Shown: piece after piece, positions 1-64,000 of the stretch | Layout: each line of letters opens with the position of its first letter | Numbering within the stretch: the stretch's first letter is position 1 | Assembly (NCBI GenBank): GCA_018819105.1 | Contig: JAHJQV010000018.1 | Span: forward strand, 47,787 to 111,786 | DNA length: 64,000 nucleotides | Source: Gammaproteobacteria bacterium | GTDB taxonomy: Bacteria; Pseudomonadota; Gammaproteobacteria; Xanthomonadales; Wenzhouxiangellaceae | Direction of reading: 5' to 3' | Position numbers and translations under genes: made by a program | Notes under the pieces: model-generated | What the model was told of the DNA's origin: nothing | The model's input: only the letters and a program-made list of their open reading frames with translations | The model's database searches: none

Positions 1-293
1 TCAAGCTTGAGCAGATAGCTACCTTCACGCCCCAACCAGCTGGCTGCTTGCCAGATCGAATTGCCCTTGGCATCCTGTGCGCTGGCCATCGTATCGATGC
101 CGTCATTGTGGATTTCCACAAATGCCGGACTGTCTGCAGGCAGGGCTATGGTTTGTGACTCACCAGGCTGCAAAGTCAGCGAGAGAAAATCATCAACTGG
201 CACTTCGGCAGTCTGCGCTGCCTGTGTGCATGTGCCAGTCAACAGTATCGCAGCCAACATCCATGTCAGCCTCAGTCTGAATCCATTGCTCAT
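1..293 (-). CDS. hypothetical secreted protein, N-terminal part (gene runs off the left window edge)
   Basis: Absent from the ORF track because it has no stop inside the window. My translation from ATG (plus-strand cat 291-293) gives MSNGFRLRLTWMLAAILLTGTCTQAAQTAEVPVDDFLSLTLQPGESQ..., open to the edge. It has a signal-peptide-like hydrophobic N-terminus, and an AT-rich stretch lies just upstream (294-335). Confidence 0.4.
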   Translation of the reverse strand, partial: MSNGFRLRLTWMLAAILLTGTCTQAAQTAEVPVDDFLSLTLQPGESQTIALPADSPAFVEIHNDGIDTMASAQDAKGNSIWQAASWLGREGSYLLKL

Positions 294-425
294 CTTATTA
301 TCCATAATATATTTATTATTATTTTAGTCGATGGAGAGAAAACCGGCCGACTTCCCTGTCGACCCTGCAATTGCCCACTTTTTCATCATCTCATCCATAG
401 TTGTTGATATGTAGTTGCCAGTCTT

Positions 426-1016
426 TTAATCGATGGTTTGCCCGCCGGAACCAACTTCGGTATTGCCTTCCGGGCGACCGGCCACACCGCAGATTACATT
501 CGGATTGTCCAGTTCGCTGGCCTGCCAGCTGATGCTGCGGATGTTCGGCTCGCTGCTGGGCTGCAGTTGCAGTTCCAGTTGTTTGGCCACATTGTCGACC
601 GCTTCCCAGTAGTTACAGCGCAGCACCAGATCACCATCGGCATTGCTGGTCAAGCGGCCATTGCCGGGACACAGCGGGAAACGCGTGGCCTGGCTGACCG
701 GATCGTTGGGATCGGCATCCGCAGGCTCCTGATAAAAGTCGATGCTCCATGCACCGCTGCTGCTGTCGCACTGCACCACCATGGCATCGTCGGTTTGCAC
801 ATCGGTGGCCGCGCCCAGATCACAACTGTTACCGATGATCCAGGTGCCGGCGTAGCCGCTGTTGCAGACGTTGTAGAGCTGTGATTGCATGGTGTCTTGT
901 GCGCTTACCGATTCCGTGGTTAGAGTACCTGTCATCAACACCGACAACGTTGCCATTGCTGAAATGGCCATGGCAGAAAGAGAGTGGCTGATTTTGGTCG
1001 CTTGTTTCATCGTCAT
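426..1016 (-). CDS. hypothetical secreted cysteine-containing protein
   Basis: ORF 426..1052. The internal start MTMKQATKISHSLSAMAISAMATLSVLMTG... gives a signal-peptide-like N-terminus. Eight Cys in the mature part. No family recognised. Confidence 0.45.
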   Translation of the reverse strand: MTMKQATKISHSLSAMAISAMATLSVLMTGTLTTESVSAQDTMQSQLYNVCNSGYAGTWIIGNSCDLGAATDVQTDDAMVVQCDSSSGAWSIDFYQEPADADPNDPVSQATRFPLCPGNGRLTSNADGDLVLRCNYWEAVDNVAKQLELQLQPSSEPNIRSISWQASELDNPNVICGVAGRPEGNTEVGSGGQTID

Positions 1017-1471
1017 ATCCTGTGGTTGGTTAAAGTGGATATGGACGCGCAAGTCGTACCCTTACTAATCTGCACTGCTCGGCAGTCTGCACTTCCTGGT
1101 GTTGCTGAACCTCGTTCCTGCCAACGACCGCGAAGTCACTCGTCATCATTGCGTTGGATGGGCATCTGTACAGCCATGTAATGTTTGGCATGATTGCGAT
1201 CGCCTCAAACTAACAACGAAGACAGCACTGAGCCTCCCTGCGCGGCCAATCTTGCAATGGACAGCCTTTCGGTGCCCGATTCAGTTTCGTTTGGGGACAA
1301 TCCCCGAGCCCGTTAACAGACCCAGACATGGTTCATGCCTGTTTAAGCTGACAATTGACCGTTGAGATTCTCTCACCTGACGCCACAATTCTTCATGACT
1401 CGCATCCCATAAGCTGCACAAATCGGCCGGATCAGCTACCATGTGGTTCTTGTCAATTTATGGGCTCAAGC

Positions 1472-2197
1472 ATGCACTTCCTGCGCTGGTCAACCCGTTT
1501 CGCCTATCTGCTGGCAGCGCTGGTGCTGCTGTTCATGCTCGCCTCCGGGCCGGTGTTCAAGCTGGGCTGGGTGGGCTTCGGCAGCGTGTTCCAGGGTTTG
1601 ATGCTGGCGGTGCCCGCCGGCCTGATCGCCATGCTGCTGCTGCTGGTGGGCCGGCTTAGCAAGGTCACCGGTAACCGTGCCTGGCTGGTCATGCTGCTGC
1701 TGGCTGCTGTACTGTTTCTGCCCATCCAGCAGGCACTGGTGGCACGCTCGGTGCCCGGCATCCATGACATCAGCACCGACCTCACCGATCCGCCACGCTT
1801 CAGCGCCGCCATGGTGGTGGCGCGCAAGGACGCCAGCAACCCACCGGAATATCCGGGCACAGAGACTGCGCAACAGCAGCAGCAGGCTTATCCACACATT
1901 CAGCCGCTGCGCCTGGCTGTCGATCGCAGCACGGTGTTTGCGCAGGCTCGCGAACTGGTCGCTGCCAACGGCTGGCAACTGGTGCAGGCAAATCCTGACC
2001 GCGGCATCATCGAGGCCAGCGACACCAGCTGGTGGTTCGGCTTTGTCGACGATGTCATCATCCGCATTCAAAGCGACGGCAGCGGCAGCCTGGTCGACAT
2101 GCGTTCGAAATCTCGCATCGGCCGCTCCGACATCGGCGCCAACGCCGCCCGCATCGACAGCTTTCTGCAGCAGTTGCAGCAGCGGCTTGCATCTTGA
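1472..2197 (+). CDS. DUF1499-family membrane protein
   Basis: ORF 1355..2197. Likely start is MHFLRWSTRF (ATG 1472), followed by hydrophobic helices. The C-terminal part ...IIRIQSDGSGSLVDMRSKSRIGRSDIGANAARIDSFL resembles DUF1499. Confidence 0.55.
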   Translation: MHFLRWSTRFAYLLAALVLLFMLASGPVFKLGWVGFGSVFQGLMLAVPAGLIAMLLLLVGRLSKVTGNRAWLVMLLLAAVLFLPIQQALVARSVPGIHDISTDLTDPPRFSAAMVVARKDASNPPEYPGTETAQQQQQAYPHIQPLRLAVDRSTVFAQARELVAANGWQLVQANPDRGIIEASDTSWWFGFVDDVIIRIQSDGSGSLVDMRSKSRIGRSDIGANAARIDSFLQQLQQRLAS

Positions 2198-2214
2198 CGT
2201 TTGAGGTATACATC

Positions 2215-3060
2215 ATGAAATTCTGTCCAACCCTTATTCTGCTGACCCTGATCATCGCCCCGCTGATGGCGGCCGATGAGCACACATTGCTGCCAGAAGG
2301 CATCGACATCGCCGACACCATCAGCAACGATGCCATGCTGCAGGCGATCAACGGCGAGGCCGGCGCGCCGCAAGGCCAGCGCGTGGCCTACTTTGCCGAC
2401 AACGCAGCCACCAGCGGCTACCTGGCAGTGCCAGAAGGCGATGGACCGTTTCCGGCGGTGCTGTTGATTCACGAGTGGAACGGTCTGGTTGAGCGCATTC
2501 AGCAGACCGCCGATGCCTTTGCCGCCCAGGGCTACGTGGCGCTGGCAGCCGATCTCTACCAGGGCCAGACCGGCAGCAACCGCGAGGAAAACATTGCCCT
2601 GATGCAGGCGGCCCGGGGCGATGAGCAGGCCATCATAGACAATCTGGACGCTGCGGTGAACTATCTGCGCACGCAGACTCCGGCGGGCGCCAGCGCCAGG
2701 GTGGCCAGCATTGGCTGGTGTTTCGGTGGCGGCATCGCGCTGTCGTATGCCATCGGCAGCGACGCCCACGATGGCACGGCCATATTCTACGGCTCACTGC
2801 TGGACGATCCGGAGCAGATGGCCCACATCCATCATGAGGTTTACGGCACCTTCGCGGCCGAGGATCGCGGCATTCCGGTGGAACAGGTCGATGCCTTTGT
2901 CGCAGCGCTGCGCAGCGCCGGCGTGGACAACGATGTGCACATCTACGACCACGTCCAGCACGGCTTCTGGCTGCACAACGAACGCGACCCGGAACACAAT
3001 CAGCCGGCCGCGATCCATGCCTGGAATCGTTTGAAGGCTTATCTGCAAAGGGTGTTGTAG
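2215..3060 (+). CDS. dienelactone hydrolase family protein (secreted)
   Basis: ORF 2032..3060. The in-frame ATG at 2215 gives signal peptide MKFCPTLILLTLIIAPLMAADE. DLH hallmarks are VLLIHEWNGL and the nucleophile motif GWCFGG. Confidence 0.8.
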   Translation: MKFCPTLILLTLIIAPLMAADEHTLLPEGIDIADTISNDAMLQAINGEAGAPQGQRVAYFADNAATSGYLAVPEGDGPFPAVLLIHEWNGLVERIQQTADAFAAQGYVALAADLYQGQTGSNREENIALMQAARGDEQAIIDNLDAAVNYLRTQTPAGASARVASIGWCFGGGIALSYAIGSDAHDGTAIFYGSLLDDPEQMAHIHHEVYGTFAAEDRGIPVEQVDAFVAALRSAGVDNDVHIYDHVQHGFWLHNERDPEHNQPAAIHAWNRLKAYLQRVL

Positions 3061-3111
3061 TCTGCGCCAAGTCCGCCTTATTCAACAGCCGCTCGCAGCG
3101 AGGCTGTCCTA

Positions 3112-3456
3112 GCCCGGATTATTCATGGCACAACCTATTGCGACGGCCACAAGCCCAGCATCCACGCCGCTTCATTCGGTGGCGCATACTCAACGTACAG
3201 GCGAGTACGTTTCCGGTGCGCTCGGTCGCGAAACGCCACGGCTACAGGACGTGGAACCGTCTAGGAGCCTGTCGGATTTGACCGATCGTAGCGAAGGAAA
3301 ACCGGTTGGAGTCAGATTTTTCGATCTTTTGAGGCGAAAAGTGAGCCTATGCAACGATGAAGATCGGAGAATCTGGCCCAATCCGGATTTTCTGCAGTAG
3401 ATCAGTGTTAAGTCCGACAGGCTCCTAGCGACGGTCGGATCATGAATAATCCGGGC
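3112..3456. mobile_element. MITE-like nested inverted-repeat element (about 345 bp)
   Basis: Outer inverted repeat gcccggattattcatg (3112-3127) / catgaataatccgggc (3441-3456). Inner inverted repeat ctaggagcctgtcgga (3261-3276) / tccgacaggctcctag (3413-3428). The outer arms match the short hairpin at 21829-21885. No credible coding capacity. Confidence 0.6.
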
Positions 3457-3837
3457 TTAGCCGCTTCGCTCAACCCGCCATGGCGGGTAGCACCGGTTTT
3501 CGCCGGCCCAGTACAGTTTGATCCGGTTGCCGGACGGGTCGTGCAGCACCGCTTCGCGCCACAGGTAACGCTGATCCTGCGGCAGCTGGTCAAACTCAAC
3601 GCCTTTGGCCAGCAGCTCTTTGACCCAGCCATCGAGTTCCTCATGCTCGAAGTAGATGATGGCGCCGTTGCCAAAATCGCTGCTGTCCAGTGACAGCGAA
3701 AACGTGGCCTCGCCGTGCGGGCATTCAAAACGCGCGTAGTGCGGAGTGTCGACAATCTGGGTGAATCCCAGCAGTCGGTAGAAAGCGGTGGCCTGATCCA
3801 TGTCGCGCACCGGCAGGGTCACCTGGTTGAGGTTCAT
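3457..3837 (-). CDS. VOC / glyoxalase-bleomycin resistance family protein
   Basis: 126 aa. MNLNQVTLPVRDMDQATAFYRLLGFTQ... is the typical VOC beta-alpha-beta-beta-beta start. Confidence 0.8.
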   Translation of the reverse strand: MNLNQVTLPVRDMDQATAFYRLLGFTQIVDTPHYARFECPHGEATFSLSLDSSDFGNGAIIYFEHEELDGWVKELLAKGVEFDQLPQDQRYLWREAVLHDPSGNRIKLYWAGENRCYPPWRVERSG

Positions 3838-3890
3838 TGCGTGCTGCTCCTGCGTTAGCCTTGCTCGATGCCAAATACTGCAGCCTCGTC

Positions 3891-4883
3891 TTACAAGGCT
3901 TCCTCGTTGAGCCAGTCTCGCGCATGCAGACAGCGGTACAGCACCGCTTCGCGACTGTCTGCCTGCGGCTGCCAGTCGTAGTGCCAGCGTGCCAGCGGCG
4001 GCATTGACATGAGAATGGACTCGGTGCGGCCACCGGACTGCAGACCGAACAGCGTGCCACGGTCATACAGCAGGTTGAACTCTACATAGCGACCGCGACG
4101 ATAAAGCTGAAACTCGCGCTGCTGTTCGTCGTAAGGCTGATCCATGCGGCGTCTGACAATCGGCGCATAGGCATCCAGGTAGCTGTTGCCGACCGCCTGC
4201 ATGAAGGCAAAGCAGGTGGGAAAGGGCCAGTCGTTGAGATCGTCGTAAAACAGCCCGCCGACGCCGCGCGTCTCGTTGCGGTGGCGTAAATGGAAATAGC
4301 GGTCACACCAGTCCTTGTAGCGGGCATAGACATCGTCACCAAACGGGTCACAGGCCGCTTTGGCGGTGTGGTGCCAGTGCTGGATATCTTCCAGTGCGGG
4401 GTAGAACGGCGTCAGGTCATAGCCGCCGCCAAACCACCATACTGGCGGCTGATCCTTGGCTTCGGCAACAAACATGCGCACATTGGCATGGCTGGTCGGC
4501 ACGTTGGGGTTGCGCGGATGGATGACCAGCGACACACCCATGGCCTGAAAGCTGCGGCCGGCCAGTTCCGGGCGGCTGGCGCTGGCCGGAGCCGGCAGTT
4601 CATCACCATGGATGTGCGAGAACGCCACACCGGCCTGCTCAAACACGCGACCGCCGTGCAGCACGCGGGTGACACCGCCGCCACCGGCCTCGCGCTGCCA
4701 TGCATCACGGGCAAAGTCGGCACCACCATCAATGTCTGCCAGGGTGTCGCAAATGCGCTGCTGCAGCTGCTGCAGATACGCGCTGACGGTGTCGATGCCG
4801 CTGTCGTCGGGCTGCAGCGACTGCTGCGGGTCGCTGATCTGGCTGCCGTTTTCGGCTGCGGCTGAGCTTGTTCTGGTGTCCAT
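3891..4883 (-). CDS. hemF: oxygen-dependent coproporphyrinogen III oxidase
   Basis: ORF 3891..4949 contains HemF motifs ([39 protein letters not shown]). Chosen start is MDTRTSS at 4883, whose ATG overlaps the tsaC stop by 1 nt (TAATG). Confidence 0.9.
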
Positions 4884-5449
4884 TAGTGTCGAAGATGCTG
4901 GTTGCTGAGCAGATCGGTGATGGTGCTGGGCCTGGCTTGCTGCCCGCACGGCAGTTGAATGATAACATCTGCGGCGGCAACGATGCGCGGGTCGAGTTCT
5001 GCAAAACGACTCACTGCCGGCTCACCGGAAACGTTGGCACTGGTGGACACCACCGGGGCACCGAAGGCGGCGCACATCTGCCGGCAAAAGGCATGATCGG
5101 GCACGCGCAGGGCCAGCCGGTCGCGGTGCTCGCCGGTCAGCCACGCAGGTGCCGCAGGCGTGCACGGGAACAGCCAGGTGTGTGCCGCCGGCCAACTGGC
5201 CGTGGCCTTGTGCCAGTGCTCCCGATAGACCGGATCCAGCCACGCCTCGGCCTGTTGCAGATCGGCAATGATGCTGATCAGCCCCATCGCTTCCGGACGC
5301 TGTTTCAAGGCCAGCAGGCGCTGCACGGCAGCAGCATTGGCAGCATCGCAACCCAGCCCGAAGATGCCCTCGGTGGGATAGACGATGAGCCCACCGGCAC
5401 GCAGGGCGCGCAGGGCCTGTTCAAGTTGTTGCGGTTGTTGCATGCTCAT
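4883..5449 (-). CDS. tsaC: L-threonylcarbamoyladenylate synthase, YrdC/TsaC type
   Basis: 188 aa. [34 protein letters not shown] is the YrdC-domain signature. Confidence 0.85.
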
Positions 5450-5484
5450 TGTGAGGGCTCAGACTGCTCAGCCCCGCCGGTTTT

Positions 5485-7962
5485 CTACGCTTTATTGCCC
5501 GCTGCTTTCTTTTTGGCAGTTTTCTTTTTGGCAGTTTTCTTTTTGGCAGTTTTCTTTTTCGCGGTCTTTTTCTTCGCCGATTTTTTCTTTGTGGTCTTCT
5601 TTCTGCCCGTTGCTTTCTTCACCGCAGACTTCTTCGCGGCAGCTTTCTTGCCGCCGGCTTTTTTGCCGCGACCGCGTTTTTCCGGCGCATTGGCCAACAG
5701 CTCGATGCATTCATCCACGCTCAGCGATTCCGGCTCACGGTCCTTGGGCACGCTGAGGTTTTTCTTGCCGTCGGTGATGTAGGGGCCGTAGCGGCCTTTC
5801 AGAATCTGAATGCCCTGTTCTTCATACACCCTGATGGTGCGTTCGGCATCGGCCAGTTTCTTTGCCGCCACCAGCGCCAGCGCACGCTCCAGATCCACGG
5901 TGTAGGGGTCGTCTTCTTTCGGCAGCGAGACAAATTTGCGGCCATAGCGAATGTACGGACCGAAGCGACCGATGTTGACCACCACTTCCTCGTCCTCGTC
6001 GGTCGTGCCCAGTTCACGCGGCAGCTTGAACAGGGCCAGCGCTTCTTCCAGGGTTATCGTGGCCAGTTTCTGACCCGGCAGCAGACCGGCAAATTTCGGC
6101 TTTTCCTCTTCGATGTCGGTATCGCCGATCTGCGCAAATGGCCCGTAGCGGCCCAGCCGCACACTGACCGGCTTGCCGGACTTGGGATCGATACCCAGAT
6201 CGCGCGCCTGCCTCGCCTGGGCCCGGCTGACGTTCTGTTCGATGTCTTCAATCTGGTGACTGAAGCCTTCCCAGAACTCACGCAGAACCGGCAGCCAGGG
6301 CTGCTCGCCGCGCGCTATCGCATCGAGTTCGTCTTCCAGCCGTGCGGTAAATTCGTAATCCACATAACGCTCGAAATGGCTGGAGAGAAAATTGGCCACC
6401 ACCCGCCCGGTGTCGGTGGGCATGAAACGGCGATTGTCCAGCAGCACGTATTCGCGATCCAGCAGCACCGAAATGATCGAGGCATAGGTCGAGGGTCGGC
6501 CTATGCCGTACTCTTCCAGCGTCTTGATCAGACTGGCCTCACTGTAGCGCGGCGGCGGTTCGGTGAAATGCTGATCGGCATTGATCTGCAGCAGCTTGAC
6601 CGCTTCATCCACGTCCAGCTCCGGCAGACGCACCTCCTTGGTCTGCTTGCCGCCCACCGGCGCTTCTTCATACACACTGAGAAAACCGGGTTCACGTATG
6701 GTCGAGCCACTGACCCGAAAGCGCGAATTCCCGGCGGCGGCGAATTCCACCGTGACCGTGTCCATCACTGCCGGAATCATCTGGCAGGCCATGGTGCGGC
6801 TCCAGATCAGCGAGTACAGCTTGTACTGATCCTCATTCAGGTAGGCTTTCAGTCGTTGCGGTGTCCACGCCGGATTGGTCGGCCGGATGGCTTCATGCGC
6901 TTCCTGTGCATTGCGCGATTTGGTGGCATAGAAATTCGGCTTTTCCGGCACCTTGTCGGCACCGAACTGACTGCCGATCTGGTGGCGCAGGGCGTTGATG
7001 GCCTCACCGGCCAGCGACACCGAGTCGGTGCGCATGTAGGTGATAAGACCCTGGGTGCCGGAATCGGTGGTAATGCCTTCATACAGCTGCTGTGCCAGGC
7101 GCATGGTGCGCTGCGCCGAGTAGCGCAGTTTGCGCGAGGCATCCTGCTGCATGGTCGAGGTGATGTACGGTGGCGGTGGCCGCCGCCGACGCTGGCGTTT
7201 CTTGACCTCGGCAACGCTCAGCTCACCCGAGCTGGCACCTGCCTGCAAAGCAGCCTGAACCGCCTGGGCCTGATCCGCACTGGTAAAGCTGAACTGCTCG
7301 ACCTTGTCACCCTGCCAGCGCACCAGCGCCGCCTGAAAATCCATGCCGTCCTTGTGCAGATCGGCAGCGATGGTCCAGTATTCCTGCGGCTCGAAACGCT
7401 CGATTTCCTCCTCGCGCTCGACGATCAGGCGCAGGGCGGGGGTCTGCACGCGGCCGGCAGACAAACGCGGCTGCAGTTTTTTCCACAGCAGCGGTGACAG
7501 ATTGAAGCCGACAAGATAATCCAGCGCGCGGCGCGCCTGCTGCGCATCGACCAGATTGTCGGACAGCCGGCGCGGATTGGCCACCGCGTGCTGCACGGCG
7601 TTTTTGGTGATTTCGCTGAACACCACCCGGTAGACATTGCGTTTGCCGTTGAGCAGCTTCTTGTCGCGCAGGATTTCCTGCACATGCCAGGCAATCGCCT
7701 CACCCTCGCGATCAAGGTCGGTGGCCAGATAGATGTTTTCGGCGCTGCGGGCAGCCTTCACCAGCTTGTCGACGTGCTTCTTGTTGCGCTCGATCAGCTG
7801 GTAGTTCATGGCAAAGTCGGCATCTGGATCGACCGCGCCGGATTTCGGCACCAGATCGCGGACATGACCGTACGACGCCAGCACCTGGAAATCCTTGCCT
7901 AGGTATTTGTTGATCGTGCTCGCCTTGGCTGGCGACTCCACGATCAGTAGATTATTGCTCAT
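5485..7962 (-). CDS. topA: DNA topoisomerase I (type IA) with cysteine-free C-terminal repeats and a Lys-rich tail
   Basis: ORF 5485..8088. Canonical start MSNNLLIVESPAKA is at 7962. TOPRIM and catalytic core motifs are present (DLDREGEAIAWH, GLITYMRTDS). The C-terminus has GRYGPF/GRFGPYIRYG/GRYGPYITDG repeats and no Cys4 zinc fingers. Confidence 0.95.
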   Translation of the reverse strand: MSNNLLIVESPAKASTINKYLGKDFQVLASYGHVRDLVPKSGAVDPDADFAMNYQLIERNKKHVDKLVKAARSAENIYLATDLDREGEAIAWHVQEILRDKKLLNGKRNVYRVVFSEITKNAVQHAVANPRRLSDNLVDAQQARRALDYLVGFNLSPLLWKKLQPRLSAGRVQTPALRLIVEREEEIERFEPQEYWTIAADLHKDGMDFQAALVRWQGDKVEQFSFTSADQAQAVQAALQAGASSGELSVAEVKKRQRRRRPPPPYITSTMQQDASRKLRYSAQRTMRLAQQLYEGITTDSGTQGLITYMRTDSVSLAGEAINALRHQIGSQFGADKVPEKPNFYATKSRNAQEAHEAIRPTNPAWTPQRLKAYLNEDQYKLYSLIWSRTMACQMIPAVMDTVTVEFAAAGNSRFRVSGSTIREPGFLSVYEEAPVGGKQTKEVRLPELDVDEAVKLLQINADQHFTEPPPRYSEASLIKTLEEYGIGRPSTYASIISVLLDREYVLLDNRRFMPTDTGRVVANFLSSHFERYVDYEFTARLEDELDAIARGEQPWLPVLREFWEGFSHQIEDIEQNVSRAQARQARDLGIDPKSGKPVSVRLGRYGPFAQIGDTDIEEEKPKFAGLLPGQKLATITLEEALALFKLPRELGTTDEDEEVVVNIGRFGPYIRYGRKFVSLPKEDDPYTVDLERALALVAAKKLADAERTIRVYEEQGIQILKGRYGPYITDGKKNLSVPKDREPESLSVDECIELLANAPEKRGRGKKAGGKKAAAKKSAVKKATGRKKTTKKKSAKKKTAKKKTAKKKTAKKKTAKKKAAGNKA
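5505..5600. repeat. 15-bp in-frame tandem repeat (KKKTA units) in the topA 3' end
   Basis: ctttctttttggcag (5505-5519), then ttttctttttggcag at 5520-5534 and 5535-5549, then decaying copies. This encodes ...KKKSAKKKTAKKKTAKKKTAKKKTAKKKAAGNKA. Confidence 0.85.
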
Positions 7963-7985
7963 CAGGTGTTCTGCATTGCTTCCTG

Positions 7986-8462
7986 TCAGTGACGGAGCTC
8001 CTGCTCCTCGTAGAACACCAGATCCTCGATCCAGGCGTAGTTGGCAGCCTGCCCTGGCTGATTGAACAGCACCATCAGGATCACCCACTTCAGATCATCA
8101 AGATCGGTATCTTCTTTTTCCAGCGCCATGATGCGATCAATCACCACTTCACGGCTGGCCGGGGTCAACACGCCCTGGTTTTCCAATTGCATGATGAAGC
8201 TGCGGCACTCCATGTCCAGCTTCTGCTGCTCCTGATCGTGGTAGATGCGCGTGGGCGGCAGCACCTGCTTGTCGCTTTCCAGCGGGATCTCCTGCTCGGC
8301 CAGTTCGTCCAGCCACTTGAATGCCTTGGCGATTTCGTTGTTGCTGAAACCCGCCTGGTGCAGGTTGGTTTCCAGATCATCCCGATCCGGGGTGATCTCA
8401 GGATCGTCGTAGATGTAGTTCTCGAACAGATACATCAACACGTCCATGACATTCTCTTTCAT
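7986..8462 (-). CDS. smg: Smg protein (DUF494)
   Basis: MDVLMYLFENYIYDD...LKWVILMVLFN matches the Smg family. The ATG at 8462 overlaps the dprA stop (ATGA). An alternative start is MDVLMY at 8447. Confidence 0.85.
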   Translation of the reverse strand: MKENVMDVLMYLFENYIYDDPEITPDRDDLETNLHQAGFSNNEIAKAFKWLDELAEQEIPLESDKQVLPPTRIYHDQEQQKLDMECRSFIMQLENQGVLTPASREVVIDRIMALEKEDTDLDDLKWVILMVLFNQPGQAANYAWIEDLVFYEEQELRH

Positions 8463-9730
8463 TCATAAACCTCTTGCGCTGCCGCCGGCGCACGCACCCA
8501 GCCGGCAGCTTCTGTGGAGACCTTGCCATACAGTTCCAGCAGCAACAGCATGGAGGAAATTGACTCTGGCGTCAAACCGGTGTGTCCGACCAGCTCATCA
8601 ACGGTCATCGGATCATGGCCCAGCGTGCGCCACAGCAGTCGATAATCTTCATCCATGGCAATATCAGGCTGCAGGCTGGCACTGTCAAGTGCCGGCTCCG
8701 AATCCAGCTGCTCGTTATCGGCCTGCTGCGCAGGCAAGGCGGTGTCTGCGGCATCGCTGTGCTGCAGACTCGCCGCCAGCTGTCCTGCCAGCGGGGCCAG
8801 GTCCTCAAGCACCTGGCTGGCGTTCTCAACCAGCCGTGCACCATCACGAATCAGTGCGTGACAGCCCCGGCTGCCGCTGTTGCGCACCGAGCCCGGCATC
8901 GCCATCACCTCGCGTCCCTGTTCCGAAGCCAGTCGGGCGGTGATCAGCGAGCCGCTGCGCAGACCCGCCTCCACCACCACGGTGGCCAGAGCCAGACCGC
9001 TGATGATGCGATTGCGGGCCGGGAAGTGGCCAGCACGCGGCTCCGTGCCCAGGGCGAACTCCGACAGCAGCAGTCCACTGGCGGCGATCTCGCGACCCAG
9101 ATCACGATTGCAGGCCGGATAGATGCGATCCACCCCGGTACCCATCACGGCAATGGTGCCGCCACTGGCACGCAAGGCGGCGCGATGCGCGGCGGCATCA
9201 ATGCCATCGGCCAGACCGCTGGTGATGACCAGACCGGCATGACTGAGCGCCGCGGCCAGATCCTGTGCCTGCAGCAGACCATGCTGACTGGGATTGCGGC
9301 TGCCGACCACCGCCACCTGCGGATGCCAGAGCAGATCCACGTTGCCCACGGCAAACAGCAGCCAGGGTGGTCGCTGGATGTCACGCAGCAGTTGCGGGTA
9401 GTCGTCACTGTGCAGCCAGAGCAGATGATGGTCAGCATGCTGCAGCCAATCCACGTGCTGTTGCCAGCGTTCACCATGCGGACGCTTGCACCAGTTGCGC
9501 GCCCTGGCCACGGCCGCCTCAAGCCCGCGCACGGCAACCGCTGGTGTGCTCGCCGCGTCATCATCGGACGCGTCTGCGGCACGTGCCTGCAGGCTGGCCA
9601 GTGGCGCGCCGGAAACGATGAACTCCAGCACCGCCTGGGGGGTTTTGCACAGCGCAAGCAAGGCCTGCATGGCGCTGTTGCCCAGTCCGGGTGCCAGACT
9701 CAGGGTGAGCAGGGCCTGTGCTTGTGTCAT
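8459..9730 (-). CDS. dprA: DNA-processing protein DprA (Smf)
   Basis: 423 aa. Rossmann-like DprA core (VAVVGSRNPS..., ITSGLADGIDAAAHRAAL, MGTGVDRIYP) in the conserved position between smg and the LysM gene. Confidence 0.9.
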   Translation of the reverse strand: MTQAQALLTLSLAPGLGNSAMQALLALCKTPQAVLEFIVSGAPLASLQARAADASDDDAASTPAVAVRGLEAAVARARNWCKRPHGERWQQHVDWLQHADHHLLWLHSDDYPQLLRDIQRPPWLLFAVGNVDLLWHPQVAVVGSRNPSQHGLLQAQDLAAALSHAGLVITSGLADGIDAAAHRAALRASGGTIAVMGTGVDRIYPACNRDLGREIAASGLLLSEFALGTEPRAGHFPARNRIISGLALATVVVEAGLRSGSLITARLASEQGREVMAMPGSVRNSGSRGCHALIRDGARLVENASQVLEDLAPLAGQLAASLQHSDAADTALPAQQADNEQLDSEPALDSASLQPDIAMDEDYRLLWRTLGHDPMTVDELVGHTGLTPESISSMLLLLELYGKVSTEAAGWVRAPAAAQEVYE

Positions 9731-9852
9731 CTGCTCATGCCCTCGTCAAGCAGCCAGCATTGTTTCCGCGCTCGCCCGCTCCAGCAGTGTTGCCATGCGG
9801 TCGGCAGTACTGCCTATTGGCGGCTGCGCCGATGCTGCCTTCGGCTGCGGAT

Positions 9853-11112
9853 TCAGAGCACGCTGGAGGGATTGGCCAGCAGGTCACCGTCGTGCACATC
9901 GCGCTCGCCATCCATGATCAGCGCATAACTGACCCTGGCATAGCTGCGATAGACCATAACCCGGGCGACGTATTCATCCGGCAGTTGCACATTGACCTCG
10001 CGACTGGTGCCGAACACACGGCGGAAGCTGCCCGGCGCACCGCGCACCGGATCGGCGATTTCCTCGCCGGGATTCATCACGGCAAACACGTGGCCGGCAG
10101 CAACGCCATCTTCGGCACCGATGTTGAGCATGACGATGTCATTGTGTGCCGCAGTCGGGCCGACATCGAGGATGCCCATGACCCGGGCACCGCTGGGGAC
10201 CGCGTCCATCGTCTTGGGATGAAAGAATTCCTCGTAGGCGTAATCTTCCAGCGGCAGAATAAAGTCACCCTGCCTGACTTCGCGCTTGCCGCTTTCTATT
10301 TCCAGAATCGACACCTCACCACCGCGCAATACCGTGGCGGTAGCTACCTCAAACAATTCGTGGCCGATGATTTCGCGATCCTTGCCGTCGATTTGCTTCA
10401 GCTGCCGCCATAACATGGAGTCGCGGCGGTATTCCGGCCGATAGGTACGACCTGGGAAATCGGGCTGCTTGTACTGGCGGATGTAGTCATCGCCGGCACG
10501 GCGCTCACCGTGGCTGTGCTCATGAAAGGCGGTCTGATAGACCATGCGGTGGCGGGCGATCACCACCGGGGTGCCCGCCCCGACCTGCAGGCCGCGTACA
10601 TAGACTTTATCACCTGGCGTGCCAAGGATGGCCTGTTCCTCGTTGGCCACCACGTACGGCAAACGCTCCATGTCCTCGTCACTGACCAGCCTTGGCCAGC
10701 GCAGAAAACCGCGCAGTGCATCCAGCGGAATGGCGCTGAGCGGCTCCTCGCCCACCACGCGAATCTGTGGCGAACGCCGCACCACCTGTAGCACCGGCCG
10801 GCCATTGAGGTAGCTCAGATTGAGCACATCGCCGGGATAGATCAGGTGCGGGTTTTCAATCTGCGGATTGGCCTGCCAGATCGCCGGCCATTCCCATGGC
10901 CGGATCAGAAAGCGGCTGGCCAGATCCCACAATGTGTCGCCTGGCTGCACCACATATTCCTGCGGATGATCGCTGCGCAGCATGGCCTCACCATCCTGGG
11001 CCTGCGTCAACTGGGCCGGCAACAGGCATGCCAGCAGCAGCGCGCTCAGCAGCAGCCATACCTGACCTTGCAGCAGGCGGGGGGAAACAGCGGTGGCGGA
11101 TTGTATGTTCAT
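9853..11112 (-). CDS. LysM peptidoglycan-binding protein (TsaP-like position)
   Basis: Signal peptide followed by a LysM motif (YVVQPGDTLWDLASRFL...IYPGDVL). Its conserved location between dprA and def is where TsaP-type LysM proteins sit in other proteobacteria. Confidence 0.7.
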   Translation of the reverse strand: MNIQSATAVSPRLLQGQVWLLLSALLLACLLPAQLTQAQDGEAMLRSDHPQEYVVQPGDTLWDLASRFLIRPWEWPAIWQANPQIENPHLIYPGDVLNLSYLNGRPVLQVVRRSPQIRVVGEEPLSAIPLDALRGFLRWPRLVSDEDMERLPYVVANEEQAILGTPGDKVYVRGLQVGAGTPVVIARHRMVYQTAFHEHSHGERRAGDDYIRQYKQPDFPGRTYRPEYRRDSMLWRQLKQIDGKDREIIGHELFEVATATVLRGGEVSILEIESGKREVRQGDFILPLEDYAYEEFFHPKTMDAVPSGARVMGILDVGPTAAHNDIVMLNIGAEDGVAAGHVFAVMNPGEEIADPVRGAPGSFRRVFGTSREVNVQLPDEYVARVMVYRSYARVSYALIMDGERDVHDGDLLANPSSVL

Positions 11113-11293
11113 ATCTGATCCTTGGTCAGGTTCCCAGCGTCAGTCTCAACATCCCTGTTGACCCGAATGCCGTGTGTGAATCCTGCTGGCACAAGCCTGT
11201 CGATAAACAATAAAAGCTTTAGATTCCGACATTTTATTACATGATCTTACAAATCACATTATTTGGCAAGCCGTTCCTGCCTGATTCCTCACA

Positions 11294-11315
11294 CAATGTT
11301 GCGACATTGTATAAT
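11294..11315 (+). promoter_or_regulatory. candidate def-fmt promoter: 16-bp palindrome abutting an extended -10
   Basis: caatgttgcgacattg (11294-11309, perfect palindrome) is immediately followed by TATAAT (11310-11315), preceded by TG. It lies 27 nt upstream of the def ATG. No good -35 seen. Confidence 0.3.
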
Positions 11316-11341
11316 GCCTGCATTGACAGATCTGTGAAACC

Positions 11342-11860
11342 ATGAGCAAACTGACCATTCTCGAATACCCCGATCCACGCCTGCGTACGGTGGCCAAACC
11401 GGTCACGCGCTTCGATGCACAGCTGCAAACGCTGATCGATGACATGGCCGAAACCATGTATGCCGCGCGCGGCATTGGCCTCGCTGCGACTCAGGTGGAT
11501 CAGCACCTGCGTCTGCTGGTGCTCGATGTGTCCGAATCACGCGATGCGCTGCAGGTGTTCATCAATCCCGAACTGCTCGACCGCAGTGGCACGCTGCAGC
11601 AGGAAGAGGGTTGTCTGTCGGTGCCGGAGATCTATGCCGAGGTCAAGCGCGCCGAAACCGTTACCGTGCGGGCGCAGGATGCCAGCGGTGAACACTTAGA
11701 ACAGCAACTGGATGGTCTGGCAGCGATCTGTCTGCAGCACGAGATGGATCATCTGCAAGGTCGCCTGTTCGTCGATTATCTGTCGCCGATCAAGCGCGAC
11801 ATGCTGAAAAAGAAACTGGCGCGACAACGACGCCAGCCAGCGGAAAGCGTATCAGCGTGA
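11342..11860 (+). CDS. def: peptide deformylase
   Basis: Motifs GIGLAATQV, EGCLSVP and QHEMDHL are all present. Confidence 0.95.
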   Translation: MSKLTILEYPDPRLRTVAKPVTRFDAQLQTLIDDMAETMYAARGIGLAATQVDQHLRLLVLDVSESRDALQVFINPELLDRSGTLQQEEGCLSVPEIYAEVKRAETVTVRAQDASGEHLEQQLDGLAAICLQHEMDHLQGRLFVDYLSPIKRDMLKKKLARQRRQPAESVSA

Positions 11861-12789
11861 AAATCATCTATGCAGGAACGCCGGAGTTTGCCGTTCCTGC
11901 CTTGCAGGCGCTGTGCCGGCGTGCGGAACTCAGGCCACTGCTGGTGCTGACCCAGCCGGACCGTCCGGCCGGACGTGGCCAGCAGCTGCAGGAAAGCCCG
12001 GTCAAACGCTGCGCCATAAGTCTGCAATTGCCGCTGGCCCAGCCGCAGTCGCTGGCTGAGGCCGACATCCAGGCACAGTTGCACGCGCTGGCACCGGACC
12101 TGATCATCGTTGCCGCCTATGGCCTGCTGTTACCGACCAGCCTGTTGCAGCTGCCACGTCACGGCTGCTGGAACATCCATGCCTCACTGCTGCCGCGCTG
12201 GCGCGGTGCCGCGCCAATCCAGTACGCCATCGCCGCCGGCGACCGCCACACCGGCATCAGCATCATGCACATGGAACGAGGTCTCGATACCGGCCCGGTC
12301 TATCTGCAGCGCGAACTGGCCATCGCCGAGGACGACACCAGCGCCAGTCTGCATGATCGCCTGGCTCAGCTGGGTGCCGACTGCCTGCTGCAATGTGTGC
12401 AGGCCCTGCAGCAGGAACGCCTGCCGCAGCCGGTGGCACAGGATGCCAGTCTGGTCACCCATGCACCGCGCCTGCACAAGGCCGATGCCCGCATAGACTG
12501 GCAGCAACCGGCCACAGTGATCGCGCGCAAGGTGCGGGCTTACAACCCATGGCCGGCAGCCTGGACCGAACTGCTGGGCAAACGCACCGTGATCTGGGAA
12601 GCACAGGCGCTGCCGGGCAAGCATGGCCAGCCCGGTGACATCATTGCCGCACGTCGCGATCATTTGCTGGTAGCCTGTGGCAGTGGCGCTCTGGCCATCC
12701 GCCTGCTGCAACCCGCCGACAGCCGTGCCATGCCCGCCTCTGACTGGTTGAATGCTTATGGCCGCCACCTCGAAACCGCGCTCAACTGA
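11857..12789 (+). CDS. fmt: methionyl-tRNA formyltransferase
   Basis: MKIIYAGTPEFAVPAL..., HASLLPRWRGAAPIQ. The GTG start overlaps the def stop (GTGA). Confidence 0.95.
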   Translation: MKIIYAGTPEFAVPALQALCRRAELRPLLVLTQPDRPAGRGQQLQESPVKRCAISLQLPLAQPQSLAEADIQAQLHALAPDLIIVAAYGLLLPTSLLQLPRHGCWNIHASLLPRWRGAAPIQYAIAAGDRHTGISIMHMERGLDTGPVYLQRELAIAEDDTSASLHDRLAQLGADCLLQCVQALQQERLPQPVAQDASLVTHAPRLHKADARIDWQQPATVIARKVRAYNPWPAAWTELLGKRTVIWEAQALPGKHGQPGDIIAARRDHLLVACGSGALAIRLLQPADSRAMPASDWLNAYGRHLETALN

Positions 12790-14362
12790 GCCCGCCATCG
12801 CCGCGTCTGCACGGTCGCCTGACGCACCGCGCCGCACGGATCGGCCGGATCAGGATCAGAGCCATGGCCAGAGCAAGGGCCAGAGCAAGGGCCAGAGCAA
12901 GGGCCAGAGCAAGGGCCAGAGCAAAGCCAGGCGCAAGCCAGCCAGCCAGCCTGGCCCCAAGCGCCAATCCAAAGCCGGCAAACCTGCCTCAGCCGCCAAC
13001 AAAACACGCTCCCCGACCAGTACGGCACGGCGCAAGACCGCCACCGGTCAGCCGCCGTCGGCACGCTGTCTCGCCGTGCTGGTGCTCAAGGATGTACTGC
13101 GCCATGACCTGACGCTGGATCACGCCATCGACAAACACCTGGCCAGCCTGCCGGCGCGCGACCGGGCCTTCGCCCAGCACCTGTGCTATGCCACACTGCG
13201 TCAGCTCAATGCCCTGCAGGCGCTGGCGACGCTGCTGCTGGACAAACCCCTGCCGCGAAAATATTTCGACATCGAGTTGCTGCTGCTGCTGGGTCTGCTG
13301 CAGTTGTGGGACAGCCATGTGGCCGAACACGCGGCTGTCAGCGCCACCGTCAACGTGTGCAATGAACTCGGCAAGAACTGGGCGCGCAGGCTGATCAATG
13401 CCGGTCTGCGCCGGTTTCAGCGCGAGCGCGACGGGCTGTTGCAGGAGGTCATGGCGCACGATGCAAACCGCTACGCGACCCCGGCCTGGCTGCTGCAGCG
13501 CCTGCAGCAGGACTGGCCACAACGCTGGCCTGCGATGCTGCAGCAGGCGCTGCGACCGGCACCGATGTGGCTACGCGTGAACCTGGCGCGCAACAGTCGC
13601 GAGGATTATCTGCGCCTGCTGGCCGCGCAGCACATCGCCGCCGCCGCTGGCAACGCCGCCGCCGATGTGCTGCTGCGCGATGCGGTGACGGTGGAACAAC
13701 TGCCCGGCTTTGCCGAAGGTCTGGTTTCGGTGCAGGACAGCAGCGCCCAGTTTGCCGCCACGCTGTTGCATCCCGAGCCCGGCCAGCGGGTACTGGATCT
13801 GTGCGCCGCCCCGGGCGGCAAAAGCTGTCAGTTGCTGGAACAATTTGCCCCGATCACACTGCTCAGCGTCGATCTGCAACCGCAACGCCTGCAACGTCTG
13901 CGCGACAATTACCAGCGGCTTGGTCTGAGCGGACAGATCGTCTGTGGCGACGCCCGCCACATTACCGCCGACGCCGATGGCTGGTGGGATGGCGAACCGT
14001 TTGACCGCATTCTGCTGGATGCGCCGTGTTCCGCCAGCGGCGTGATTCGTCGGCACCCGGACATCAAATGGCGCCTGCAGCCGGACAAGCTGAACAACAT
14101 CATCACCCTGCAGCAGCAATTGTTGCAGCAGGCCTGGCAGCTGCTGCAACCCGGCGGTCAGCTGCTCTACTCGACCTGCTCGGTACTGCAGGCAGAAAAC
14201 GACACCAGGATCGCCGCATTTCTGGCCGCACATGCCGACGCCAGCAGCCACAGCATCACACTCAGCGTTGGCCAGCCCACCGCGCACGGCTGGCAGTGCC
14301 TGACCGGCGACGGCGGCGGCGACGGCATGTACTTTGCACTGCTGCGCAAGGCTGCCTGCTGA
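12752..14362 (+). CDS. rsmB: 16S rRNA (cytosine967-C5)-methyltransferase RsmB with a basic low-complexity N-terminal extension of about 100 aa
   Basis: The NusB-like and methyltransferase parts are recognisable (DLCAAPGGKS, LLDAPCSASGVIRRHPDIKW, LLYSTCS). The only in-frame ATGs upstream of the homologous part are 12752 and 12758, overlapping the fmt 3' end. Start is therefore uncertain. Confidence 0.85.
   Translation: MLMAATSKPRSTEPAIAASARSPDAPRRTDRPDQDQSHGQSKGQSKGQSKGQSKGQSKARRKPASQPGPKRQSKAGKPASAANKTRSPTSTARRKTATGQPPSARCLAVLVLKDVLRHDLTLDHAIDKHLASLPARDRAFAQHLCYATLRQLNALQALATLLLDKPLPRKYFDIELLLLLGLLQLWDSHVAEHAAVSATVNVCNELGKNWARRLINAGLRRFQRERDGLLQEVMAHDANRYATPAWLLQRLQQDWPQRWPAMLQQALRPAPMWLRVNLARNSREDYLRLLAAQHIAAAAGNAAADVLLRDAVTVEQLPGFAEGLVSVQDSSAQFAATLLHPEPGQRVLDLCAAPGGKSCQLLEQFAPITLLSVDLQPQRLQRLRDNYQRLGLSGQIVCGDARHITADADGWWDGEPFDRILLDAPCSASGVIRRHPDIKWRLQPDKLNNIITLQQQLLQQAWQLLQPGGQLLYSTCSVLQAENDTRIAAFLAAHADASSHSITLSVGQPTAHGWQCLTGDGGGDGMYFALLRKAAC
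12866..12925. repeat. 12-bp in-frame tandem repeat x5 (GQSK units)
   Basis: ggccagagcaag repeated at 12866, 12878, 12890, 12902 and 12914 (last unit ends in a). Encodes HGQSKGQSKGQSKGQSKGQSKA. Confidence 0.9.
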
Positions 14363-14406
14363 TGTGTCGCCCACTGATATGCCACCCCTGATATGCCATC
14401 CCTGAT

Positions 14407-15087
14407 ATGCGATTACTGGAGGCCATGAAGCGGACGCGGATCACACTTGCTGCAGCTGCCCTGGCACTGCTGTTGTCATGGCTGCTCAGCGCGTGCAACG
14501 GGCCAGCTGCCGATAACGGCGCACAGATCCGCGTGCTGGAACCGAAACTGCTGCAGAACGGCGAACTGGCGCTGGTCGCCGGCATCGACATGCGGCTGGG
14601 AGATGAGGTGCTGGAAGCGCTGCACAGCGGGATTCCGATCGTCATCAGCGTGGATCTGCGGCTGGGCCGGCGCTATCGCTATTTCGCTCGCGAAATCGAC
14701 ACCCGCAGCCAGCACTGGGTGCTCAACTATCTGCCACTGAGCGAGCGCTACACACTGGAACATGCGGTCAGCGGCGACATCAACAGCTACCCGCGGCTGC
14801 GCACGCTGCTGGCCGATCTGCGGCAGCCGGTGCGCTATCCCTGGACACAGCAGGCCAATCGCTCTGCGGCATGGACAGACGGCCGTCACCAATTGCAGGT
14901 GCGCGTCAGGCTGAACCGCTTGCGGCTGCCGGCACCGCTGCGGCTGCCGGCGCTGATATCCAGCCAATGGCGGCTGCAGGACGGCTGGCACACACTGTGG
15001 ATCACCGCCAGCAACAACCCCGCTGCCGCGCAGGCTCCGGCAGCCGTGCTGCACCACACGCCACAGGGACCGCTGCATGCGCTCTGA
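14407..15087 (+). CDS. DUF4390-like protein, probable lipoprotein
   Basis: Signal peptide with lipobox-like LLSAC. It sits between rsmB and the NtrY-like kinase, where DUF4390 genes are typically found. Sequence-level assignment is from memory only. Confidence 0.5.
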   Translation: MRLLEAMKRTRITLAAAALALLLSWLLSACNGPAADNGAQIRVLEPKLLQNGELALVAGIDMRLGDEVLEALHSGIPIVISVDLRLGRRYRYFAREIDTRSQHWVLNYLPLSERYTLEHAVSGDINSYPRLRTLLADLRQPVRYPWTQQANRSAAWTDGRHQLQVRVRLNRLRLPAPLRLPALISSQWRLQDGWHTLWITASNNPAAAQAPAAVLHHTPQGPLHAL

Positions 15088-17314
15088 ATCCTGGCTGTAT
15101 GGCCGCAGTCTGCCACTGCTGGCGCTGGCCAGCATGCTCATCGCCGCCAGCCTGCTGGTGGTCGACATCGAGTCCGGCGAGAGCCGGCTGCCGTCACTGA
15201 ACCTGTGGATTCTGGGTCTGGGTCTGCTCGCCCTGCTGCTGCTGCTGGCGGCCATCATCGGGCGCATGTATCGCCTGGCGACGCAACTGCGACAGCAGCA
15301 GCCCGGTGCCCGCCTGACCCGCCGCCTGACGGTCATTTTTCTCGCCCTGGCGCTGCCACCGGCACTGATCGTGTATCTGTTTTCCATGGAGTTTCTCAAC
15401 GAAACCATCGACGACTGGCTTAACGTGGGTCAGGAGCAGGCGCTGGCCGATGCCATCGAACTCGCCCGCGTGGTGCTGGACGCACGCATTCTGGAAAGCC
15501 AGCGGCAGATTCGCCAGCTCACCATCGAGCTGCAAAGCGAGATCAATCAGCGCGACAGCAGCGACTGGTTTCCACTGCTGATCGACAAGGTCAACAGCAG
15601 CGGGCCGATGGAGCTGTCGATTCTGGACGAACGCGGTTCGGTGCTGGCTTCAGCCAACATCGACGGCTCGGTGATGAATGCCGACCGGCCGCGTGATTTT
15701 ACCCTGCTGCAGATCCTCGACAGCGGCATCTATGCCGAAGCCGAACCGCTGAACCTGAACCCGGCATCGGCTGCCGGCAGCGATCGCGAACTGGCGCGTG
15801 ATCTGAAGATCCGCGCGGCCATGGTGATTCCCGATGCCGCCCGCGGTCAACCGCGCCATATCCTGCAGGCCATCTACTATCTGCCACAGCAGTTCAACGA
15901 GCTGGCCGGCAACATCGAGGCCGCCTATTTCGACAATCAGCGGGTCACCGTGCTGCGCGACGCGCTGAAACTGAGTTTTGTCATCATTCTCACGCTGGTA
16001 CTGGGTCTGAGCATGCTGCTCGGCATACTCGCCGCACTCAGTGTGGCACAGCGCCTGGTGCAGCCTTTGACACGGCTGGCGCAGGCGACCGGACAGGTGG
16101 CCGTGGGCGAATACCACCAGGACGTGAAACTGAAAAGCAGCGACGAGTTGGGCTTTCTGGTGCGCTCGTTCAACCAGATGAGCATTGAACTGGAACGCAG
16201 CCGGGTGCATCTGGAAGATCAGCGTCAATATCTGGAAACCGTGCTCAACCGGCTGTCCGCCGGGGTCATGTCGTTCGACAGCCAGCAGCATCTGGTGACC
16301 AGCAATCCCAGCGCCGCCAACATTCTCGGCATGGATTTGTCGGCCTGCGTGGGTCAGAGCCTGGCGCACATTGCCGCCCGTCATGCCGACACCGCCGGCC
16401 TGTTTGAGCGCATCCGCGACCGCAGCCAGCAGGAGCTGGAATGGCGTGAGGAAATCCGCCTGCAGCAAAACGACAAAACCCTGGTGCTGGTGTGTCGCGG
16501 CAGCCAGCTGCCGGGCCAGGATGCCGGCCAGGTGGTGGTGTTTGATGATGTCACCGTGCTCACCGAAGCCCAGCGCCAGGCCGCCTGGTCGGAAGTGGCC
16601 CGCAGGCTGGCGCATGAGGTCAAAAACCCGCTCACACCAATCCGGCTGGCGGCCGAACGCATGGGCCGCAAGCTGCAGCCACAGCTGGATGTTGATCACC
16701 AGTCAATACTGAGCAAGGCGACGCGCACCATCGTCAATCAGGTCGAAGCCCTGCAGTCGCTGGTGAATGCCTTTGCCGATTACGCCCAGGACAATCGTGC
16801 CGAGCGGCAGGCGCTGGATCTGCACGAATTGCTGCATGAGATCATCGACCTGTATCAGGCGGCCTCGGACAACATCCGCTTTGATTGCGATCTTCAGGCC
16901 AGCCCCAGCGACATTCTGGCCAACCCCGGCCGCCTGCGCCAGGTGCTGCACAATCTGCTGCGCAACGCCCAGGAGGCGCATGCCACGGCGGCCACGAACG
17001 GCCCGCTGATCATCCACCTGAGTACCTGCCTGGAACAGCGCGAACAGGCCGCTGGCGTGCTGTTGCGACTGCGCGACAACGGTCCCGGCATCGATGCGGC
17101 CCTGCTGGAAGACGTGTTTCAGCCCTATGTCAGCAGCAAGCAGCGTGGCACTGCAGCCGAATCGGGCAGCCGCACAGCAGGTCTGGGACTGGCCATTGTG
17201 CGCAAGATCATTGATGAAAGCGGCGGCAGCATCCGCCTGTCCAACCACCCCGATGGCGGTGCCGAGGCCAGCATCTGGCTGCCGCTGGCCGCCATCGACA
17301 GCAGCGGCGTATAA
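15077..17314 (+). CDS. NtrY-like sensor histidine kinase (TM-HAMP-PAS-HisKA-HATPase)
   Basis: N-terminal TM helices. H-box LAHEVKNPLTPIRL, N-box LHNLLRNAQEA, G-boxes RDNGPGI and GLGLAIVRKII. Confidence 0.8.
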   Translation: MRSESWLYGRSLPLLALASMLIAASLLVVDIESGESRLPSLNLWILGLGLLALLLLLAAIIGRMYRLATQLRQQQPGARLTRRLTVIFLALALPPALIVYLFSMEFLNETIDDWLNVGQEQALADAIELARVVLDARILESQRQIRQLTIELQSEINQRDSSDWFPLLIDKVNSSGPMELSILDERGSVLASANIDGSVMNADRPRDFTLLQILDSGIYAEAEPLNLNPASAAGSDRELARDLKIRAAMVIPDAARGQPRHILQAIYYLPQQFNELAGNIEAAYFDNQRVTVLRDALKLSFVIILTLVLGLSMLLGILAALSVAQRLVQPLTRLAQATGQVAVGEYHQDVKLKSSDELGFLVRSFNQMSIELERSRVHLEDQRQYLETVLNRLSAGVMSFDSQQHLVTSNPSAANILGMDLSACVGQSLAHIAARHADTAGLFERIRDRSQQELEWREEIRLQQNDKTLVLVCRGSQLPGQDAGQVVVFDDVTVLTEAQRQAAWSEVARRLAHEVKNPLTPIRLAAERMGRKLQPQLDVDHQSILSKATRTIVNQVEALQSLVNAFADYAQDNRAERQALDLHELLHEIIDLYQAASDNIRFDCDLQASPSDILANPGRLRQVLHNLLRNAQEAHATAATNGPLIIHLSTCLEQREQAAGVLLRLRDNGPGIDAALLEDVFQPYVSSKQRGTAAESGSRTAGLGLAIVRKIIDESGGSIRLSNHPDGGAEASIWLPLAAIDSSGV

Positions 17315-17328
17315 TCCTAGCATTCAAG

Positions 17329-18672
17329 TTGTTCGCCGAAACAGAGACCCAACCGAGCATGCCCGAGCCGCAGATACTGATCGTCGACGATGAAACCGAC
17401 ATCCGGGAACTGATCTCGGACATCCTCGGTGACGAAGGCTACCGCGTGCTCACCGCACCCGATGCGGCCACAGCCGACGCCGCCTATCGCGAGCACAAGC
17501 CCGATCTGGTGCTGCTCGACATCTGGATGCCGGACAGCGATGGCATCAGCCTGCTGGAGCAGTGGCAACAGCAGGCTCCACTGAGCTGCCCCGTGGTGAT
17601 GATGTCCGGGCACGGCAATGTGGAAACCGCCGTGCAGGCAACCCGGCTGGGGGCGCTGGATTTCATCGAAAAACCGGTGGCATTGAACAAGCTGCTGGTG
17701 ATGGTGGAGCGGGCACTGCAGACCCAGCCAGCCAGTCAGGTCGAGTTGCCGCCGGAGCCCAAACTGGCGCAGATGCTGCCGGTGGGCAATTCCGAACACC
17801 GTCAGGCCCTGCGCCAGCAGCTGCAGAGTCTGGCCGGCCATCAGCGTCACTTCGGCCTGGTCGGCGAACCGGGCACATGCCTGCACGACATGGTTCACTG
17901 GGTGCATGAAAACAGTGCCATCGCAGAGACCCCGCTGCGTTTTGACCAGCGCGCGATGCAGGCCATCACCGAGCAGCGGCTGGATCGCGGCTGCATCGCC
18001 ATCAGCGCCGGTGGTCTGCTCACGGCAAACCAGCAGCAGCAACTGCATGACTGGGCCAGCGCCGGTTCCACACAGCGGCCGCGCCGTCTGGTCATTTACT
18101 GCAGCGGCGATCTTGACAGCCAGTACCTGCAGGGCAGCCTGCTGCCGTCTCTGCATGAGTTGCTCAACGGCTATGTGGTCATGCTGCAGCCCCTGCGCCG
18201 GCACCTGATCGATGTGCCGCTGTTGCTGCGGCATTATTCCGAGCTGCTTTCGGATCAGGACAACCTGCCGTATCGGGCGTTCTCGCTGGCGGCACAGAAC
18301 CTGTTGCGACAGTACGCCTGGCCCGGCAACGAACTGCAGCTGCGCAAGTTCGTGCGCCAGTTGCTGCTGATCGGCAGCAACGAGGAAATCAGCGCCGAGG
18401 AGGCACGCCAGCAGCTGCAATGGTTGCAGCAGCAACCGGCGCTGTCCGGACTGGATGGCGAAATCTTCAATCAGCCGCTGCGCCAGGCACGCGAGGCGTT
18501 TGAACGCCAGTACCTGACCCATCATCTGCAGCAGACCGACGGCAGCGTCGGTGCCCTGGCCGATCGCGTTGGCATGGAACGCACACACCTGTACCGCAAA
18601 TTGCGCAATCTGGGACTGGATCCGCGCCAGGTCGGTAAATCCACCGAAACCATCATGGAGTCGGAGCAGTGA
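17329..18672 (+). CDS. NtrX-like response regulator with a degenerate AAA+ domain and a Fis-type HTH
   Basis: Receiver domain (ILIVDDETDIRELI...DLVLLDIWMPDSDG). Central-domain relics (GEPGTCLHDM in place of GESGTGKE, WPGNELQL). C-terminal HTH GSVGALADRVGMERTHLYRKLRNLGL. An alternative start is at 17359. Confidence 0.8.
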   Translation: MFAETETQPSMPEPQILIVDDETDIRELISDILGDEGYRVLTAPDAATADAAYREHKPDLVLLDIWMPDSDGISLLEQWQQQAPLSCPVVMMSGHGNVETAVQATRLGALDFIEKPVALNKLLVMVERALQTQPASQVELPPEPKLAQMLPVGNSEHRQALRQQLQSLAGHQRHFGLVGEPGTCLHDMVHWVHENSAIAETPLRFDQRAMQAITEQRLDRGCIAISAGGLLTANQQQQLHDWASAGSTQRPRRLVIYCSGDLDSQYLQGSLLPSLHELLNGYVVMLQPLRRHLIDVPLLLRHYSELLSDQDNLPYRAFSLAAQNLLRQYAWPGNELQLRKFVRQLLLIGSNEEISAEEARQQLQWLQQQPALSGLDGEIFNQPLRQAREAFERQYLTHHLQQTDGSVGALADRVGMERTHLYRKLRNLGLDPRQVGKSTETIMESEQ

Positions 18673-20045
18673 AAATCATCATCCTCGGTGCTGGCCAGGT
18701 CGGTGCCGGACTGGCCTTCAGCCTGTCGCGTGAACACAACGACATCACCATCGTCGACACCGACCAGCCGCGCCTGCGCGAGCTGCAGGACCGCCTCGAC
18801 ATCCGCGGCGTCAGCGGCAACGGCTCGCATCCACAGGTGCTGATCCGTGCCGGCATCGAGGACGCCGACATGCTGGTGGCGGTGACCAACAGTGACGAGG
18901 TCAACATGATCGCCTGCCAGGTCGCCTACACGCTGTTCAAAACTCCCACGCGCATTGCCCGGGTACGCGAAAGCGAGTACCTCAGCCATCCGGAGCTGTT
19001 TGAAACCCAGCACATTCCGATTGACCTGCTGATCAGCCCTGAACAGCAGGTGTGCAAGTTCATCCGCCGGCTGATCGAATACCCAGGTGCCCTGCAGGTG
19101 CTGGATTTTGCCCATGGCAAGGCGCAGATGGTGGCGGTGCGGGCGCGCTCGGACGGCCCGCTGGTGGGGCAGCAGCTGAGCACGCTGCGCGAACACATCC
19201 CCGGTGACGTGGATGCCCGCGTGGTGGCCATCTTCCGAGACGACGAGGCCATCATCCCGGAAGGCACGACCGTCATCCACCGCGACGACCTGGTGTTCTT
19301 TCTTGCCGCCCACCAGGACATCCGCGTGATCATGAACGAGCTGCGTCAGCAGGAAGAACCAGTCAAGCGCATCATGCTGGCCGGTGGCGGCAACATCGGC
19401 AGCACGCTGGCAAAAAGCCTGGAATTCGACTACCACGTCAAGCTCATCGAACGCAGCCCGCAGCGGGCGCGGGAAATCACCGAGGATCTGGAGCGCGCCA
19501 TCATCCTGGTTGGTGACTGTGCCGATGTCGAACTGCTGAAGGAGGAGAGCATCGACCGCGTCGATGTGTTCTGTGCCCTGACCAACGACGACGAGGCCAA
19601 CATCCTGTCTTCGATGCTGGCGAAAAAGCTGGGGGCCGGCAAAGTGCTGACGCTGATCAACCGTCCGGCCTATGCCGATCTGGTCGAGACCGAACTGATC
19701 GATGTGGCGGTGTCGCCGCGACAGATCACCATCGGTGCGCTGCTCACACGCATCCGTCGCGGCAACATCGAACGGGTGCATTCGCTGCGCCGGGGTGCGG
19801 CGGAAGCCATCGAGGCGGTGGCCAAGGGCAATGCCTCAACCTCGCATGTGGTGGGCCTGCGCATCGGCGAGCTGAAGCTGCCCCCCAGTGCAGCCATTGG
19901 CGGCATCGTGCGTGGTGATGAAGTCATCATTGCTCACGATGACATCAAGATCGAGACCGATGACCACGTTATTCTGCTGGTCACTGACAAGCACCACATC
20001 CAGGCCATCGAAGAGCTGTTTGAGGTCCGCGACAGTGCGGTCTGA
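18669..20045 (+). CDS. trkA: Trk potassium uptake protein TrkA
   Basis: MKIIILGAGQVG plus a second Rossmann motif IMLAGGGNIG, 458 aa. The GTG start overlaps the upstream stop. Confidence 0.95.
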   Translation: MKIIILGAGQVGAGLAFSLSREHNDITIVDTDQPRLRELQDRLDIRGVSGNGSHPQVLIRAGIEDADMLVAVTNSDEVNMIACQVAYTLFKTPTRIARVRESEYLSHPELFETQHIPIDLLISPEQQVCKFIRRLIEYPGALQVLDFAHGKAQMVAVRARSDGPLVGQQLSTLREHIPGDVDARVVAIFRDDEAIIPEGTTVIHRDDLVFFLAAHQDIRVIMNELRQQEEPVKRIMLAGGGNIGSTLAKSLEFDYHVKLIERSPQRAREITEDLERAIILVGDCADVELLKEESIDRVDVFCALTNDDEANILSSMLAKKLGAGKVLTLINRPAYADLVETELIDVAVSPRQITIGALLTRIRRGNIERVHSLRRGAAEAIEAVAKGNASTSHVVGLRIGELKLPPSAAIGGIVRGDEVIIAHDDIKIETDDHVILLVTDKHHIQAIEELFEVRDSAV

Positions 20046-20063
20046 CGAACACGGCAGCGCGGC

Positions 20064-21518
20064 ATGAATCCAAAAACACTGCAAAGACTCACCGGGGTTC
20101 TGTTGTTGCTGTCTGGACTGTGGCTGTTGCCGCCAACCTTTGTGGCCTGGTATTACGATGGCCACATCGGCAGTTTGCCATTTGCTTCTTCTGCGCTGCT
20201 TGAGCTGCTGCTGGGTGTTGCGCTGTTCTGGCCATTGCGTGCAGAAAGCTCAGATCTGCGCGTGCGTGATGGCTTTCTGATTGTGGTCATTGCCTGGCTT
20301 GTGTTTGCCGTCAGCGGCGCGTTGCCGATGTGGCTGTTGAAAGATCCGCACATTGGCTTTGTGGATGGCATGTTTGAGGCCATGTCGGGACTCACCACCA
20401 CCGGCGCGACTGTGCTCACCGGTCTGGATGACATGCCACGCGGCCTGCTCTACCTGCGCTCGCAGCTGCAGTGGCTGGGCGGCATGGGCATCGTGGTACT
20501 GGCCGTGGCCATTCTGCCGATGCTGCGCATCGGTGGCATGCAGCTGTTCCGGGCCGAGACGCCGGGACCGATGAAAGATGCCAAACTGACACCACGCATC
20601 ACCGAAACGGCGAAAGCCCTGTGGCTGATTTATCTGGTCATCACCATCTGTTGCGCCATGGCCTACTGGGTCGCAGGCATGAGCCTGTTCGATGCTGTCA
20701 ATCACTCATTCACCACCATTCCCAGCGGCGGATTCAGCACCCATGACGATTCCATGGGCTTTTTTGACAGCGGCCTGATCGAATTCATCTGCATGGTGTT
20801 CATGTTCGTCGGCACCGTCAATTTTTCACTGCACTTCATATCCTGGCGCCAGATCAGCGTGCAGCATTACTTCAGAGACTCTGAATTGCGCGCCTACATG
20901 ATGCTTATCGCGCTGTTTATTGTCATCATCAGCCTCGATGTATACCGCCAGGGCATCGCGCCCGACATCATTGGCGCATTCCGACTCGGCGCATTCCAGA
21001 CTGTCTCGGCCATGACCACCACCGGTTTCTCTACCGAGAGCTTTTATCTGTGGCCGGGATTCAGTGCCCTGTTGCTGATTCTGATCAGCGTCATCGGTGC
21101 CAGTGCCGGCTCAACCGGAGGTGGCGTGAAGATCATCCGCGTACTGTTGCTGGGCAAGCAGGTTGCCAGGGAAATTCGGCAGCTGATTCACCCCCGTGCC
21201 GAGCTCACCATCAAGTACGGTGGCCGCGTCATCAGTGATGCAGTCATCAGCGCCGTATGGGCATTCTTTTTCATGTATTCGGCTACCATAGTGCTGGCCG
21301 GCTTTGTGCTGCACATGATCGGTCTCGACATCGTCACCGCCTTTTCGGCCACCATTGCCTGCATTACCAGCCTGGGCCCGGCATTGGGTGAGGCGGGACC
21401 CAATTTCATCAGTCTACCGGATTCTGCCAAGCTGATTCTGGCGCTGGTGATGCTGTTGGGCAGGCTTGAAATCTTCACCCTGCTGGTGCTGTTCATGCCG
21501 TCATTCTGGCAGGACTGA
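20064..21518 (+). CDS. trkH: Trk potassium uptake protein TrkH
   Basis: 484 aa polytopic membrane protein with TrkH motifs (SGLTTTGATV, MTTTGFST, GSTGGGVK). Confidence 0.9.
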   Translation: MNPKTLQRLTGVLLLLSGLWLLPPTFVAWYYDGHIGSLPFASSALLELLLGVALFWPLRAESSDLRVRDGFLIVVIAWLVFAVSGALPMWLLKDPHIGFVDGMFEAMSGLTTTGATVLTGLDDMPRGLLYLRSQLQWLGGMGIVVLAVAILPMLRIGGMQLFRAETPGPMKDAKLTPRITETAKALWLIYLVITICCAMAYWVAGMSLFDAVNHSFTTIPSGGFSTHDDSMGFFDSGLIEFICMVFMFVGTVNFSLHFISWRQISVQHYFRDSELRAYMMLIALFIVIISLDVYRQGIAPDIIGAFRLGAFQTVSAMTTTGFSTESFYLWPGFSALLLILISVIGASAGSTGGGVKIIRVLLLGKQVAREIRQLIHPRAELTIKYGGRVISDAVISAVWAFFFMYSATIVLAGFVLHMIGLDIVTAFSATIACITSLGPALGEAGPNFISLPDSAKLILALVMLLGRLEIFTLLVLFMPSFWQD

Positions 21519-21829
21519 TGGATCTGGCGGCACTGCAAAAGCTGATCGGCAGCGAGCGTGACGGTGCCATGCTGCGGCTGACGCTGGCACGCGCTCACCT
21601 GCAGCAGCAGCAGGCCGATGCCGCCATCGAGCAGCTGCAGCAGGCGCTGGCTTTCGATCCGGACTACACCGCAGCGTGGCAGCTGCTTGGTCAGGTGCAT
21701 GCCGACCAGGGCCATACGGACGCAGCACTGCAGGCCTGGCAACAGGGCCTGGCGGCCAGTGCCAGACGCGGTGACCAGCAGACCGGCAAGATGTTGCAGG
21801 TGTTTATTCGTCGCTTGCAGAAGCCTTAG
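21518..21829 (+). CDS. small TPR-like protein
   Basis: 103 aa. AIEQLQQALAFDPDYTAAWQLLGQVHADQGHTDAALQAWQQGL is a TPR-type repeat. The start overlaps the trkH stop (TGATG). Confidence 0.55.
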   Translation: MDLAALQKLIGSERDGAMLRLTLARAHLQQQQADAAIEQLQQALAFDPDYTAAWQLLGQVHADQGHTDAALQAWQQGLAASARRGDQQTGKMLQVFIRRLQKP

Positions 21830-21885
21830 CCCGGATTATTCATGACCCAAGCTACCGCGACTGTCGGGTCATGAATAATCCGGGC
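21829..21885. repeat. REP-like hairpin, short member of the family seen at 3112-3456
   Basis: gcccggattattcatgac (21829-21846) pairs with gtcatgaataatccgggc (21868-21885) around a 21-nt loop. It lies between two convergent genes and may act as a terminator. Confidence 0.7.
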
Positions 21886-21933
21886 GTAGCGACCATTTTT
21901 CCGGCGCTTTTCGTTATCCGCCGATTTCACCGA

Positions 21934-22806
21934 TTAATCTGATGGCTCAGACAGTAGCTGCCGATAACGATGGTAGGACCACTGATACTGCGCCGGAGCC
22001 AGTTTGGCGATGGCTTCGATGCCCTGATTCATTGCTGTCAGCGCCTGCAGCTGATCGCTGGCATACAGGGCCGGCGGGGCTGGCAACACATGCAGGGCAA
22101 AATGGCGGCGGTCGGGCAGTCGCCGGCAACCTGCAAAGACCACCTGAGCTGCGGTTTTCTGCTGCAGCCGCACCAGCAGCGTCATGGTGTTGGCCGGCTG
22201 ACCGAACAATGGGGCCAGCCTGCCGGCCCGTGGCGGTGGTGTCTGATCGGGCAGAATGCCGCCATAGCCGCGTCGCTGCAGCAAGCGTATGAACCCGGCG
22301 ATGCCGCGCCGGTTGGCGGGCAACACCTGGGTTCCGGCGCGGCCGCGATAACTGCTCAACCAGGCTTCCAGCGCGGCATTGCCCGGCGGCTTGTACAACA
22401 GACCGGTGGGCGCAAGCTGCTGCCCCAGATACAGACTGGCCAGCTCCCAGTTGCCGAAATGCGGAACCGCCACGATCACGCCATGACCGGCGCTGGCGGC
22501 CTGCTGCAGGTGCTCCCAGCCATGCACTTCGGTGATCAGTGCCAGCAGTCGTGGCAGTGACCAGTGCCAGGTGATGCCCAACTCCAGCAGGCTGTCGGCA
22601 CGATGCTGCAGATGCGCGCGCAACAGCGCAGCGGCGGCCTCCGGCGGAGGCTGCAGACAACGCCGGATGTTTTCGCGTGCCCGCCGTTGACGCCGGTTGG
22701 GCAGTCGCAGCAGCAGCCAGGTCAGCGCGTCGGCCAGCCGCAGACGCCAGCCTGCCGGCATGCTTGCCAGCAACTTCGTCAGCCACTGCAGCTGCTGCTG
22801 TTTCAT
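21934..22806 (-). CDS. LpxL/HtrB-family lipid A (lysophospholipid) acyltransferase
   Basis: ORF 21934..22899. Start chosen is MKQQQLQWLTKLL (22806). Acyltransferase motif AVPHFGNWELA. Confidence 0.7.
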   Translation of the reverse strand: MKQQQLQWLTKLLASMPAGWRLRLADALTWLLLRLPNRRQRRARENIRRCLQPPPEAAAALLRAHLQHRADSLLELGITWHWSLPRLLALITEVHGWEHLQQAASAGHGVIVAVPHFGNWELASLYLGQQLAPTGLLYKPPGNAALEAWLSSYRGRAGTQVLPANRRGIAGFIRLLQRRGYGGILPDQTPPPRAGRLAPLFGQPANTMTLLVRLQQKTAAQVVFAGCRRLPDRRHFALHVLPAPPALYASDQLQALTAMNQGIEAIAKLAPAQYQWSYHRYRQLLSEPSD

Positions 22807-22952
22807 CGTCGTCTGCGCCCCAGCGGCTTGTTTCCTCGCCAAGCGCTGGTCGACAGCACCCTGTGCCGGCTGTTCGGGACGCAGCCCGCCACGCGCCATC
22901 GGTCACACTGCAATGCAGTTAGAATTGATGCTGTCGTCACTGGAGATTGTCC

Positions 22953-23411
22953 ATGATTTTACTGTTGCAACGGGTCAACAGCGCCTCGGTCAGCGTTGAT
23001 GATAACTGCATTGCCGCCATCGGTGCCGGTATTCTCGTACTGTGTGGCTTTGAGCGTGGCGATGATGCCGACATGCTGCCACGCATGTGCGAGCGCCTGC
23101 TGAATTATCGGCTGTTCAGCGATACCGACGGCAAAATGAACCTGTCCGTCAAGGCTTGCGCCGGGGAGTTGCTGCTGGTACCGCAGTTCACGCTGGCGGC
23201 GGACACCGGCAAAGGCAACCGACCAGGATTTTCCACCGCTGCTGCGCCCCGGTTGGGTCGGGCGCTGTTTGTGCAGTTTGTGGAGCAGGTGCAAGCCCGC
23301 CACGCCGCCACCCAATGCGGTCGCTTCGGGGCGGATATGCAGGTGGCGCTGGTGAATGACGGGCCGGTCACCTTCTGGTTGCAGCAGTCGCCGCAGTCAC
23401 CTGACTGCTGA
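22953..23411 (+). CDS. dtd: D-aminoacyl-tRNA deacylase
   Basis: MILLLQRVNSASV..., SQFTLAADT-type motif (PQFTLAADTGKGNRPGFS), NDGPVTFWL. The ORF begins at 22947, but 22953 matches the family N-terminus. Confidence 0.9.
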   Translation: MILLLQRVNSASVSVDDNCIAAIGAGILVLCGFERGDDADMLPRMCERLLNYRLFSDTDGKMNLSVKACAGELLLVPQFTLAADTGKGNRPGFSTAAAPRLGRALFVQFVEQVQARHAATQCGRFGADMQVALVNDGPVTFWLQQSPQSPDC

Positions 23412-23414
23412 CGG

Positions 23415-23993
23415 TTACCTGTTGTTGTTGAAGTTCTGCGAAAACTGCTTCATGAAAAAGGTGCGCGACTCGGTGCTGGCGATGATTTCACCTTCACTGC
23501 TGACCAGCTCGGCCCGGAAGCTGTGCGTGCCGCGATCAATCTGCTGCAGCGTGGTCTGCAGCGTGCCCACGGTGGCCACTTTCTCATCATCCAGATAAAG
23601 GTTGATCTGCATGCCAGGACGCAGTTGCGGTTTGACTTCCAGCAGTACCGGCAGATCATTGCCGGTGCCCCAGAAGGTTTCTTCGTTTTGCGGGCTCAAA
23701 ATACCGATTTCCAGCGGCTGGCTGGCGGTTTCACCGCTGGAGATCGGATCCGGCTGGGCCTTCACCGTCTCGATGATGTTGCTTTCACGCAGCACGATCG
23801 GCTCGGCATCGGGGCTGGGGGGCTGATCGCTGTAGATGACATTGCCATCTTCATCCACCGATTTATAAATCTGGTTCTGCGCCAGCGCAGCAGCCTGCAG
23901 CAGCAGCAGCAATACACTGCACAGCAGCAGACGCACTACGCGGTGATCAACCCGGTACGGTGACCGGGTATCGTTGTTGCCGTGATGACTCAT
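23415..23993 (-). CDS. DUF4124-like secreted protein
   Basis: IYKSVDEDGNVIYSDQPP is the DUF4124 signature, following a signal peptide. Start is uncertain (ORF extends to 24080; MSHHGNN... at 23993 chosen). Confidence 0.55.
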   Translation of the reverse strand: MSHHGNNDTRSPYRVDHRVVRLLLCSVLLLLLQAAALAQNQIYKSVDEDGNVIYSDQPPSPDAEPIVLRESNIIETVKAQPDPISSGETASQPLEIGILSPQNEETFWGTGNDLPVLLEVKPQLRPGMQINLYLDDEKVATVGTLQTTLQQIDRGTHSFRAELVSSEGEIIASTESRTFFMKQFSQNFNNNR

Positions 23994-24092
23994 GGCTTGC
24001 TTCCTCATGCACTCAGGCAAGGTGTTGTCATGTTTGACCACATCCGGCGCACAGGATTGCATGTCAGGCTGGATGGACAATGGATGTCACGC

Positions 24093-25502
24093 TCAGATGG
24101 AATAATACATCTCGAATTCCAGCGGATGGGTGGTCATGCGCATGCGCAGCACATCCTGGGTCTTCAATGCGATGTAACCGTCAATCAGATCGTCGCTGAA
24201 CACATCACCGGCCTTGAGGAAGTCGCGATCCTGATCCAGCGCCTGCAGCGCTTGTTCCAGGCTGCCGGCCACGCTTGGCAGGTTCTTTTCCTCTTCCGGC
24301 GGCAGATCATACAGGTCCTTGTCCATCGGCTCACCCGGATGTATGCGGTTGGCGATGCCGTCAAGACCGGCCATCATCATCGCGGCAAACATCAGGTACG
24401 GGCTGCCGGCCGCGTCGCCAAAGCGGATCTCGATGCGGCGGCCTTTGGGGTTGCTGACCCATGGAATGCGGCAGGAGGCGGAGCGGTTGCGCGCGGAGTA
24501 GGCCAGCGCCACCGGTGCTTCGAAACCTTTCACCAGCCGCTTGTAGCTGTTGGTGGTGGAGTTGGCAAAGGCGTTGATGGCATGGGCATGCTTGAAGATG
24601 CCGCCGATGTAGTGCAGCGCGGTTTCCGACAGGCCGCCATAGCCGTCGCCGGCAAACAGGTTTTGTCCACCTTTGGACAATGACTGATGCACGTGCATGC
24701 CGCTGCCGTTGTCACCCACCACCGGCTTCGGCATGAAAGTGGCCGTGTGGCCAAACTGATGTGCAGTATTGCGCACCACGTACTTGAACATGGTCATTTC
24801 ATCGGCCTTGCGCGTCAGCGAATTGAAGCGCGTGCCGATCTCGCACTGACCGGCCGTGCCGACTTCGTGGTGATGCACTTCCACGCCGACGCCGATGTCT
24901 TCCAGAATGCGACACATGGTGCTGCGCAGATCGGACAGCGAATCAGACGGCGACACCGGAAAATACCCGCCCTTGACGCCGGGCCGGTGGCCTGAGTTGC
25001 CCTCCGGATACTCGGCATCTGAACTCCACGCCGCCTCCATCGATTCAATCGCGTACATGCAACCCTGCATGGCCACCTTCCAGCGCACCGAGTCGAACAC
25101 GAAGAACTCCGGCTCCGGCCCGAAATAGGCGGCATCGGCCACGCCGCTGGCCTGTAGCCAGGCCTCGGCGCGCTTGGCCACGGAACGCGGGCAGCGGCTG
25201 TAGGCTTCCATGGTGTTGGGTTCGAGCACATCACAGCGCAGCACCAGCGTGGTGTGCTCGGAAAACGGATCCAGATAGGTGGATTCGGTGTCCGGCATCA
25301 GCACCATGTCCGATTCATTGATGCCTTTCCAGCCGGAAATCGACGAGCCATCGAACATCTTGCCATCGACCAGCAGATCCTCGTCGATTTCGCTGACCGG
25401 CAGCGTGACATGGTGCTCCTTGCCCAGGGTATCGGCAAAACGCAGATCGACAAAGGCGACCTCATCGGTCTTGATCTGTTCCAGAATGGCTTCGGCGGAC
25501 AT
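24093..25502 (-). CDS. glnA: glutamine synthetase type I
   Basis: 469 aa with canonical GSI motifs ([30 protein letters not shown], the adenylylation-region [11 protein letters not shown]). Confidence 0.95.
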
Positions 25503-25531
25503 GGTGTTAACTCCTCAGGTTGGGTGTGCGA

Positions 25532-26980
25532 TCAAAATGAAAACCGACTGATGAACTGATCCACCGGCATGTCATCCAGGCTCTCCGGCTGTGCCAGCAT
25601 GGCCGTGATGGCCTGCGCCTGGCGTGCCGGGTAATGCTGCTCGATGGCCTGCTTGAACTTGCTGCGCAGCACCGGGATGCCCTCATCTCGACGGCGTCGG
25701 TGGCCAATCGGATAATCCATGGCAACCCGTTCACTGCTGCTGCCATCAGCATAAAAGATTTGCACCGCGTTGCCAATGGCGCGCTTGTCCGGGTCGAAAT
25801 AATCTTTCGTGAACTGCGGGTTTTCCGACACCTGCATTTTGTCACGCAACTGGTCGATGCGCGCGTCGGCAGCGTGCGCATCGCTGTAGCTGTCGGCGCT
25901 CAGCTGACCGCTGATCAACGGCACCGCCACCATGTACTGAATGCAGTGGTCTCGGTCGGCGTAATTGTCCAGCGGCCCGGTCTTGTTGATGATGCGATTG
26001 CCGGCTTCCTGGGTCTCGATGACGATGCGCTCGATCTGATCAAGGCGATCCTTGACCTGCGGGTGCAGCATCATGGCACATTCCACCGCAGTCTGGGCAT
26101 GGAATTCGGCCGGGAACGACAGCTTGAACAAAATGTTTTCCATCACGTAGCTGCCGAGTTCGCGCTGCAGCGTGATCGGCTTGCCCGCAAACAACACATC
26201 CTGAAAACCCCAGGTTATCGCCGACAGCGCCGATGGATAACCCATTTCGCCACGCTGTGCGAGCAGCGCCAGCGTGACGGCGCGGCGACAGGCGTCACCG
26301 GCGGCCCAGCTCTTGCGCGAGCCGGTATTGGGCGCATGCCGGTAGGTGCGCAGGGCACCGCCATCGACCCAGGCATTGCTGACGGCGTTGATGACATCGT
26401 CGCGACTGCCACCCAGCATGTGCGTGATCACCGCCGTGGAGGCCACCCGCACCAGCAGCACATGATCCAGACCGACGCGATTGAAACTGTTGTCCAGCGC
26501 CAGTACGCCCTGGATTTCATGCGCCTTGATCGCCGCAGTGAAGACTTCCCGCATGGTCAATGGTGCCTCACCGAGGGCGCGACGCTGCTGGCTGAGGTAA
26601 TCGGCCACTGCCAGAATGCTGCCGAGGTTGTCGGATGGGTGTCCCCATTCGGCCGCCAGCCAGGTGTCATTGAAATCCAGATAGCGGATGAGCACACCGA
26701 TGTTGAAAGCACCCTGTACCGGATCCAGCCGGTACGCGGTGCCGGGGACACGGCAACCCTGTGCCAGGTCGGCACCCGGCACCAGTGGCCCGAGCAGCTT
26801 GACGCATTCCGGAAAGCGCATCGCCAGCGCGGCACAGGCGAGGCTGTCCAGCACGCAGTAGCGGGCGGTCGAGTAAGCCAGATCGCTGTCGATCTGATGC
26901 TGGCAGGTGTAGTCGGCGATCTGCTGGATGATGTCGTCGACAGGCGGGCGTTGGGCCGCGGTGATGTCCGGTGAGCTCAT
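25532..26980 (-). CDS. prpD: 2-methylcitrate dehydratase
   Basis: 482 aa MmgE/PrpD family with end-to-end resemblance to PrpD (DYTCQ..., SWAAGDA, HCIQYMVAV). Confidence 0.9.
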   Translation of the reverse strand: MSSPDITAAQRPPVDDIIQQIADYTCQHQIDSDLAYSTARYCVLDSLACAALAMRFPECVKLLGPLVPGADLAQGCRVPGTAYRLDPVQGAFNIGVLIRYLDFNDTWLAAEWGHPSDNLGSILAVADYLSQQRRALGEAPLTMREVFTAAIKAHEIQGVLALDNSFNRVGLDHVLLVRVASTAVITHMLGGSRDDVINAVSNAWVDGGALRTYRHAPNTGSRKSWAAGDACRRAVTLALLAQRGEMGYPSALSAITWGFQDVLFAGKPITLQRELGSYVMENILFKLSFPAEFHAQTAVECAMMLHPQVKDRLDQIERIVIETQEAGNRIINKTGPLDNYADRDHCIQYMVAVPLISGQLSADSYSDAHAADARIDQLRDKMQVSENPQFTKDYFDPDKRAIGNAVQIFYADGSSSERVAMDYPIGHRRRRDEGIPVLRSKFKQAIEQHYPARQAQAITAMLAQPESLDDMPVDQFISRFSF

Positions 26981-27072
26981 GATGCTGAATGTCTGTGCTG
27001 AAAAACCGACATTTTATCATGCGCTGGCTGCGCACTTTTGCCTCCCATCAGGTCACCGCGTTCTGTCAGCAC

Positions 27073-27102
27073 AAAAAAAGCCGGCCGCATGATGCGGCCG
27101 GC
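27073..27102 (-). terminator. rho-independent terminator of the TonB-dependent receptor gene
   Basis: On the minus strand a 10-bp GC stem, gccggccgca (27080-27089) / tgcggccggc (27093-27102), with a 3-nt loop, is followed by a T7 run (plus-strand a7 at 27073-27079). Confidence 0.7.
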
Positions 27103-27132
27103 TGAACGGGCTAAGCTTTGTTGGTTTTGTTA

Positions 27133-30100
27133 TCAGAAGCGGTAGCGCAGACCCAACTGGGCGGCCCAGCGAGACTGACCCGGAATGGTGTCCACCAGCG
27201 ACAGTGCATTTGCACGGTCATCACCCGGGGTGTAGTTGAACAGCGGCAGGCCGGTGTCCTGATCGATGCCTCGGAAGTTGACCACTTCAGAGACAAACTC
27301 GAACGGTACCTCGTTGATCAGACCCCAGTCGGAATCGATCATGTTGAGGAAGTTCTCCACCGAGAAGAACGCTTCCAGCATGCCGAAGCGACCGATGTCG
27401 ATCTGCTGGATGAAGTTGATGTCCAGCGTTTCCACGGTCGGGCTGCGATCGGAATTGCGGCCAACCACGCCACCCTGGGCTGCTGCCAGCACCGGGTTGG
27501 CAGCGACCAGATCAAAGAATGCTGCTTCACCTACCGGGTCAGCATTGCCATCGCGATCCACAAAGATGGCTTCGCCTGGGTTCGGTACGAACAGCAGATC
27601 GTTGTCGGAGATGCGGTCGCCGTTGGCGTCGTTGTCAAACACCCACGAGAACGGACGACCTGAGCGGTGCTCGAAGAACAGGCTGACGATGGTGTTGCCG
27701 AAGCCGAAGAAGTCCTTGGTGTAATCCAGACGGAAGGTCCAGCGGTTCTTGATCTCGTAGTTGGCGGTGGCGCTGATGTCTTCGTTCGGGTTGAACACGG
27801 CGCGGTTGTTCCAGTTCGAGATGGCACGGCTGGAGGTACCGGAGTTGACGTCATCGGCATCGGTGCGTGAGTAGGCAGCCACGGCACCGAGGCGTCCGAA
27901 TGCACCCGACCAGCTGTTGCGCAGTGACGCCGACAGGTTGGTGCGCGTACCCTTGCCGGTGTTGCGCAGCAACAGCACGTCGTTGAAATCACGATCACGG
28001 TTGGCACGCGGACCGCTGGCGGTGGCGATGTCTTCAAAGAACACGTCACGGCCATCCGGCAGCTGACCGGTGGGCGCGCCCAGGTTCAGGTGTGAATAGG
28101 CGATGCCATTGGTGACCCAGGCCTGATCCAGTTCCACCGAGAAAGTTGAACCAGCAAGGAAGTCCAGCTCAATATCGACACCGAAATTGGCCTTGACCTC
28201 GGTCGGCGGGGTGAAATCTTCTTCAGAAGCATCGACGTCCTGAGCACCACCGGCGACTGCTCCAATGTTGAAGTTTTCCAGTGCCTGCGGATCCGGGTTG
28301 ATGAAGAAATTCGGATCCAGATCGAGACACTGGGTGTTGCCAGCGTCGGTAGGGCTGCTGCTGCCGCACTGGAACACGCGGATGGTGTCGCCGGTGTTGG
28401 TGAATGAGTTGGACACCCACACACCCGGCTGACGGCCACGGAAGATGCCGACACTGCCGCGGAACTGGGTCTTCAGATCCCAATCCGGCTGCCAGTTGAA
28501 GCCAATGCGCGGTTGCAGAATGGTGCTGTCCAGGGTGCCGGTGTTGGCAAAGCCGAAGGCATCGTTGAACAGCGGGTTGAAGGTCGGGGTGTCATCCGAG
28601 CTGATGCCCTCGATGCGGAACCCATATACCACATTGAAAGTGTCGGTAACTTTCCAGGAATCCTGGGCAAAGAAGCCGAGGATGTCGAAATCCCAGACGG
28701 TGCGCGCGTCGTCGATGTTGCCGGTGGTGGGCAGACGCTGCTGGAAGAAGGCACCGGTGTTGCCGTTCTCGAAATCGTCGATGCTGGCAAAGTTGAACTG
28801 ACCCAGGGCACCGAACAGGAACAGATTGTCGTTTTCTTCGCGGGTCCAGTCCACACCAAAATCGATGGTGTGGTCACCGGCGAAGTAGGAGCCTTTCCAG
28901 AACACGCTCTGGGTATCCACCTGCAGCGCATTGGCCTGACGGAACAGTTCGGTACCGAAGGTGACGGCACCGCCGCCTGAGGTTTCCACGCTCACCTGCG
29001 GTGAGATGGTCGGAATCTCAAAAGCGGTTTCATAATCGGTGTAGACGGCGCGGAATTCGCTGGAGAAGTTTGACGACCAGTCACTGAACAGCTGCACCGT
29101 GTAGGAATCAAATTTGCGGTCTTCGTTATAGAAGTTGGAGCTCAGACGGGCATCGTTGAATGAACCCAGATTGGAGTCGTTACCGCGGCTGCGCGAGTAG
29201 CGGAAGCTGGCGCGCTGACCTTCGGCGATGTTCCAGTCCAGTTTGCCCATCCAGCGCTCGTCCTGCAGGCCCACCGATGACAATGGTGCCAGCGGATTAA
29301 AGCCGAAACCCTGTGCAATGTTGATCACCCGCAGCAGGTCTTCGGCGCTGACATCACTGCCTCCATTGACCAGACCTTCGAGATTGGCCGGGGTGCCATC
29401 TGGCACGTTGGCAAACAGGGCACCGTCAAAATCAAACTTTTCATAGCCGACGAAGAAGAACAGCTTGTCCTTGATGATCGGACCGCTGACCTGACCACCG
29501 AAAATCTTTTCTTCAAAATCTGAGGCGCGGCTGCCGTTCAGCTTGCCGGTGAAGCCTTCATCACGGTAGTAGAACTTGCCCTGGGCTTGATACTCGTTGG
29601 TACCGGACTTGGTCACCGCGTTGATGAAACCGGCGGTAGAGTTGGTCTGGCTGACATCCACCGGCGAGACCTGCACCACCAGCTGCTCCAGCCAGTCAAT
29701 CGAGATCGGCTGACCGGTGGACGGCTGACCGTTTGAATTGAGGCCGAAGTTGTCGTTGGTGGCAACACCATCGATCAGCAGGTTGTTGAAGCGGGTGTTG
29801 GCACCGCCGATGGAGATTTCCTGACGCTGCTTGTCCTGCGAGGTCACCCGCGGGTCGAAGCGGGCGAAATCGTTGATCGAGCGCGACACCGAGGCATAGC
29901 TTTCCAATTCGAAACGCTCGATGACGGTGCCGTTGCCGATCTTGTCCGGATCAAACACCGGATTGATCGCGCCGCCCACCACTTCCAGCGCATCAAGTTC
30001 GGCAGAACCCGACGCCAGTGCGAAATTCAGCGATACCGGCTGACCCAGCTGCGTGCTAACGCCTTCCAGCACTTCGGCCTGGTAACCTTCGCTGGTCACG

Positions 30101-30351
30101 GTGACAGAAAACGGTCCGCCAACACGCAGTCCGCGGGCGTCAAAACGGCCGGTTTCCTGCGTAACAGCAACTGACACGGTGCCGGTCGGCACGTGTACAA
30201 TCATGACCTCAGCACCTTCCACCGGTTGACCGTCTTCGGTGGTGACGGTGCCGTTGATCTGAGTCGATACGATCTGTGCCTGCACCATGCTGCAGCCCAC
30301 GGCCAGCAGCAAGCCGAGCAGCAGCCTGGAGTCAACGAATCTCTTGAACAT
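27133..30351 (-). CDS. TonB-dependent receptor, Oar-like (carboxypeptidase-regulatory-like N-domain)
   Basis: 1072 aa with a signal peptide. N-terminal domain INGTVTTEDGQPVEGAEVMIVHVPTG, plug and barrel, C-terminal ...LGLRYRF. ATG 30351 has GAGG 6 nt upstream; the track ORF starts at TTG 30357. Confidence 0.9.
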   Translation of the reverse strand: MFKRFVDSRLLLGLLLAVGCSMVQAQIVSTQINGTVTTEDGQPVEGAEVMIVHVPTGTVSVAVTQETGRFDARGLRVGGPFSVTVTSEGYQAEVLEGVSTQLGQPVSLNFALASGSAELDALEVVGGAINPVFDPDKIGNGTVIERFELESYASVSRSINDFARFDPRVTSQDKQRQEISIGGANTRFNNLLIDGVATNDNFGLNSNGQPSTGQPISIDWLEQLVVQVSPVDVSQTNSTAGFINAVTKSGTNEYQAQGKFYYRDEGFTGKLNGSRASDFEEKIFGGQVSGPIIKDKLFFFVGYEKFDFDGALFANVPDGTPANLEGLVNGGSDVSAEDLLRVINIAQGFGFNPLAPLSSVGLQDERWMGKLDWNIAEGQRASFRYSRSRGNDSNLGSFNDARLSSNFYNEDRKFDSYTVQLFSDWSSNFSSEFRAVYTDYETAFEIPTISPQVSVETSGGGAVTFGTELFRQANALQVDTQSVFWKGSYFAGDHTIDFGVDWTREENDNLFLFGALGQFNFASIDDFENGNTGAFFQQRLPTTGNIDDARTVWDFDILGFFAQDSWKVTDTFNVVYGFRIEGISSDDTPTFNPLFNDAFGFANTGTLDSTILQPRIGFNWQPDWDLKTQFRGSVGIFRGRQPGVWVSNSFTNTGDTIRVFQCGSSSPTDAGNTQCLDLDPNFFINPDPQALENFNIGAVAGGAQDVDASEEDFTPPTEVKANFGVDIELDFLAGSTFSVELDQAWVTNGIAYSHLNLGAPTGQLPDGRDVFFEDIATASGPRANRDRDFNDVLLLRNTGKGTRTNLSASLRNSWSGAFGRLGAVAAYSRTDADDVNSGTSSRAISNWNNRAVFNPNEDISATANYEIKNRWTFRLDYTKDFFGFGNTIVSLFFEHRSGRPFSWVFDNDANGDRISDNDLLFVPNPGEAIFVDRDGNADPVGEAAFFDLVAANPVLAAAQGGVVGRNSDRSPTVETLDINFIQQIDIGRFGMLEAFFSVENFLNMIDSDWGLINEVPFEFVSEVVNFRGIDQDTGLPLFNYTPGDDRANALSLVDTIPGQSRWAAQLGLRYRF

Positions 30352-30449
30352 GTCCAACCTCTGAGTTTTGGAAAGAAAACAATGCCAGATGGCAAACTGA
30401 TTAGAAGGCGTATTAAACGATTGTTAAGTTACAACAGTATGCCAGTTTC

Positions 30450-30467
30450 ATGACACTTTTATGACAG
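30450..30467 (-). promoter_or_regulatory. Pho box upstream of the TonB-dependent receptor gene
   Basis: The minus strand reads CTGTCATAAAAGTGTCAT, 17 of 18 matches to the E. coli-type consensus CTGTCATA(A/T)A(T/A)CTGTCA(C/T). It lies about 100 nt upstream of the start codon. Confidence 0.6.
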
Positions 30468-30503
30468 CGACAGACGGCTCGTGCGCTTGGCATGAAAGGC
30501 CCG

Positions 30504-30538
30504 CTGTCATAATGTAAAGATGATCAGAATGTTATGAT
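30504..30538 (+). promoter_or_regulatory. possible Pho box plus -10 for the PhoD-like gene
   Basis: CTGTCATAATGTAAAGAT (first half-site perfect, second weak), then an 11-nt spacer, then TATGAT (30533-30538). The start codon is at 30590. Confidence 0.4.
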
Positions 30539-30589
30539 CACTTTTTGACAACGATGGCAGGTTTGCTGCCGTTATCCTGAGGTGCTTTC

Positions 30590-31993
30590 ATGGAACTTTT
30601 TGCGCTCTTGACAAGTGATCACAAGCCCACCGCAAAGCTGCTGACAGCAATACTGTTCTGGCTGTCGCTGCTGGCGGGGCTGCCGTGCGCGGCACAGCCG
30701 GCTGATGCGGTCTCCACATCGGCTGTGAATCCTGCCACAACGCTAGCCGCCGGGCCAATGCCAGGCTACAGCACCGCGCAGGAAGCGGCGGTGTGGGTAC
30801 AGACCCGCGAGGCTGCCAGCGTGCAACTGCTGTACTGGCCGGAAGGCAGGGAGCAGCAGAGCTCGCGCAGTGCCAGCGTACAGACCAGACCGGATCGCGC
30901 CAACACCGCCACCCTGACCGCCAGCAATCTGCTGCCCGGCACACGTTATCACTACCGCATCGTGGTCAATGGCGAGTTGCTGCCAGCCACGCATTCCCAG
31001 CACTTCAACAGCCAGTCACTGCTGCATGAAGGCTTGGCTGATTTCAGCTTCGCACTGGGCTCCTGCGCCAAGGTCAACGCGCCACCTTTCGATGCACCCA
31101 ACTACCGCAACGGTGGGGATTACCAGATCTTCGACGCCATCGCCGAGCAGCAGCCGGATTTCATGCTGTGGCTGGGCGACAACGCCTATTACCTGCCGCC
31201 CGACACCAGTTCTGCTTCCGGCATGTACGGCCGCTACAGCCAGGTCCGGCAATTGCCCGAGCTACAGCGACTGCTCAGCAGCACGCATCACTACGCCATC
31301 TGGGACGATCACGACTACGGCCCGAACAACTCCGACCGCAGCTTCGGTCTGCGTGACATCAGCAAGCAGGTGTTTCACAGTTTCTGGGCCAACCCGGTGC
31401 GCGATGCTGCCGGCAGCGGTGGCATCAGCAGCACGTTTGAGTGGCAGGATGCGGCGTTTTTCCTGCTCGACAACCGCAGCCACCGGCGCGCCAATTTGCG
31501 CGTCACCGGCCAGCGTCAGATACTGGGCCCGCAGCAGCTGGACTGGCTGATCAACGCGCTGTCAAACTCGCTGGCCACGTTCAAGTTCATCGTCATCGGC
31601 GGCCAGGTGCTCAACAGTGGTGAAGTGTTTGAAAACCATATCAACATTGCCCCCGGCGAACGCCGGGAACTGCTCGACCGCATCGCCGCCGAACGCATCC
31701 CCGGCGTAGTCATACTCAGCGGCGACCGGCACCACTCGGCCATGCACATCATGCCCCGCTACGAACAGTATCCACTGCACGAATGGACCGTGTCACCACT
31801 GACCGCCAAAGCCTACAGCCCGGTGCGCGGCGAAGGCCAGTACATCGTTGATGACAGCATCTACACCGAACGCAATTTCGGCGTTATCAGGATCAGCGGC
31901 CCTGCCGAACGTCGCCGCCTGCAGATGATCCTGCACGACGCCAATGGCCGCGAGGTGTGGTCTACCCGGATTGATGCCGAGGAACTGCAGTGA
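30590..31993 (+). CDS. PhoD-like alkaline phosphatase / phosphodiesterase
   Basis: Signal peptide followed by metallophosphatase motifs typical of PhoD (FSFALGSCAK, FMLWLGDNAYY, AIWDDHDYGPNN, ILSGDRHHS). Confidence 0.85.
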   Translation: MELFALLTSDHKPTAKLLTAILFWLSLLAGLPCAAQPADAVSTSAVNPATTLAAGPMPGYSTAQEAAVWVQTREAASVQLLYWPEGREQQSSRSASVQTRPDRANTATLTASNLLPGTRYHYRIVVNGELLPATHSQHFNSQSLLHEGLADFSFALGSCAKVNAPPFDAPNYRNGGDYQIFDAIAEQQPDFMLWLGDNAYYLPPDTSSASGMYGRYSQVRQLPELQRLLSSTHHYAIWDDHDYGPNNSDRSFGLRDISKQVFHSFWANPVRDAAGSGGISSTFEWQDAAFFLLDNRSHRRANLRVTGQRQILGPQQLDWLINALSNSLATFKFIVIGGQVLNSGEVFENHINIAPGERRELLDRIAAERIPGVVILSGDRHHSAMHIMPRYEQYPLHEWTVSPLTAKAYSPVRGEGQYIVDDSIYTERNFGVIRISGPAERRRLQMILHDANGREVWSTRIDAEELQ

Positions 31994-32003
31994 GGCGGCA
32001 TGT
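31796..32003. repeat. left copy of a 208-bp direct repeat (3' end of the PhoD-like gene plus 10 nt)
   Basis: Identical to 42399-42606 except one synonymous difference (t at 31885 vs c at 42488). Offset is 10,603 bp. Confidence 0.9.
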
Positions 32004-32139
32004 AACTGTGACTGGAAAACGCCTTACGAGGCAATGCATGAATTATTGCAATATGAACTTGAGACCAAGCTCTCTTCCGAATCCCCATGCCCCCAAATGA
32101 AGCCCAAGCATTTGCTGAATGGCGGTTAATAATTATGCT

Positions 32140-34191
32140 TTATTCTGTTTCGAAGCTGTCCGCAAACAGAGCGACAATGTCAATGTCGGTGCTCTGATTA
32201 TTGGTCGGATTGCGGTCGGGTAATCCATCAGGCAGAGCGACGCTGACCGTATTCAGTACGGTTTCTGATTCATCGGCAATTGCGGTCACAGTCAGTTCGA
32301 TCAGCACCTGTCCAAAAACCCCCAGGTCTACACTGGTCTGGATATCGCCAGTGCCGCTGTTTATGCTGCATGCGGACGTTGCGTCTGCGGTACATATCCA
32401 ACTCGCGGTCTTACGGTCAAGTGTTGCAGGCAACAGGTCGGTCACAGTGACGGCTTCTACTGCCACCGGGGTCAAATTCTGAACGCTGATGTCATAAGTG
32501 GTCGATTCATCTGGAGTAACATATATCTTCTGATTGGATTTGGTGACCGCAATGTCCAGAGATGGGATGCCGAATACTACGTATGCTTCCCCTGCGTCGT
32601 CCAAACCATTGCGATCGGCATTGATGGTGCTGATGAGCAGGTCTTCACGGCCATCTCCGTTTAAATCGCCTGCCGCATTGACCTGCTCACCAGAGCGATC
32701 CTGGACCATAACGCCGTTCATCTGCATGCCGTTAACGGCGTCCACGCCGGGCTGATCGAACTGGCTGAGCTCGATCACCTGCTGTCCAGCGTTGGGTGGA
32801 CCACCAAACAGTACATAACTGATACCACTCTCGGTAAGGCTGGTATCGCCACGTGAGGCAGCGACCAGTACGTCATCAAAACCGTCACCATTGAAATCGC
32901 CTGCCGGGCTGATGGCGTTGCCAGCGAAATCAAACATTGCAGCACCATTTACATGCACACCAGAGGTGGCCGCCATTGAGCTGCCGTTCAGTTCGGCAAG
33001 ATGAATGCTTGCTGGCAGGTTGCTGCTACCAAACACTATGCTGGCACGACCGCTACTGATGCCATTAATACTGGCAAAAGTTTCACCAATCGCAAAATCG
33101 TTGACACCATCGGCATTGAAGTCGCCCACTGCACCAACCGATTCAAAGCAGGGATGGGCACAAACAATGGTGGCGCCGGTGACCGCCTGCATGCCTGAAC
33201 CATTGAGCTCGGCCAGATCAATGGCATCGGGCAACGTAGCGGAACCGTACACCAGATAATTGAAAAATTCACTCTGACTGTTTGTGCTGTTGGCGATCAG
33301 GATGTCATCGATTGCATCGCCGTTGACATCGCCCACACCACGCACCCGCCCGCCGATACGTTCATTGTCGTTAAAGCCGTTGATCCGGACACCCGCTGCA
33401 GCGTTGGCTCCAACACCGTTCAAATCCATCAGCTCAACAATGGCCGGCAGGCTGCCGTCGTCCTGGCCATACAGGATTATCACCTGGCCGCGATTGCTGC
33501 CGCCGGGTTCGATATCGGCATTGACCACGCCGATCAGCAGGTCGTCGACGCCGTCGTCATTGATATCACCCGCGCCATCAATGGAAAAGCTGGATTGGTC
33601 AATGGCCGCTGCGCCGCGAATGGTGATGCCCGGCGTCGAGTTGGGCCCGGTTCCATTGAGATCTGACAACTCAATGGAGGCTGGGAAGCCAGCATCATCG
33701 CGACCGAAGATCACGTAGGTTTCTCCGGCACCGGAAAATGTGCCGGTGAACGCGATCGGCGCACTCAGCACCAGATCGTCGATGCCATCGCCGTTGATAT
33801 CTCCGGCCGCCGCGATTTCCCGCCCGGTCAGGCTGCCGCCCGATACGCCCAGGATGGTCAGGCCCAGCGTACCGTCAAAATCAGCTGCTGAAAGCGTCTC
33901 GGGAAAACCACCCTGACGACCAAACAGCACAAACGCAGCACCGCTGTCGTTGCCGTTAGTATCATCGCCGGGCAGGCCGATGGCAACGTCGTCAAAGCCA
34001 TCGGCATTGATATCGCCGATGCCGCTGAGACCGGCACCCAGATTGGCAAACACAGTGTTGCCGGGAAACGTTATCCCGGCCAGACTACCGGCAGTATTCA
34101 GCTCGGCCAGTTCGACGACTTGCGGCAGTTCTTGAGCATGCACAGGGGCTAGCATGAGCGCCAATACGGCAAGCCAGCCTCTGTTGGCCAT
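32140..34191 (-). CDS. secreted FG-GAP (integrin-alpha-like) seven-blade beta-propeller protein with a C-terminal DUF11-type domain
   Basis: Signal peptide MANRGWLAVLALMLAPVHA. Seven GD(I/V/F/L)NxDGxDD(L/V/F/I) calcium-loop repeats. A DUF11-like region LDIAVTKSNQ...NNQSTDIDI. Ends ...VALFADSFETE. Confidence 0.8.
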   Translation of the reverse strand: MANRGWLAVLALMLAPVHAQELPQVVELAELNTAGSLAGITFPGNTVFANLGAGLSGIGDINADGFDDVAIGLPGDDTNGNDSGAAFVLFGRQGGFPETLSAADFDGTLGLTILGVSGGSLTGREIAAAGDINGDGIDDLVLSAPIAFTGTFSGAGETYVIFGRDDAGFPASIELSDLNGTGPNSTPGITIRGAAAIDQSSFSIDGAGDINDDGVDDLLIGVVNADIEPGGSNRGQVIILYGQDDGSLPAIVELMDLNGVGANAAAGVRINGFNDNERIGGRVRGVGDVNGDAIDDILIANSTNSQSEFFNYLVYGSATLPDAIDLAELNGSGMQAVTGATIVCAHPCFESVGAVGDFNADGVNDFAIGETFASINGISSGRASIVFGSSNLPASIHLAELNGSSMAATSGVHVNGAAMFDFAGNAISPAGDFNGDGFDDVLVAASRGDTSLTESGISYVLFGGPPNAGQQVIELSQFDQPGVDAVNGMQMNGVMVQDRSGEQVNAAGDLNGDGREDLLISTINADRNGLDDAGEAYVVFGIPSLDIAVTKSNQKIYVTPDESTTYDISVQNLTPVAVEAVTVTDLLPATLDRKTASWICTADATSACSINSGTGDIQTSVDLGVFGQVLIELTVTAIADESETVLNTVSVALPDGLPDRNPTNNQSTDIDIVALFADSFETE

Positions 34192-34263
34192 AGCCCCAGC
34201 AGCGTTTATGGAGTCAGTGAAAAACAGCATGTGAATCCTCGTTCTTGATTAGTCTTTTCGCAG

Positions 34264-36747
34264 TTATTCAAAGCCGTCAAAAAACACGATGCCACTGGTG
34301 CCAACCAGGGGAACAGATGTGTCATTGCTCAGAGAGACTGAGTTGGATCGAATCCGAAGCTCGCTTGTTACGATGCCGGGCTGAAACGGAGTGAATTGCA
34401 GGTCGACCGTACAGCTGCCTTGCGCCGGTACTGGTTGAGTGCAACCATTACTGGCGACGGCAAACTGAGTGTTGATTGCGATAACAAACGCTATTTCCAA
34501 AGGTCGGCTACCGGTATTGGTCAACGTCAAAGCTTCTATCGGGCTGGTTACGTCGACCGGCGTGTCCTGAAACTGAATGCTGCCCGGGCTTGCATTCAGC
34601 TCGGCGCCTGTGATCGGATTGGCGAATACCGGAATGGTCAGCGGTGAATCAGGAGTGTCCACGCTAATCGTCACCTCTGGCGTTTGGGACATTGATATGA
34701 ACTCATCGGTTTCCAGAATGACGGTCACCTCGCAGCTATCGCCGGCTAGCAATTGCAGGTCGCAGTCGCTCTCAACGGTAGTCGATGAAGAGCTCTCACT
34801 GATTTCCAGAATGTGCAATATCCCTGGTCCATTGCTTTCAATAGTTATAGTTCGGCTCTCATCCTCATTCGCCGGTTCAACGATATAAGTGCCAAAGTTA
34901 AATGCGAGAGGCGAGATTGAGATGCTCGGTTCCGGGCTGACCTCAATCGCTCCAATATCGGTCATTCCGTTGAACGTACGCGGAAACGTAAAACCGCGTT
35001 GATCACTGATCTCACTGTTGGGATTGTCCCCGGAATCCAGTACCACGCTGCCGGTATCGGGCATATAGGTTTGCGGACATTCTTCCTCACCAGGGAAGCC
35101 TGCGGTCATGAAGCAACCGTTGTCATCGAGCGAATCGAATGCCGGGCCGTCACTAAAAATATTGTCGACATTATTGCCGTTTATTTCAGTACTCGCGTCG
35201 CCGAATACAGATTGAATTACGTTAACCACATGGCCAAGGACATCGTTTTCAAGTAAAAAATTATCATCGAGGTTGTCGGCAAGCACGGTGCTGATGAGTG
35301 TTAGCTCCGCCATACTCATGGCAAGCTCCGGGCTGTAAAAAATGCCACCAGCATGGCCGCCGGCCTGATTGTCGATAACGGTGGAATTACTGATCATCAA
35401 GCCCTGGCTATCGCCGGAATAATACAAGGCACCGCCATTTGACTGTATGCCCGATGCCTCATTACCAGTGATGGTTGAATTGCGGATATCCAGATCGCCG
35501 GTCACCCACAGACCGCCGCCATGTGCTGCCCCCGCGTTGGTGGAGTTGAACGCCACGGTAGAATTAGCCAGCAGCAGGTTACCGGCGGCGATTGCACCAC
35601 CATGGTGACCATTACCGTTGGTTTGGTTGTTCCGCAGGATATTGCTGTCGGTCAATTCGATATTGGGGCCATAAATGGCACCACCGGGCGCTATGCAGTT
35701 GTTGCTTTCGAAGATACTCTGGCTGATGAAGACCACATTGTCTGTGGCAATAGCGCCACCGCCGGTATTCTGACAACGGTTACCGGAAAATCGACCTCTG
35801 GTAATTTCTGCATCGCAATCGGCACCAATAAAGACCGCACCACCAGCGCTGGTCGCGTCATTATCAACGAAGTCAAGACCATCAAGGTCAATGTTGTCAC
35901 CAATAGTACAGCCCGATGATGCAAACGCGCCGCCGAAACTCGCAGAGTTCTCAAAAAAGAGTGTTCCGCCACCTCCAGGTCCAAATCCAACAATGCTTTC
36001 GTATTGTCTGGCAAATATCGCCCCACCCATCGAGGACGGGCCAGCGGCACTGTTGCCAGAGAAAATCAGTCGAGGGCCTCCACTGGTTGTCAGCCTGCCC
36101 TGTTCAACATAAATCGCGCCCCCGTGTGCTTCCTGACCCTGGGTCGAATTGTTGGTAATCGCACTGATGATGCCGGAGGGTCTGATCGATACGTTACCGG
36201 TGCCGCCGATATACATGGCACCGCCATGGGCGCCATCACCCATCGTGGTGTTTCCATTCATTAGTAGATTTCTCAGCGTCAGCCTGCCCAGCGTGCACAC
36301 TGCACCACCTTGACCCGTGCCGGGAGCACAAGTCGCGGGCTCACTGCCGTTGGCCGTGGTCATACCATCCAAGAAAGCGACGTTCTCGAGCGCCAACAAG
36401 CTATCCGGGTTAGTGACAACCAGAATTCTGGAATTGTTGCTGGCGTCCAATGCAACCCGTGAAGCGGGCCCCTCAATGGTGACAAAATTGTCAGTCGTAA
36501 GCTCCAGGGGACCTGTAGTGATACTGATGAAATCGATGGATTCAGCGAAAGTGATTTCGACTTCATTGCTGCTGGCATTTGCCATTGCCACGGCATCGCG
36601 CAGGCTGCCGGGGCCGGCATTGTTGCTGTTGGTGACGACAAATTCATCGGTCTGTCCAGCATGGATGCTGCTGGAAACAAGCAACAGCAAGCTGCATAGA
36701 CATATTGGTAGATGGCAGTAGAGTGCCATGCTGTGAGGTCTCATCAT
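34264..36747 (-). CDS. secreted right-handed beta-helix protein (Pmp-like GGAI repeats) with two choice-of-anchor-D / ASH-like Ig domains
   Basis: Signal peptide MMRPHSMALYCHLPICLCSLLLLVSSSIHA. NAGPGSLRDAVAMAN start motif and many GGA(I/M/V)(Y/F) repeats. C-terminal Ig-like segments (ISISPLAFNFGT..., LNASPGSIQFQDTPV...). Ends ...GIVFFDGFE. AGGA lies 9 nt upstream of the ATG. Confidence 0.75.
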   Translation of the reverse strand: MMRPHSMALYCHLPICLCSLLLLVSSSIHAGQTDEFVVTNSNNAGPGSLRDAVAMANASSNEVEITFAESIDFISITTGPLELTTDNFVTIEGPASRVALDASNNSRILVVTNPDSLLALENVAFLDGMTTANGSEPATCAPGTGQGGAVCTLGRLTLRNLLMNGNTTMGDGAHGGAMYIGGTGNVSIRPSGIISAITNNSTQGQEAHGGAIYVEQGRLTTSGGPRLIFSGNSAAGPSSMGGAIFARQYESIVGFGPGGGGTLFFENSASFGGAFASSGCTIGDNIDLDGLDFVDNDATSAGGAVFIGADCDAEITRGRFSGNRCQNTGGGAIATDNVVFISQSIFESNNCIAPGGAIYGPNIELTDSNILRNNQTNGNGHHGGAIAAGNLLLANSTVAFNSTNAGAAHGGGLWVTGDLDIRNSTITGNEASGIQSNGGALYYSGDSQGLMISNSTVIDNQAGGHAGGIFYSPELAMSMAELTLISTVLADNLDDNFLLENDVLGHVVNVIQSVFGDASTEINGNNVDNIFSDGPAFDSLDDNGCFMTAGFPGEEECPQTYMPDTGSVVLDSGDNPNSEISDQRGFTFPRTFNGMTDIGAIEVSPEPSISISPLAFNFGTYIVEPANEDESRTITIESNGPGILHILEISESSSSTTVESDCDLQLLAGDSCEVTVILETDEFISMSQTPEVTISVDTPDSPLTIPVFANPITGAELNASPGSIQFQDTPVDVTSPIEALTLTNTGSRPLEIAFVIAINTQFAVASNGCTQPVPAQGSCTVDLQFTPFQPGIVTSELRIRSNSVSLSNDTSVPLVGTSGIVFFDGFE

Positions 36748-36762
36748 CGTTGGTATCCTGTT

Positions 36763-38925
36763 TTATTCAAAGCCATCTTTGAATACTTCATTGGCTTGAA
36801 GGAAAATGCCACCGACTTGCTGATCATCGATGAGTTGCAGTGAGCAGCTCTGACCGCTGCAGGCACCGATGAAATTCTGAAAAGTCGCGCCGGCATCGGG
36901 CGTGGGCGTCAGGGTGATACTGGTGTTGCCGGGGTAGCTGGCCGAGCAGGTGCCGGGGCAATTGATGGTGCCGGTGTTGTCGGCGATGCTGCCAGGGCCA
37001 GTCACCGTGATGCTCAGTACCGGGTCGTTTTCGATCAGCACAAACTGGGCGGTGGCGCCGCCATTCATGTTCAGTGTGGCGTTACACACCGGACCGCTGC
37101 TGGCTGAGCAGACACCGCCCCAGAGGTTGAACTGGCTGCCGGGTTCCGGCGTGGCGGTCAGCGTGATGCTGGTACCCGGCGGGTAGTCCTGCTGGCAGTC
37201 GCCCGGACAGTTGATGCCCAGTGGATTACTGGTGACGCTGCCAGCTGCACCGCCGGGCGTGTCAAGCAAAATGGTCAGCGTCACCGGCTGCAGATCAAAG
37301 TTGGCGGTGACACTGCGCATTTGATCCATGGTCACAGCACAGGCACCCATGCCGGAGCAATCGCCGCTCCAGCCAGCAAATACGCTGCCACCGTCGGGAC
37401 TGGGCGTCAGATTGACCATGGTGCCGACCGGATAATCAGCGCTGCATACGCCCGGACAGTTGATGCCGCCTGGATTGCTGCTCAGGCTGCCACTGCCGCT
37501 TCCAGCAATAGTGGTCTGCAGGGTGAAATCATCCACCGGATACTGCAACTCAATCGCACCGGCGTCGCAGAGGCTGCCGCCCATGCCCGGTCCACCGGCG
37601 CGCGGATTACCGACCGCGTCCGGCAATGTGATATCGCAATTGAATCCGGCCTCCATAAAGTCCACCGCCGGGCCATTGCGCAGCGGCAAATAATGGTTGT
37701 CGACTCGAATTGGATCGACAATATTACGGTAGTCATCGCTGAAGGTATCAAACCCATTGATACAGTTGTCCTGCTCATCGAGTACGTTGCCGTCAAACGA
37801 CATGTACGTTTGGGATGGGAAATTGGCGGAGCAGTCAACGCCGACAATGGTGTTGTTCACCAGCCGTCCGTTGCCGTGAATAATGCTGCTTCCATAAGTG
37901 ATGGTGCCGCTGCCGCCGTTGGCTTCCTGCACATGCATGCCGTCACCCAGCGCGCCGCCAGCACAGGCGTTGGCATCGTTTTGTACCAGCGTGCTGCGTA
38001 CCAGTTGCACCAGCACATCCTCGCCCGGGAAACCGGTATTGGCAATTGCCACCACATGAATGCCACCACCCACACGCCCTTCATTGCCGGCAATGGTGGA
38101 ATCGTTGAAAATCGCATAGGCAGCGGTCGGGCTGGTGGCTTCGATACGCAGCGCACCTCCAGTGCCGGCGGTATTGCCGCCACCACCGCGTGAACTGCCA
38201 CATTCGTTTGCGTCGTTATTCAACAGCGCGCTGCGGTTGATGGTCAGCGAGCCATTAAACTGGGCAATTGCACCGCCGCCGGTTTCAGTACTGCTGCTGG
38301 AGGTGCGATTGACCTGCAGCAGGGCATCGGTGATTTCCACCGTGCTGTCATCCAGTCTGAGCGCACCGCCAAAGGCAAACAGTCCTTCTGCGGTATTGCC
38401 GGAAATGCGTATATCGCTGAGTGTCAGATTGGTATCGGTGGCCAATATGGCACCTCCTCCCGACATGGGAAAGGCGGATATGCCGCCGCTCAGGTTCAGG
38501 TTGCTCATGCTGTGTGTACCTGTGTTGAACTCGAGCAGCCGAAACGCTTCGGTGCTGAAATTATCCCGGCTGATGGTTGCGTTTCGACCTTGGACAATGA
38601 CGTCGTCGACGATGACCGGCAGTGCATTATCGGTGCTGCCGTAGGCACTATCGAATTCGTAGTCAAAGTCTTGCGACAGCCGCAGGAAATCGGTGCCATT
38701 GCCCATCGGACAATCGGGATTCATGGCGCTGTCGGTGTTGGCGTTCTCGATGGCTTCGATCAGGCTGCACTGACCATCGGCAATGGCTGGATTGGTTTCC
38801 GGGTCAACCTCGATCAATGCGGCTTTCGCGGGAAGGACTGTCAGCATGAAGCTGAACAGCATCAGATTGATAAGAAGTTTGCTGCAGACACTTGTCAGGC
38901 CAGCATGGTTGGAGGCTCCTGTCAT
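36763..38925 (-). CDS. secreted beta-helix protein (choice-of-anchor-Q-like N-terminus) with three divergent InlB-B-repeat-like modules
   Basis: ORF 36763..39150. The signal-peptide-like start MTGASNHAGLTSVCSKLLINLMLFSFMLTVLPAKA at 38925 was chosen, with no clear SD, so the start is uncertain. DGQCSLIEAIENAN motif and GGAI/GGAL repeats. Three G-x-INCPG-x-C...YP-x-GT...LT-x-P...G-x-CSG modules. Ends ...EVFKDGFE. Confidence 0.7.
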   Translation of the reverse strand: MTGASNHAGLTSVCSKLLINLMLFSFMLTVLPAKAALIEVDPETNPAIADGQCSLIEAIENANTDSAMNPDCPMGNGTDFLRLSQDFDYEFDSAYGSTDNALPVIVDDVIVQGRNATISRDNFSTEAFRLLEFNTGTHSMSNLNLSGGISAFPMSGGGAILATDTNLTLSDIRISGNTAEGLFAFGGALRLDDSTVEITDALLQVNRTSSSSTETGGGAIAQFNGSLTINRSALLNNDANECGSSRGGGGNTAGTGGALRIEATSPTAAYAIFNDSTIAGNEGRVGGGIHVVAIANTGFPGEDVLVQLVRSTLVQNDANACAGGALGDGMHVQEANGGSGTITYGSSIIHGNGRLVNNTIVGVDCSANFPSQTYMSFDGNVLDEQDNCINGFDTFSDDYRNIVDPIRVDNHYLPLRNGPAVDFMEAGFNCDITLPDAVGNPRAGGPGMGGSLCDAGAIELQYPVDDFTLQTTIAGSGSGSLSSNPGGINCPGVCSADYPVGTMVNLTPSPDGGSVFAGWSGDCSGMGACAVTMDQMRSVTANFDLQPVTLTILLDTPGGAAGSVTSNPLGINCPGDCQQDYPPGTSITLTATPEPGSQFNLWGGVCSASSGPVCNATLNMNGGATAQFVLIENDPVLSITVTGPGSIADNTGTINCPGTCSASYPGNTSITLTPTPDAGATFQNFIGACSGQSCSLQLIDDQQVGGIFLQANEVFKDGFE

Positions 38926-39240
38926 GACCGAGCGCGCTGCTGCCACCATGCTGCCCGGCAATGTCGGTTTTGCGCATTTCCTGACGTGACACCAAGCTGC
39001 GCGTCTCTGCTCATTTGCTCTCATCCTTGCTGCCATAGTGACTTCTCTCGTCGTATCCAGTCGTGCCATAGGGCTCAAGCGGCCTTTTACCGAAGCGGGC
39101 TGTGTGTTGCTGCTATGGTTGTTACTGATTAACGCAACAGTTGCGCCCAAAAAGGCTCAAGATGGATTGCGCTGGAACGAAAAAAGTTGGCACGGTGGGA
39201 AACAGACACGCCTTACGGATCAGGGCAGAAGAATTCAATC

Positions 39241-39813
39241 CTATTGCCGGATTTCACGCCTCAGCCAGGTCTTGGCCAACAACCACTGGCGCTTGACAGT
39301 GGCCGGTGAAATATTGAGCGCTTCTGCGGTCTCGTCGATCTTTAGCCCCGCGAAGTAACGGCACTCGACCACCCGCGCCGCGCGGGCATCAATATCGGCC
39401 AGTCTGTTCAAGGCCTCGTCAAGCGCCTCGATATCGACATTCGGCGTCTCGCCAAGGGCAGGGTTGGCAAGAAAAGTATCGGCATGGCTGAGCGTGAGGT
39501 GTTCAGCGCCGTTGCCACGCTTGAGGCGCTTGCGCTGCTTTGCATGGTTGACCAGCACACGGCGCATGATCATAGATGCCACGGCCAGAAAATGCGCCCG
39601 ATCCTGCCAAGATGCGCGATTCTGCTGAGCAAGCCGCAAGTAGGCTTCATTGACCAAGGCCCCGGTATCGAGCGTGTGGCCAGGGCGTTCGCTGCGCAGA
39701 TGACGGCTGGCGGCCAAACGCAACTCGTCATGGATCAGCGGCATGAGTTCATCAAGGGCATTGCGATCGCCTTGTCGAGCGTCCTGGATCAGTTGCGTGA
39801 TGTGACCATTCAT
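39241..39813 (-). CDS. ECF-type RNA polymerase sigma factor, kinase-associated class (TIGR02999 / Sigma70_ECF-like)
   Basis: ITQLIQDARQGDRNALDELMPLIHDELRLAASRHLRSERPGHTLDTGALVNEAYLRL... and region 4 ARVVECRYFAGLKIDETAEALNISPATVKRQW. The ATG overlaps the kinase stop (ATGA at 39810-39813). Confidence 0.9.
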   Translation of the reverse strand: MNGHITQLIQDARQGDRNALDELMPLIHDELRLAASRHLRSERPGHTLDTGALVNEAYLRLAQQNRASWQDRAHFLAVASMIMRRVLVNHAKQRKRLKRGNGAEHLTLSHADTFLANPALGETPNVDIEALDEALNRLADIDARAARVVECRYFAGLKIDETAEALNISPATVKRQWLLAKTWLRREIRQ

Positions 39814-41897
39814 CGCTGGCTGTCGTTGATCTGCTCAAGGCTTTCCCGAGCCTGGGATACAAAGGGATGGTCTTCGCCAAGGGTGTTCGTGGCGATACTC
39901 AGTGCTTTCTGCAGATCGGCCCTGGCGAGCACGAACTCGCCCTGCAGTTCGCGCAACTCAGCGCGGGCGTGAAGCAGAAAGGCAGCATAGGGATGCTGCG
40001 TTCCAAAGGCTCGCTCTACAATCTCAAGAGACGCATCGTAGGCGGTTTCAGCCCGTTCGAGCCGGCCCAGGTCGGTGTAGATCATGCCAAGGTTGTTCCA
40101 GTTCGCCGCCAGATCCTGATCCATATCGGCACCGGGAAGTAAGCGCCTGACCTCAACCACTCGTTCCAGCATCATTGCCGACTCTTCCAGTCTGCCCTGA
40201 TCGCTCAGCGCAATTGCAAGCTGGTTGAGCGCGCTGGCGTGCAAGTCAGGCGTCGCGTTGGAGAGTCCATCCAGCACATCGAGAGCGTCGCGAGCCAGCT
40301 GCTCCGATCGGGCGTAGTTTTCCAGTCGGTATTCGGCCTTGGCCAGCTCAAGAAGACTGCCCGCATGGGATTCGCGATCCGTGCCGCCACGCCGTGAAAT
40401 CTCTACCGCTTCGGCCAGTGCATCGCGGGCGCGGTCATGGTCACCGCGCACTTGCAGCACGCCGCCAACGGCGGTCAGCACCGCGTTTCGCTCGGTGTCG
40501 CTCAGGCTTTCATTCTGGCGCAACCGTTCCAGGCCACGATCAAGCATCTCCGCAGCGGTATAGTCCCGCTCCGCGCGAGTGGGATCAGCCAGGCTAAACA
40601 GATCGGTGAGAAAGTTTGTCGTGGCCTGCGCGCGGTCACGCTCGAGGCTGAGAGCCTTCGACTGTTCGGCAATGCGTGATGCGGTCAGCGAGGCGAACAC
40701 GCCAAAGCCGATGGCGACCAGAAAAAGCGCGGTTGCAAACGAAGCGCTCCAGCGATTGCGGAGCAGGAACTTTCCCGCCCGGTAGGCCAGCGTGTCGGGT
40801 CTGGCCCTTACCGGCTGACCATGCAACCAACGTGTCAGATCGTCGGCGAGCGCTTCGGCGGAGCGATAGCGCCGCTGCGGCTCTGGATGCAGCGCCTGCT
40901 GGCAGATGGTATCCAGATCCCCGCGCAGTTTGCGGCGCAGACCCTCGGCCTTCTCGCCTCTGAGATGCGCGTGCTCGGGGACGACGCATTCCGAGGGTCT
41001 GGGTGGCCTCGGGTCCGATTGTTCTCCATGCAACTCTAATGGTGGTCGCTGGCCGCTCAATAGCTGAAATAGCAGCCTGCCCAATTGATAGACATCGGTG
41101 GCAGTGGTGACCATCCCACCTGACAGTTGCTCCGGGCTGGCGAAGTCTGGTGTAAATAGACCCGTGGCATCGGTCAGGTTATCGTCGGCATGCAATAACT
41201 TGGCGATGCCGAAATCGAGCAGGACCGGCACCCCCTGTGGGGTGACCAGGATATTGGCTGGTTTGATGTCGCGGTGAATCACCAGATTCTGATGCGCGAA
41301 CTGGACAGATTCGCAGATCGGAATCATCAGGCACAGCCGCTCGTCTACCGATAGCTTGTGCGTATCACTGTACTCGTCCACCGCGCTTGCCCCTTCAAGG
41401 TAGTGCATCGCGAACCACGGACGACCATCTCCGGTGACGCCGCCATCCAGTATCGATGCGATATTGGGGTGATTGAGCGCTGCGAGTATCCGTCGTTCGG
41501 CATGAAAACGATTGATAATGGTTTCCGAGTTCATGCCGAGAGCAATGACCTTGATCGCTGCATACTGGGAGAAGTCTTCACCGATGCGCTCGCCCAGGTA
41601 CACGGCGCCCATGCCACCGCGATCAATCCGGCTGCGGATGATCCAGGCACCGAGAGACTCACCAATCAGCGGGTCGTCGCCAAGAGCACTTTCTGGCCCG
41701 ATCGCTACAGTAACCGGCAGTGGCTGTTCAAGGAAGTCCGGATCGGAATCGAATTGCCGGATAAGGGACTCAAGTTCGGCGCGGAACGCCGGATCGCCAT
41801 CGCCAAGTCGCTCAAGCAGGCCTGCACGAACTTCGGATCGGGAGCTGGCAAGCGCATACAACGCTGTTTGCAGCCTTTGCCAAGTATCCTTTTCCAT
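39810..41897 (-). CDS. membrane Ser/Thr protein kinase with a C-terminal TPR domain
   Basis: Hanks kinase motifs RGGMGAVYLG, AIKVI, HRDIKPANIL, DFGIAK. One TM helix (ATALFLVAIGFGVFASL), then about 300 aa of TPR-like repeats. The N-terminal WQRLQTALYALAS...DPAFRAELESLIRQ segment is typical of sigma-linked kinases. Start is 41897 (MEKDTW) or 41936. Confidence 0.9.
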   Translation of the reverse strand: MEKDTWQRLQTALYALASSRSEVRAGLLERLGDGDPAFRAELESLIRQFDSDPDFLEQPLPVTVAIGPESALGDDPLIGESLGAWIIRSRIDRGGMGAVYLGERIGEDFSQYAAIKVIALGMNSETIINRFHAERRILAALNHPNIASILDGGVTGDGRPWFAMHYLEGASAVDEYSDTHKLSVDERLCLMIPICESVQFAHQNLVIHRDIKPANILVTPQGVPVLLDFGIAKLLHADDNLTDATGLFTPDFASPEQLSGGMVTTATDVYQLGRLLFQLLSGQRPPLELHGEQSDPRPPRPSECVVPEHAHLRGEKAEGLRRKLRGDLDTICQQALHPEPQRRYRSAEALADDLTRWLHGQPVRARPDTLAYRAGKFLLRNRWSASFATALFLVAIGFGVFASLTASRIAEQSKALSLERDRAQATTNFLTDLFSLADPTRAERDYTAAEMLDRGLERLRQNESLSDTERNAVLTAVGGVLQVRGDHDRARDALAEAVEISRRGGTDRESHAGSLLELAKAEYRLENYARSEQLARDALDVLDGLSNATPDLHASALNQLAIALSDQGRLEESAMMLERVVEVRRLLPGADMDQDLAANWNNLGMIYTDLGRLERAETAYDASLEIVERAFGTQHPYAAFLLHARAELRELQGEFVLARADLQKALSIATNTLGEDHPFVSQARESLEQINDSQR

Positions 41898-42318
41898 ACG
41901 GCAGCAATAGACCTGACTGTGATGACGCACAATCATTGCAACGATACTGAGTTGGTGTCAAGTCCGATGTCTCTGAATGCACCGTACAACAGTGGCCTTG
42001 AACTGATATCGCATTGGGGAAGACAGGTTTCATCAAATCATTGGCAGCAAAAGCTCTATCCGGGAGGCAGCGGCAAAGCTTGACAACAAGTTTCTGCAGG
42101 GCATCACTACGGCTGAGCGATTGTTCCCGCAGCGGATTTAGCTGAATTCCCACTTATCGACATAATCGGCCTTGGTCGAGGTTTGGCGTGCCTTGCACGT
42201 CGGTTTTACGGCCAGATTGAACCTTTCTGACTGCTATCAGGATAGTTGACTACGTAAATCTGTTGCCGTCAACATTGTTGGGCAATGTATAGGTTTCACT
42301 GCTTGCGGTATGGGTGTC

Positions 42319-42400
42319 CACGACTATCCCACGACTATCCTCCTCCACGACTATCCTCCACGACTATCCTGGGTGTCCACGACTATCCACACGACTATCC
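42319..42400. repeat. array of six direct CACGACTATCC 11-mers
   Basis: Copies at 42319, 42330, 42346, 42359, 42378 and 42390. Two are preceded by tgggtgtc (42311 and 42370). The last copy runs directly into the right 208-bp repeat. A degenerate inverted copy (ggatagttg) sits near 42240. Confidence 0.85.
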
Positions 42401-42596
42401 ACTGACCGCCAAAGCCTACAGCCCGGTGCGCGGCGAAGGCCAGTACATCGTTGATGACAGCATCTACACCGAACGCAATTTCGGCGTCATCAGGATCAGC
42501 GGCCCTGCCGAACGTCGCCGCCTGCAGATGATCCTGCACGACGCCAATGGCCGCGAGGTGTGGTCTACCCGGATTGATGCCGAGGAACTGCAGTGA
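42399..42596 (+). pseudogene. orphan 3' fragment (last 65 codons plus stop) of the PhoD-like gene
   Basis: Encodes PLTAKAYSPVRGEGQYIVDDSIYTERNFGVIRISGPAERRRLQMILHDANGREVWSTRIDAEELQ, identical to the C-terminus of 30590..31993. The track ORF 42285..42596 is only this fragment fused to the 11-mer array. Confidence 0.85.
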
Positions 42597-42606
42597 GGCG
42601 GCATGT
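42399..42606. repeat. right copy of the 208-bp direct repeat
   Basis: See 31796-32003; 207 of 208 identical. Confidence 0.9.
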
Positions 42607-42725
42607 GCTGTCTTTCTGGGTTAGTTGGTCATGCCAGCCTGAAACACAAAATCACCAGGGCTCGGCTTGTTGCAGTCCGAAGCAATAATGTTTAAACTTC
42701 GTCTAAACATACCCTGTATATCGCC

Positions 42726-42980
42726 ATGACCGAAACTGTTCTCGAAATTAAACACTGGGGCAACAACCTCGGCGTGCGGCTGCCTGCCGCCATAGCCCGT
42801 GCTGCAGATCTGCACGCAGATCAACGTGTGCGCATCACCGTGGAGGGCGAGCGCATCATCATTACCCCGCTGCAGGAAGAGCACTTGAGCCTGCAACAAC
42901 GGCTGACCAGATTTGATCCAGATCGGCATGGTGGCGAAGCCATGGCCGAAAGTGGCTATATTGGTGCAGAGCTATGGTAA
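42726..42980 (+). CDS. mazE: MazE/AbrB-fold antitoxin
   Basis: 84 aa. IKHWGNNLGVRLPAAIARAADLHADQRVRITVEGERIIITP is the SpoVT/AbrB swapped-hairpin motif. Overlaps the toxin gene by 7 nt. Confidence 0.85.
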   Translation: MTETVLEIKHWGNNLGVRLPAAIARAADLHADQRVRITVEGERIIITPLQEEHLSLQQRLTRFDPDRHGGEAMAESGYIGAELW

Positions 42981-43348
42981 AAGCCGACAATTGGGTTCCG
43001 CAACGACAGGATGTCATCTGGATTGACTGCAACCCGCAGCGTGGACAAGAAATGCGCGACATACACCCTTTTCTGGTGCTGTCACCTGAAGCCTTCAACC
43101 AGCGCACCTCATTGGTTATAGGTCTGCCGATGACAACTGCATCCTACAACACTGACAACCCTTTCGCCGTGGACGTGGGCGTGGCCAAAGGACGCAAAGC
43201 CGGGCAAGCGAGTTATGTGCTATGCCACCAGCCCAAATCCTTCGACTGGCGTCGTCGTAGAGGCGCGAAACATCCCATGAAAAAATTGAGCGATGCCCGC
43301 TTTGCCGAAGTGCTGACTGTGCTTAACCAGATCATCCAGCTGGCTTGA
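42974..43348 (+). CDS. mazF: MazF/PemK family endoribonuclease toxin
   Basis: 124 aa. PQRQDVIWIDCNPQRGQEMRDIHPFLVLSP...SLVIGLPMTT... is PemK-like. Confidence 0.9.
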   Translation: MVKADNWVPQRQDVIWIDCNPQRGQEMRDIHPFLVLSPEAFNQRTSLVIGLPMTTASYNTDNPFAVDVGVAKGRKAGQASYVLCHQPKSFDWRRRRGAKHPMKKLSDARFAEVLTVLNQIIQLA

Positions 43349-43643
43349 TTGGCAACTCATGAGTGTGCATGCAGCTGGGTTTAGCTGATGTCGGGAGGCT
43401 ACATGCAGCAAGATGCACAATGGTCGATGTATAGATTGTGGCTCTCCAATCCATTCGCTACCTTTGCCGAGCTATCTGTAGCCGTCACGCTTGGCATATT
43501 GTTATCCTCGACTACGCCTGCGACACTCGAAGCGAACGCGTAGGGACTGTAGATAAGTTTGTGTAACCGCCCATTGATATCCTCAGGTGGTTGATTTCGA
43601 CGCCATAACGCCCGGGTTAACCGGGTCCGAGTTGAACCGGTTG

Positions 43644-43853
43644 TCAGGCAACTTCGACGTATTCGACTTGGCTGCTTGGAGGCGGTATTGCCTCGCCGTC
43701 CTCCCTCATACCATCAAGGTGAAATTCAATAGCTTCCCGAATTTGCTGTTCTACCTCCTCGAATGTTGCTCCGGTAGCAACACAGCCCGGCAAGTCCGGG
43801 ACATATGCAGAGTAGTTGCTTATTGCTCTTTCGATAACAATTGCGTACTTCAT
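43644..43853 (-). CDS. hicB: HicB family antitoxin
   Basis: 69 aa. MKYAIVIERAISNYSAYVPDLPGCVATGATFEEVEQQIREAIEFHLDGM is the HicB/UPF0150 fold signature. Confidence 0.85.
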   Translation of the reverse strand: MKYAIVIERAISNYSAYVPDLPGCVATGATFEEVEQQIREAIEFHLDGMREDGEAIPPPSSQVEYVEVA

Positions 43854-43861
43854 AAGCGCAC

Positions 43862-44047
43862 CTATTTCCAGCCGGCCTGCTTGTAAATGCTATCCACGGT
43901 TCCGACAGCCAAATCGTCGCCAGGCTTTCCAGGCACCGTCACCCGGCCCGATCTCGTGGGGTGTTTGAACTGCCGATGACTGCCTCGTGTCGAATAATGA
44001 TACCAGCCATCTTCCTTCAACTTTCGAAGAATATCACGTACTTTCAT
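43862..44047 (-). CDS. hicA: HicA mRNA interferase toxin
   Basis: 61 aa. MKVRDILRKLKEDGWYHYSTRGSHRQFKHP...VTVPGKPGDDLAVGT is the HicA signature. Confidence 0.9.
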   Translation of the reverse strand: MKVRDILRKLKEDGWYHYSTRGSHRQFKHPTRSGRVTVPGKPGDDLAVGTVDSIYKQAGWK

Positions 44048-44404
44048 CTATTCCGAACAGCTCACAGATAGCCCCGAATTTGTTCGCCTAACTTGAACAT
44101 GGTGGATGAAATCGCCGGGTATTGAATATCGGGACAGAAACGCTACTTATGCTTGCGCCGTTACTCAGATCGTGGCTTATCCTGCTGAAATATCGGGCAG
44201 TTTCCATAACTTCTGCCGGCAATCTCTGCCTTTTCCTACGAATATTGTCAACTTTTCCTAGCTTCCGAATCGACACATCCTGATTGACCTGCTCAGCCTC
44301 CCTGCTGGAATGATGCATCATAACCAAAGAAGAGGCAAGTGCAGGCATGGGTGAGAAGCTTCTTGACCGAATGCCTAGGTCGAAGCACCCATCCTTCATA
44401 CTTG

Positions 44405-44558
44405 TGCCGGATGCGCTGTGCTTGACCGGCTCACATTTGATTGACCGTACCTGTTTTTGCCGGATGCGCTGTGCTTATCCGGCCTACGGGTTGGGTCGAT
44501 CAGTCGATGGTTTTTGCCGGACGCGCAGATTACATCCGGCCAACATTGGGTTGACTGT
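44405..44558. repeat. three tandem REP hairpins (enterobacterial-REP-like sequence), period about 53-57 bp
   Basis: tgccggatgcgctgtgcttgaccggc (44405-44430), tgccggatgcgctgtgcttatccggc (44458-44483), tgccggacgcgcagattacatccggc (44515-44540). Each has a GCCGGA...TCCGGC stem and a related about 20-nt tail. Immediately downstream of the prpC stop. Confidence 0.75.
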
Positions 44559-44569
44559 ATCGCCGAAGT

Positions 44570-45693
44570 TCAACGCTCACCAATGGCCACCACCTCACGC
44601 TTGTCCGGGCCGATGTAGTCGGCGCTGGGGCGGATGATGCGGTTGTTGTTGCGCTGTTCCATGACGTGGGCGGCCCAGCCGGTGAGTCGCGACATGACGA
44701 AGATCGGTGTGAACAGTTTGGTGGGTATGCCCATGTAGTGGTAGGCTGAGGCGTGGAAGAAGTCGGCGTTGGCGAACAGTTTTTTCTCGTCCCACATGAT
44801 GCGCTCAATGCGGTCGGACACATCAAACAGCAGTTTGTTGCCGGTTTCCTTGGCCAGTTGTCGAGACCATTCCTTGATGATGGCATTGCGGGGATCACGC
44901 TCGCGGTAGACGGCGTGGCCGAAGCCCATGATTTTTTCCTTGGCCTGCAGCATCCGCGCCACGTCCTGTTCGGCCTGCTCCACCGATCTGTACTGTTCCA
45001 GCATGGCCATGGCGGCCTCGTTGGCGCCGCCGTGCAGCGGGCCGCGCAGTGTGCCGATGGCAGCGGTGATGCAGGAATGCAGATCCGACAGCGTGGAAGC
45101 ACACACCCTGGCGGCAAAGGTGGAGGCGTTGAACTCGTGCTCGGCGTACAGGATCAGCGACACATCCATGACCTTGCTGTGCAGTTCGCTGGGGGCCACG
45201 CCGTGCAGCAGACGCAGGAACTGCGCACCGATGCCGTCATCGTCGGTGTCGGTGTCGATGCGCACGTTGTCGTGGCTGTAGCGATACCAGTACAGCAGCA
45301 TGCCCGGCAGCGTTGCCAGCAGCCGGTCGATGTGATCCAGTTGCTGGGCGAAATCGCTTTCTGTTTCCAGGTTGCCCAGCAGCGAGCAGCCGGTGCGCAG
45401 CACGTCCATGGGATGGGCGTCGGCGGGAATCTGCTCCAGCACGGTTTTCAGCGCTTGCGGCAGTGCGCGCAGACCCTGCAGGCGCTTGACGTAGCTGTCC
45501 AGCTCGCTCTGTTTGGGCAATTCGCCACGCAGCAGCAGCCAGGCGACCTCGTTGAAGCTGGCCTGTTCGGCCAGATCGCGCACGTCGTAACCGCGATATC
45601 GCAGGCTGTTGCCGGCCGCGCCGACGGTACAGATGCTGGTTTCGCCAGCCGACTGGCCACGCAGGCCGGCACCGGTGTTCTGCTTGATCATGT

Positions 45694-45697
<4 letters not shown>
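44570..45697 (-). CDS. prpC: 2-methylcitrate synthase
   Basis: 375 aa citrate-synthase family. [16 protein letters not shown]...SLRYRGYDV is typical of PrpC. GFGHAVY catalytic motif. 4-nt overlap with prpB. Confidence 0.9.
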
Positions 45698-47684
<1,987 letters not shown>

Positions 47685-47774
47685 TCAAGGGCTGAGACTG
47701 CAGGCCGACAAGACAAATCGGCCGCGTGCACCAGCGGCCGCTGTTGCGTGCTCTATGAGATGTGTGGTGACCGC

Positions 47775-48917
47775 TCAGTGCGGCGCTTGCAGCTGCTGCA
47801 CGATGCGCAGAAACAGATCCGCACCGATGTTGATCAGCTGGTCGGGGAAATCGTAATCGGGGTTGTGCAGATCGGCATGGTCCTCGCCGGCCCCCAGCCC
47901 GAACAGCGCACCGCTGACCTGCTGTGTGTAATAGCCAAAATCCTCCGACCAGCGCATTGGTGCCGGCATCGGGATCAGCTCGGCCTGGCACTGCGCTGCC
48001 GCCGCGCGGACCTGCTCGACCCCGGCAGGGTGGTTGACGGTGGCGGGGAAATAGTCCTCATAGCTGAACTCATGCTGCAGCGACTGCTCGGCGCACACGG
48101 CCGCGGTGCGCAACCTGACCTGCTCTTCCAGCGTGGCCAGGGTGGCGTCGTGCTCGCTGCGCAGGGTCAGATAGATTTCTGCCTGTCCGGGCGTGTTGCC
48201 AAAGGTCTTGTCGCCCAGTCTGGCACCGACCACGGTGATCATGGCCAGCTCCTGATCGGCAAACGGCTGCGCCAGCAGTGGCAGCAGTTGCAGCAGGCTG
48301 ATCACCGCAGCGGTCGGGGCGATGCCGGTTTCCGGCTGGCCGGCGTGCGCGGTCTTGCCGCTGAGCCGGATGATGACGCCGCGCGAGGCGCAGCACATGG
48401 TGCCGGGCCTGACAATGACACTGCCGAGCGGATAACCTGGCATGTTGTGCAGGGCAAACACGTGCTCCGGCTGATGCTGCAGGTACTGCTCGTCGCGGCA
48501 CACGGCCACCGCACCCAGCCCGGTTTCCTCGGCCGGCTGGAACAGCAGCTGCACCCGGCCGGCCACCAGTGGTTGCTGCTGCAGACGCCGCGCCACCTCC
48601 AGCAGAATGGTCATGTGGCCGTCGTGACCGCATTTGTGCGCCACCCCGGGATGCACGGAGCAGTAATCGAAGCGGTTGGTTTCGCGAATCGGCAGCGCAT
48701 CCAGCTCGCAGCGCAGCAGAATATGCGGCCCGGGCTGGTGGCCCTGAAAAATGGCCATGACGCCATGCCCGGCAATGCCGGTGAGCAGTTCATCCGGGCC
48801 GTAGGTGCTGAGCACGGCGGCAATGGTGGCGGCAGTGTGGTGCTCCTGGCCGGACAGCTCCGGGCTCTGATGCAGGCTGTGCCGCAGCGGCTGCAGATCA
48901 GACACCGGCTCAGCCAT
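47775..48917 (-). CDS. M20D-family amidohydrolase (aminoacylase/hippurate-hydrolase type)
   Basis: HQSPELSGQEHHTA..., LRCELDALPI, AHKCGHDGH, FQPAEE motifs. Confidence 0.8.
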   Translation of the reverse strand: MAEPVSDLQPLRHSLHQSPELSGQEHHTAATIAAVLSTYGPDELLTGIAGHGVMAIFQGHQPGPHILLRCELDALPIRETNRFDYCSVHPGVAHKCGHDGHMTILLEVARRLQQQPLVAGRVQLLFQPAEETGLGAVAVCRDEQYLQHQPEHVFALHNMPGYPLGSVIVRPGTMCCASRGVIIRLSGKTAHAGQPETGIAPTAAVISLLQLLPLLAQPFADQELAMITVVGARLGDKTFGNTPGQAEIYLTLRSEHDATLATLEEQVRLRTAAVCAEQSLQHEFSYEDYFPATVNHPAGVEQVRAAAAQCQAELIPMPAPMRWSEDFGYYTQQVSGALFGLGAGEDHADLHNPDYDFPDQLINIGADLFLRIVQQLQAPH

Positions 48918-50076
48918 TGCCGTGCTCCGAAGTGTTGTAATGCAGCGCCTGCTGCAGATCGGCGATCAGATCGGCAGCATCTTCAATGCCCACCGACAGC
49001 CGCAGCAGGTATTCATCGACACCTTCTGCCACACAGCGGGGCGACTCGACCCGGGCGTGCGAGGTCAGCAGCGGCTGGCAGATGGTGGTTTCCACCCCGC
49101 CCAGGCTGACCGCCGAGGCAATCAGCTGCAATCGGCGTTCGACCATGTCGGCGGTCAGCGGCGGCTTTACCCGCAGTCCGAGCATGGCACCGAAGGCCTG
49201 CATCTGCGCTGCCGCAATGGCATGACCGGGATGGCTGGCCAGGCCGGGATAATCCACTTCGGCCACGGCCGGATGCTGCGCCAGCATGTCGGCAATGGCC
49301 ATGGCGTTGGCGGCCTGCTGGCGCACGCGCACGGCCAGCGTTTTCATGCTGCGCTCCAGCCACCAGGCATCCTGGGCGTTCATGGTCGCGCCCATGCGCA
49401 CCGCCAGCGCCCGCACCGGCTTTAGCAGTGCTGCGCTGCCCACCACGGCACCGGCGATCAGGTCGCTGTGCCCGCCGAGATACTTGGTGGCGCTGTGGAT
49501 GACCAGGTCGGCACCAAGATCAATCGGGTTTTGCAGGATTGGCGTGGCAAAGGTGTTGTCGATGATCACCAGCACGCCCTGTTGCGCCGCCTGCCGGCAG
49601 AGCTTGCGCAGATCGACAATGCGCAGACGCGGGTTGGTGGGCGATTCCAGATAAATGGCCCGGCTGCGCTCGCTGCAGGCGGCCAGCAGCGCATCGGCAT
49701 CGGCGGCAATCCGTTTCACGGCAATGCCCAGTCGCGGCATGCAGCTGCTGAACAGATCGTCGCTGCCGCCATAAATGCCCTCGGCCACCACCAGCTCGTC
49801 GCCAGGCTGCAGATGCGCCTGCAGCACACAGTGCACGGCGGCCAGCCCGGAAGCGAACATGAGACCGCATTCAGCGTGTTCCAGCGCCGCGATCTTGGCC
49901 GCCACTGCCTGCTGGTTGGGCGTGTTGGTGTAGCGCGGGTACGGCACCTCGGCGGCATCCAGGTAGCGGTAGGCGCTGTCGGCATACAGCGGTGAGTTCA
50001 TGCCGCCGACCGGATTCTCCAGCGTGCCGGCATGCACGGCCAGCGTGGCGCTGCTGCGTTGTCTGCTCATGGTCAT
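48910..50076 (-). CDS. Cys/Met-metabolism PLP-dependent enzyme (cystathionine gamma-synthase / beta-lyase family)
   Basis: 388 aa. PLP-lysine region VIHSATKYLGGHSDLIAG. 8-nt overlap with the downstream amidohydrolase gene. Confidence 0.85.
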   Translation of the reverse strand: MTMSRQRSSATLAVHAGTLENPVGGMNSPLYADSAYRYLDAAEVPYPRYTNTPNQQAVAAKIAALEHAECGLMFASGLAAVHCVLQAHLQPGDELVVAEGIYGGSDDLFSSCMPRLGIAVKRIAADADALLAACSERSRAIYLESPTNPRLRIVDLRKLCRQAAQQGVLVIIDNTFATPILQNPIDLGADLVIHSATKYLGGHSDLIAGAVVGSAALLKPVRALAVRMGATMNAQDAWWLERSMKTLAVRVRQQAANAMAIADMLAQHPAVAEVDYPGLASHPGHAIAAAQMQAFGAMLGLRVKPPLTADMVERRLQLIASAVSLGGVETTICQPLLTSHARVESPRCVAEGVDEYLLRLSVGIEDAADLIADLQQALHYNTSEHGNG

Positions 50077-50154
50077 AAATCTGTCACGCTCCGGTCATGA
50101 TGTTTTCATTTTCCTGGCGTAGTTTGACCGATTTACTCATGCAGGGAAACCATC

Positions 50155-51747
50155 ATGCTACGTATTGCCATTTTCGCCATTCTGCTGTTTGCCAACAGTG
50201 CCCAGGCACTGCTGCTGCTACCGTTCGACAGCTTCGGCCCGGGGGTTGAGGGCGGCACCGAAATCTCGGCACATGACCCGATCAGTCAGCGCCTGTTTGT
50301 CACCAACAGTGCCGACAACACACTGGACATCTACAACCTGGGCAACCCGCAACAGGGCGTGACGCTGATCAGCAGCGTTGATCTGAGCGGCTTCGGCGGC
50401 GGCCCCAACAGCGTTGCCGTCAGCAATGGCCTGGTTGCCGTGGCGATCGAGGCTGCGGTGGCACAGGATGCCGGACTGGTGGCGTTTTTCGACAGCGCCG
50501 GCACACCGATCACCAGCATTGCCGCCGGTGCCTTGCCGGACATGGTCACCTTCACCCCCGATGGCAGCAAACTGCTGGTGGCCAACGAGGGCGAACCCAG
50601 CGACGACTACACGGTGGACCCGGAAGGCTCGGTCTCGGTCATTGACATTGTTGCCGGTGCACCGGTAGGCCCGGCCCGCAGCATCGGCTTTGCCGACTTC
50701 AACAGCGGTGGACCGCGCGCTGGCGAATTGCCGCCGGGCGTGCGCATTTTCGGCCCGGGTGCCAGTGTGGCACAGGATCTGGAACCGGAATACATCACCG
50801 TCACCGAGGACAGCGGCATCGCCTACGTCATTCTGCAGGAGAACAACGCGCTGGCGGTGCTGGATGTGGCAGCGGAGAGCATCCTCGCCATCTTTGCCCT
50901 CGGCAGCAAGGACCACAGCCTGCCCGGCAACGGCATGGATGCCAGCGATGACGACAGTGCCATCAACATTGCCAACTGGCCGGTATCCGGCTTCTACATG
51001 CCCGATGCCATCGCCACCGCCAACATCGATGGCCAGCAGTATGTGTTCACCGCCAACGAAGGCGATGCCCGCGATTACGACGGCTTCAGCGAGGAAGACC
51101 GCGTTGATGACCTGGTGCTGGATGCAACCGTGTTCCCCGATGCCGCCACGCTGCAGCAGGATGAAAACCTGGGTCGCCTGACCATCACCACGGTGAATGG
51201 CGATGCCGGCAACGATGGCGACTATGAACAGATCTTCTCCTACGGTGGCCGCTCTTTCAGCATCTGGGACGGTGCCACCGGCGCGCTGGTGTATGACAGC
51301 GGCGACGAGTTCGAGCAGGTCACGGCGCAGTTCGGGCTGCCATTCTTCAACCTCAATGATGGCCGCAGCGACAACAAGGGCCCGGAACCCGAAGGCATCG
51401 ACGTGGCCCGCATCGGTGAACAGTGGCTGGCCTTTATCGGCCTGGAGCGCACCGGTGGCATGTTTGTTTACGATGTCAGCAATCCGCTTGCGCCGGAACT
51501 GGTCACTTATCTGCAGTCACCCGCTGGCGATGTCAGCCCGGAAGGCCTGCTGCTGATCGACGCCAGCGACAGCCCGACCGGCCAGCCCCTGCTGGTGGTC
51601 ACCAACGAGGTCAGCGGCACGGTAAGCCTGATCGGCGTGCGTCCGGCAGCCAGTGAAGTACCGGCCATCAGTCACTTCGGATTGCTGACACTGGCCCTGC
51701 TGTTGCTGCTGGTCGGCGGTTTCATCGCCGCCCGTCGCCAGCCCTGA
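50155..51747 (+). CDS. secreted beta-propeller protein (choice-of-anchor-I / phytase-like) with an IPTL-CTERM-like sorting tail
   Basis: Signal peptide. Motifs VANEGEPSDDY, PEYITV, FTANEGDARDY, GPEPEGI. C-terminus VPAISHFGLLTLALLLLLVGGFIAARRQP is a motif plus TM helix plus basic tail. Confidence 0.65.
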   Translation: MLRIAIFAILLFANSAQALLLLPFDSFGPGVEGGTEISAHDPISQRLFVTNSADNTLDIYNLGNPQQGVTLISSVDLSGFGGGPNSVAVSNGLVAVAIEAAVAQDAGLVAFFDSAGTPITSIAAGALPDMVTFTPDGSKLLVANEGEPSDDYTVDPEGSVSVIDIVAGAPVGPARSIGFADFNSGGPRAGELPPGVRIFGPGASVAQDLEPEYITVTEDSGIAYVILQENNALAVLDVAAESILAIFALGSKDHSLPGNGMDASDDDSAINIANWPVSGFYMPDAIATANIDGQQYVFTANEGDARDYDGFSEEDRVDDLVLDATVFPDAATLQQDENLGRLTITTVNGDAGNDGDYEQIFSYGGRSFSIWDGATGALVYDSGDEFEQVTAQFGLPFFNLNDGRSDNKGPEPEGIDVARIGEQWLAFIGLERTGGMFVYDVSNPLAPELVTYLQSPAGDVSPEGLLLIDASDSPTGQPLLVVTNEVSGTVSLIGVRPAASEVPAISHFGLLTLALLLLLVGGFIAARRQP

Positions 51748-51949
51748 ATCACTGTCCTGAATCACGGCAGGCAGGCCTATCGCCGCAGGGACGCGGCCGG
51801 GGCCGGCGCTGGCAGTGCTACGGCCCAGTGCTAACAAAGCTGTATGAACTTGCGCTGAACCGCGCAATCAAGCATAATCGGTGACCCTCTGCGCGTTTGC
51901 CCAACCAGCCTGACGCGCACAATCGCAATCAAAACCAGAGGTTAGTCAC

Positions 51950-52930
51950 GTGCGATCGGACTGGAATATCACCATAACGGATTATCGTGGTGCCCGCCAT
52001 TATCGCCTCAGCGAGGCAGCGCGACAGAAAATCAAGCTCACGCTCGCATCCTGTCTCGCCGTCAGCGCGATGATGCTGACCGGACTGATTTCGCAGAGCG
52101 TCGGCAAACATGACCTGCAGCAGCAGGTGGCGGCACTGCAGCAGGACAACCAGAGCCTGCAGCGACGCAACAACTTTTTGCTCGCCGAACAACGCGATCT
52201 GATCGCCACCATCGATCAGCGCAGCCGGCGTCTGGCCAGTCTCGACGCCGATATCCAGCAGCTGGAAAGTCTGCTGGCACTGAAAACAGACAGCAATGCA
52301 CCGCTGGAGATGCGCGTCAGCACCGCCTACGACGAAGTTTTCGAGAAGCAGCTGCTGCTGCGCAACATTCCGCGCCTGTCGCCGGTACCGTTCAATGCCA
52401 TCACCAGCAGCTACGGTGTGCGCCGTCACCCCTTGAAGGGCAGCTCAGGCATGCATCACGGGGTGGACCTGCGCGCTGACATGCGCACCCCGGTGGCCGC
52501 CACCGCCGATGGCATCGTGATCAAGGCCGGGCGCTACAGCAACGGCATTGGCAAGATGGTGGAAATCCAGCATCGCTATGGCTTTTCCACCGTCTATGGG
52601 CACCTGGACAATTTTGAGGTTGCCGTCGGCGACATCGTGCATCAGGGCGACATCATCGCCAAAAGCGGCAATACCGGACTCAGCACCGCGCCACATCTTC
52701 ACTATGAAGTGCATTATCTGGGCGACCGCATCGATCCCCAGCCGTTTCTGGAATGGCAGCTCAACCAGTATGACAACCTCATCACACGACAACAGGATGT
52801 ACCATGGGAATCATTGGAAAAAGCCATCGCAACGACGGTGCGGCAGCGCCTGCACCAGCCCGATCAGGCAACGCCGGCAGTACAACGCTCATCGCAGCCA
52901 ACAGCGCGGTTAACGGCAGCCTCACCCTGA
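51950..52930 (+). CDS. M23-family metallopeptidase with an N-terminal TM helix and coiled coil
   Basis: HHGVDLRADMRTPV, GIVIKAG, HLHYEVH motifs. GTG start as in the ORF track. Confidence 0.85.
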   Translation: MRSDWNITITDYRGARHYRLSEAARQKIKLTLASCLAVSAMMLTGLISQSVGKHDLQQQVAALQQDNQSLQRRNNFLLAEQRDLIATIDQRSRRLASLDADIQQLESLLALKTDSNAPLEMRVSTAYDEVFEKQLLLRNIPRLSPVPFNAITSSYGVRRHPLKGSSGMHHGVDLRADMRTPVAATADGIVIKAGRYSNGIGKMVEIQHRYGFSTVYGHLDNFEVAVGDIVHQGDIIAKSGNTGLSTAPHLHYEVHYLGDRIDPQPFLEWQLNQYDNLITRQQDVPWESLEKAIATTVRQRLHQPDQATPAVQRSSQPTARLTAASP

Positions 52931-53271
52931 GCGACAACCTGCACATCGACGGACGCGTCGAGGGTGATATCAGTTCGGAAGGCAACGTCAGCATCGGTGA
53001 GAACGGCTTTTTTGAAGGCACCATTCGTGCCGTCAACATCATTGTCAGCGGTCACATGGACGGCAACATCGACTGTCAGCGGCTGGAAATCGTCGCCAGC
53101 GGCCACGTCAATGGCGAGCTGATCACCGACGATCTGGTGATCGAATCCGGTGGCCGCTTTATCGGCCAGAGCAAAATCCGCAACGACAACACGGTACAGC
53201 TGATCGGCGCAGGCAAAAAGTCCGGCGAGCGTGATGCTGATGCAAAAGATGAACAGGCCGATCGCGCCTGA
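52804..53271 (+). CDS. bactofilin (polymer-forming cytoskeletal protein)
   Basis: MGIIGKS... start, then beta-helical repeats (VNGSLTLSDNLHIDGRVEGDISSEGNVSIGENGFFEGTIRAVNIIVSGHMDGNI...). The only in-frame ATG gives a 127-nt overlap with the M23 gene. Confidence 0.8.
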   Translation: MGIIGKSHRNDGAAAPAPARSGNAGSTTLIAANSAVNGSLTLSDNLHIDGRVEGDISSEGNVSIGENGFFEGTIRAVNIIVSGHMDGNIDCQRLEIVASGHVNGELITDDLVIESGGRFIGQSKIRNDNTVQLIGAGKKSGERDADAKDEQADRA

Positions 53272-53291
53272 AACGAAACCAGACCAGCGTC

Positions 53292-53609
53292 ATGAGCAAA
53301 CCATCCGATCAGCACAATCAGGCCGTCAACCGGCTGATTGAATCTGCCAACGATCTGAAAGACAAGGGCTTTGACCCGCGCGTGATCTCAGCCGCGCTGC
53401 TCAGTGCAGCCGGCATCTACACCACCTATGTCGAAGCCGGCAACGATGGCTTTCTGCAGGATGATGGCGTGGACAAGCTGACCGAGATCTTCCGTCAGCA
53501 ACTGGCGCACATTCAGAACCTGAAGAAAGAAGAGCTGCGCAAGGCCGGCCACAAGGTTGACCAGCCATCACCGCGGACACACGGCCAGAGCGACGCCGGC
53601 CAAACCTGA
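53292..53609 (+). CDS. small acidic protein, DUF3144-like
   Basis: 105 aa. LIESANDLKDKGFDPRVISAALLSAAGIYTTYV resembles DUF3144 from memory. Weak call. Confidence 0.45.
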   Translation: MSKPSDQHNQAVNRLIESANDLKDKGFDPRVISAALLSAAGIYTTYVEAGNDGFLQDDGVDKLTEIFRQQLAHIQNLKKEELRKAGHKVDQPSPRTHGQSDAGQT

Positions 53610-53614
53610 CCAGG

Positions 53615-53885
53615 CTAGTGTACACCGCCGGAGATATTGTAACGTTCAGCGAGTCGGAAAGCGCTTAGCCGCAAGGCATGGCTCGCAGGTCATGGCCATT
53701 CCATGGCCAAGAGCCATAACAAAGCGGATGAGTGCTTTCCGGCTCGCCCTGCCCGAGCGCCCCTGAGGCTGCATGACCGCGTTGCCATCCTTGTCAAGGG
53801 CAAGCCATTAACTTCGGATCGCGTCTTGTACTGCAGCCTCAGGACGCGCTCTGAATGTCACAGTATTTCCGGCGGGGTACACTAG
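53615..53885. mobile_element. MITE-like element, 271 bp with 26-bp terminal inverted repeats
   Basis: ctagtgtacaccgccggagatattgt (53615-53640) versus the reverse complement of acagtatttccggcggggtacactag (53860-53885), 23 of 26 matches. Internal inverted repeat cctgaggctgca (53761-53772) / tgcagcctcagg (53832-53843). No credible ORF. Confidence 0.6.
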
Positions 53886-54041
53886 TGTAATCTTGCACAC
53901 TATTTGGCACCTTCAGCGCGACGCAAAGCTGCCAACACGCCTGCAACATCCCGGATACTCGTAGGAGACTGTTTGCAGGCGAACCAAACCCAGGCATTAA
54001 TCAGCTTCACCCCGCTTCAGAACGATCACAACCACAAAACT

Positions 54042-55337
54042 TCAAACCAGCGCCTGCAACAACGCCCGCAAAGCCGGGTAGTCGGCCGCCATCTGCTGAT
54101 CCGGCTGCGGCATGGCGGTGGCCTGCGCTGCACCATCCTCGCGGGTGACAATCTGTGCGACCAGACCGGCGAACTTGTCCACCGCTGCGGTGGCCACCAC
54201 GACAGCCTGATCCGCCGCGAACATGCCTTGCTGCAGGGCTTGCGCGCAGGCCTGCCAGGCCAGTGCGGTGTGCGGCTCGGCCGGATATTCGGCCGCCGCC
54301 AGTGCACGCATGGCCTGGCGATTGTCGCTCTGATCCACGCGCACGGCGGCAAAGCGTTGGCGCAACTCAGGCCGTTGCTGCAGCAGCCAGAGTATGCGCG
54401 AGAAATTGTTTGGCATGGCAATGTCGATGGCGTTGCTGATGGTCCGCTGCACCGCTTGCGGTTGCCACTGCTGCTGTGCCAGAAACCTGGGCACGGTGTC
54501 GTTTTCGTTGGTCACCGCCAGCACGCCGGCAAACGGCAGACCCAGCGCACAGGCCATCAAAGCCGCGGTGGCATTGCCGAAATTACCGCTGGGTATCGCC
54601 AGCAGCGCCTGCTCTGGCTGCGCGTGCAGCGCGGCGGTGTCGAAGTAATACAGCAGTTGTGCCAAAAGTCGACCGACGTTGATCGAATTGGCGCTGATCA
54701 GATTCAGTTGCCCCAGCGCCGGGTCGACAAAGGCCTGCTTGACCAGCCGCTGGCAGTCATCAAAGCTGCCGTCGACCGCCACGCTGACCACGCGTGCATC
54801 GTCGGCGCAGAAAAACCGCGCCTGTTCCGGCGTCACCCCGGACTCGGGATACAGAATCACCGCGCTGGTGTTGTCATCACCGTCAGCACTCTGCAGCCGC
54901 GCCACCGCCTGTGCCACCGCGCCGCCGGTATCGCCACTGGTGGCGGTCAGAATCACCCGCCTGCGTTCGCTGGGCATACGCTGGAGGCAGGCGATGAGAA
55001 AGCCGGCACCAAAATCCTTGAACGATTTCGACGGTCCGTGAAACAGTTCCAGCACGCTGGTGTGTTCATCCAGCGCCACCAGCGGCAGGGGGAAATCCAG
55101 CAGCTGCTGCAGGATCTCCGGCACCGCGTCGGCCAGCGGATCGGCTCCGATCAGATGCTGCAACAATTGCGTGCCGCGCTGCAGCCGATCCATGCCCAGC
55201 AGTGCGTCGAGGTCGACCAGCGGTGCCAGAGCATCCGGCATGAGCAGACCATCGTTGCTGCCCAGGCCGGCCAGCACGGCCGCTGAAAAGCTCAGTTGCT
55301 GGCTGGCATCGACGATGTTGACAAAGCCTGCGCTCAT
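54042..55337 (-). CDS. thrC: threonine synthase
   Basis: 431 aa. LELFHGPSKSFKDFG (PLP lysine), with an N-terminus collinear with E. coli ThrC. Confidence 0.9.
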   Translation of the reverse strand: MSAGFVNIVDASQQLSFSAAVLAGLGSNDGLLMPDALAPLVDLDALLGMDRLQRGTQLLQHLIGADPLADAVPEILQQLLDFPLPLVALDEHTSVLELFHGPSKSFKDFGAGFLIACLQRMPSERRRVILTATSGDTGGAVAQAVARLQSADGDDNTSAVILYPESGVTPEQARFFCADDARVVSVAVDGSFDDCQRLVKQAFVDPALGQLNLISANSINVGRLLAQLLYYFDTAALHAQPEQALLAIPSGNFGNATAALMACALGLPFAGVLAVTNENDTVPRFLAQQQWQPQAVQRTISNAIDIAMPNNFSRILWLLQQRPELRQRFAAVRVDQSDNRQAMRALAAAEYPAEPHTALAWQACAQALQQGMFAADQAVVVATAAVDKFAGLVAQIVTREDGAAQATAMPQPDQQMAADYPALRALLQALV

Positions 55338-56320
55338 GGCTGTGATTCCTCATTGTGCTTGCGGTGACTTGCTGCCTGTGCCGCAGCGCCGTCGCGATGA
55401 TAGGCCCGGCACACACGAATGAAGCCGCCGCGGTGCAGCGACATGGTCTGCTGCAGCTCGGCAGCCAGCCGCTGGGCCTGGTCGTGATCATCGGCGATGG
55501 CAAAAAAGCTGGGCCCGGAGCCGGAGATGCCGACAAACCTGGCACCGGCCGCCAGCAGTTGTTCGCGGTGCCGTGGATAACCGTCAATCAGACCGGCACG
55601 GTAGGGCTCGGCAATCTCATCGTGCAGATGTGCCAGCACGCTCTCGGCATCCTGCCGGTACAGGCCATCGACCACCACAGCCAGGCGCTGCATCTGCCGG
55701 ATCATCACCTTCCGCGGATAGTCTGTGGGCATGCTGGCACGCGCCGCGCGGGTGGCAATGTGCTGGCCGCTGTAGGCCAGCACATAATGCCAGTGATCGA
55801 TCAGCGGCAGCCGCTGGGGCAGGCCCTGCAGTGGACACAGAACCAGCCCGCCGAGCATGGCCGGGGCGAGGTTGTCCAGATGCGCGCTGCCGCTGGCCTG
55901 GGCTTCCAGTTCTGCCAGCATCTGCCATTGCTCGCTGGCCGTCGGTTCTAACTGCAGCTGTGCCTGGCACCAGGCCGTCAGCGCGCGCAGCGCTGCCACT
56001 GCCGAGGCGGCACTGGAGCCGGTGCCGCTGGCCACCGGCAGACCCTTGTGCAACTGCAGTTGCCAATGGTGCTTGCCGGCACCGTGCTGACGCAGCCACT
56101 GCTGCAACAGCAGCCCGGCCTGGAACACCAGGTTGCTGTCATCGTGTGGTACCGCGTGGGCATAGTCGCCGCTGACCAGCAGCTGCATCTGCGTGCTGGC
56201 AGTGACCTCGACGCGGTCGCCCAGCAGGCTGCCGTCCACCGCCGCCAGAGCCAGACCGAGCACATCAAAACCGACACTGAAGTTGCCGATCGAAGCCGGC
56301 GCGAAGCCATGGCTGATCAT
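55334..56320 (-). CDS. thrB: homoserine kinase (GHMP type)
   Basis: APASIGNFSVGFDVLG and the GHMP motif GLPVASGTGSSAASAVA. ATGA overlaps at both ends. Confidence 0.9.
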   Translation of the reverse strand: MISHGFAPASIGNFSVGFDVLGLALAAVDGSLLGDRVEVTASTQMQLLVSGDYAHAVPHDDSNLVFQAGLLLQQWLRQHGAGKHHWQLQLHKGLPVASGTGSSAASAVAALRALTAWCQAQLQLEPTASEQWQMLAELEAQASGSAHLDNLAPAMLGGLVLCPLQGLPQRLPLIDHWHYVLAYSGQHIATRAARASMPTDYPRKVMIRQMQRLAVVVDGLYRQDAESVLAHLHDEIAEPYRAGLIDGYPRHREQLLAAGARFVGISGSGPSFFAIADDHDQAQRLAAELQQTMSLHRGGFIRVCRAYHRDGAAAQAASHRKHNEESQP

Positions 56321-57072
56321 GACGGCACCGGCCTGAGCAGGGCCGCGTCATCGTATTCGGGGTTGTTCACCGCCTTGCTGACCTCCACGGCGGCCATCTC
56401 GTCGGCCGGCGGTGGTTGCAACAGCTGTTCGGCCTCCTGCTTGCTGCCTGTCAGCCAGACATCCCACTGCGGTGGCTCGATCACCACCGGCGCGCGGTGA
56501 TGGCCGATGTCCGCCAGCAGCCGGTTCGGCGCGGTGGTGATGATGGTGCACGAGGCCGTGACTGTACCATCCTTGCTGCTGGAACGATCCCACAACCCGG
56601 CAAAGGTGAACATCGGCTGGTTCAGCGGGTACACGCGGTAGGGCGTTTTCGGCTGCGTGTGCTGGTTCCACTCGTAAAACCACGAGGCTGGAATCAGGCA
56701 GCGCTGATCATGCTGCCAGGCACCGCGATAGGCCGGCTTGTCGCGCACGGTCACGGAAAACGGCCAGTCGACCTCGCTGCGGCAGTTGGCGGTATGGTAT
56801 TTCGGCAGCGCGCCGTGCGCCCAGAACGGGATCAGTGGCCACACCAGCAGATCCAGACGGCGCTGGCCGTTGATCTGGCGCAGCACCGGCAACCGTTCCA
56901 GTATGCTGTGGCCGCCGCGCTGGCGGCTGGGTGCCAGGTTGTAGCGCTGCACACCGGTGGACGGAACCTGCAGGCTGCCGTCAGCGGCGTGATCATCGCT
57001 CGCTTCAGCTGATGCGTTCAGGTAGTCCTGCAGCTGTCCGGCGCTGGCGGTGATGCCCAGTCTTCCGCACAT
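56317..57072 (-). CDS. SOS-response-associated peptidase (SRAP / YedK family, abasic-site crosslinking)
   Basis: True N-terminus MCGRLG (catalytic Cys2) at 57072. NLAPS, LVWPLIPFW, RCLIPASWFYEW motifs. Confidence 0.85.
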   Translation of the reverse strand: MCGRLGITASAGQLQDYLNASAEASDDHAADGSLQVPSTGVQRYNLAPSRQRGGHSILERLPVLRQINGQRRLDLLVWPLIPFWAHGALPKYHTANCRSEVDWPFSVTVRDKPAYRGAWQHDQRCLIPASWFYEWNQHTQPKTPYRVYPLNQPMFTFAGLWDRSSSKDGTVTASCTIITTAPNRLLADIGHHRAPVVIEPPQWDVWLTGSKQEAEQLLQPPPADEMAAVEVSKAVNNPEYDDAALLRPVPS

Positions 57073-58315
57073 GGCGTGCTCCTTCAATCGTGGCCCGATG
57101 ACCCTCCGGTCGCCATGCCGGCGCGATCACATTGGGCATGTCCGAGCGGCCCAGCAGCACGCCCGGCGCAATGGCAAACTCGCCATAGCGCTGGTTGATT
57201 GTATCAACCACCTGATGCAATGCGCGCTGCTGATCGCGCTGCGGCCGCAACCAGTCCTGCTGCTGGCCGGTGGGCTGTGGATCCTGCGCTGTGATCTGCA
57301 CCTGAAACACGCCTTCGCCGTGCCAGTGCTGCTGCAGAAAGTGCTGGCACATGCGCCGCAGCTTGCTGCTGCTGTCGGTGGGCATGACGCGGTACTGGTA
57401 CTCCAGCCAGCGCTCGCGTGTGCGCAGACCGATGTAGAACCGGCTGGCCTCGTAGTTGTGCTTGCGCAGCCGTGCGGCGACCTTCTCGGCCATGTGGATC
57501 AGATAGGTGTGCACGGTATCGGCGTCGCGCGTGTCCGGCGGCATCACCTTGCCGTGACCAATCGACTTCGGCGCGGCCACGTCCAGTTCCAGCGGGGCCG
57601 GATCGTGGCCGCGACAGACCGACCACAGGCGCCGACCGATGCTGCCCCAGCGTCCGGCCAGCACGCTCATTGGCAGCTTGGCGACATCGCCACAGGTGTG
57701 CGCACCGTAGCGGGCCAGATGCTCGCGGATGCCACGCGCGATGCCGCACAGCTCGTCCACCGGGCGCCCGGCCAGCGCCGCCCGCACCTGCTCCGGCGGC
57801 AGGATGGTGAGACCATCGGGCTTGTTCTGCTTGGCCGCCCATTTGGCGCTCAGCTTGCCTTCACTGATGCCGACACTGCAACGCACGCCGGACACCTGAT
57901 AAATGACCTGCTTGATGTGCTCGCCAATGGCTTCCACCGAGCCGAACATTTTCTGGCTGGCGGTGACATCAAGAAAGGCCTCGTCCACCGAGAACACCTC
58001 GATCAGCGGGGTGATGCAGCCCAGCGCATGCATGATGCGCGAGGAGATCTCGGCATAGCGCTGCGGCCGCGCCGGTTTGCGCACCAACTCCGGACACAGC
58101 TTTAGTGCATCGCGCAGGCGCATGGTGGTCTTGACGCCACAGGCGCGCGCCTCATAAGAACAGGTGATGATGCAGCTGCCACGCATGCCGTTGGTCACCG
58201 CCACCGGCCGGCCGCGCAGTGCCGGGTCGTCGAGCTGCTCGATGCTGGCAAAAAAGGCGTTCATGTCGGCCAGGGCAATGGCGCGCCGCCACGGCTTGCT
58301 GTTGGCATTGGGCAT
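57005..58315 (-). CDS. Y-family DNA polymerase (DinB/Pol IV-like, catalytic residues intact)
   Basis: ORF 57005..58435; start MPNANSKPW at 58315. IALADMNAFFASIEQ and FSVDEAFLDVT carry the catalytic Asp/Glu residues. The 3' end overlaps the SRAP gene by 68 nt. Confidence 0.85.
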   Translation of the reverse strand: MPNANSKPWRRAIALADMNAFFASIEQLDDPALRGRPVAVTNGMRGSCIITCSYEARACGVKTTMRLRDALKLCPELVRKPARPQRYAEISSRIMHALGCITPLIEVFSVDEAFLDVTASQKMFGSVEAIGEHIKQVIYQVSGVRCSVGISEGKLSAKWAAKQNKPDGLTILPPEQVRAALAGRPVDELCGIARGIREHLARYGAHTCGDVAKLPMSVLAGRWGSIGRRLWSVCRGHDPAPLELDVAAPKSIGHGKVMPPDTRDADTVHTYLIHMAEKVAARLRKHNYEASRFYIGLRTRERWLEYQYRVMPTDSSSKLRRMCQHFLQQHWHGEGVFQVQITAQDPQPTGQQQDWLRPQRDQQRALHQVVDTINQRYGEFAIAPGVLLGRSDMPNVIAPAWRPEGHRATIEGARHVRKTGHHRQRRTAAGLPERIS

Positions 58316-58325
58316 GGCCACCACC

Positions 58326-58925
58326 TCAGAAGAACCGGTGCACGGAATGCAGGATGCCCTGCACCTGCACCCGCTCGGGATCGTAGTGGCGGGCCGGGTA
58401 GGCCGGATTCTCGGCCTGCAGCGTGACGCGGCCATCGCGCTGGTAGATGCGCTTCAGCGTGGCTTCCTGATCATCGATCAGCGCCACCACGATGGCACCA
58501 TTGGGGGCCGACTGGGCCGGTCGAATCAGCACCGTGTCGCCGTCGTAAATGCCGGCGTCGATCATCGAATCGCCGCTGACCAGCAACTGATACAGCCCGG
58601 GCTGCTCCAGTCGCTCGTGAAAATCCACGTGCTCGTTTTCGGGAATTGCCTCGATCGGCCGCCCGGCGGCAATGCGCCCGGCCAGCGGAATCACCGGGAA
58701 CCTGCGCCCGGCGTCCTCGTCCTGCGGCGGCAGCGTGAGCCCGCGCGAGCGATGGTCATCGCGCTGCAGGTGCCCGGCTTCGATCAGGGCATTGACGTAA
58801 TGCCTCACCGAACCGCGCGAACGGTAGCCAATCGCCTCGGTGATCTCCTGCAGAGTGGGACTGAAACCCCACTCACGGATTGCCGTGGTGACATAATCAA
58901 GAATCTTGCGCTCTGCTGGTTTCAT
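58326..58925 (-). CDS. lexA: LexA repressor
   Basis: 199 aa. Winged-HTH N-terminus (GFSPTLQEITEAIGYRSRGSVRHYVNAL). Cleavage/protease part VSGDSMIDAGIYDGD...ATLKR (Ser/Lys dyad). Confidence 0.9.
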   Translation of the reverse strand: MKPAERKILDYVTTAIREWGFSPTLQEITEAIGYRSRGSVRHYVNALIEAGHLQRDDHRSRGLTLPPQDEDAGRRFPVIPLAGRIAAGRPIEAIPENEHVDFHERLEQPGLYQLLVSGDSMIDAGIYDGDTVLIRPAQSAPNGAIVVALIDDQEATLKRIYQRDGRVTLQAENPAYPARHYDPERVQVQGILHSVHRFF

Positions 58926-58936
58926 GACACCAGCTT

Positions 58937-58955
58937 ATAGTACAAATATAGTACA
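58937..58955. promoter_or_regulatory. candidate LexA operator (GTAC-N7-GTAC; ATAGTACA x2 with 11-bp period)
   Basis: atagtacaaatatagtaca lies 12-30 nt upstream of the lexA ATG and overlaps a TATATT -10-like hexamer on the minus strand. No CTGT-N8-ACAG box is visible. Confidence 0.35.
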
Positions 58956-59010
58956 TGCAAGCCCCTTGACCGCCAGCCTTTGCGCCGGAAAGCCATGCGG
59001 AGGACGGACA

Positions 59011-59319
59011 ATGAGCACATCGCAACAGCAGGAGCACCGCCCCGCCGCGAATCACCGCAAGCGGCTGTCAAAGACCAAGCACTGGCTGCTTATCGGCGGC
59101 GGCATCGTCTGTCTGCTGTGCTGGCTGGCGCTGGGCATCGGCTGGGTCATGGACACCACGCGCAATACGCTGATTGTGCTGGTCACCGCCACTGCGGTGG
59201 CTACTGAGGGCCTGTTCTGGCTTGCCGCTGCGGTACTGGGCGTAACCGTGTTTCAGGCCCGGCGCAAAATCTGGCGCTGGATGACGAGGCAGGGCAGAGA
59301 TGATGTTCAGGCTGGCTGA
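59011..59319 (+). CDS. small membrane protein (two predicted TM helices)
   Basis: In-frame ATG within ORF 58906..59319: MSTSQQQEHRPAANHRKRLSKTKHWLLIGGGIVCLLCWLALGIGW...ATEGLFWLAAAVLGV... No family assigned. Confidence 0.4.
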   Translation: MSTSQQQEHRPAANHRKRLSKTKHWLLIGGGIVCLLCWLALGIGWVMDTTRNTLIVLVTATAVATEGLFWLAAAVLGVTVFQARRKIWRWMTRQGRDDVQAG

Positions 59320-59445
59320 AATGTTGCGGAAAAGGGGGTCAAGTCATACAACGTTATTGGACGTATGACTGGCCTCCACTGCCTGACCCGGATGCAAAAC
59401 ACTGAGCACGAGATGAATCCGGCCGATCTGGACAATGTAGACATC

Positions 59446-60171
59446 TCAAGACAGCCAGAACCACAATGCCAGCGATAGCCCTGCCAACACAAACATGCTT
59501 CCGATCTGTTGCCGCTTTTCCCGACGGCCATGGCGTTCGCCGATCTGTTGCCGGTGCTGTTGGCGTGCCTGCCGATCCTGACGACATTCGGCGTGCAGCT
59601 TTTCCCAGGCCTGCAACCATGCGTATGGCACCTGTGTGCTGCTTTTGCTTTGTCTGAGTGTGCGCACGTATTGAATCGGTGAATACACGTTTGACGGTTG
59701 CGCGTGAGTGAACCTGGCGGCTGCTCCGAACACCACCACATTGTTCACCGGTACCGTTTCACCAAGCAATGCCTTGACTGCCTGCACATGGCCATGATTC
59801 TGATGCAGGGGGTTCTGAAAGGAAAATGTCTTTCGTCCCAGTCTTTGCGACCAGGTTTTGTCATTGGCGCGGCCACGGATACTGCCGGCGTAATGTTTGG
59901 TTTCGATGACCTCGATGCCACGCGCAGTCAGCAGCAGATGGTCAATCTGGGTCAGACCACCACGACTGTTGGTCAAAATGACATCGTGCATGGCTGCGAG
60001 CGCATGCTGTGCCAACAGTTTTGCCAGACTCTTTTCACCCGCCGCGCCCTTGAGCCTAGCCTTGAATGTCAACGCCAGACCCGGCATGATCAACAAAACG
60101 GGGATGATCCAGCGGAGACTATCCCAAAGTTGTTCCAGAACGATATCGGCATTCATTGACTGGTTACCCAT
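59446..60171 (-). CDS. NERD (nuclease-related domain) protein with an N-terminal TM helix
   Basis: GAAGEKSLAKLL..., QIDHLLLTARGIEVIETKHYAGSIRG...WSQ..., NPLHQNHGHV are NERD-like. Confidence 0.7.
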   Translation of the reverse strand: MGNQSMNADIVLEQLWDSLRWIIPVLLIMPGLALTFKARLKGAAGEKSLAKLLAQHALAAMHDVILTNSRGGLTQIDHLLLTARGIEVIETKHYAGSIRGRANDKTWSQRLGRKTFSFQNPLHQNHGHVQAVKALLGETVPVNNVVVFGAAARFTHAQPSNVYSPIQYVRTLRQSKSSTQVPYAWLQAWEKLHAECRQDRQARQQHRQQIGERHGRREKRQQIGSMFVLAGLSLALWFWLS

Positions 60172-60232
60172 ACTGCATCATGACGTACACAAAGCGTACA
60201 CAAAGGGGTCCCAAAGGGGTCAGGCTCCCAAA

Positions 60233-61160
60233 GGGGTCAGGTCGTGTAACGTGCGCTTCTCGAAGGCAGTAAAACCACCTGCTCACCTGCGGGCGATCCG
60301 GCTTGCCGTAGACCGATGCATACCGAAGAACTCCGCGATCTCAGTAATCGTGTAGGCACCGGTTGAATAGGCTTTCTGGATCGCGGCATCACGACCCGGA
60401 TTTCTCTCGGCAATTGCTTCAAGCGAAGGAGCCGGTCGATCTTTGCGCACGATTTCAGGACTCAGTACCTGTCCGTCGATATGATCGAGAACCCGATCCA
60501 TGAATGCCTGGCCACCGAGAATCCCACTGCGCCGCATTTCCATGTGCGGGTCGGGCACACCAATACCAGCGCTGACAAACCGCGCATACGCCCGACGTGC
60601 TGCGCCGTATTGCCGGTGAAATCTTGCCAGGATGTCATCAACAGCCAACCATTCAGGCGCAGGCACTATGCCCATCACTGCCTTGTAGCTACTCCATGCG
60701 GACTCTCCTGGGCTCTGCACCAAATTGGCACGAACGGGATTGAGCACAATATAACGTGCAAGCTCCATTAAATAGGCGTCTTGGTCCACCAGGATGGCCT
60801 TGTATCGACCCTGCAAAACGTGGCCGACTCGTCGGTGGCGCCGATTGAACGCCTGCGTGTAAACGCCATTGACTTCGCGCATGCCCTTTGACAACGTCGG
60901 CTTGTGGGTTTCGATCAGCAAGTGATAATGATTGTTCATCAGACACCATGCCCAAATTGTCCAATCGAAACGCTGGCATACCCGGCCCAGATTATCGATG
61001 AATGACATTCGGTCGCGATCGTCCAGATAAATGATCTGGCGTGCATTTCCTCGCGCCATCACATGGTAGAAAGCGCCTTCGAACTGAATTCTCAGCGGAC
61101 GAGCCATACAATGATTCTATCAGAGATAACGAAATTATGCACGTTGCACGACCTGACCCC
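60233..61160. mobile_element. IS200/RAYT-type Y1 transposase unit bounded by 22-bp inverted repeats
   Basis: ggggtcaggtcgtgtaacgtgc (60233-60254) versus the reverse complement of gcacgttgcacgacctgacccc (61139-61160), 21 of 22 matches. The left end is preceded by three CAAAGGGGTC copies (60201-60238). Confidence 0.7.
60283..61107 (-). CDS. Y1 (IS200-like / REP-associated) tyrosine transposase with a C-terminal DnaA-C-like HTH
   Basis: FEGAFYHVMARGN, the HUH motif CLMNNHYHLLIET, RVGHVLQGRYKAILV (catalytic Tyr region), and a C-terminal ...YTITEIAEFFGMHRSTASRIARR. Confidence 0.8.
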   Translation of the reverse strand: MARPLRIQFEGAFYHVMARGNARQIIYLDDRDRMSFIDNLGRVCQRFDWTIWAWCLMNNHYHLLIETHKPTLSKGMREVNGVYTQAFNRRHRRVGHVLQGRYKAILVDQDAYLMELARYIVLNPVRANLVQSPGESAWSSYKAVMGIVPAPEWLAVDDILARFHRQYGAARRAYARFVSAGIGVPDPHMEMRRSGILGGQAFMDRVLDHIDGQVLSPEIVRKDRPAPSLEAIAERNPGRDAAIQKAYSTGAYTITEIAEFFGMHRSTASRIARR

Positions 61161-61347
61161 GTGCCGCGTAGCGATCTGATACGCGATGATGGGCCATGAA
61201 CTGCGATCCCTGCGGCAAAAGATCTCAGCTTAGCCGCTTGCCTGCATCCAATGCCAGCCCTGGTACAAAATCATCGAGGTGATATGCCCTGTCTGGCTCG
61301 GGCATAATCATGGCTGAAGAGTCGGTTATGTAAGCGGTTATGTAAGG

Positions 61348-61824
61348 ATGCGAAGAACGCTGAAATTTCTGCACACCATGGGCAGCATCGGCATCACCGG
61401 TGGTCTGGCTGCCTACATGCTGGTGCTGGCCATGCTGCCCGAGGGCGCGGCGCTGGATACCCAGCTGGTGGTGCGCGAGGGCCTGGCACTGGTATCGAAG
61501 TGGCTGATCCTGCCATCCATGCTGGCCGTGCTGCTCAGCGGGCTGCTGGCGATTGCTGCCAACACCGCATTTCTGGAAGCGCCGTGGGTATGGATCAAGG
61601 GTCTGGCCGGCATTCTGGTGTTCGAATCCACCCTGCTGGCGATTGACGGTCCCACCCAGCGCAACGCCGAACTGCTGCGCGATGCCGTGGCCGGCAGCAT
61701 CGAGGTGCAGGCCCTGCCCGGCATGCTCAGCGACGAATGGGGTGCCTGGTGGATTCTGCTCGGCCTGTTCACCGCCAACGTGGTGCTGGCGATCTGGCGG
61801 CCTCGGTTTGGCCATCGCAAGTGA
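61348..61824 (+). CDS. DUF2269-like integral membrane protein
   Basis: 158 aa with four hydrophobic helices. MRRTLKFLHTMGSIGITGGLAAY... resembles DUF2269. Confidence 0.55.
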   Translation: MRRTLKFLHTMGSIGITGGLAAYMLVLAMLPEGAALDTQLVVREGLALVSKWLILPSMLAVLLSGLLAIAANTAFLEAPWVWIKGLAGILVFESTLLAIDGPTQRNAELLRDAVAGSIEVQALPGMLSDEWGAWWILLGLFTANVVLAIWRPRFGHRK

Positions 61825-61904
61825 TTGTGCCACTCGCTCCATTCACTATCGCCTGAGTCAGCTAGCTGCATGGTGGCATGGCTGCGCCATGTTGATTGAA
61901 TCGG

Positions 61905-61940
61905 CTGGATACCGGCGCAGGCCGGTATCCAGTGCTTTTT
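61905..61940 (+). terminator. rho-independent terminator
   Basis: ctggataccggc (61905-61916), loop gcag, gccggtatccag (61921-61932), followed by tgcttttt. Confidence 0.7.
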
Positions 61941-62349
61941 AGTGTCGCGCCTGTCTGCGCGCAACGTGCAGACCGACATTGGCAGCGATTGGGTGGTTCA
62001 GCTGATCATCCGCCAACAAGCGTAAATGTCCATGCAGACTGCACCGCAATGGCCGCAACCTTGCACACCATCACGTCATCCATGGCGTTTCTGATCATCA
62101 TAAGAAGCTGAACAGCATCAGACACATACGCTCCTCACCTTTGCCTGCAGGCCGGTTTATTCTGCCTATATGCCTTTTTGTTCTGTGAGATATCGGCTGG
62201 CTCTGACAGTTAACCGGTAAGCCTGCTGCTGCGAGCGATGCCACTGGCATCCACATATGACATAGGGTGCGGCAGCGGGTGAATCAGAAAAATAACCAGT
62301 GATTCGGCCAGCGGCCGGTATCTATAACAACCCACCACGGAGGTGTATC

Positions 62350-62889
62350 ATGCCGTTACTGTCTTCTTTTGAAATTCTTGCGGAAAGCCTGGTACCAGAG
62401 GGCATTCTGCCACCGACAGCACCCAACCCGTTTGCGGTCCAGGGTTACTGGGTGCAGGTTTCGCTGCCGCTTGGCAGTGTTTCCGCCACCCAGTTCAACC
62501 TGATTTTTCGGGAAACCACCAAGTTCACCCAAGGTGCCGGTCAATCTGCATTGCAGGCTCAGTACATTGACGCCGATGGCAAGGTGAACATTTACACGCA
62601 GTTTTTTGCCTCCACCGGCAACGGCTTCCTGAATCAGAAAATCTTTGCCGGCCAGACCATCATTTATGGTGTTCAGGTTTTGCCGCCACCACCGACCTCC
62701 GACGTCAGTCTGCCGCAGGCTGGTACCGGCTGGCGCGGTACCGTGGAAATCGACAGTCAGAACCCCGGTTCACTGATCGCCACACCGACCCAGCGGCTGG
62801 TGTATTACAACTCAGACGACATCACCACCGGTCTGGTCGATGCCGTGGTTTACAGTGTGCCGACCTACACTGGCGGCACCAGGATTTAA
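62350..62889 (+). CDS. hypothetical protein, no recognised family, no signal peptide
   Basis: ORF 62299..62889. ATG 62350 is preceded by GGAGG. 179 aa, predicted beta-rich (YWVQVSLPLGSV..., TIIYGVQVLPPPP, RLVYYNSDD). Confidence 0.55.
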   Translation: MPLLSSFEILAESLVPEGILPPTAPNPFAVQGYWVQVSLPLGSVSATQFNLIFRETTKFTQGAGQSALQAQYIDADGKVNIYTQFFASTGNGFLNQKIFAGQTIIYGVQVLPPPPTSDVSLPQAGTGWRGTVEIDSQNPGSLIATPTQRLVYYNSDDITTGLVDAVVYSVPTYTGGTRI

Positions 62890-62892
62890 GCC

Positions 62893-63693
62893 ATGAGCCA
62901 GCAAACGTTTACCGCCTTCTGGCTGGGATACGTGCCATCCGGACCCGGTGCGGGTCCGGTTTTGGGCGACTCTCCAGCGTGCGTTGACCGGGTCATTCTG
63001 GCCTTTGCCAATCTGTTTCCCGGCAACACCACCTGCAGCGGATTTCTGCAGAAAGCCAACAGCGCGGATGCCATCCGTGCCGGCATTGCCGAAATCAGAA
63101 AATCATCGCCGCATACGAAAATCATGCTGTCACTGATCGGCACCCCATCGCCGCCGGTGGGCTGGAACACTGGCATCACCGATCCGGATCAGTTCGGTGC
63201 CTGGTGCGCCAATCTGGCCAACGACTGGGATCTGGATGGTTTTGACATCGACAACGAGGATCTGGACAGCTTCCCTGGTGATGCCTTCGTCAATGCCGTG
63301 AAGGGCATGCGCAAAGCCATGCCTGATGCCATCCTGACCATGGACACCTATCTGTTCGATCGCGACAAGGATGTCATTCACCAGCTGGCACCGTATCTGG
63401 ACAACATCCACACCATGGCCTATTTCCTGGATTTTGCTGCCATGACCCAACTGGTGGAGCAGTATGCCACCGTGATCGAGCCGGCCAAGATCGCCATCGG
63501 CGTCAAGGCCGACAAGGTTGGCCCCATCACCCAGGGCACCTCGCTGCAGGATACGGCGGAACTGAGCGGCTGGAATCCACCATCCGGGGCCAAGCAGGGC
63601 ATGATGCTGTGGAACCTCAGTTCCGACATCAAGAGCGTGACCGGCGAACCCGATGGCAGCTGGACCAAAGCCATCAGCGAGAACCTGCCATGA
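62893..63693 (+). CDS. GH18 (class III chitinase / hevamine-like) family protein, no signal peptide
   Basis: LDGFDIDNED fits the GH18 DxxDxDxE catalytic motif, and the (beta/alpha)8-like pattern has TMAYF and MLWNL near the C-terminus. Starts 4 nt after the upstream stop. Confidence 0.6.
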   Translation: MSQQTFTAFWLGYVPSGPGAGPVLGDSPACVDRVILAFANLFPGNTTCSGFLQKANSADAIRAGIAEIRKSSPHTKIMLSLIGTPSPPVGWNTGITDPDQFGAWCANLANDWDLDGFDIDNEDLDSFPGDAFVNAVKGMRKAMPDAILTMDTYLFDRDKDVIHQLAPYLDNIHTMAYFLDFAAMTQLVEQYATVIEPAKIAIGVKADKVGPITQGTSLQDTAELSGWNPPSGAKQGMMLWNLSSDIKSVTGEPDGSWTKAISENLP

Positions 63694-64000
63694 GTGCCCT
63701 GATCGACGATGACGTGCTGATGACCATGGCCGGCATCGCTTATGCAGCGCCCGGCGACGTCGCCGGCTATCTGCAGCAGGCCAGACCAACGGCTGCATGG
63801 ACGGTTAACTGGCTGCCCGATCCCGGCACGCCACCGGACAATTTTGCCTACATGGCCAGGCGTGCTGACAGCAACGATTATGTGCTCGCCATTCGCGGCA
63901 CCTATCCCGATCCGTTTTCCCAGGCCTATTGGGACGACGCCTCGCAAGACAGCCCGTTTGGCGACATGGTGGACTGGCCGGGTGCGCCCGGAGCAAAAAT
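63690..64000 (+). CDS. class-3 lipase-like protein, N-terminal part (runs off the right window edge)
   Basis: Not in the ORF track (no stop). The ATG at 63690 overlaps the upstream stop (ATGA). My translation is MSALIDDDVLMTMAGIAYAAPGDV...NDYVLAIRGTYPDPFSQAYWDD...; VLAIRGT resembles the Lipase_3 (V/I)xFRGT strand. Confidence 0.5.
   Translation, partial: MSALIDDDVLMTMAGIAYAAPGDVAGYLQQARPTAAWTVNWLPDPGTPPDNFAYMARRADSNDYVLAIRGTYPDPFSQAYWDDASQDSPFGDMVDWPGAPGAK

Follow-up and report, generated by a model that had tools for sequence, protein, structure and literature searches.

The 3′ end of a phoD-like phosphatase gene stands twice, as a 208-bp direct repeat, around a five-gene module in an uncultured Wenzhouxiangellaceae population, and we consider this duplication, with a probability of about 0.6, to be the scar left when, recently and in one strain lineage, DNA was inserted without a dedicated recombinase. 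The 10.4-kb module itself is shown, from comparison of aligned genomes, to be resident, allelically variable cargo of a hotspot located between phoD and prpC. Overall, this is ordinary biology, neatly documented.

Duplication of the phoD 3′ end around a five-gene module

Within the window (the whole 64,000-nucleotide stretch of DNA that was analysed), an intact gene for a PhoD-family phosphatase (30590–31993, plus strand; 467 amino acids; Pfam PF09423: PhoD, DUF7800, PhoD_N), whose orthologues in relatives display 95–99% amino-acid identity, has the last 198 nt of its open reading frame within the left copy of the repeat (31796–32003). The right copy (42399–42606), likewise 208 nt long, is an orphan phoD fragment of 65 codons plus the stop codon, without the 5′ part of the gene. 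Aligned, the copies agree in 207 positions out of 208, with longest exact runs of 89 and 118 nt, and their identity breaks off abruptly at either side: the left boundary reads GTGTCA/CCACTGACC in one copy and GACTAT/CCACTGACC in the other, and the right boundary GGCATGT/AACTGTG and GGCATGT/GCTGTCT. The sole mismatch (T at 31885, C at 42488) falls in a third codon position (GTT versus GTC, both valine), so that the initial annotation of this DNA was right to describe repeats identical save for one synonymous base, the left one completing the gene and the right one an orphan piece. The right copy and all relatives in the alignment carry C at this position, making the T of the left copy the derived state. 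Specifically, the copies are each other's nearest relatives and have four states in common that differ from the relative L084, a closeness which, together with their near-identity, indicates that donor and recipient belonged to the same lineage and that the event was recent. The right copy, still attached to its native neighbourhood (sequence Y and mazEF, below), is shown by alignment to be the original phoD end.

The 10,395 bp between the repeats contain five genes and no more, every one encoded on the minus strand, matching the kinase, sigma factor and three secreted proteins recognized initially. These encode a secreted FG-GAP/DUF11 repeat protein (32140–34230; 696 amino acids; Pfam, NCBIfam; C-terminus ..LFADSFETE), a secreted protein with PMP-repeat and choice-of-anchor D/Q domains (34264–36747; 827 amino acids; C-terminus ..VFFDGFE), a secreted InlB B-repeat (Flg_new_2) protein (36763–38949; 728 amino acids from ATG, the open reading frame reaching 39150 if begun at TTG; C-terminus ..VFKDGFE), an ECF sigma factor of the TIGR02999/PF07638 type (39241–39813; 190 amino acids) and a Hanks-type Ser/Thr kinase bearing TPR repeats at its C-terminus (39810–41936; 708 amino acids), the gene of which overlaps the sigma factor gene by 4 nt. 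The sigma factor displays HTLDT at the place of the canonical ECF DAED and appears ECF43-like by the DAED motif criterion (PMC8999054). In function, the module would thus comprise an ECF sigma factor controlled by phosphorylation, its kinase and three secreted proteins of surface type.

The cassette has a GC content of 56.0%, compared with 60.8% in the rest of the window, a real difference that is smaller than early spot counts suggested; the values of about 63% and 72% then given for the TonB receptor gene and rsmB are replaced by 58.4% and about 66% (the latter in 1-kb windows). Within the cassette, the secreted-protein genes range from 52.7 to 58.0% and the kinase gene reaches 59.7%, with GC3 values of 0.57–0.68 in cassette genes versus 0.74–0.82 in core genes. 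Low GC extends beyond the right repeat across two toxin–antitoxin pairs (52%) as far as prpC. This right-hand neighbourhood consists of sequence Y (42607–42725), the native phoD-downstream DNA, an intact mazE–mazF pair (42726–43348, plus strand; Pfam) and a hicB–hicA pair (43644–44047, minus strand) called as open reading frames, with HicB_lk_antitox identified by precomputed Pfam annotation and a partner that we take to be HicA through sequence recognition only. Three REP-like imperfect palindromes (TGCCGGATGCGC...CCGGC; 44390–44540), of a kind also present in the empty site of L093, lie beside prpC (2-methylcitrate/citrate synthase; 44570–45697, minus strand; Pfam), which forms the conserved border of the hotspot on the right and is syntenic in all relatives. 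One transposase-like gene occurs in the whole 64 kb, a Y1/IS200-like open reading frame at 60283–61107, 18 kb off.

Empty site, alternative alleles and mosaic divergence

In six of six close relatives (L084, L085, L086, L090, L093 and L094), phoD is joined directly to Y-like sequence, the DNA that follows the right copy in the window, and in L093 and L094 the gap between phoD and prpC is only 214 bp. The empty site that the initial annotation had proposed to seek in relatives thus exists, this phoD–Y order is best seen as ancestral, and alignments support the material between the repeats as an insertion relative to it. No relative examined carries the phoD duplication, be it in the old form with diverged repeats that the same annotation had named as the opposing case. 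Far from being invariant, the hotspot is hypervariable, with at least four alleles. The five cassette genes occur there in L086/L087, L089 and L090, placed after Y and a mazE remnant, with a cupin gene next and with neither the phoD duplication nor the 11-mer array described below. A cassette-bearing relative with about 92–96% nucleotide identity in the flanking genes differs from the window at both junctions. Only the first 20–50 nt of mazE are kept after Y in L084 and L086 (alignment); carriers of the cassette or of the MopE allele have such a 20–50-nt remnant, and no relative combines intact mazEF with the cassette.

Divergence along the locus is highly uneven. Compared with L087, the window shows 19 differences across 38800–41940 and 6–40% divergence to either side, with dS values of 0.017 for the kinase gene and 0.053 for the sigma factor gene (100% protein identity), 0.24–1.8 for the secreted-protein genes and 0.09–0.35, about 0.14, for core genes. 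Amino-acid identity to L087 is 90% for the FG-GAP/DUF11 protein and only 60% for the 827-amino-acid protein (dS 1.8). Compared with L084, dS is 0–0.011 in the right flank and 0.05–0.13 in the left flank. Judged from these alignments, the cassette is a mosaic, with a kinase–sigma core near-identical across lineages and secreted-protein genes that exceed core-gene divergence, and homologous recombination appears to be active at the locus. A mosaic breakpoint falls within 42018–42310, a conserved non-coding landmark of about 290 bp that is found in every allele type (Blast: L082, L084, L085 and L087), is diverged yet L087-like to about 42140 and L084-like beyond (alignments), and gave no support for a conserved RNA structure.

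Junctions of the insert

At the left junction J1 (32003/32004), 10 nt past the phoD stop codon, the native downstream sequence is replaced by a junction-specific sequence, X (32004–32069), with weak similarity to the sister-lineage cassette from about 32035 and clear homology from about 32070 (alignments). At the other end, the landmark is followed by a tandem array on the plus strand (42314–42400) of six exact CACGACTATCC units (first bases at 42319, 42330, 42346, 42359, 42378 and 42390), copies that the first reading of this DNA overlooked and of which 0.57 would be expected by chance in the window. The array (42319–42400) ends in the right junction J2 (42398/42399), overrunning the opening bases of the right repeat; CCAC is common to its end and to phoD. 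It is unique to this strain and absent in relatives; L084 has a single degenerate unit at the equivalent position, of which the array looks like a local expansion. In scans of metagenome and viral contigs, the motif occurs in unrelated contexts only.

Neither the cassette nor the 10 kb to either side contains an integrase (Pfam, NCBIfam), and none of the five cassette genes encodes a recombinase, in keeping with what had been noted of integrases and transposases inside the cassette. Apart from the phoD piece, neither att-like nor terminal repeats were found, the insert ends have no 8-mer in common, direct or inverted, and searches for tRNA genes and for plasmid or phage matches were negative. 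Of the two routes first put forward for the entry of a circle, the Campbell-type one fits the structure, whereas site-specific integration at the gene 3′ end is unsupported, lacking both an integrase and att-like repeats besides the phoD piece. The missing integrase, then regarded as unusual, is instead the expected mark of host homologous or illegitimate recombination, and with such recombination at work it is no oddity. The views of the cassette as a fixed-ended unit and as a foreign block are likewise unsupported: in a sister lineage it lies at this hotspot too, joined differently at each side and lacking the duplication, and it is a mosaic resident of the variable region of the clade. A foreign integrative element was considered as a candidate and is rejected given the missing recombinase and terminal repeats, the position in a hypervariable hotspot, the other junctions of the sister-lineage cassette and the mosaic divergence.

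Origin of the duplication

Under the insertion model, the donor would be DNA of a same-species strain in which the module already stood beside phoD, and the recipient chromosome would have had the order phoD-Y-mazEF-hicBA-prpC. Most likely, a circle containing the terminal 208 bp of the phoD region would have entered through one RecA-type crossover inside the homology (Campbell-type), regenerating phoD and shifting the old 3′ end downstream. Alternatively, a linear fragment with a homology anchor at one end could have undergone an illegitimate join at J2 through the CCAC microhomology there, as in homology-facilitated illegitimate recombination (de Vries & Wackernagel 2002, as cited in PMC5361080). 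Both models yield an identical final sequence; among the sequences considered, neither a circle nor the donor arrangement (phoD-X-cassette without the duplication) was seen, which counts against the insertion model. In Escherichia coli, single crossovers of circular molecules duplicated 109–950 bp of the homologous locus, and such duplications were commoner than true illegitimate joins (PMC3240628); at T6SS and Rhs loci, additive displacement leaves orphaned 3′ pieces (PMC5361080). The duplication scar in one allele marks an addition, not a replacement, and host recombination between the two repeats could delete the module again. Also counting against this explanation, J1 needs an earlier or simultaneous illegitimate join, and the six 11-mers abutting J2 could be protein-binding sites.

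That a single genome was rearranged, without any transfer between cells, seems unlikely. Cassette and mazEF-hicBA would both have been in the hotspot already, and the cassette would have come to stand before a duplicated phoD 3′ end either by template switching during replication or by segmental duplication with subsequent deletions. Such a course would agree with the mutual nearness of the copies (207/208), the CCAC microhomology at J2, the slippage-type tandem array at the junction and the long-standing presence of the cassette in this hotspot, but it demands at least three events (a duplication and two deletions) from the arrangement of any relative, and intact mazEF and cassette occur together in none of them. 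That the window unites two allele types points to recombination between genomes.

We hold it to be quite improbable that the cassette is a non-autonomous, CIME-like site-specific element with the phoD 3′ end as att sites, integrated and excised by an integrase whose gene lies elsewhere in the genome or on a related element and for which the CACGACTATCC array may provide arm-type binding sites. Direct repeats drawn from a gene 3′ end with the gene regenerated, the empty site in relatives, a GC content below that of the flanks and six exact 11-mers at one end against 0.57 expected are all features of this kind. However, the 64-kb window lacks an integrase, its only transposase-like gene being of the Y1/IS200 type and 18 kb away; the ends are not fixed, the sister-lineage cassette having other junctions and no repeats; the array, absent in all relatives, has the appearance of a local expansion, and its motif was met only in unrelated contexts. 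In addition, typical att cores are far shorter than 208 bp of near-perfect identity.

In favour of an assembly artefact, the window was assembled as a metagenome contig by MEGAHIT (k141), the samples contain several hotspot alleles, and in Logan k=31 graphs both repeat ends and 42067 are branch points. The structure nevertheless turns up outside this assembly. Logan contigs of two other runs are 99.99–100% identical to the window and terminate precisely 30 nt (k-1) within the repeat ends. Logan contigs of two runs break at 42067, which counts against the insertion reading and may reflect another structural variant in the population. The orphan fragment is called as its own open reading frame, of 56 or 97 amino acids, in three assemblies, among them a JGI contig (112,601 bp), where it forms a separate 56-amino-acid gene, and a 217,700-bp contig of an NCBI MAG, where it is MBU1187963.1, seven accession numbers past the PhoD protein MBU1187956.1; J2 itself was read in only one assembly, and the JGI and NCBI arrangement is taken from gene calls and accession order. 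An assembly artefact fusing two co-occurring strains (phoD-X-cassette and phoD-Y-mazEF) through their common phoD 3′ end is very improbable, given these separate calls, exact repeat runs shorter than k=141, so that the T/C difference ties each copy to its own flanks, and a J2 (iteron to phoD fragment) that a chimera through the repeat would not make, as it has few bases in common with phoD, far fewer than any k.

Comparison with known systems

Integrase-bearing islands, ICEs and prophages target gene 3′ ends, and their integrase-less derivatives are represented by the CIMEs of Streptococcus thermophilus. The window resembles these in its gene-3′-end direct repeats, restored gene, empty site and lower GC, and differs in having neither integrase nor partner element, a near-perfect repeat of 208 bp and a cassette with other ends in a sister lineage. 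In marine bacteria, flexible genomic islands, replacement or additive, are swapped by homologous recombination in flanking core genes. Similarly, the phoD–prpC hotspot has a fixed position, at least four alternative cargos, highly diverged surface or secreted cargo and short near-identical recombination tracts in and beside the island; here, one allele bears a visible duplication scar.

As in EcfP–PknT of Vibrio parahaemolyticus and EcfK–PknS of Xanthomonas citri, the sigma factor gene, of the TIGR02999/PF07638 type, adjoins and overlaps a Hanks-type kinase gene and has DAED replaced, here by a Thr-containing HTLDT; downstream lie three secreted repeat proteins rather than T6SS or polymyxin-resistance genes (PMC8999054, PMC13147305). 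Additive displacement at T6SS effector–immunity and Rhs loci (PMC5361080) also adds a module beside a conserved anchor gene and orphans the old 3′ part downstream, integrase-free and at a many-allele recombination hotspot, although in the window the orphan is a duplicated enzyme-gene end and neither an immunity gene nor a variable toxin tip, the anchor gene is unchanged and a single displacement round is seen. Campbell-type integrants of E. coli lacZ-end constructs (PMC3240628) have the homology segment duplicated in direct orientation around the insert, with an experimental size range of 109–950 bp into which our 208 bp fall, and a regenerated target gene, with no need for a dedicated recombinase and with reversal possible via the repeats. 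The window differs from them in that a natural event in an uncultured bacterium, with a putative circle, would have brought in same-species chromosomal cargo, not a plasmid, with an 11-mer array at one end.

A duplicated phoD end brackets the cassette

The 10,395-bp cassette (32004–42398) is bordered on either side by a 208-nt copy of the phoD 3′ end (31796–32003 and 42399–42606). The two copies are identical at 207 positions, with the sole difference (31885 T, 42488 C) falling in the third position of a valine codon (GTT versus GTC). Specifically, the left copy is the end of an intact 467-aa PhoD-family gene (30590–31993), and the right copy consists of 65 codons and a stop, with no part of the gene upstream of it. 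Identity ends abruptly at both edges, namely at GTGTCA/CCACTGACC (left copy) versus GACTAT/CCACTGACC (right copy) on the left and at GGCATGT/AACTGTG versus GGCATGT/GCTGTCT on the right. The copies are each other's nearest relatives, having four states in common that differ from the related locus L084, and the single difference between them is a derived T in the left copy.

Six exact CACGACTATCC units (42319–42400), overlooked in the initial annotation, run directly into the right repeat, against a chance expectation of 0.57 copies in the window. An origin of this array as scrambled phoD sequence from just upstream of the repeat was considered (TATCCAC, CACGA and GTGTC occur in both) and rejected, since 31% of random 101-mers drawn from the window attain the same local alignment score (14). 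At the junction between array and right repeat (42398/42399), the 11-mer unit and phoD have CCAC in common, four bases being within chance. The two ends of the insert share no 8-mer in direct or inverted orientation and carry no terminal repeats, and promoter and terminator scans at this junction and at the left one (32003/32004) yielded nothing above shuffles.

Repeats of other kinds are scattered over the window. REP-like imperfect palindromes (TGCCGGATGCGC...CCGGC) number three at 44390–44540, in the gap from hicA to prpC, and are likewise present at the related locus L093, in its empty site; another palindromic family is found at 3110–3144, 3428–3461 and 21827–21890. A 15-bp periodic repeat at the 3′ end of the topoisomerase I gene (5486–5653) probably encodes a lysine-rich stretch because it is A/G-rich on the strand of the gene, and a 12-bp periodic repeat (GGCCAGAGCAAG; 12852–12935) lies near the 5′ end of the rsmB ORF.

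Relatives reveal an empty site and a variable hotspot

Close relatives with usable flanks were found by exact-protein look-ups. Among the matches listed for GTDB genomes, PhoD retrieved only distant relatives (at most 57% identity), and identical or near-identical PhoD proteins are annotated in MAGs of Wenzhouxiangellaceae or Gammaproteobacteria. The gene order of the window is glnA, prpD, TonB receptor, phoD, cassette, 11-mer array, phoD fragment, mazEF, hicBA, REP-like palindromes, prpC, prpB and mdh, and therefore everything from 32 to 44.5 kb lies between phoD and prpC.

This interval exists as at least four alleles. In L093 and L094 (~95% nucleotide identity), the site is fully empty, phoD being separated from prpC by 214 bp. 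In L084 and L085 (~98% in the left flank), phoD is followed by the sequence Y (42607–42725 in the window), the first 20 nt of mazE, MopE-like genes, a landmark of ~290 bp, a 159-aa ORF, a different FG-GAP protein and prpC. In L086/L087, L089 and L090 (~92–96%), phoD and Y are followed by the 5′-most 50 nt of mazE, a further 295 bp and the same five genes as in the window, and then by the landmark, a cupin gene, REP sequence and prpC. The fourth allele is that of the window, with the duplication. The cassette of L086/L087 is clearly homologous to that of the window only from ~32070 to ~42240, and it sits after Y and the mazE remnant without phoD fragment, duplication or 11-mer array.

The bases after the phoD stop codon in all six relatives compared there match those after the right copy of the window (GGCGGCATGTGC..GTCT..C.GGGTTAG...), not those after the left copy; the right copy, Y and mazEF are therefore the original phoD end and its neighbourhood. 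The empty site, with phoD running directly into Y, is thus present in these six genomes, and relative to this ancestral order the window carries an insertion of 10,603 bp.

Directly to the right of the orphan fragment, mazEF and hicBA form two intact toxin–antitoxin pairs, back to back (42726–44047; 52% GC); in the relatives, mazE is reduced to its first 20–50 nt. The TonB receptor gene, phoD and the island split prpD (25532–26980) from prpC–prpB (44570–46611), and the order prpD, TonB receptor, phoD is preserved in a gammaproteobacterial MAG (L002) whose PhoD is 57% identical. The best PhoD matches outside the Gammaproteobacteria come from Bacteroidota and Kapaibacteria (40–48%). Two JGI contigs of 111 kb and 104 kb (L082 and L083; PhoD 78% and 73% identical) end 2.2 kb and 4.3 kb after phoD, respectively, which suggests that assembly past phoD is difficult in those populations too, the sequence there being variable or repeated.

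Mosaic divergence points to continual exchange

Over a 3.1-kb stretch (38800–41940) that takes in the kinase and sigma factor genes together with the DNA upstream of the InlB-repeat gene, the window differs from L087 at 19 sites, as opposed to 6–40% difference in the DNA flanking this stretch on either side. The core genes of the L087 lineage are 4–8% diverged and the secreted-protein genes beside the stretch 10–35% diverged. In terms of synonymous divergence from L087, the kinase (dS 0.017) and the sigma factor (0.053) lie below flanking core genes (0.09–0.35) and the three secreted proteins (0.24, 0.39 and 1.8). The stretch 38800–41940 is, on these comparisons, a recent recombination tract inside the cassette. 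With respect to L084, dS is 0–0.011 in the right flank (prpC, prpB and mdh) versus 0.05–0.13 in the left flank (glnA to phoD), and the near-identity to L084/L085 over 44570–47600 marks a separate recent exchange abutting the right border of the hotspot. Arrival of the right repeat together with this prpC–mdh tract was rejected, because the right copy, similar to the left flank, is set apart from L084 by 4 of its 208 positions and because the REP region between repeat and tract is unalignable.

The non-coding landmark of ~290 bp (window 42018–42310; L084 13484–13780; L087 7505–7797; L082 13139–13432) is present in every allele type, including that of the more distant L082, and some of its blocks are near-invariant, GCTTGACA and GGTTTGGCGTGCCTGG among them. 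The copy in the window is itself mosaic, resembling L087 to the left of ~42140 and L084 to the right. An RNA gene is unsupported as its identity: consensus folding gave a positive, that is, penalising, covariation term on both strands, and Rfam returned no family over the whole window.

The variable junctions in the sister lineage, the mosaic divergence and the mosaic landmark show that pieces of this locus are continually swapped by host homologous recombination, the cassette being, by the same comparisons, a long-standing part of the variable gene pool of the clade rather than a discrete foreign element.

The cassette encodes a putative regulatory pair and three secreted proteins

All five cassette genes lie on the minus strand and were assigned by Pfam and NCBIfam: a Hanks-type Ser/Thr kinase with TPR repeats (39810–41936), an ECF sigma factor whose gene overlaps that of the kinase by 4 nt (39241–39813), an InlB-B-repeat protein (36763–38949), a PMP-repeat/choice-of-anchor D/Q protein (34264–36747) and an FG-GAP/DUF11 protein (32140–34230). 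The initial annotation had read this interval as a kinase, sigma and three-secreted-protein module devoid of integrase and transposase, bracketed by near-perfect 208-bp repeats one synonymous base apart, of which the left completes phoD and the right is an orphan 65-codon fragment; sequence comparison and domain scans bear out this description. It had also ascribed a lower GC content to the cassette. The contrast is real (56.0% versus 60.8% for the remaining window, and GC3 of 0.57–0.68 in cassette genes versus 0.74–0.82 in core genes) but milder than spot counts had indicated, the TonB receptor gene having 58.4% rather than 63% GC. The cassette is among the lowest-GC 10.4-kb windows within the 64 kb, and the low-GC stretch extends beyond the right repeat as far as prpC.

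The sigma factor scores 193.8 bits against the NCBIfam model TIGR02999 (cut-off of 126), carries HTLDTGALVNEAYLRL (HTLDT) at the place of the canonical ECF DAED motif and is identical in protein sequence (100%) in the sister lineage. ECF43-type sigma factors such as those of the EcfP–PknT and EcfK–PknS pairs lack DAED, are encoded next to a Ser/Thr kinase and are activated by phosphorylation (PMC8999054, PMC13147305). The product of 39241–39813 likewise lacks the motif in region 2.2 and neighbours a Ser/Thr kinase instead of an anti-sigma factor, and so looks like an ECF43-type sigma factor activated by phosphorylation, an assignment made with the definition in PMC8999054 from motif, TIGR02999 match and kinase adjacency.

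The three secreted proteins have signal-peptide-like N termini and adhesin-like repeats. Every large secreted protein of the hotspot, in all allele types, bears the motif F-x-D-(G/S)-F-E at its C terminus or within six residues of it (VFFDGFE, VFKDGFE, LFADSFETE, VFNDGFE, VFIDGFE and IFNDGFEQTELE, for example), the proteins concerned being encoded at 32140–39150 in the window, 14494–16128 in L084, 11668–13260 in L085 and 10865–17669 in L087. No Pfam or NCBIfam model covers this tail, which may be a sorting or recognition tag. At a sensible guess, the cargo would be a module of surface proteins that responds to stress or contact and is under diversifying selection. With its sigma/kinase pair and three fast-evolving secreted proteins with a common tail, the cargo possibly deserves more attention than the scar.

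Models for the origin of the insertion

Two related routes can be envisioned. Under a Campbell-type route, a circular DNA carrying the 208-bp phoD end beside the cassette would have recombined with the chromosome by one crossover to give the observed structure; the junction region of the circle would have read 11-mer array, 208 bp and then the junction-specific sequence at 32004–32069. If the circle carried the T, the crossover would have fallen within the first 89 nt of homology. Under the one-ended alternative, a linear fragment starting inside phoD would have used a homology anchor further right together with an illegitimate join at the CCAC common to the 11-mer unit and phoD, leading to the same final sequence. 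The near-identical prpC–mdh tract that the window has in common with L084 does not adjoin the repeat. In either case, the donor would have to be a strain of the same species with the cassette already beside phoD, its usual place in the clade, and a crossover from one repeat to the other could take the cassette out again and re-establish the phoD–Y order. The cassette is bracketed by a near-identical chromosomal duplication (207/208) with the target gene intact, as in a Campbell integrant. In E. coli, such single crossovers with circular DNA gave duplications of 109–950 bp and were commoner than true illegitimate joins (PMC3240628). Taken together, the Campbell-type and one-ended routes have in our estimation a probability of roughly 0.6.

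A purely intragenomic rearrangement appears unlikely in that it would require at least three steps and would leave unexplained how intact mazEF coexists with the cassette, given that cassette-bearing relatives retain only a mazE stub.

We regard as quite improbable a CIME-like, non-autonomous site-specific element mobilised in trans. Direct repeats including the 3′ end of a target gene, along with an empty site in relatives, recall att-type integration, and both are found here (the 208-bp repeats and phoD–Y in six relatives), as are exact 11-mers at one end of the cassette. By contrast, neither a recombinase nor fixed ends were found, which sets the cassette apart from integrase-type islands. 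Pfam and NCBIfam detect no recombinase in the five cassette genes, nor within 10 kb on either side, and the 64-kb window contains no integrase and no tRNA gene; its only transposase-type gene is a 274-aa Y1/IS200-like (RAYT-like) ORF (60283–61107, minus strand). The cassette has no megablast match among plasmids and phages, and these searches and the 64 kb of genome disclosed no related integrase-bearing element. The cassettes of L086/L087, L089 and L090 have other junctions on both sides and no repeat. Furthermore, the array is apparently of local origin: L084 has one degenerate unit at the corresponding spot, and a search for the CACGACTATCC pair pattern gave no match in viral contigs and 31 in JGI metagenome contigs, each of which is unrelated and belongs either to a conserved coding motif, AHDYPHDYPEVEA, or to some other tandem array. 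A transposon or IS fares no better, the insert lacking terminal inverted repeats and a transposase and the duplication measuring 208 bp. Thus, of the circular, Campbell-type or site-specific arrival that the initial annotation proposed, the analysis upholds the insertion and the empty site and leaves a Campbell-type event plausible, but does not support a site-specific element targeting a gene end. Elsewhere in the window, 56317–58925 carries consecutive genes for a LexA/UmuD-like S24 peptidase, a Y-family polymerase (IMS) and an SRAP protein, followed by a lower-GC NERD-domain gene (59446–60171).

More speculatively, the module could be a non-autonomous mobile unit that repeatedly enters the phoD–prpC hotspot of Wenzhouxiangellaceae by an undescribed mechanism, with the landmark, the CACGACTATCC array or both as recombination site and a trans-acting protein encoded elsewhere. 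We give this scenario little credence. If true, it would account for the module occurring at different positions of the same 1-kb zone in two lineages, for the array lying exactly at one junction and for a break in Logan contigs from two further runs (SRR6514730 and SRR35109419). Both runs are identical to the window up to 42067/42068, 131 bp upstream of the kinase start, and break there, which implies a k=31 graph branch at 42067 explained neither by the 208-bp repeat nor by an L087-type strain, because the latter already differs at 42039, 42043 and 42065.

Finally, misassembly of the window, which comes from a metagenome assembly in ENA (a 112.6-kb MEGAHIT contig), is scarcely credible: the right junction shares only a few bases with phoD and so is not producible by k-mer graph collapse, at k=141 the T/C site keeps the two repeat copies with their respective flanks, a separate gene is called for the orphan fragment on a JGI contig of 112,601 bp (differing from the ENA contig by 42 bp in size) and also in an NCBI MAG, there as MBU1187963.1, seven accession numbers after PhoD (MBU1187956.1), and the contigs of the two Logan runs are 99.99–100% identical to the window and end exactly k−1 bases inside the repeat ends. 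A kinase-based scan of the JGI metagenome contig collection gave no match, the collection evidently being without the JGI samples that hold the kinase.

Comparison with known systems

The ingredients of the Campbell-type or one-ended reading are individually well known, and novelty is confined to the present case and to the hotspot itself, which belongs to an uncultured family. As a natural case from an uncultured population of Gammaproteobacteria, the locus illustrates cleanly how host recombination on its own shuffles variable-island cargo: its scar is dated by one difference in 208 bp, its ancestral site can be identified, and at least four alternative alleles occur at one hotspot. It also offers a caution for island-finding pipelines in that direct repeats of a gene 3′ end and low GC are not in themselves a sign of an integrase-type element. 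Additive displacement has been proposed for T6SS and Rhs arrays, where orphaned 3′ pieces are left behind (PMC5361080), and the one-ended route would similarly leave an orphaned 3′ piece. Overall, the structure in the window resembles a Campbell integrant or an HFIR-type additive displacement within a flexible genomic island.

Follow-up and report, generated by a model that had tools for sequence, protein, structure and literature searches.

A PknS/EcfK-type kinase and sigma factor with a candidate dedicated promoter and variable exported cargo in an uncultured gammaproteobacterium

ECF43 sigma factors that work together with a Ser/Thr kinase have been described in X. citri and in V. parahaemolyticus. 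In the X. citri receptor kinase PknS, an extension of approximately 83 aa precedes the kinase domain, and a TM helix and TPR repeats located in the periplasm follow (PMC13147305). In region 2.2, its sigma factor EcfK has the motif QATE and EcfP of V. parahaemolyticus STTA, and the third position is the phosphorylated one. Of the ECF43 members, 88% have a Thr at this canonical position. The T51A variant of EcfK nevertheless retains its function, and T106 in the linker is critical (PMC13147305). Regarding outputs, the searchable ECF43 literature yielded a type VI secretion system and polymyxin resistance and none of the kind presented here, which is in line with an earlier interpretation from the letters alone (the sequence-only reading) that knew of no described system with such an output. 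Here we compare these systems with a block of five genes in a window of 64,000 nt, meaning the whole stretch of DNA that was analysed. The host is an uncultured metagenome bin.

The kinase and the sigma factor

All five genes are real and located on the minus strand, and the domains first noted are essentially correct. The ORF of the kinase is 39810-41936. The start at 41897, giving 695 aa (39810..41897), is supported because a sigma-70-like promoter, TTGACA-N18-TG-AATGAT with an extended -10 (minus strand, 41932..41961; score 10/12), precedes it. Upstream of the kinase genes in the loci L031 and L037 the sequence CTTGACA...TTGCAATGATT is kept. An ECF-type motif was not found upstream of the kinase; therefore, the kinase-sigma operon is probably not autoregulated.

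The kinase begins with an extension of about 80 aa, followed by a Hanks domain (residues 89-351) with intact catalytic motifs (AAIKV113, HRDIKPAN208, DFGIAK228, SPEQ254), a single hydrophobic/TM segment (aa 383-406, nt 40680-40751) and a C-terminal TPR region. Among the Pfam models, Pkinase matched at 4.1e-32 and TPR_12 at 2.3e-31, the latter in four stretches within residues ~425-690. The top PDB match is 9eed_A, residues 1-364 of X. citri PknS (E 1.1e-49, aligned from query residue 5, so that the N-terminal extension is covered), and orthologs of 693-696 aa with 51-88% identity exist in several genera.

The sigma gene (minus strand, 39241..39813; 190 aa) overlaps the kinase stop codon as ATGA, and this strict translational coupling is kept across genera. 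Its product matches PF07638 with an E-value of 2.8e-51, and for TIGR02999 it reaches 193.8 bits, above the cut-off of 126. These assignments place kinase and sigma factor among the PknS/EcfK-type (ECF43) pairs of the phosphorylation-type class. The five co-directional genes, the membrane Hanks kinase with one TM helix and C-terminal TPR, the TIGR02999/ECF43-like sigma factor paired with it and their coupling had all been recognized in the sequence-only reading. It had also seen neither anti-sigma nor dedicated secretion genes, and indeed neither these nor phosphatase genes occur within 10 kb of the block.

The additional proposal that the sigma factor is activated by phosphorylation in the manner of EcfP is supported as regards the ECF43 class but not as regards the canonical acceptor. 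Region 2.2 reads D49-T50-G51-A52 instead of STTA, and DT[GAS]A is found in seven of seven aligned orthologs. As Gly51 takes the place of the acceptor Thr, the EcfP mechanism cannot be assumed unchanged, and phosphorylation would be likelier at Thr107, situated in the motif LTL of the linker, and/or at Thr50, both of which are invariant in the alignment. Furthermore, since the acceptor Thr is absent and Asp49 is retained, the sigma factor could be partly active without the kinase. One may go further and regard this whole sigma subgroup as basally active, with a kinase that tunes it via the linker or has other substrates, rather than serving as an EcfP-style on-switch. The uniform DT[GAS]A, with Asp49 restoring part of the acidic patch, is consistent with this, and so are the behaviour of the T51A and T106 variants of EcfK and the invariant Thr107. 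However, of the three acidic residues only one is left, the invariant Thr50 lies next to position 51, and the conserved coupling of both genes argues for a functional partnership. We consider basal activity possible but rather unlikely.

A conserved promoter motif and leader behind the sigma gene

Motif searches and comparison between loci revealed a candidate sigma-dependent promoter, TGAGCC-N15-GTTGCGT (minus strand, 39132..39159), 81 nt past the sigma stop codon and 95 nt ahead of the ATG at 39036 of gene C. With its 13 specified bases at fixed spacing it matches once in the 64-kb window, even if up to two mismatches are allowed. Exact copies follow the orthologous sigma gene in eight further lineage-level loci belonging to at least three genera; the relative position is unchanged in L031, L034 (Thermomonas carbonis), L035 (Sinimarinibacterium flocculans; two copies on the cargo strand), L037, L038, L039 and L040. 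Each orthologous sigma gene that is sufficiently complete is followed by the motif, which in turn precedes the cargo, meaning the exported-protein genes, and always has their orientation, including a divergent pair in L035. Both blocks, the 15-nt spacing and a TTT are invariant in an alignment of seven sequences. In 78 loci with paralogous sigma factors (45-57% identical; ~470 kb) there was no exact copy and one copy with a single mismatch, and loci with a gene C ortholog but without the sigma gene lack the motif. Hence its occurrence goes with the sigma ortholog group rather than with the cargo. Which parts of the motif act as -35 and -10 elements is uncertain because CGT as the -10 core places TGAGCC 19 nt away, which exceeds the usual spacing of ECF promoters.

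Judged from this conservation, the promoter most likely switches on the trio C-B-A, which gives comparative support to the earlier suggestion that the sigma factor drives these three genes. In principle, the motif could bind another factor travelling with the unit. It would also be conceivable that the trio is merely adjacent and has an unrelated promoter, the motif being the site of another regulator or the boundary of a mobile unit. A short palindrome in the window, GCAAC-T-GTTGC, overlaps the -10 block, and one of the copies in L035 is directed away from any obvious gene, as might be expected in that case. Yet only the two blocks and their spacing, not the palindrome, are kept in other lineages, and both the association with the sigma ortholog group and the orientation towards the exported-protein genes speak for regulation. 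Adjacency without regulation thus appears very improbable.

Between promoter and gene C lies a conserved 5' leader (minus strand, 39057..39128) with a candidate long-range stem (CAGT/ACTG, CCATAG/CTATGG). Among five sequences, 88% of the cells are paired, compared to at most 37% with the partners slid, and five pairs exhibit compensatory changes. This leader is also kept upstream of the non-homologous cargo in L038.

The exported proteins and the exchange of cargo

The ORF of gene C is 36763-39150. Its start is probably the ATG at 39036 (minus strand, 36763..39036; 757 aa) because the GAGAGAAG ribosome-binding site found there is conserved, as is the N-terminus, MAARMRANEQ; one gene call also gives 757 aa, and 38949 and 38925 are alternative starts. 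With this start the gap to the sigma gene shrinks from the 315 nt initially assumed to 204 nt. The spacing of 15 nt between C and B was correct, B being preceded by an AGGA ribosome-binding site, but the approximately 72 nt between B and A apply to an internal start and become 33 nt with the ATG at 34230, which follows GAGGA.

By inspection, A, B and C have Sec-type signal peptides. In gene C, Flg_new_2 matched three times (3.9e-19), and the AF2 model (pLDDT 78.8) shows a right-handed beta-helix at residues 45-370 plus three Ig-like modules. These correspond to the three InlB-B-like modules of the sequence-only reading; its choice-of-anchor Q assignment belongs to B instead, since C has no NCBIfam match and carries just a related C-D-x-G-A-x-E end motif. 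The top beta-helix match of the N-terminal domain of C in Foldseek is Acinetobacter baumannii RbtA (9cdv; target-normalised TM-score 0.38-0.43, 16-17% identity), the other matches being pilins and adhesins; against the PDB there was no match by sequence. Gene B (minus strand, 34264..36747; 827 aa) encodes a Pmp-like beta-helix with Chlam_PMP matches, 11 GGAI-type repeats, a choice-of-anchor Q end (NCBIfam, 27.1 bits; cut-off 25) and two Ig-like domains (choice_anch_D in two stretches); Foldseek matches of its AF2 model (pLDDT 79.5) are limited to ASH/HYDIN-type Ig domains. Gene A (minus strand, 32140..34230; 696 aa) encodes an integrin-alpha-like FG-GAP propeller (1.5e-35) with DUF11, and seven D-x-[ND]-x-D-[GA]-x-x-D loops agree with seven blades. 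The architectures first given for B and A are thereby confirmed. The sequence-only reading recognised no enzymatic domain, and the structure searches with C and B gave no convincing match to an enzyme. All three probably serve in binding, either exposed on the surface or secreted. The sequence-only reading saw in them adhesins or a surface coat, and in the TPR domain of the kinase the sensor; both roles are conjectural. A route across the outer membrane was not identified for the trio.

A, B, C and other cargos of the lineage share a tail, [hydrophobic]-F-x-[DN]-x-F-E, at the extreme C-terminus: VFKDGFE in C (36766..36786), VFFDGFE in B (34267..34287) and LFADSFETE in A (32143..32169), each on the minus strand and directly before the stop codon. 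This tail, overlooked at first, matched 26 times at C-termini and three times internally in 255,716 residues. Almost every full-length homolog of C carries it, even at 28% identity. In the AF2 model of C, the last five residues have a pLDDT below 50. B orthologs of at least 40% identity all end in G-[IV]-[IVL]-F-x-[DN]-G-F-E plus 0-1 residue, and A orthologs in LFVDGFEAHD (L019) and LFVDDFEEE (L037). No model or paper that we found describes the motif, which is possibly a new sorting signal.

The full block of kinase, sigma factor, C, B and A recurs only in close relatives: the window species and L037 have it, as does L031 with A truncated to 139 aa, and these three occupy three different chromosomal contexts. 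Elsewhere, orthologous units carry other cargo: a 720-aa PATR beta-helix ending in GIFSNRFEP (L038); proteins of 928 and 767 aa ending in LFSDRFEP and MFADRFEQ (L040); a 1090-aa protein with a glycine-rich, by eye YadA-anchor-like C-terminal end in Thermomonas; and small Cys-rich plus larger exported proteins in Sinimarinibacterium. Conversely, C orthologs with 75%, 65% and 45-47% identity (L011, L012, L015-L018) lack all of the other four genes, kinase, sigma factor, A and B, over a distance of 10 kb. The neighbours of C orthologs from other genera are ToxR-like regulators, a different type; therefore, the link between C and the sigma factor is evolutionarily recent. From these comparisons, kinase, sigma factor, promoter and leader form the conserved unit, behind which the cargo is swapped between lineages. 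The sequence-only reading had instead proposed one conserved, undescribed envelope system, with the trio as an obligate set under kinase and sigma factor. The recurring block in different contexts, the co-occurrence of A and C in L019 and a B-like gene adjoining C in L013 fit such a set, but the solitary C orthologs, the shortened A and the unrelated cargo contradict it. The neighbourhood survey largely refutes this idea, and we regard it as improbable.

Direct repeats of 208 nt that bracket the block had escaped attention. Copy 1 (31796..32003) comprises the 3' end of a PhoD-like gene plus 10 nt and is identical to copy 2 at 207 of 208 positions. On the other side (42318..42606), an array of six CCACGACTATCC 12-mers (42318-42400) runs directly into copy 2 (42399-42606), which here is an orphan fragment from the 3' end of phoD. 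A sister strain (L001, L004) has neither the 12-mer array nor copy 2.

Proposed mechanism and comparison with known systems

Taken together, the locus is likely to be a PknS/EcfK-type (ECF43) unit that signals across the membrane in one step and has its own target promoter and exchangeable cargo. The kinase-sigma operon would be transcribed from its own sigma-70-type promoter. An extracytoplasmic cue may act on the receptor kinase, whose extension and kinase domain are predicted to be cytoplasmic and whose TPR domain, beyond the single TM helix, would be periplasmic; the kinase would then activate the sigma factor by phosphorylation. The latter would guide RNA polymerase to TGAGCC-N15-GTTGCGT and thus to the C-B-A operon, whose products would be Sec-exported, non-enzymatic repeat proteins, each ending in [hydrophobic]-F-x-D-[GS]-F-E.

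ToxR/CadC-like proteins (Trans_reg_C-TM-TPR), encoded beside C orthologs in Wenzhouxiangellaceae, resemble the kinase as one-component membrane regulators with a TPR-rich C-terminus and tail-bearing neighbours. Unlike the kinase, their output is a winged helix binding DNA directly, and TGAGCC-N15-GTTGCGT is absent at their loci. TPR domains are known to bind EEVD-COOH and SKL-COOH, and outer-membrane proteins are sensed by DegS through their C-termini. One could therefore imagine that the kinase TPR domain binds the F-x-D-G-F-E-COOH tails, so that export load feeds back on expression. All cargos in Wenzhouxiangellaceae-like lineages bear the tail, and both types of regulator recurring beside tail-bearing genes have periplasmic TPR domains. 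But the idea is purely conjectural, the similarity between the two TPR regions is generic and not specific, and Thermomonas and Sinimarinibacterium, with kinases 58-63% identical, have cargo without the tail. Such feedback appears far-fetched. For the signalling unit with exchangeable cargo, the following comparisons can be made.

Like RbtA, C has a beta-helix that ends in a G-A-I-E type motif. RbtA is described as a cell-surface protein and listed among type II secretion substrates (PMC12643943). C ends in VFKDGFE without a TM segment and has three InlB-B repeats, and a match between the two at the sequence level was not found. A GlyGly-CTERM rhombosortase signal is carried by RbtA. B exceeds the cut-offs for choice_anch_D, choice_anch_Q and the Pmp repeat and in this resembles the Haft choice-of-anchor proteins and Chlamydia Pmp. 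The C-terminus of distant homologs from other phyla is formed by a T9SS C-terminal domain, by dockerin-like modules or by a TM helix with basic residues behind it. Here, an autotransporter barrel and any known sorting domain are missing, and the tail of 7-9 residues occupies the anchor position.

PknT/EcfP (Iyer et al. 2020, summarised in PMC8999054) and the pair described here share an ECF43 factor without the full DAED acidic motif and a co-encoded Ser/Thr kinase. They differ in that the second Thr of STTA is phosphorylated in EcfP, where the sigma factor here has Gly and retains the first Asp, and in that the regulon of EcfP concerns polymyxin resistance, compared to exported beta-helix and propeller proteins as the local regulon here. 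With PknS/EcfK (PMC13147305; PDB 9eed) the pair shares an extension of ~80 aa, one TM helix, a periplasmic TPR domain, a kinase gene adjoining that of an ECF43 sigma factor without an anti-sigma, and a conserved linker Thr (T106 in EcfK) in LTL. In contrast to that system, the kinase here has 695 instead of 833 aa, its gene comes first and overlaps the sigma gene, DTGA replaces QATE so that position 51 lacks a Thr, and exported repeat proteins, not a type VI secretion system, are encoded directly downstream of a target promoter that is here defined by comparison between genomes alone. The kind of regulator is already known; new are the cargo, the definition of the promoter and, possibly, a sorting tail.

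The five-gene block and its chromosomal setting

Five open reading frames, all running in the same direction, occupy the minus strand at 32140–41936. The kinase gene (39810–41897, minus strand) encodes a Pkinase domain (4.1e-32) and four TPR_12 stretches according to Pfam, and a sigma-70-like promoter at 41961–41932 supports its start at 41897. The sigma gene (39241–39813, minus strand) begins within the kinase stop codon (ATGA overlap). An intergenic region separates it from three genes for exported repeat proteins, here called C, B and A in their order downstream of sigma. For C, ATG 39036 is the most likely start. The gaps within this trio measure 15 and 33 nt, a ribosome-binding site precedes each gene, and all three products carry Sec-type signal peptides, judged by inspection. 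Open reading frames, domain models and motifs bear out, apart from minor corrections, the five-gene description of an earlier sequence-only reading. Its view of an ECF43-like sigma type partnered with a Ser/Thr kinase also holds, with PF07638 at 174.5 bits (cut-off 21.1) and TIGR02999 at 193.8 bits (cut-off 126.15). The same is true for the lack of an anti-sigma gene, as no anti-sigma domain was found within 10 kb of the kinase-sigma pair. Metagenome contigs (JGI 3300023199 and related samples; ENA ERZ27247117, contig k141_480057) encode proteins identical to those of the block. Homologs of C come from Wenzhouxiangella and from genome bins, both of Wenzhouxiangellaceae and of other gammaproteobacteria, which places the uncultured source close to this family.

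Two copies of a 208-nt direct repeat, identical at 207 of 208 positions, flank the block. Copy 1 (31796–32003) is the 3' end of a PhoD-like gene. Copy 2 (42399–42606) is an orphan fragment of this 3' end and is preceded by an array of six tandem-like copies of the 12-mer CCACGACTATCC (42318–42400; 0.15 expected by chance). A sister strain (loci L001 and L004) has a single repeat copy and no 12-mer array, and its block lies on the opposite side of a spacer of about 465 nt; in L001 a cupin gene is found where the window has toxin-antitoxin genes (MazE/PemK and HicAB, 42621–44050). The B-A part of the sister strain is 82% identical, whereas the flanks reach 95–96%. The G+C content of the block (0.52–0.59) is lower than that of the surroundings. 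Furthermore, prpD (25532–26980) and prpC/prpB (44570–46611) are located about 17.6 kb apart, with a TonB-dependent-receptor-like gene, the PhoD-like gene, the five-gene block and the toxin-antitoxin genes between them. Together, the repeats, the differences to the sister strain, the G+C content and the split prp genes place the block in a recombining, flexible region, and within the methylcitrate cluster the prpD–prpBC interval forms a flexible island. No integrase is present near the block, and a search for an empty-site contig with the PhoD protein returned only the window's own contig.

Exchangeable cargo and a candidate promoter

An alignment of C orthologs was scanned over one genome per species, which yielded 20 loci, followed by tblastn with all five window proteins. 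Around the C orthologs at 75% (L011), 65% (L012) and 45–47% identity (L014–L018), kinase, sigma, A and B are absent within 10 kb. In L013 a B-like gene adjoins C, and in L019 an A ortholog lies near it. A ToxR/CadC-like regulator (770–960 aa; Trans_reg_C, TM segment, TPR-rich) is found near C in six of the C-ortholog loci. Such regulators, consistently located near C orthologs of other genera (L011 16526–18832, L012 13472–15829, L015 12860–15247, L016 12405–14723, L017 12317–14704, L018 3315–5693, L019 6887–9769), end in DWWTPE.. and look like a second, unrelated type of membrane regulator tied to exported proteins with the C-terminal tail described below. The idea that the TPR domains of the kinase and of this regulator are a swapped common sensor was rejected, the BLASTP similarity being generic (best E 7e-5 over 110 aa). 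Bin OFTM396 has a TIR-STING gene (L032 18933–19925; CAP12-PCTIR_TIR and prok_STING) roughly 7 kb from its C ortholog, probably an unrelated defence cargo.

The kinase forms a distinct ortholog group of 693–696 aa with 51–88% identity. In every locus looked up from the kinase the overlapping kinase-sigma pair is kept, and the downstream genes vary. The full trio C-B-A follows sigma in L037 (kinase 88%), and C-B with an A truncated to 139 aa in the close relative L031 (C 82% identical). Elsewhere the cargo is a 928-aa and a 767-aa protein (L040, kinase 76%), a single 720-aa PATR beta-helix (L038 and L039, 71%), small Cys-rich together with large exported proteins (Sinimarinibacterium flocculans, L035, 63%) or a 1090-aa protein whose C-terminal end is rich in glycine and, by eye, looks like a YadA-type anchor (Thermomonas carbonis, L034, 58%). 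The block has unrelated chromosomal surroundings in each of the three cases, the window, L031 and L037. Thus, the sequence-only reading's proviso that pair and trio might never be co-conserved does not apply, as the block recurs in L031 and L037, but what is conserved is the kinase-sigma unit rather than the five genes as a set. Its candidate undescribed envelope system is confirmed as to the genes, but reduces to a unit of the type of PknS/EcfK, the kinase/ECF43 sigma pair of X. citri, with lineage-variable exported cargo.

Thermomonas carbonis has two adjacent kinase/ECF units (L034 3596–9821 and 10001–16148) with opposite gene order, the upstream one being a sigma-kinase unit with a 1110-aa paralog. 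Each unit is followed by a paralog of about 1100 aa, and both paralogs share an identical 50-aa glycine-rich C-terminal end, YadA-type-like by eye.

Comparison of the regions downstream of orthologous sigma genes revealed a candidate sigma-dependent promoter, TGAGCC-N15-GTTGCGT, which in the window is located at 39159–39132 on the minus strand, 81 nt past the sigma stop. It is the sole match in 64 kb, even at two mismatches; one would expect about 0.002 exact instances of its 13 specified bases by chance. Exact copies occur at the equivalent position in L031, L034, L035 (two on the cargo strand), L037, L038, L039 and L040, the survey covering loci with sufficient sequence beyond the sigma gene (L036 ends 4 nt past it and L041 is too short). 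In L034 only the second of the two kinase/ECF units has the motif. L035 holds an additional one-mismatch copy facing two divergent exported-protein genes. In a seven-sequence alignment the two motif blocks and a TTT after the first block are the only invariant stretch. Upstream of C orthologs without a sigma gene the motif is absent at the right place, even with two mismatches allowed. A metagenome scan with the sigma alignment gave only two close orthologs (L040 and L041), and the other 78 loci, with sigma factors of 45–57% identity, served as negative controls: their approximately 470 kb contain no exact copy and one single-mismatch copy. The motif therefore tracks the sigma ortholog group regardless of the cargo, which is the behaviour expected of a cognate promoter. 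This strengthens the earlier proposal that the sigma factor drives the trio.

The promoter of the kinase-sigma operon is sigma-70-like and kept in the three closest lineages. An ECF motif, sought upstream of the kinase as a sign of autoregulation, is absent there, so this operon is probably not autoregulated. A further exact copy (L035 9917–9944, minus strand) is located upstream of the Sinimarinibacterium kinase but faces away from it, running into an acyl-CoA dehydrogenase gene at its 3' end; this copy could give rise to an antisense or small RNA. Past the predicted promoter of the window, the 5' leader (39057–39128, minus strand) is conserved, even before the non-homologous cargo in L038. 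A candidate long-range stem in this leader has 88% of cells paired, compared with at most 37% in slid controls, and five compensatory pairs, among only five sequences. An Rfam search of window and leader gave no matches.

Exported proteins and their C-terminal tail

Protein C consists of a beta-helix followed by three Flg_new_2 (InlB B-repeat) domains. Its AlphaFold2 model (24-sequence alignment, pLDDT 78.8) shows a confident beta-helix at 45–370 and three Ig-like modules. Protein B is built of Pmp/GGAI repeats, an end of the choice-of-anchor Q type and a pair of Ig-like domains of the choice-of-anchor D type; its model (pLDDT 79.5) is a long beta-helix with two ASH/HYDIN-type Ig domains. The choice-of-anchor Q assignment of the sequence-only reading had been made for C, which is without an NCBIfam match. 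The model itself, NF041518, does fit the locus, but in B (27.1 bits, cut-off 25, residues 559–603). B shares the Pmp repeat (23.2 bits, cut-off 20.6) with the Chlamydia-type Pmp autotransporters; however, in place of their C-terminal beta-barrel it has the two Ig-like domains. Protein A combines DUF11 with seven FG-GAP calcium-loop blades (FG-GAP 120.9 bits), their loops being seven D-x-[ND]-x-D-[GA]-x-x-D motifs 69–79 aa apart. It resembles the FG-GAP propeller of integrin alpha in its seven calcium-loop blades, but matches to integrin alpha chains are weak, and a match to XAC2610_fam reflects generic FG-GAP/calcium-loop similarity.

As noted before, no recognisable enzymatic domain exists in the trio, and we obtained no credible enzyme match for the exported proteins. 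Profile and sequence searches of the PDB with C and B gave no match. With Foldseek against the PDB, the Ig part of C found pilins and adhesins and its helix the A. baumannii Rhombotarget A (RbtA; TM-score 0.38–0.43 normalised to the target), a cell-surface protein among the listed type II secretion substrates (PMC12643943). Epimerase and tailspike matches for C and B appeared only at E around 0.008 with low TM-scores. A role of C and B as enzymes was rejected, since Foldseek instead gives Ig-like adhesins, pilins, RbtA and ASH/HYDIN Ig domains.

The three proteins end alike: VFKDGFE in C, VFFDGFE in B and LFADSFETE in A. This tail stands 0–1 residue from the stop in all B orthologs of at least 40% identity and in nearly all C homologs of full length, including those at only 28% identity. 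A scan of the window and the fetched loci covered 748 ORFs of 150 aa or more (255,716 residues); in these, the pattern [LIVMFA]-F-x-[DN]-x-[FL]-[EQD] matches 26 times within 12 residues of the C-terminus and three times elsewhere. At least eight unrelated architectures carry the tail, including the alternative cargos of L038 and L040. The last residues of the C and B models have pLDDT below 50, which fits a free linear motif and not a part of the fold. Distant homologs from other phyla share the beta-helix and close instead with a T9SS C-terminal domain, dockerin-like modules, or a TM helix and basic residues after it. Choice-of-anchor domains are named for the swapping of C-terminal anchors between homologs.

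No recognised sorting signal (GlyGly-CTERM, PEP-CTERM, IPTL-CTERM, LPXTG or T9SS C-terminal domain) was detected on the tails, NCBIfam remaining empty at E up to 1, and no TM segment follows the motif. Full-text literature searches for DGFE-type strings returned irrelevant papers only, and no paper in the literature searched describes the tail. When 234 ORFs neighbouring tail-bearing genes were clustered, only the kinase, the sigma factor, the ToxR-like regulator and a giant 1840-aa protein were recurrent; beyond these four families no conserved machinery gene was found.

Tail-bearing genes are often arranged in tandem, three in L013 (225–6587) and two in L028 (5159–8169). Some tails have short extensions such as FSDRFESNQPRDLRGQL (an observation which also includes L040 6536–7738), and acidobacterial homologs show extensions of the DGFETGDTSRWS type, so the seven residues may form the central part of a motif that is longer and more widespread. 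In the window itself, a choice-of-anchor I protein (50155–51747, plus strand; 554 bits) has a TM-type C-terminal end with weak IPTL-CTERM likeness (E 0.033), so this organism also makes use of classical C-terminal sorting signals.

The most attractive reading is that the tail would act in sorting or export as a signal specific to these lineages. A wider proposal, which we regard as rather doubtful, is that Wenzhouxiangellaceae-like bacteria and some Xanthomonadales would use [hydrophobic]-F-x-[DN]-x-F-[EQD]-COOH as a new signal for sorting or secretion, replacing the PEP-CTERM, GlyGly-CTERM or T9SS-type anchors of choice-of-anchor homologs, and that the PknS-type kinase-sigma-promoter unit would act as a plug-in controller placing interchangeable tail-bearing exoproteins under one extracytoplasmic signal. 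If true, a linear export or sorting motif on Sec-dependent Gram-negative proteins, for which the type II pathway or a PDZ or TPR protein of the periplasm might be the reader, would give a testable handle on the long-open question of substrate choice. The shared tail is a cheap, testable candidate for a new sorting signal on large surface or secreted proteins.

Relation to PknS/EcfK and PknT/EcfP

In the kinase the Hanks motifs are intact (AAIKV113, HRDIKPAN208, DFGIAK228, SPEQ254). A single hydrophobic segment at aa 383–406 precedes TPR_12/TPR_10 repeats spanning about 425–690. Its closest solved relative is X. citri PknS 1–364 (9eed_A, E 1.1e-49), with query residues 5–358 aligned. As the alignment begins at residue 5, the conserved N-terminal extension of about 80 aa ahead of the kinase domain is common to both. 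[quoted passage not shown] PADLOC matches of the kinase to anti-phage kinase systems (PD-T4-6, mad6) are confined to the generic kinase domain (residues ~80–370), and the other four block proteins gave no PADLOC match; this assignment was rejected.

In V. parahaemolyticus, EcfP, the partner of the kinase PknT, has STTA in place of the acidic DAED motif and is phosphorylated on the second Thr (PMC8999054). EcfK is phosphorylated by PknS at T51 and at residues of the linker, of which T106 is critical (PMC13147305). The phospho-acceptor Thr at the third motif position is found in 88% of ECF43 members (PMC8999054, PMC13147305). Region 2.2 of the window sigma reads D49-T50-G51-A52, with two of the three acidic residues of DAED gone and the first Asp retained, and all seven sigma orthologs have DT[GAS]A. 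Hence, unlike EcfP and EcfK, the window sigma has Gly at position 51 and the canonical phospho-acceptor is missing; the orthologs have Gly, Ala or Ser. Thr50 and the linker Thr107 (LTL) are invariant among the seven. Membership of the pair in the ECF43/PknS class is therefore well supported, its pairing being kept in every ortholog locus examined, whereas the exact phosphorylation switch of EcfP is not well supported for this sigma factor.

Among the features described, the promoter motif is new, as are the non-canonical region 2.2, the organisation as an exchangeable unit and the shared C-terminal tail. The regulator can be pictured as a conserved unit and the exported cargo as exchangeable. 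In the searchable literature, outputs of ECF43 kinase-sigma pairs were found for two pairs only, that of X. citri, with a type VI secretion system as the output, and that of V. parahaemolyticus, with polymyxin resistance. To these the locus adds an ECF43 subgroup whose target promoter is readable from comparative genomics, which allows for ready reporter constructs in the cultured relatives Thermomonas carbonis and Sinimarinibacterium flocculans. Its sigma factor without the canonical phospho-threonine provides a test of the generality of the EcfP mechanism and fits the newer model of linker phosphosites in EcfK.

Follow-up and report, generated by a model that had tools for sequence, protein, structure and literature searches.

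Three secreted proteins encoded in a Wenzhouxiangellaceae-like MAG end in the same short C-terminal tail. As this tail is found on many unrelated exported proteins, at the position that known sorting signals occupy, it probably represents a tag for sorting or anchoring that has not been described before.

Three tails in one locus

The three proteins (P1, P2 and P3) are encoded by minus-strand ORFs of the window, that is, the whole 64,000-nucleotide stretch of DNA that was analysed. The corresponding features are:

36763–38949, minus strand: P1, tail-bearing secreted protein; CSLREA-like beta-helix and three InlB B-repeat (Flg_new_2) domains
36766–36786, minus strand: P1 tail V-F-K-D-G-F-E, directly ahead of the stop codon (36763–36765)
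34264–36747, minus strand: P2, tail-bearing secreted protein; beta-helix (choice-of-anchor Q, PMP repeats) and two Ig-like domains (choice-of-anchor D / ASH)
34267–34287, minus strand: P2 tail V-F-F-D-G-F-E, directly ahead of the stop codon (34264–34266)
32140–34230, minus strand: P3, secreted FG-GAP beta-propeller protein with a DUF11 domain and the tail
32143–32169, minus strand: P3 tail L-F-A-D-S-F-E with trailing T-E, followed by the stop codon (32140–32142)

The start of P1 is that of the public gene call, the longest ORF extending to 39150; P3 likely starts at the Met at 34191 (MANRGW...). The fuller C-terminal reads, ...ANEVFKDGFE for P1, ...SGIVFFDGFE for P2 and ...VALFADSFETE for P3, bear out the shared tail that the initial annotation had described, with correct ORF ends and stop positions, as well as the DNA string that it had noticed at the ends of both P1 and P2 (GAY GGC TTT GAA TAA). 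When a proxy proteome of the window (56 ORFs, 20,393 aa) was searched for F.D[GS]FE, three matches were obtained, all of them being these C-termini; given the amino-acid composition of that proteome, the chance of finding at least three such C-termini is about 7e-14. The occurrence of three tails in the window is real and non-random. Direct reading of the sequence assigns a Sec-type signal peptide to each of the proteins (...LPAKA/AL in P1, ...SIHA/GQ in P2 and ...PVHA/QE in P3).

The domain architectures ahead of the tail had been considered unrelated, and this holds for P3 compared with the other two, but not for P1 and P2, which have in common a CSLREA-like N-terminus, a PMP-type beta-helix and a D[IA]GAIE motif (E=4e-4) and differ only in their C-terminal Ig-like domains. 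Choice-of-anchor domains had been attributed to two of the proteins; NCBIfam models D and Q recognize P2, but neither P1 nor P3 obtained a score. Another protein encoded on the same contig bears an IPTL-CTERM-like anchor.

Conservation, taxonomic range and cargo of the tail

The consensus of the tail is [D/E]-x-[L/I/V]-F-x-[D/N]-[G/S]-F-[E/D], followed by 0–3 hydrophilic residues, in rare cases up to about 15, and the stop codon. A relaxed form of the motif, searched in 240 homologues of P2 and P3, was found 70 times at no more than 25 aa from the C-terminus, with 25 degenerate matches elsewhere, which represents a C-terminal enrichment of about 96-fold. Within those 70 matches the residues F (69), D/N (65), F (68) and E/D (68) are near-invariant, along with L/I/V at position 1, and the dipeptides D-G, N-G, D-S and N-S prevail at positions 4 and 5. 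The protein ends 0–3 residues past the motif in 55 of them (maximum about 25), the trailing residues being acidic or hydrophilic (E, D, G, A, Q, TE, EIE, DEL). In 541,000 residues of long ORFs from the fetched loci, the strict motif lies no more than 20 aa from the C-terminus in 92 cases, most of these being the pattern-selected sites themselves, and elsewhere in one; in 120 homologues of P3 it is present near the C-terminus only. The sequences examined lend no support to the earlier statement that such strings more usually follow signal peptides. An acidic residue two positions upstream of the motif, a position that lay outside the search pattern, is present in 55% of the carriers, compared with 10% as background.

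Orthologues of the three proteins retain the tail. Those of P1 end in EVFKNGFE (L006) or QLFVDSFE (L008). Residues G816, S818, G819, F822, G825, F826 and E827 of P2 are invariant in eight orthologues of 40–79% identity, and the F, D, F and E of the P3 tail are invariant in 23 orthologues of 35–91% identity, while the flanks diverge. Among P1, P2 and P3 orthologues at 35–79% identity the codons of the tail differ synonymously or conservatively, and all three stop codons are used. Conservation of the peptide despite codon changes indicates that selection acts on the peptide rather than on the DNA; judged from these alignments, the tail is under purifying selection at the peptide level.

A genome scan, which favoured GGC as the Gly codon and TAA/TGA as stops, gave at least 119 matches, 82 of which are in records named Lysobacterales or as generic gamma- or proteobacteria. 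Among the matches listed, the motif closes a long ORF in 79 of these 82 as against 6 of 37 from other taxa (p=3e-19), and several MAGs were matched two or three times. Judging from the same matches, the tail appears almost only in Lysobacterales/Xanthomonadales. Culturable bacteria that bear the tail include Dokdonella, Chiayiivirga flava, Tahibacter sp. UC22_41, Marinicella and Wenzhouxiangella. Four loci of 20 kb contain two to four tails each, and the control metagenome loci (814 kb) contained none.

Among 82 carriers, at least 65 Pfam families and 108 NCBIfam families are represented, with folds and enzymes as different as propellers, beta-helices, peptidases (S8 and M36), multihaem cytochromes and dehydrogenases; outside the tail, mean column identity among carriers is 6%. 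Enrichment of signal peptides among tail carriers, a check that the initial annotation had proposed, was observed: signal-peptide-like N-termini, called by a crude home-made heuristic, are present in 37 of 50 carriers and in 91 of 301 neighbouring ORFs (p=6e-9).

Comparison with known C-terminal signals

No Pfam or NCBIfam model covers the tail, and our literature search found no paper on it. Eight attributes of small C-terminal protein-sorting signals have been put forward by Haft (bioRxiv 10.1101/2023.06.07.544157), and the tail displays six of them (1, 2, 3, 6, 7 and 8). The prevalence of C-terminal positions and the few trailing residues correspond to attribute 1, the three tails in the window and the multiple tails of other loci to attribute 2, and the near-invariant residues to attribute 3. 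An N-terminal signal peptide on most carriers (attribute 6) is apparent in P1, P2 and P3 by inspection and in the heuristic counts given above; many carrier pairs alike in the signal alone (attribute 7) are reflected in the number of protein families. Attribute 8, homologues from other lineages lacking the signal or bearing a different one, is treated below. The two attributes that the tail lacks are a strongly hydrophobic segment of TM-helix length past the motif (attribute 4), as carriers mostly stop 0–3 residues after it, and a terminal basic cluster (attribute 5), the trailing residues being acidic or hydrophilic.

The systems PEP-CTERM/exosortase, GlyGly-CTERM/rhombosortase, MYXO-CTERM/myxosortase, IPTL-CTERM and LPXTG/sortase resemble the tail in several respects. 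Their signals form the very C-terminus of proteins with a signal peptide and occur several times per genome; they are lineage-specific, with a short signature of three or more near-invariant residues, and occur on otherwise dissimilar proteins, including the same cargo (choice-of-anchor domains, M36 peptidases). Every characterised small CTERM signal nevertheless uses a TM helix and a basic cluster; the tail has neither, and the whole element comprises 7–9 residues. Because both are missing, the tail is not a PEP-CTERM, IPTL-CTERM or LPXTG signal, as had been proposed from the outset, and the inner membrane could not retain its precursor until a sortase, intramembrane or membrane-bound, acts on it.

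In Bacteroidota, the C-terminal domain of T9SS substrates (Por secretion tail) is also a TM-less C-terminal signal on Sec-exported homologous cargo, which is read after export to the periplasm. That domain is a folded beta-sandwich of 70–100 aa restricted to T9SS-bearing phyla, whereas the tail is a linear element of 7–9 aa from Gammaproteobacteria. P1, P2 and P3 do not match PF18962/TIGR04183, and neither model figures among the 25 most frequent families in the lists obtained for the 82 carriers (65 Pfam and 108 NCBIfam families); identity with the T9SS domain was discarded, the tail being just 7–9 aa long.

Two further signals were considered and rejected. T1SS (RTX-type) signals are uncleaved, about 50 aa long, with a hydrophobic end, and belong to proteins lacking an N-terminal signal peptide and usually containing RTX repeats; tail carriers have signal peptides, and none of 18 PF00353-positive FG-GAP homologues bears the tail, several of them ending in ...DFLV or ...SFVNV. 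The OMP beta-signal consists of a terminal aromatic residue closing a beta-barrel, as in the TonB-dependent receptor of the window (27133–30357), which ends in ...LRYRF; in the tail the last conserved residue is Glu/Asp, and the carriers have soluble folds (propeller, beta-helix, Ig-like).

Homologues of the carriers in other phyla exhibit another signal where the tail would be. The C-termini of homologues are dockerin-like, TM-plus-basic, T9SS or T1SS-like, and carrier homologues elsewhere bear T9SS, GlyGly-CTERM, MYXO-CTERM, dockerin or TM-plus-basic anchors. Carriers match the choice-of-anchor B, D, J and Q models, CSLREA, and M36 models named for their sorting system. A Marinicella M36 peptidase aligns to positions 240–780 of the 869-position model of T9SS-dependent M36 peptidases and then ends in ...DLIFADGFE. 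In these alignments the tail is positionally equivalent to known sorting signals on homologous cargo, and since the same cargo families bear either the tail or CTERM signals, the signals appear interchangeable.

Candidate functions of the tail

The reading that we favour, and hold with even confidence, is that the tail may be a linear tag without a TM segment, which would serve sorting or surface retention and be recognised in the periplasm or outer membrane. Complete recognition elements of a few C-terminal residues are exemplified by PTS1 -SKL/PEX5, Hsp70/90 -EEVD/TPR clamp, OMP -YxF/DegS PDZ and beta-signal/BamD. Peptides read by TPR or PDZ domains are, like the tail, aromatic and/or acidic, and serve here as a working analogy only for the reading of a seven-residue tail: their spacing from the free carboxylate is constant and their last conserved residue is aromatic or aliphatic, whereas that of the tail is acidic and is followed by 0 to about 15 residues. 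Given this variable trailing length, recognition cannot depend on a free carboxylate placed at a constant spacing.

An element acting without any trans-acting receptor seems to us a minor possibility. The tail would then be an intrinsic structural or stability element, a beta-turn or hairpin cap with an acidic end, which either guards exported C-termini from tail-specific proteases and carboxypeptidases or stabilises the last domain. D-G, N-G, D-S and N-S, the dipeptides that dominate positions 4 and 5, are preferred turn dipeptides, and acidic C-termini are poor substrates for Tsp/Prc-type proteases; the variable trailing length fits as well, as does the fact that no machinery was found near the tail genes. 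AlphaFold2 models are less favourable to it. In P3 the tail is a coil past the last DUF11 strand, where pLDDT drops from 68 to 42, and in P2 it lies past the last Ig strand (residues 810–818) with pLDDT below 50; in both models it is left undocked on the preceding domain, although low pLDDT does not prove exposure. A low-confidence coil also lends no support to the beta-strand donation suggested initially. The variety of domains that precede the peptide (propellers, beta-helices, Ig-like domains, proteases and cytochromes) makes a fold-specific cap unlikely; protease protection alone would need no invariant F, D, F and E, and replacement of sorting domains in homologues and restriction to one order would be left unexplained.

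The gene order in the window (kinase, ECF sigma factor, P1, P2, P3) brings in two regulatory genes:

39241–39813, minus strand: ECF sigma factor (TIGR02999 / PF07638, EcfK/ECF43-like), directly upstream of P1
39810–41936, minus strand: Hanks-type Ser/Thr kinase, PknS-like, with one TM helix (residues ~390–414) and a C-terminal TPR domain

By topology, the TPR domain of the kinase is predicted to be periplasmic, and the sigma factor contains a Thr within its sigma-2.2 segment (HTLDTGALVNEA). In their sequence features (ECF sigma factor beside a Hanks kinase, TM helix, TPRs, sigma-2.2 Thr) the two regulators fit an ECF43/PknS-EcfK-type module. Xanthomonas citri PknS/EcfK (ECF43) is built in the same way, from a TM Hanks kinase whose TPRs are periplasmic and, beside it, an ECF sigma factor of PF07638/TIGR02999 type, and governs a T6SS (PMC13147305), whereas the modules of the window and of other Lysobacterales adjoin tail-bearing secreted proteins. 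P1, P2 and P3 form one operon, likely driven by the adjacent sigma factor, and the kinase–sigma pair probably controls expression of the three tail genes; the likeness to PknS/EcfK concerns gene regulation and not the tail itself.

The tail could, in principle, also be a ligand of the periplasmic TPR domain of the adjacent kinase, modulating phosphorylation of the sigma factor as feedback on cargo load or secretion. EEVD, PTS1 and W-acidic peptides binding TPR proteins offer a precedent by analogy, and the TPR domain of PknS still has no assigned ligand (PMC13147305). Besides the gene order of the window, a kinase or ECF gene is present in 10 of 82 tail loci (8 kb each), usually directly adjoining the tail gene; an ECF-kinase operon of Dokdonella fugitiva, met by chance, closes with its own tail protein (...DDVIFDDGFDPL), and a P1–P2 orthologue pair of 40% identity adjoins a different TPR-bearing regulator (Trans_reg_C + TPR). 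We nonetheless consider this proposal improbable. About 88% of the tail loci contain neither a kinase nor an ECF gene, and the TPR regions of tail-adjacent kinases are 15–26% identical with no conserved groove residues, as opposed to a near-invariant tail. The 80 closest metagenome relatives of the kinase (814 kb) are accompanied by no tail genes, nor does a different C-terminal motif recur beside them. The tail is not a general associate of this kinase family. A simple account of the adjacency is that ECF-kinase modules regulate secreted proteins, which in this order are often tailed.

That the tail is a functionless remnant (the opening strand or linker of a lost C-terminal domain) or a by-product of shuffling, the module-boundary scar that the initial annotation had offered as an alternative, is highly improbable and largely refuted: one internal occurrence, one tandem duplication (...FFADGFEGSDDLFSDGFE) and the F-x-D-x-F-E-like strings at the start of ConA-like and GH16 domains of other organisms would agree with it, but the internal occurrence is followed by 185 aa with no match to a known domain, the strict motif is otherwise C-terminal in the loci examined, and the tail is kept, with synonymous codon changes and a conserved acidic residue upstream, while the neighbouring domain diverges.

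The proposal of a recognition tag had been made at the outset; purifying selection, confinement to the C-terminus, lineage restriction, domain independence, signal peptides and the position shared with known sorting domains of homologues support it in part, but no cognate sorting machinery was identified among the neighbours of tail genes, where the sole recurrent neighbour is the regulatory kinase–sigma pair. As a sorting or surface-retention tag, the tail would act after Sec export and folding, which would leave the acidic-aromatic peptide exposed. A conserved factor in the periplasm or outer membrane would then recognise it in trans and either send the protein across the cell surface or anchor it there. 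In Lysobacterales, the tail may thus stand in for the T9SS C-terminal domain and the GlyGly-CTERM, MYXO-CTERM, dockerin or TM-plus-basic anchors of other lineages.

The P1-P2-P3 operon and its products

The tail, an FxDGFE-like C-terminal peptide of consensus [LIV]-F-x-[DN]-[GS]-F-[ED] followed within a few residues by the stop codon, closes three neighbouring secreted proteins (P1, P2 and P3). The genes considered here are:

39810–41936, minus strand: Ser/Thr kinase gene, upstream of the operon together with the ECF sigma gene
39241–39813: ECF sigma gene, directly upstream of the operon
36763–38949 (public gene call; longest ORF to 39150), minus strand: P1, ending ...ANEVFKDGFE, stop
34264–36747, minus strand: P2, ending ...SGIVFFDGFE, stop
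32140–34230, minus strand: P3, ending ...VALFADSFETE, stop

Translation of the three genes confirmed the C-terminal ends given in the initial annotation, and the P1 and P2 genes have GAY GGC TTT GAA TAA in common at their ends. A Sec-type signal peptide could be read directly from each translation. As the intergenic gaps are 15 and 33 nt long and a promoter/terminator scan found no terminator-like site at either junction, we consider that P1, P2 and P3 constitute one operon. P1 comprises a CSLREA-like N-terminus, a PMP-type beta-helix and three InlB B-repeat domains; P2, a beta-helix of the P1 type (choice-of-anchor Q) and two Ig-like domains (choice-of-anchor D/ASH); P3, an FG-GAP propeller and DUF11. 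The architectures had been described initially as unrelated, which does not hold for P1 versus P2: because they share the same helix type, their N-terminal halves are, judged from sequence, distant paralogues. Choice-of-anchor domains had likewise been attributed to two of the proteins, and P2 is the only one that scores on those models. Relatives more than 90% identical to the window proteins are found under GAB41192xx ("Wenzhouxiangellaceae bacterium"), and identical entries under MBU11879xx.

The three genes lie in a single reading frame (32140–39150, minus strand), an arrangement with a chance expectation of about 1 in 9. Between P1 and P2 there is just one TAA plus 15 nt, and P2, taken as a stop-to-stop ORF, borders on the P1 stop. 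Since all three genes possess starts and signal peptides of their own, the shared frame is probably a coincidence or the trace of a tandem duplication. A single split ORF expressed by read-through was rejected, as P2 and P3 each begin with an RBS-spaced start and a signal peptide, and the stops are kept in the orthologues. In a 76%-identical relative (locus L006, 12469–12888) the P3 orthologue is cut down to a 139-aa FG-GAP fragment while P1, P2 and both tails are intact, so that P3 is dispensable in that strain.

Immediately downstream of P3 are a TonB-dependent receptor gene and a convergent PhoD-like phosphatase gene, at 27133–30357 (minus strand) and 30590–31993 (plus strand). The receptor has a CarboxypepD_reg N-domain and an ordinary OMP beta-signal end (...LRYRF), and, at E<=0.01, is matched by none of the NCBIfam models. 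A stretch of lower GC content (53%; about 42300–44000) directly upstream of the kinase operon carries HicB-like, PemK/MazE and other small toxin-antitoxin genes. Gene calls in the region of 60283–61107 include an IS200/IS605-type Y1 transposase, a NERD protein and a LexA-ImuB/DinB-like SOS cassette.

Conservation, taxonomic range and carriers of the tail

Within the window, represented by a proxy proteome of 56 ORFs, F.D[GS]FE is present just three times, always at the C-termini of P1–P3. Origin by chance or composition is ruled out by the composition-based probability of three such C-termini (about 7e-14) together with 80 GC-rich metagenome control loci (814 kb, 417 ORFs of >=200 aa), in which no tail was found. 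The observation of a shared tail was moreover extended beyond the operon, to 240 homologues, a genome scan and 82 proteins ending in the tail (carriers).

Orthologues of P2 at 40–79% identity end in GIVFFDGFE(D), GIVFIDGFE, GIIFINGFEG, GVIFSDGFEG or GILFMDGFEA, and those of P1 in EVFKNGFE or QLFVDSFE. Across 23 P3 orthologues (35–91% identity) the tail never varies at F, D, F and E, and in eight P2 orthologues the same holds for G816, S818, G819, F822, G825, F826 and E827. Tail codons differ synonymously among orthologues (TTC/TTT, GAA/GAG, GAC/GAT) and TAA, TGA and TAG are all in use, which indicates selection on the peptide and led us to reject a DNA-level element, an idea raised by the common GAYGGCTTTGAATAA string.

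The motif closes 69 of the 240 P2 and P3 homologues and is about 96-fold enriched within their last 25 residues, being followed by 0, 1, 2, 3 or more residues in 21, 12, 11, 11 and 15 cases, respectively. In the tail loci, the sequence after the one internal strict motif (locus L054) gave no family hit. The domain preceding the motif varies and may be DUF11, an FG-GAP blade (...SSYVVFG plus 4–10 aa), choice-of-anchor D, the DIGAxE end of choice-of-anchor Q or InlB B-repeats. Two positions ahead of [LIV]F, an acidic residue is present in 55% of 77 diverse carriers, against a background of 10%; this position lies outside the search pattern. The full element therefore spans about nine residues, [DE]-x-[LIV]-F-x-[DN]-[GS]-F-[ED]. 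A Lysobacterales protein (L034, 254–3817, plus strand) bears a tandem double tail, ...SFFADGFEGSDDLFSDGFE before the stop, which suggests that the element is able to duplicate as a unit.

To cover a wider range, 185,579 species genomes were scanned with the codon-biased pattern [hydrophobic]-F-x-D-G(GGC)-F-E-stop, yielding at least 119 loci, and matches were grouped by the names on their records. Among the matches listed, 65 of 68 with Lysobacterales-type names (Lysobacterales, Lysobacteraceae, Rhodanobacteraceae, Dokdonella, Chiayiivirga, Aquimonas, Ahniella(ceae), Rudaea, Tahibacter, Wenzhouxiangellaceae, Marinicella and one Xanthomonas MAG) close a long ORF, as do all 14 from records labelled just Gamma- or Proteobacteria, versus 6 of 37 from all other taxa, the remainder being short chance ORFs (contingency test on the matches listed, p=3e-19). 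Cultured carriers are Chiayiivirga flava DSM 24163, Dokdonella ginsengisoli, Dokdonella fugitiva, Tahibacter sp. UC22_41, Marinicella marina and Marinicella meishanensis. Isolates of Xanthomonas, Stenotrophomonas, Lysobacter and Rhodanobacter do not appear among the matches listed, and this absence may be the reason why the motif escaped notice.

The 82 carriers fall into 65 Pfam and 108 NCBIfam families, including DUF5122/delta-60 propellers, beta-helices, InhA-MAM, M36 and S8 peptidases, FG-GAP proteins, an MtrC-like multihaem cytochrome and PQQ dehydrogenases. Enrichment of the tail on signal-peptide proteins, one of the checks proposed in the initial annotation, was borne out with a crude home-made heuristic, by which 37 of 50 carriers were positive compared with 91 of 301 neighbouring ORFs (p=6e-9). 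Tail genes cluster, with two to four in each of six loci (L019, L025, L063, L102, L213 and L215), and second, unselected ones occur in L209 and L211. Four are consecutive in L215 (1–14334 and 15615–18728); one product exceeds 2,900 aa, and another is a Pel9A-like beta-helix with 16 residues after the tail. In L209 (10001–12559; a Dokdonella fugitiva beta-helix protein) and L211 (10001–11629; an FG-GAP protein of a Rhodanobacteraceae MAG), unrelated tail genes interrupt one and the same conserved housekeeping cluster, miaB-phoH-ybeY-corC-Lnb(DUF4105)-corA, at positions that differ slightly; the cluster holds a homologue of the Bacteroidota-type lipoprotein N-acyltransferase (PF13387).

Predicted structure and the kinase/ECF sigma link

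AlphaFold2 models of P3 and P2 (mean pLDDT 89 and 75) place the tail directly after the last beta-strand of the final domain, as a coil in which confidence drops (from 68 to 42 in P3, below 50 in P2); in neither is it predicted to dock on, or to complete, the preceding fold. These models speak for a linear motif that is read in trans, rather than for a structural cap or a strand donated within the molecule, and an intrinsic stability or turn element is an explanation that we consider unlikely.

When about 514 ORFs of the 82 tail loci were clustered, the sole recurrent non-tail families were the kinase and the ECF sigma factor; no sorting-enzyme family emerged among the neighbours. A transmembrane Hanks kinase with periplasmic TPRs is present in nine of the loci and an ECF sigma factor of the window type in three (kinase or ECF in ten altogether), usually directly adjoining the tail gene. 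A Dokdonella fugitiva ECF-kinase operon, met by chance, has as its last product a 769-aa protein ending in ...DDVIFDDGFDPL. The architecture of the window pair matches that of Xanthomonas citri PknS/EcfK (ECF43), in which the kinase phosphorylates the sigma factor (PMC13147305).

This adjacency could be taken to mean that the tail is the ligand of the TPR kinases, their TPR domain acting as receptor or sensor. We find this quite improbable: the TPR regions of tail-adjacent kinases are just 15–26% identical, about 88% of tail loci do not carry the module, and the neighbourhoods of the 80 nearest metagenomic kinase relatives contain neither tails nor any other common C-terminal motif. Most simply, the kinase/ECF modules would regulate secreted proteins, which in this order are mostly tail-bearing. 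The least tenable explanation of all, a functionless scar, hardly deserves credence.

The TPR region of the window kinase matches the NCBIfam "FxSxx-COOH system tetratricopeptide repeat protein" (E=4e-17) below threshold (62 bits against a cutoff of 300), which probably reflects generic TPR similarity. In locus L008 (12640–14985, minus strand), the neighbouring regulator is no kinase/sigma pair but a TPR-repeat protein of 781 aa with Trans_reg_C (OmpR/ToxR-type DNA binding); the P1-P2 orthologues there are just about 40% identical, and an RHS/YD-repeat toxin gene lies upstream.

Comparison with known sorting signals and significance

To our knowledge, all characterised small C-terminal sorting signals of prokaryotes use a membrane-spanning segment or a folded domain. 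Scans of P1–P3 and the 82 carriers gave no Pfam or NCBIfam model covering the tail, nor was a description of it found in the literature on the motif, Wenzhouxiangella, IPTL-CTERM and myxosortase. P2/P3 homologues from other phyla end in dockerin-like or GC-type modules, in a TM helix plus basic cluster, or in T9SS domains (PF18962), while RTX-bearing FG-GAP homologues have T1SS-like ...DFLV ends and none of 18 RTX-positive homologues has the tail. Carriers match the NCBIfam models for choice-of-anchor B, D, J and Q, CSLREA, rhombotarget A and ExeM/NucH, as well as three M36 families named after their sorters (rhombosortase-, myxosortase- and T9SS-dependent). A Marinicella M36 peptidase aligns to positions 240–780 of the 869-position T9SS-dependent model (781 bits) and has a ...DSDLIFADGFE end in place of the T9SS C-terminal domain.

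Of the eight attributes by which Haft (bioRxiv 10.1101/2023.06.07.544157) characterises small C-terminal sorting signals, the tail displays six: a position close to the terminus, several copies per genome, three or more residues that do not vary, carriers that have signal peptides, carriers with no further relationship, and homologues with other signals. Exactly two are lacking, the TM helix and the basic cluster, which places the tail outside the CTERM signals of tripartite build; nor does it belong with the T9SS CTDs, the T1SS signals or the OMP beta-signals. On these comparative grounds, the tail behaves like a sorting signal. IPTL-CTERM is found in the same organisms, both in L215, where a 1037-aa multi-DUF11 protein beside the four tail genes has a textbook signal (FAIPTLS, TM segment, RRH), and in the window:

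50155–51747, plus strand: choice-of-anchor I protein (NF038117, 554 bits), ending ...VPAISHFGLLTLALLLLLVGGFIAARRQP

With its motif, TM helix and basic cluster, this end is a tripartite anchor of the IPTL-CTERM-like kind; the organism thus uses a classical CTERM signal besides the tail. The short signal itself scores on no NCBIfam model at E<=0.01.

The most probable explanation, to which we give about even odds, is that the tail is a hitherto undescribed linear tag at the C-terminus, devoid of a TM segment, by which Sec-exported Xanthomonadales proteins are sorted or retained at the surface and which a putative envelope machinery would read. More tentatively, with belief falling somewhat short of that mark, FxDGFE-COOH may represent a new class of sorting signal without a TM segment, routing Sec-exported cargo to the Xanthomonadales surface via a putative receptor or transpeptidase and interchangeable with T9SS CTD, GlyGly-CTERM and MYXO-CTERM. 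The cargo of this 7–9-residue tag would comprise numerous adhesin-like proteins, proteases and cytochromes, its receptor or transpeptidase would sit in the periplasm or outer membrane, and the tail would swap functionally with those three signals. Monitoring of the periplasmic tail level by TPR sensors of ECF43-type kinases, as an extra layer, is less likely. Succinimide or "clip-and-link" chemistry at [DN]-[GS], PDZ (GspC) recognition and Ca2+/LPS bridging were only considered.

If sorting by the tail is true, a soluble tag of 7–9 residues would lead to a sorting or anchoring route so far never looked for, in an order that includes plant pathogens, proteolytic bacteria of wastewater and soda lakes, and predatory bacteria. 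A one-line rule would then predict which proteins of these organisms are secreted or reach the surface; at present, many carriers are annotated just as "hypothetical" or "FG-GAP repeat protein". The tail would also provide a minimal tag for surface display and a concrete handle on the targets regulated by ECF43-type kinase-sigma modules.
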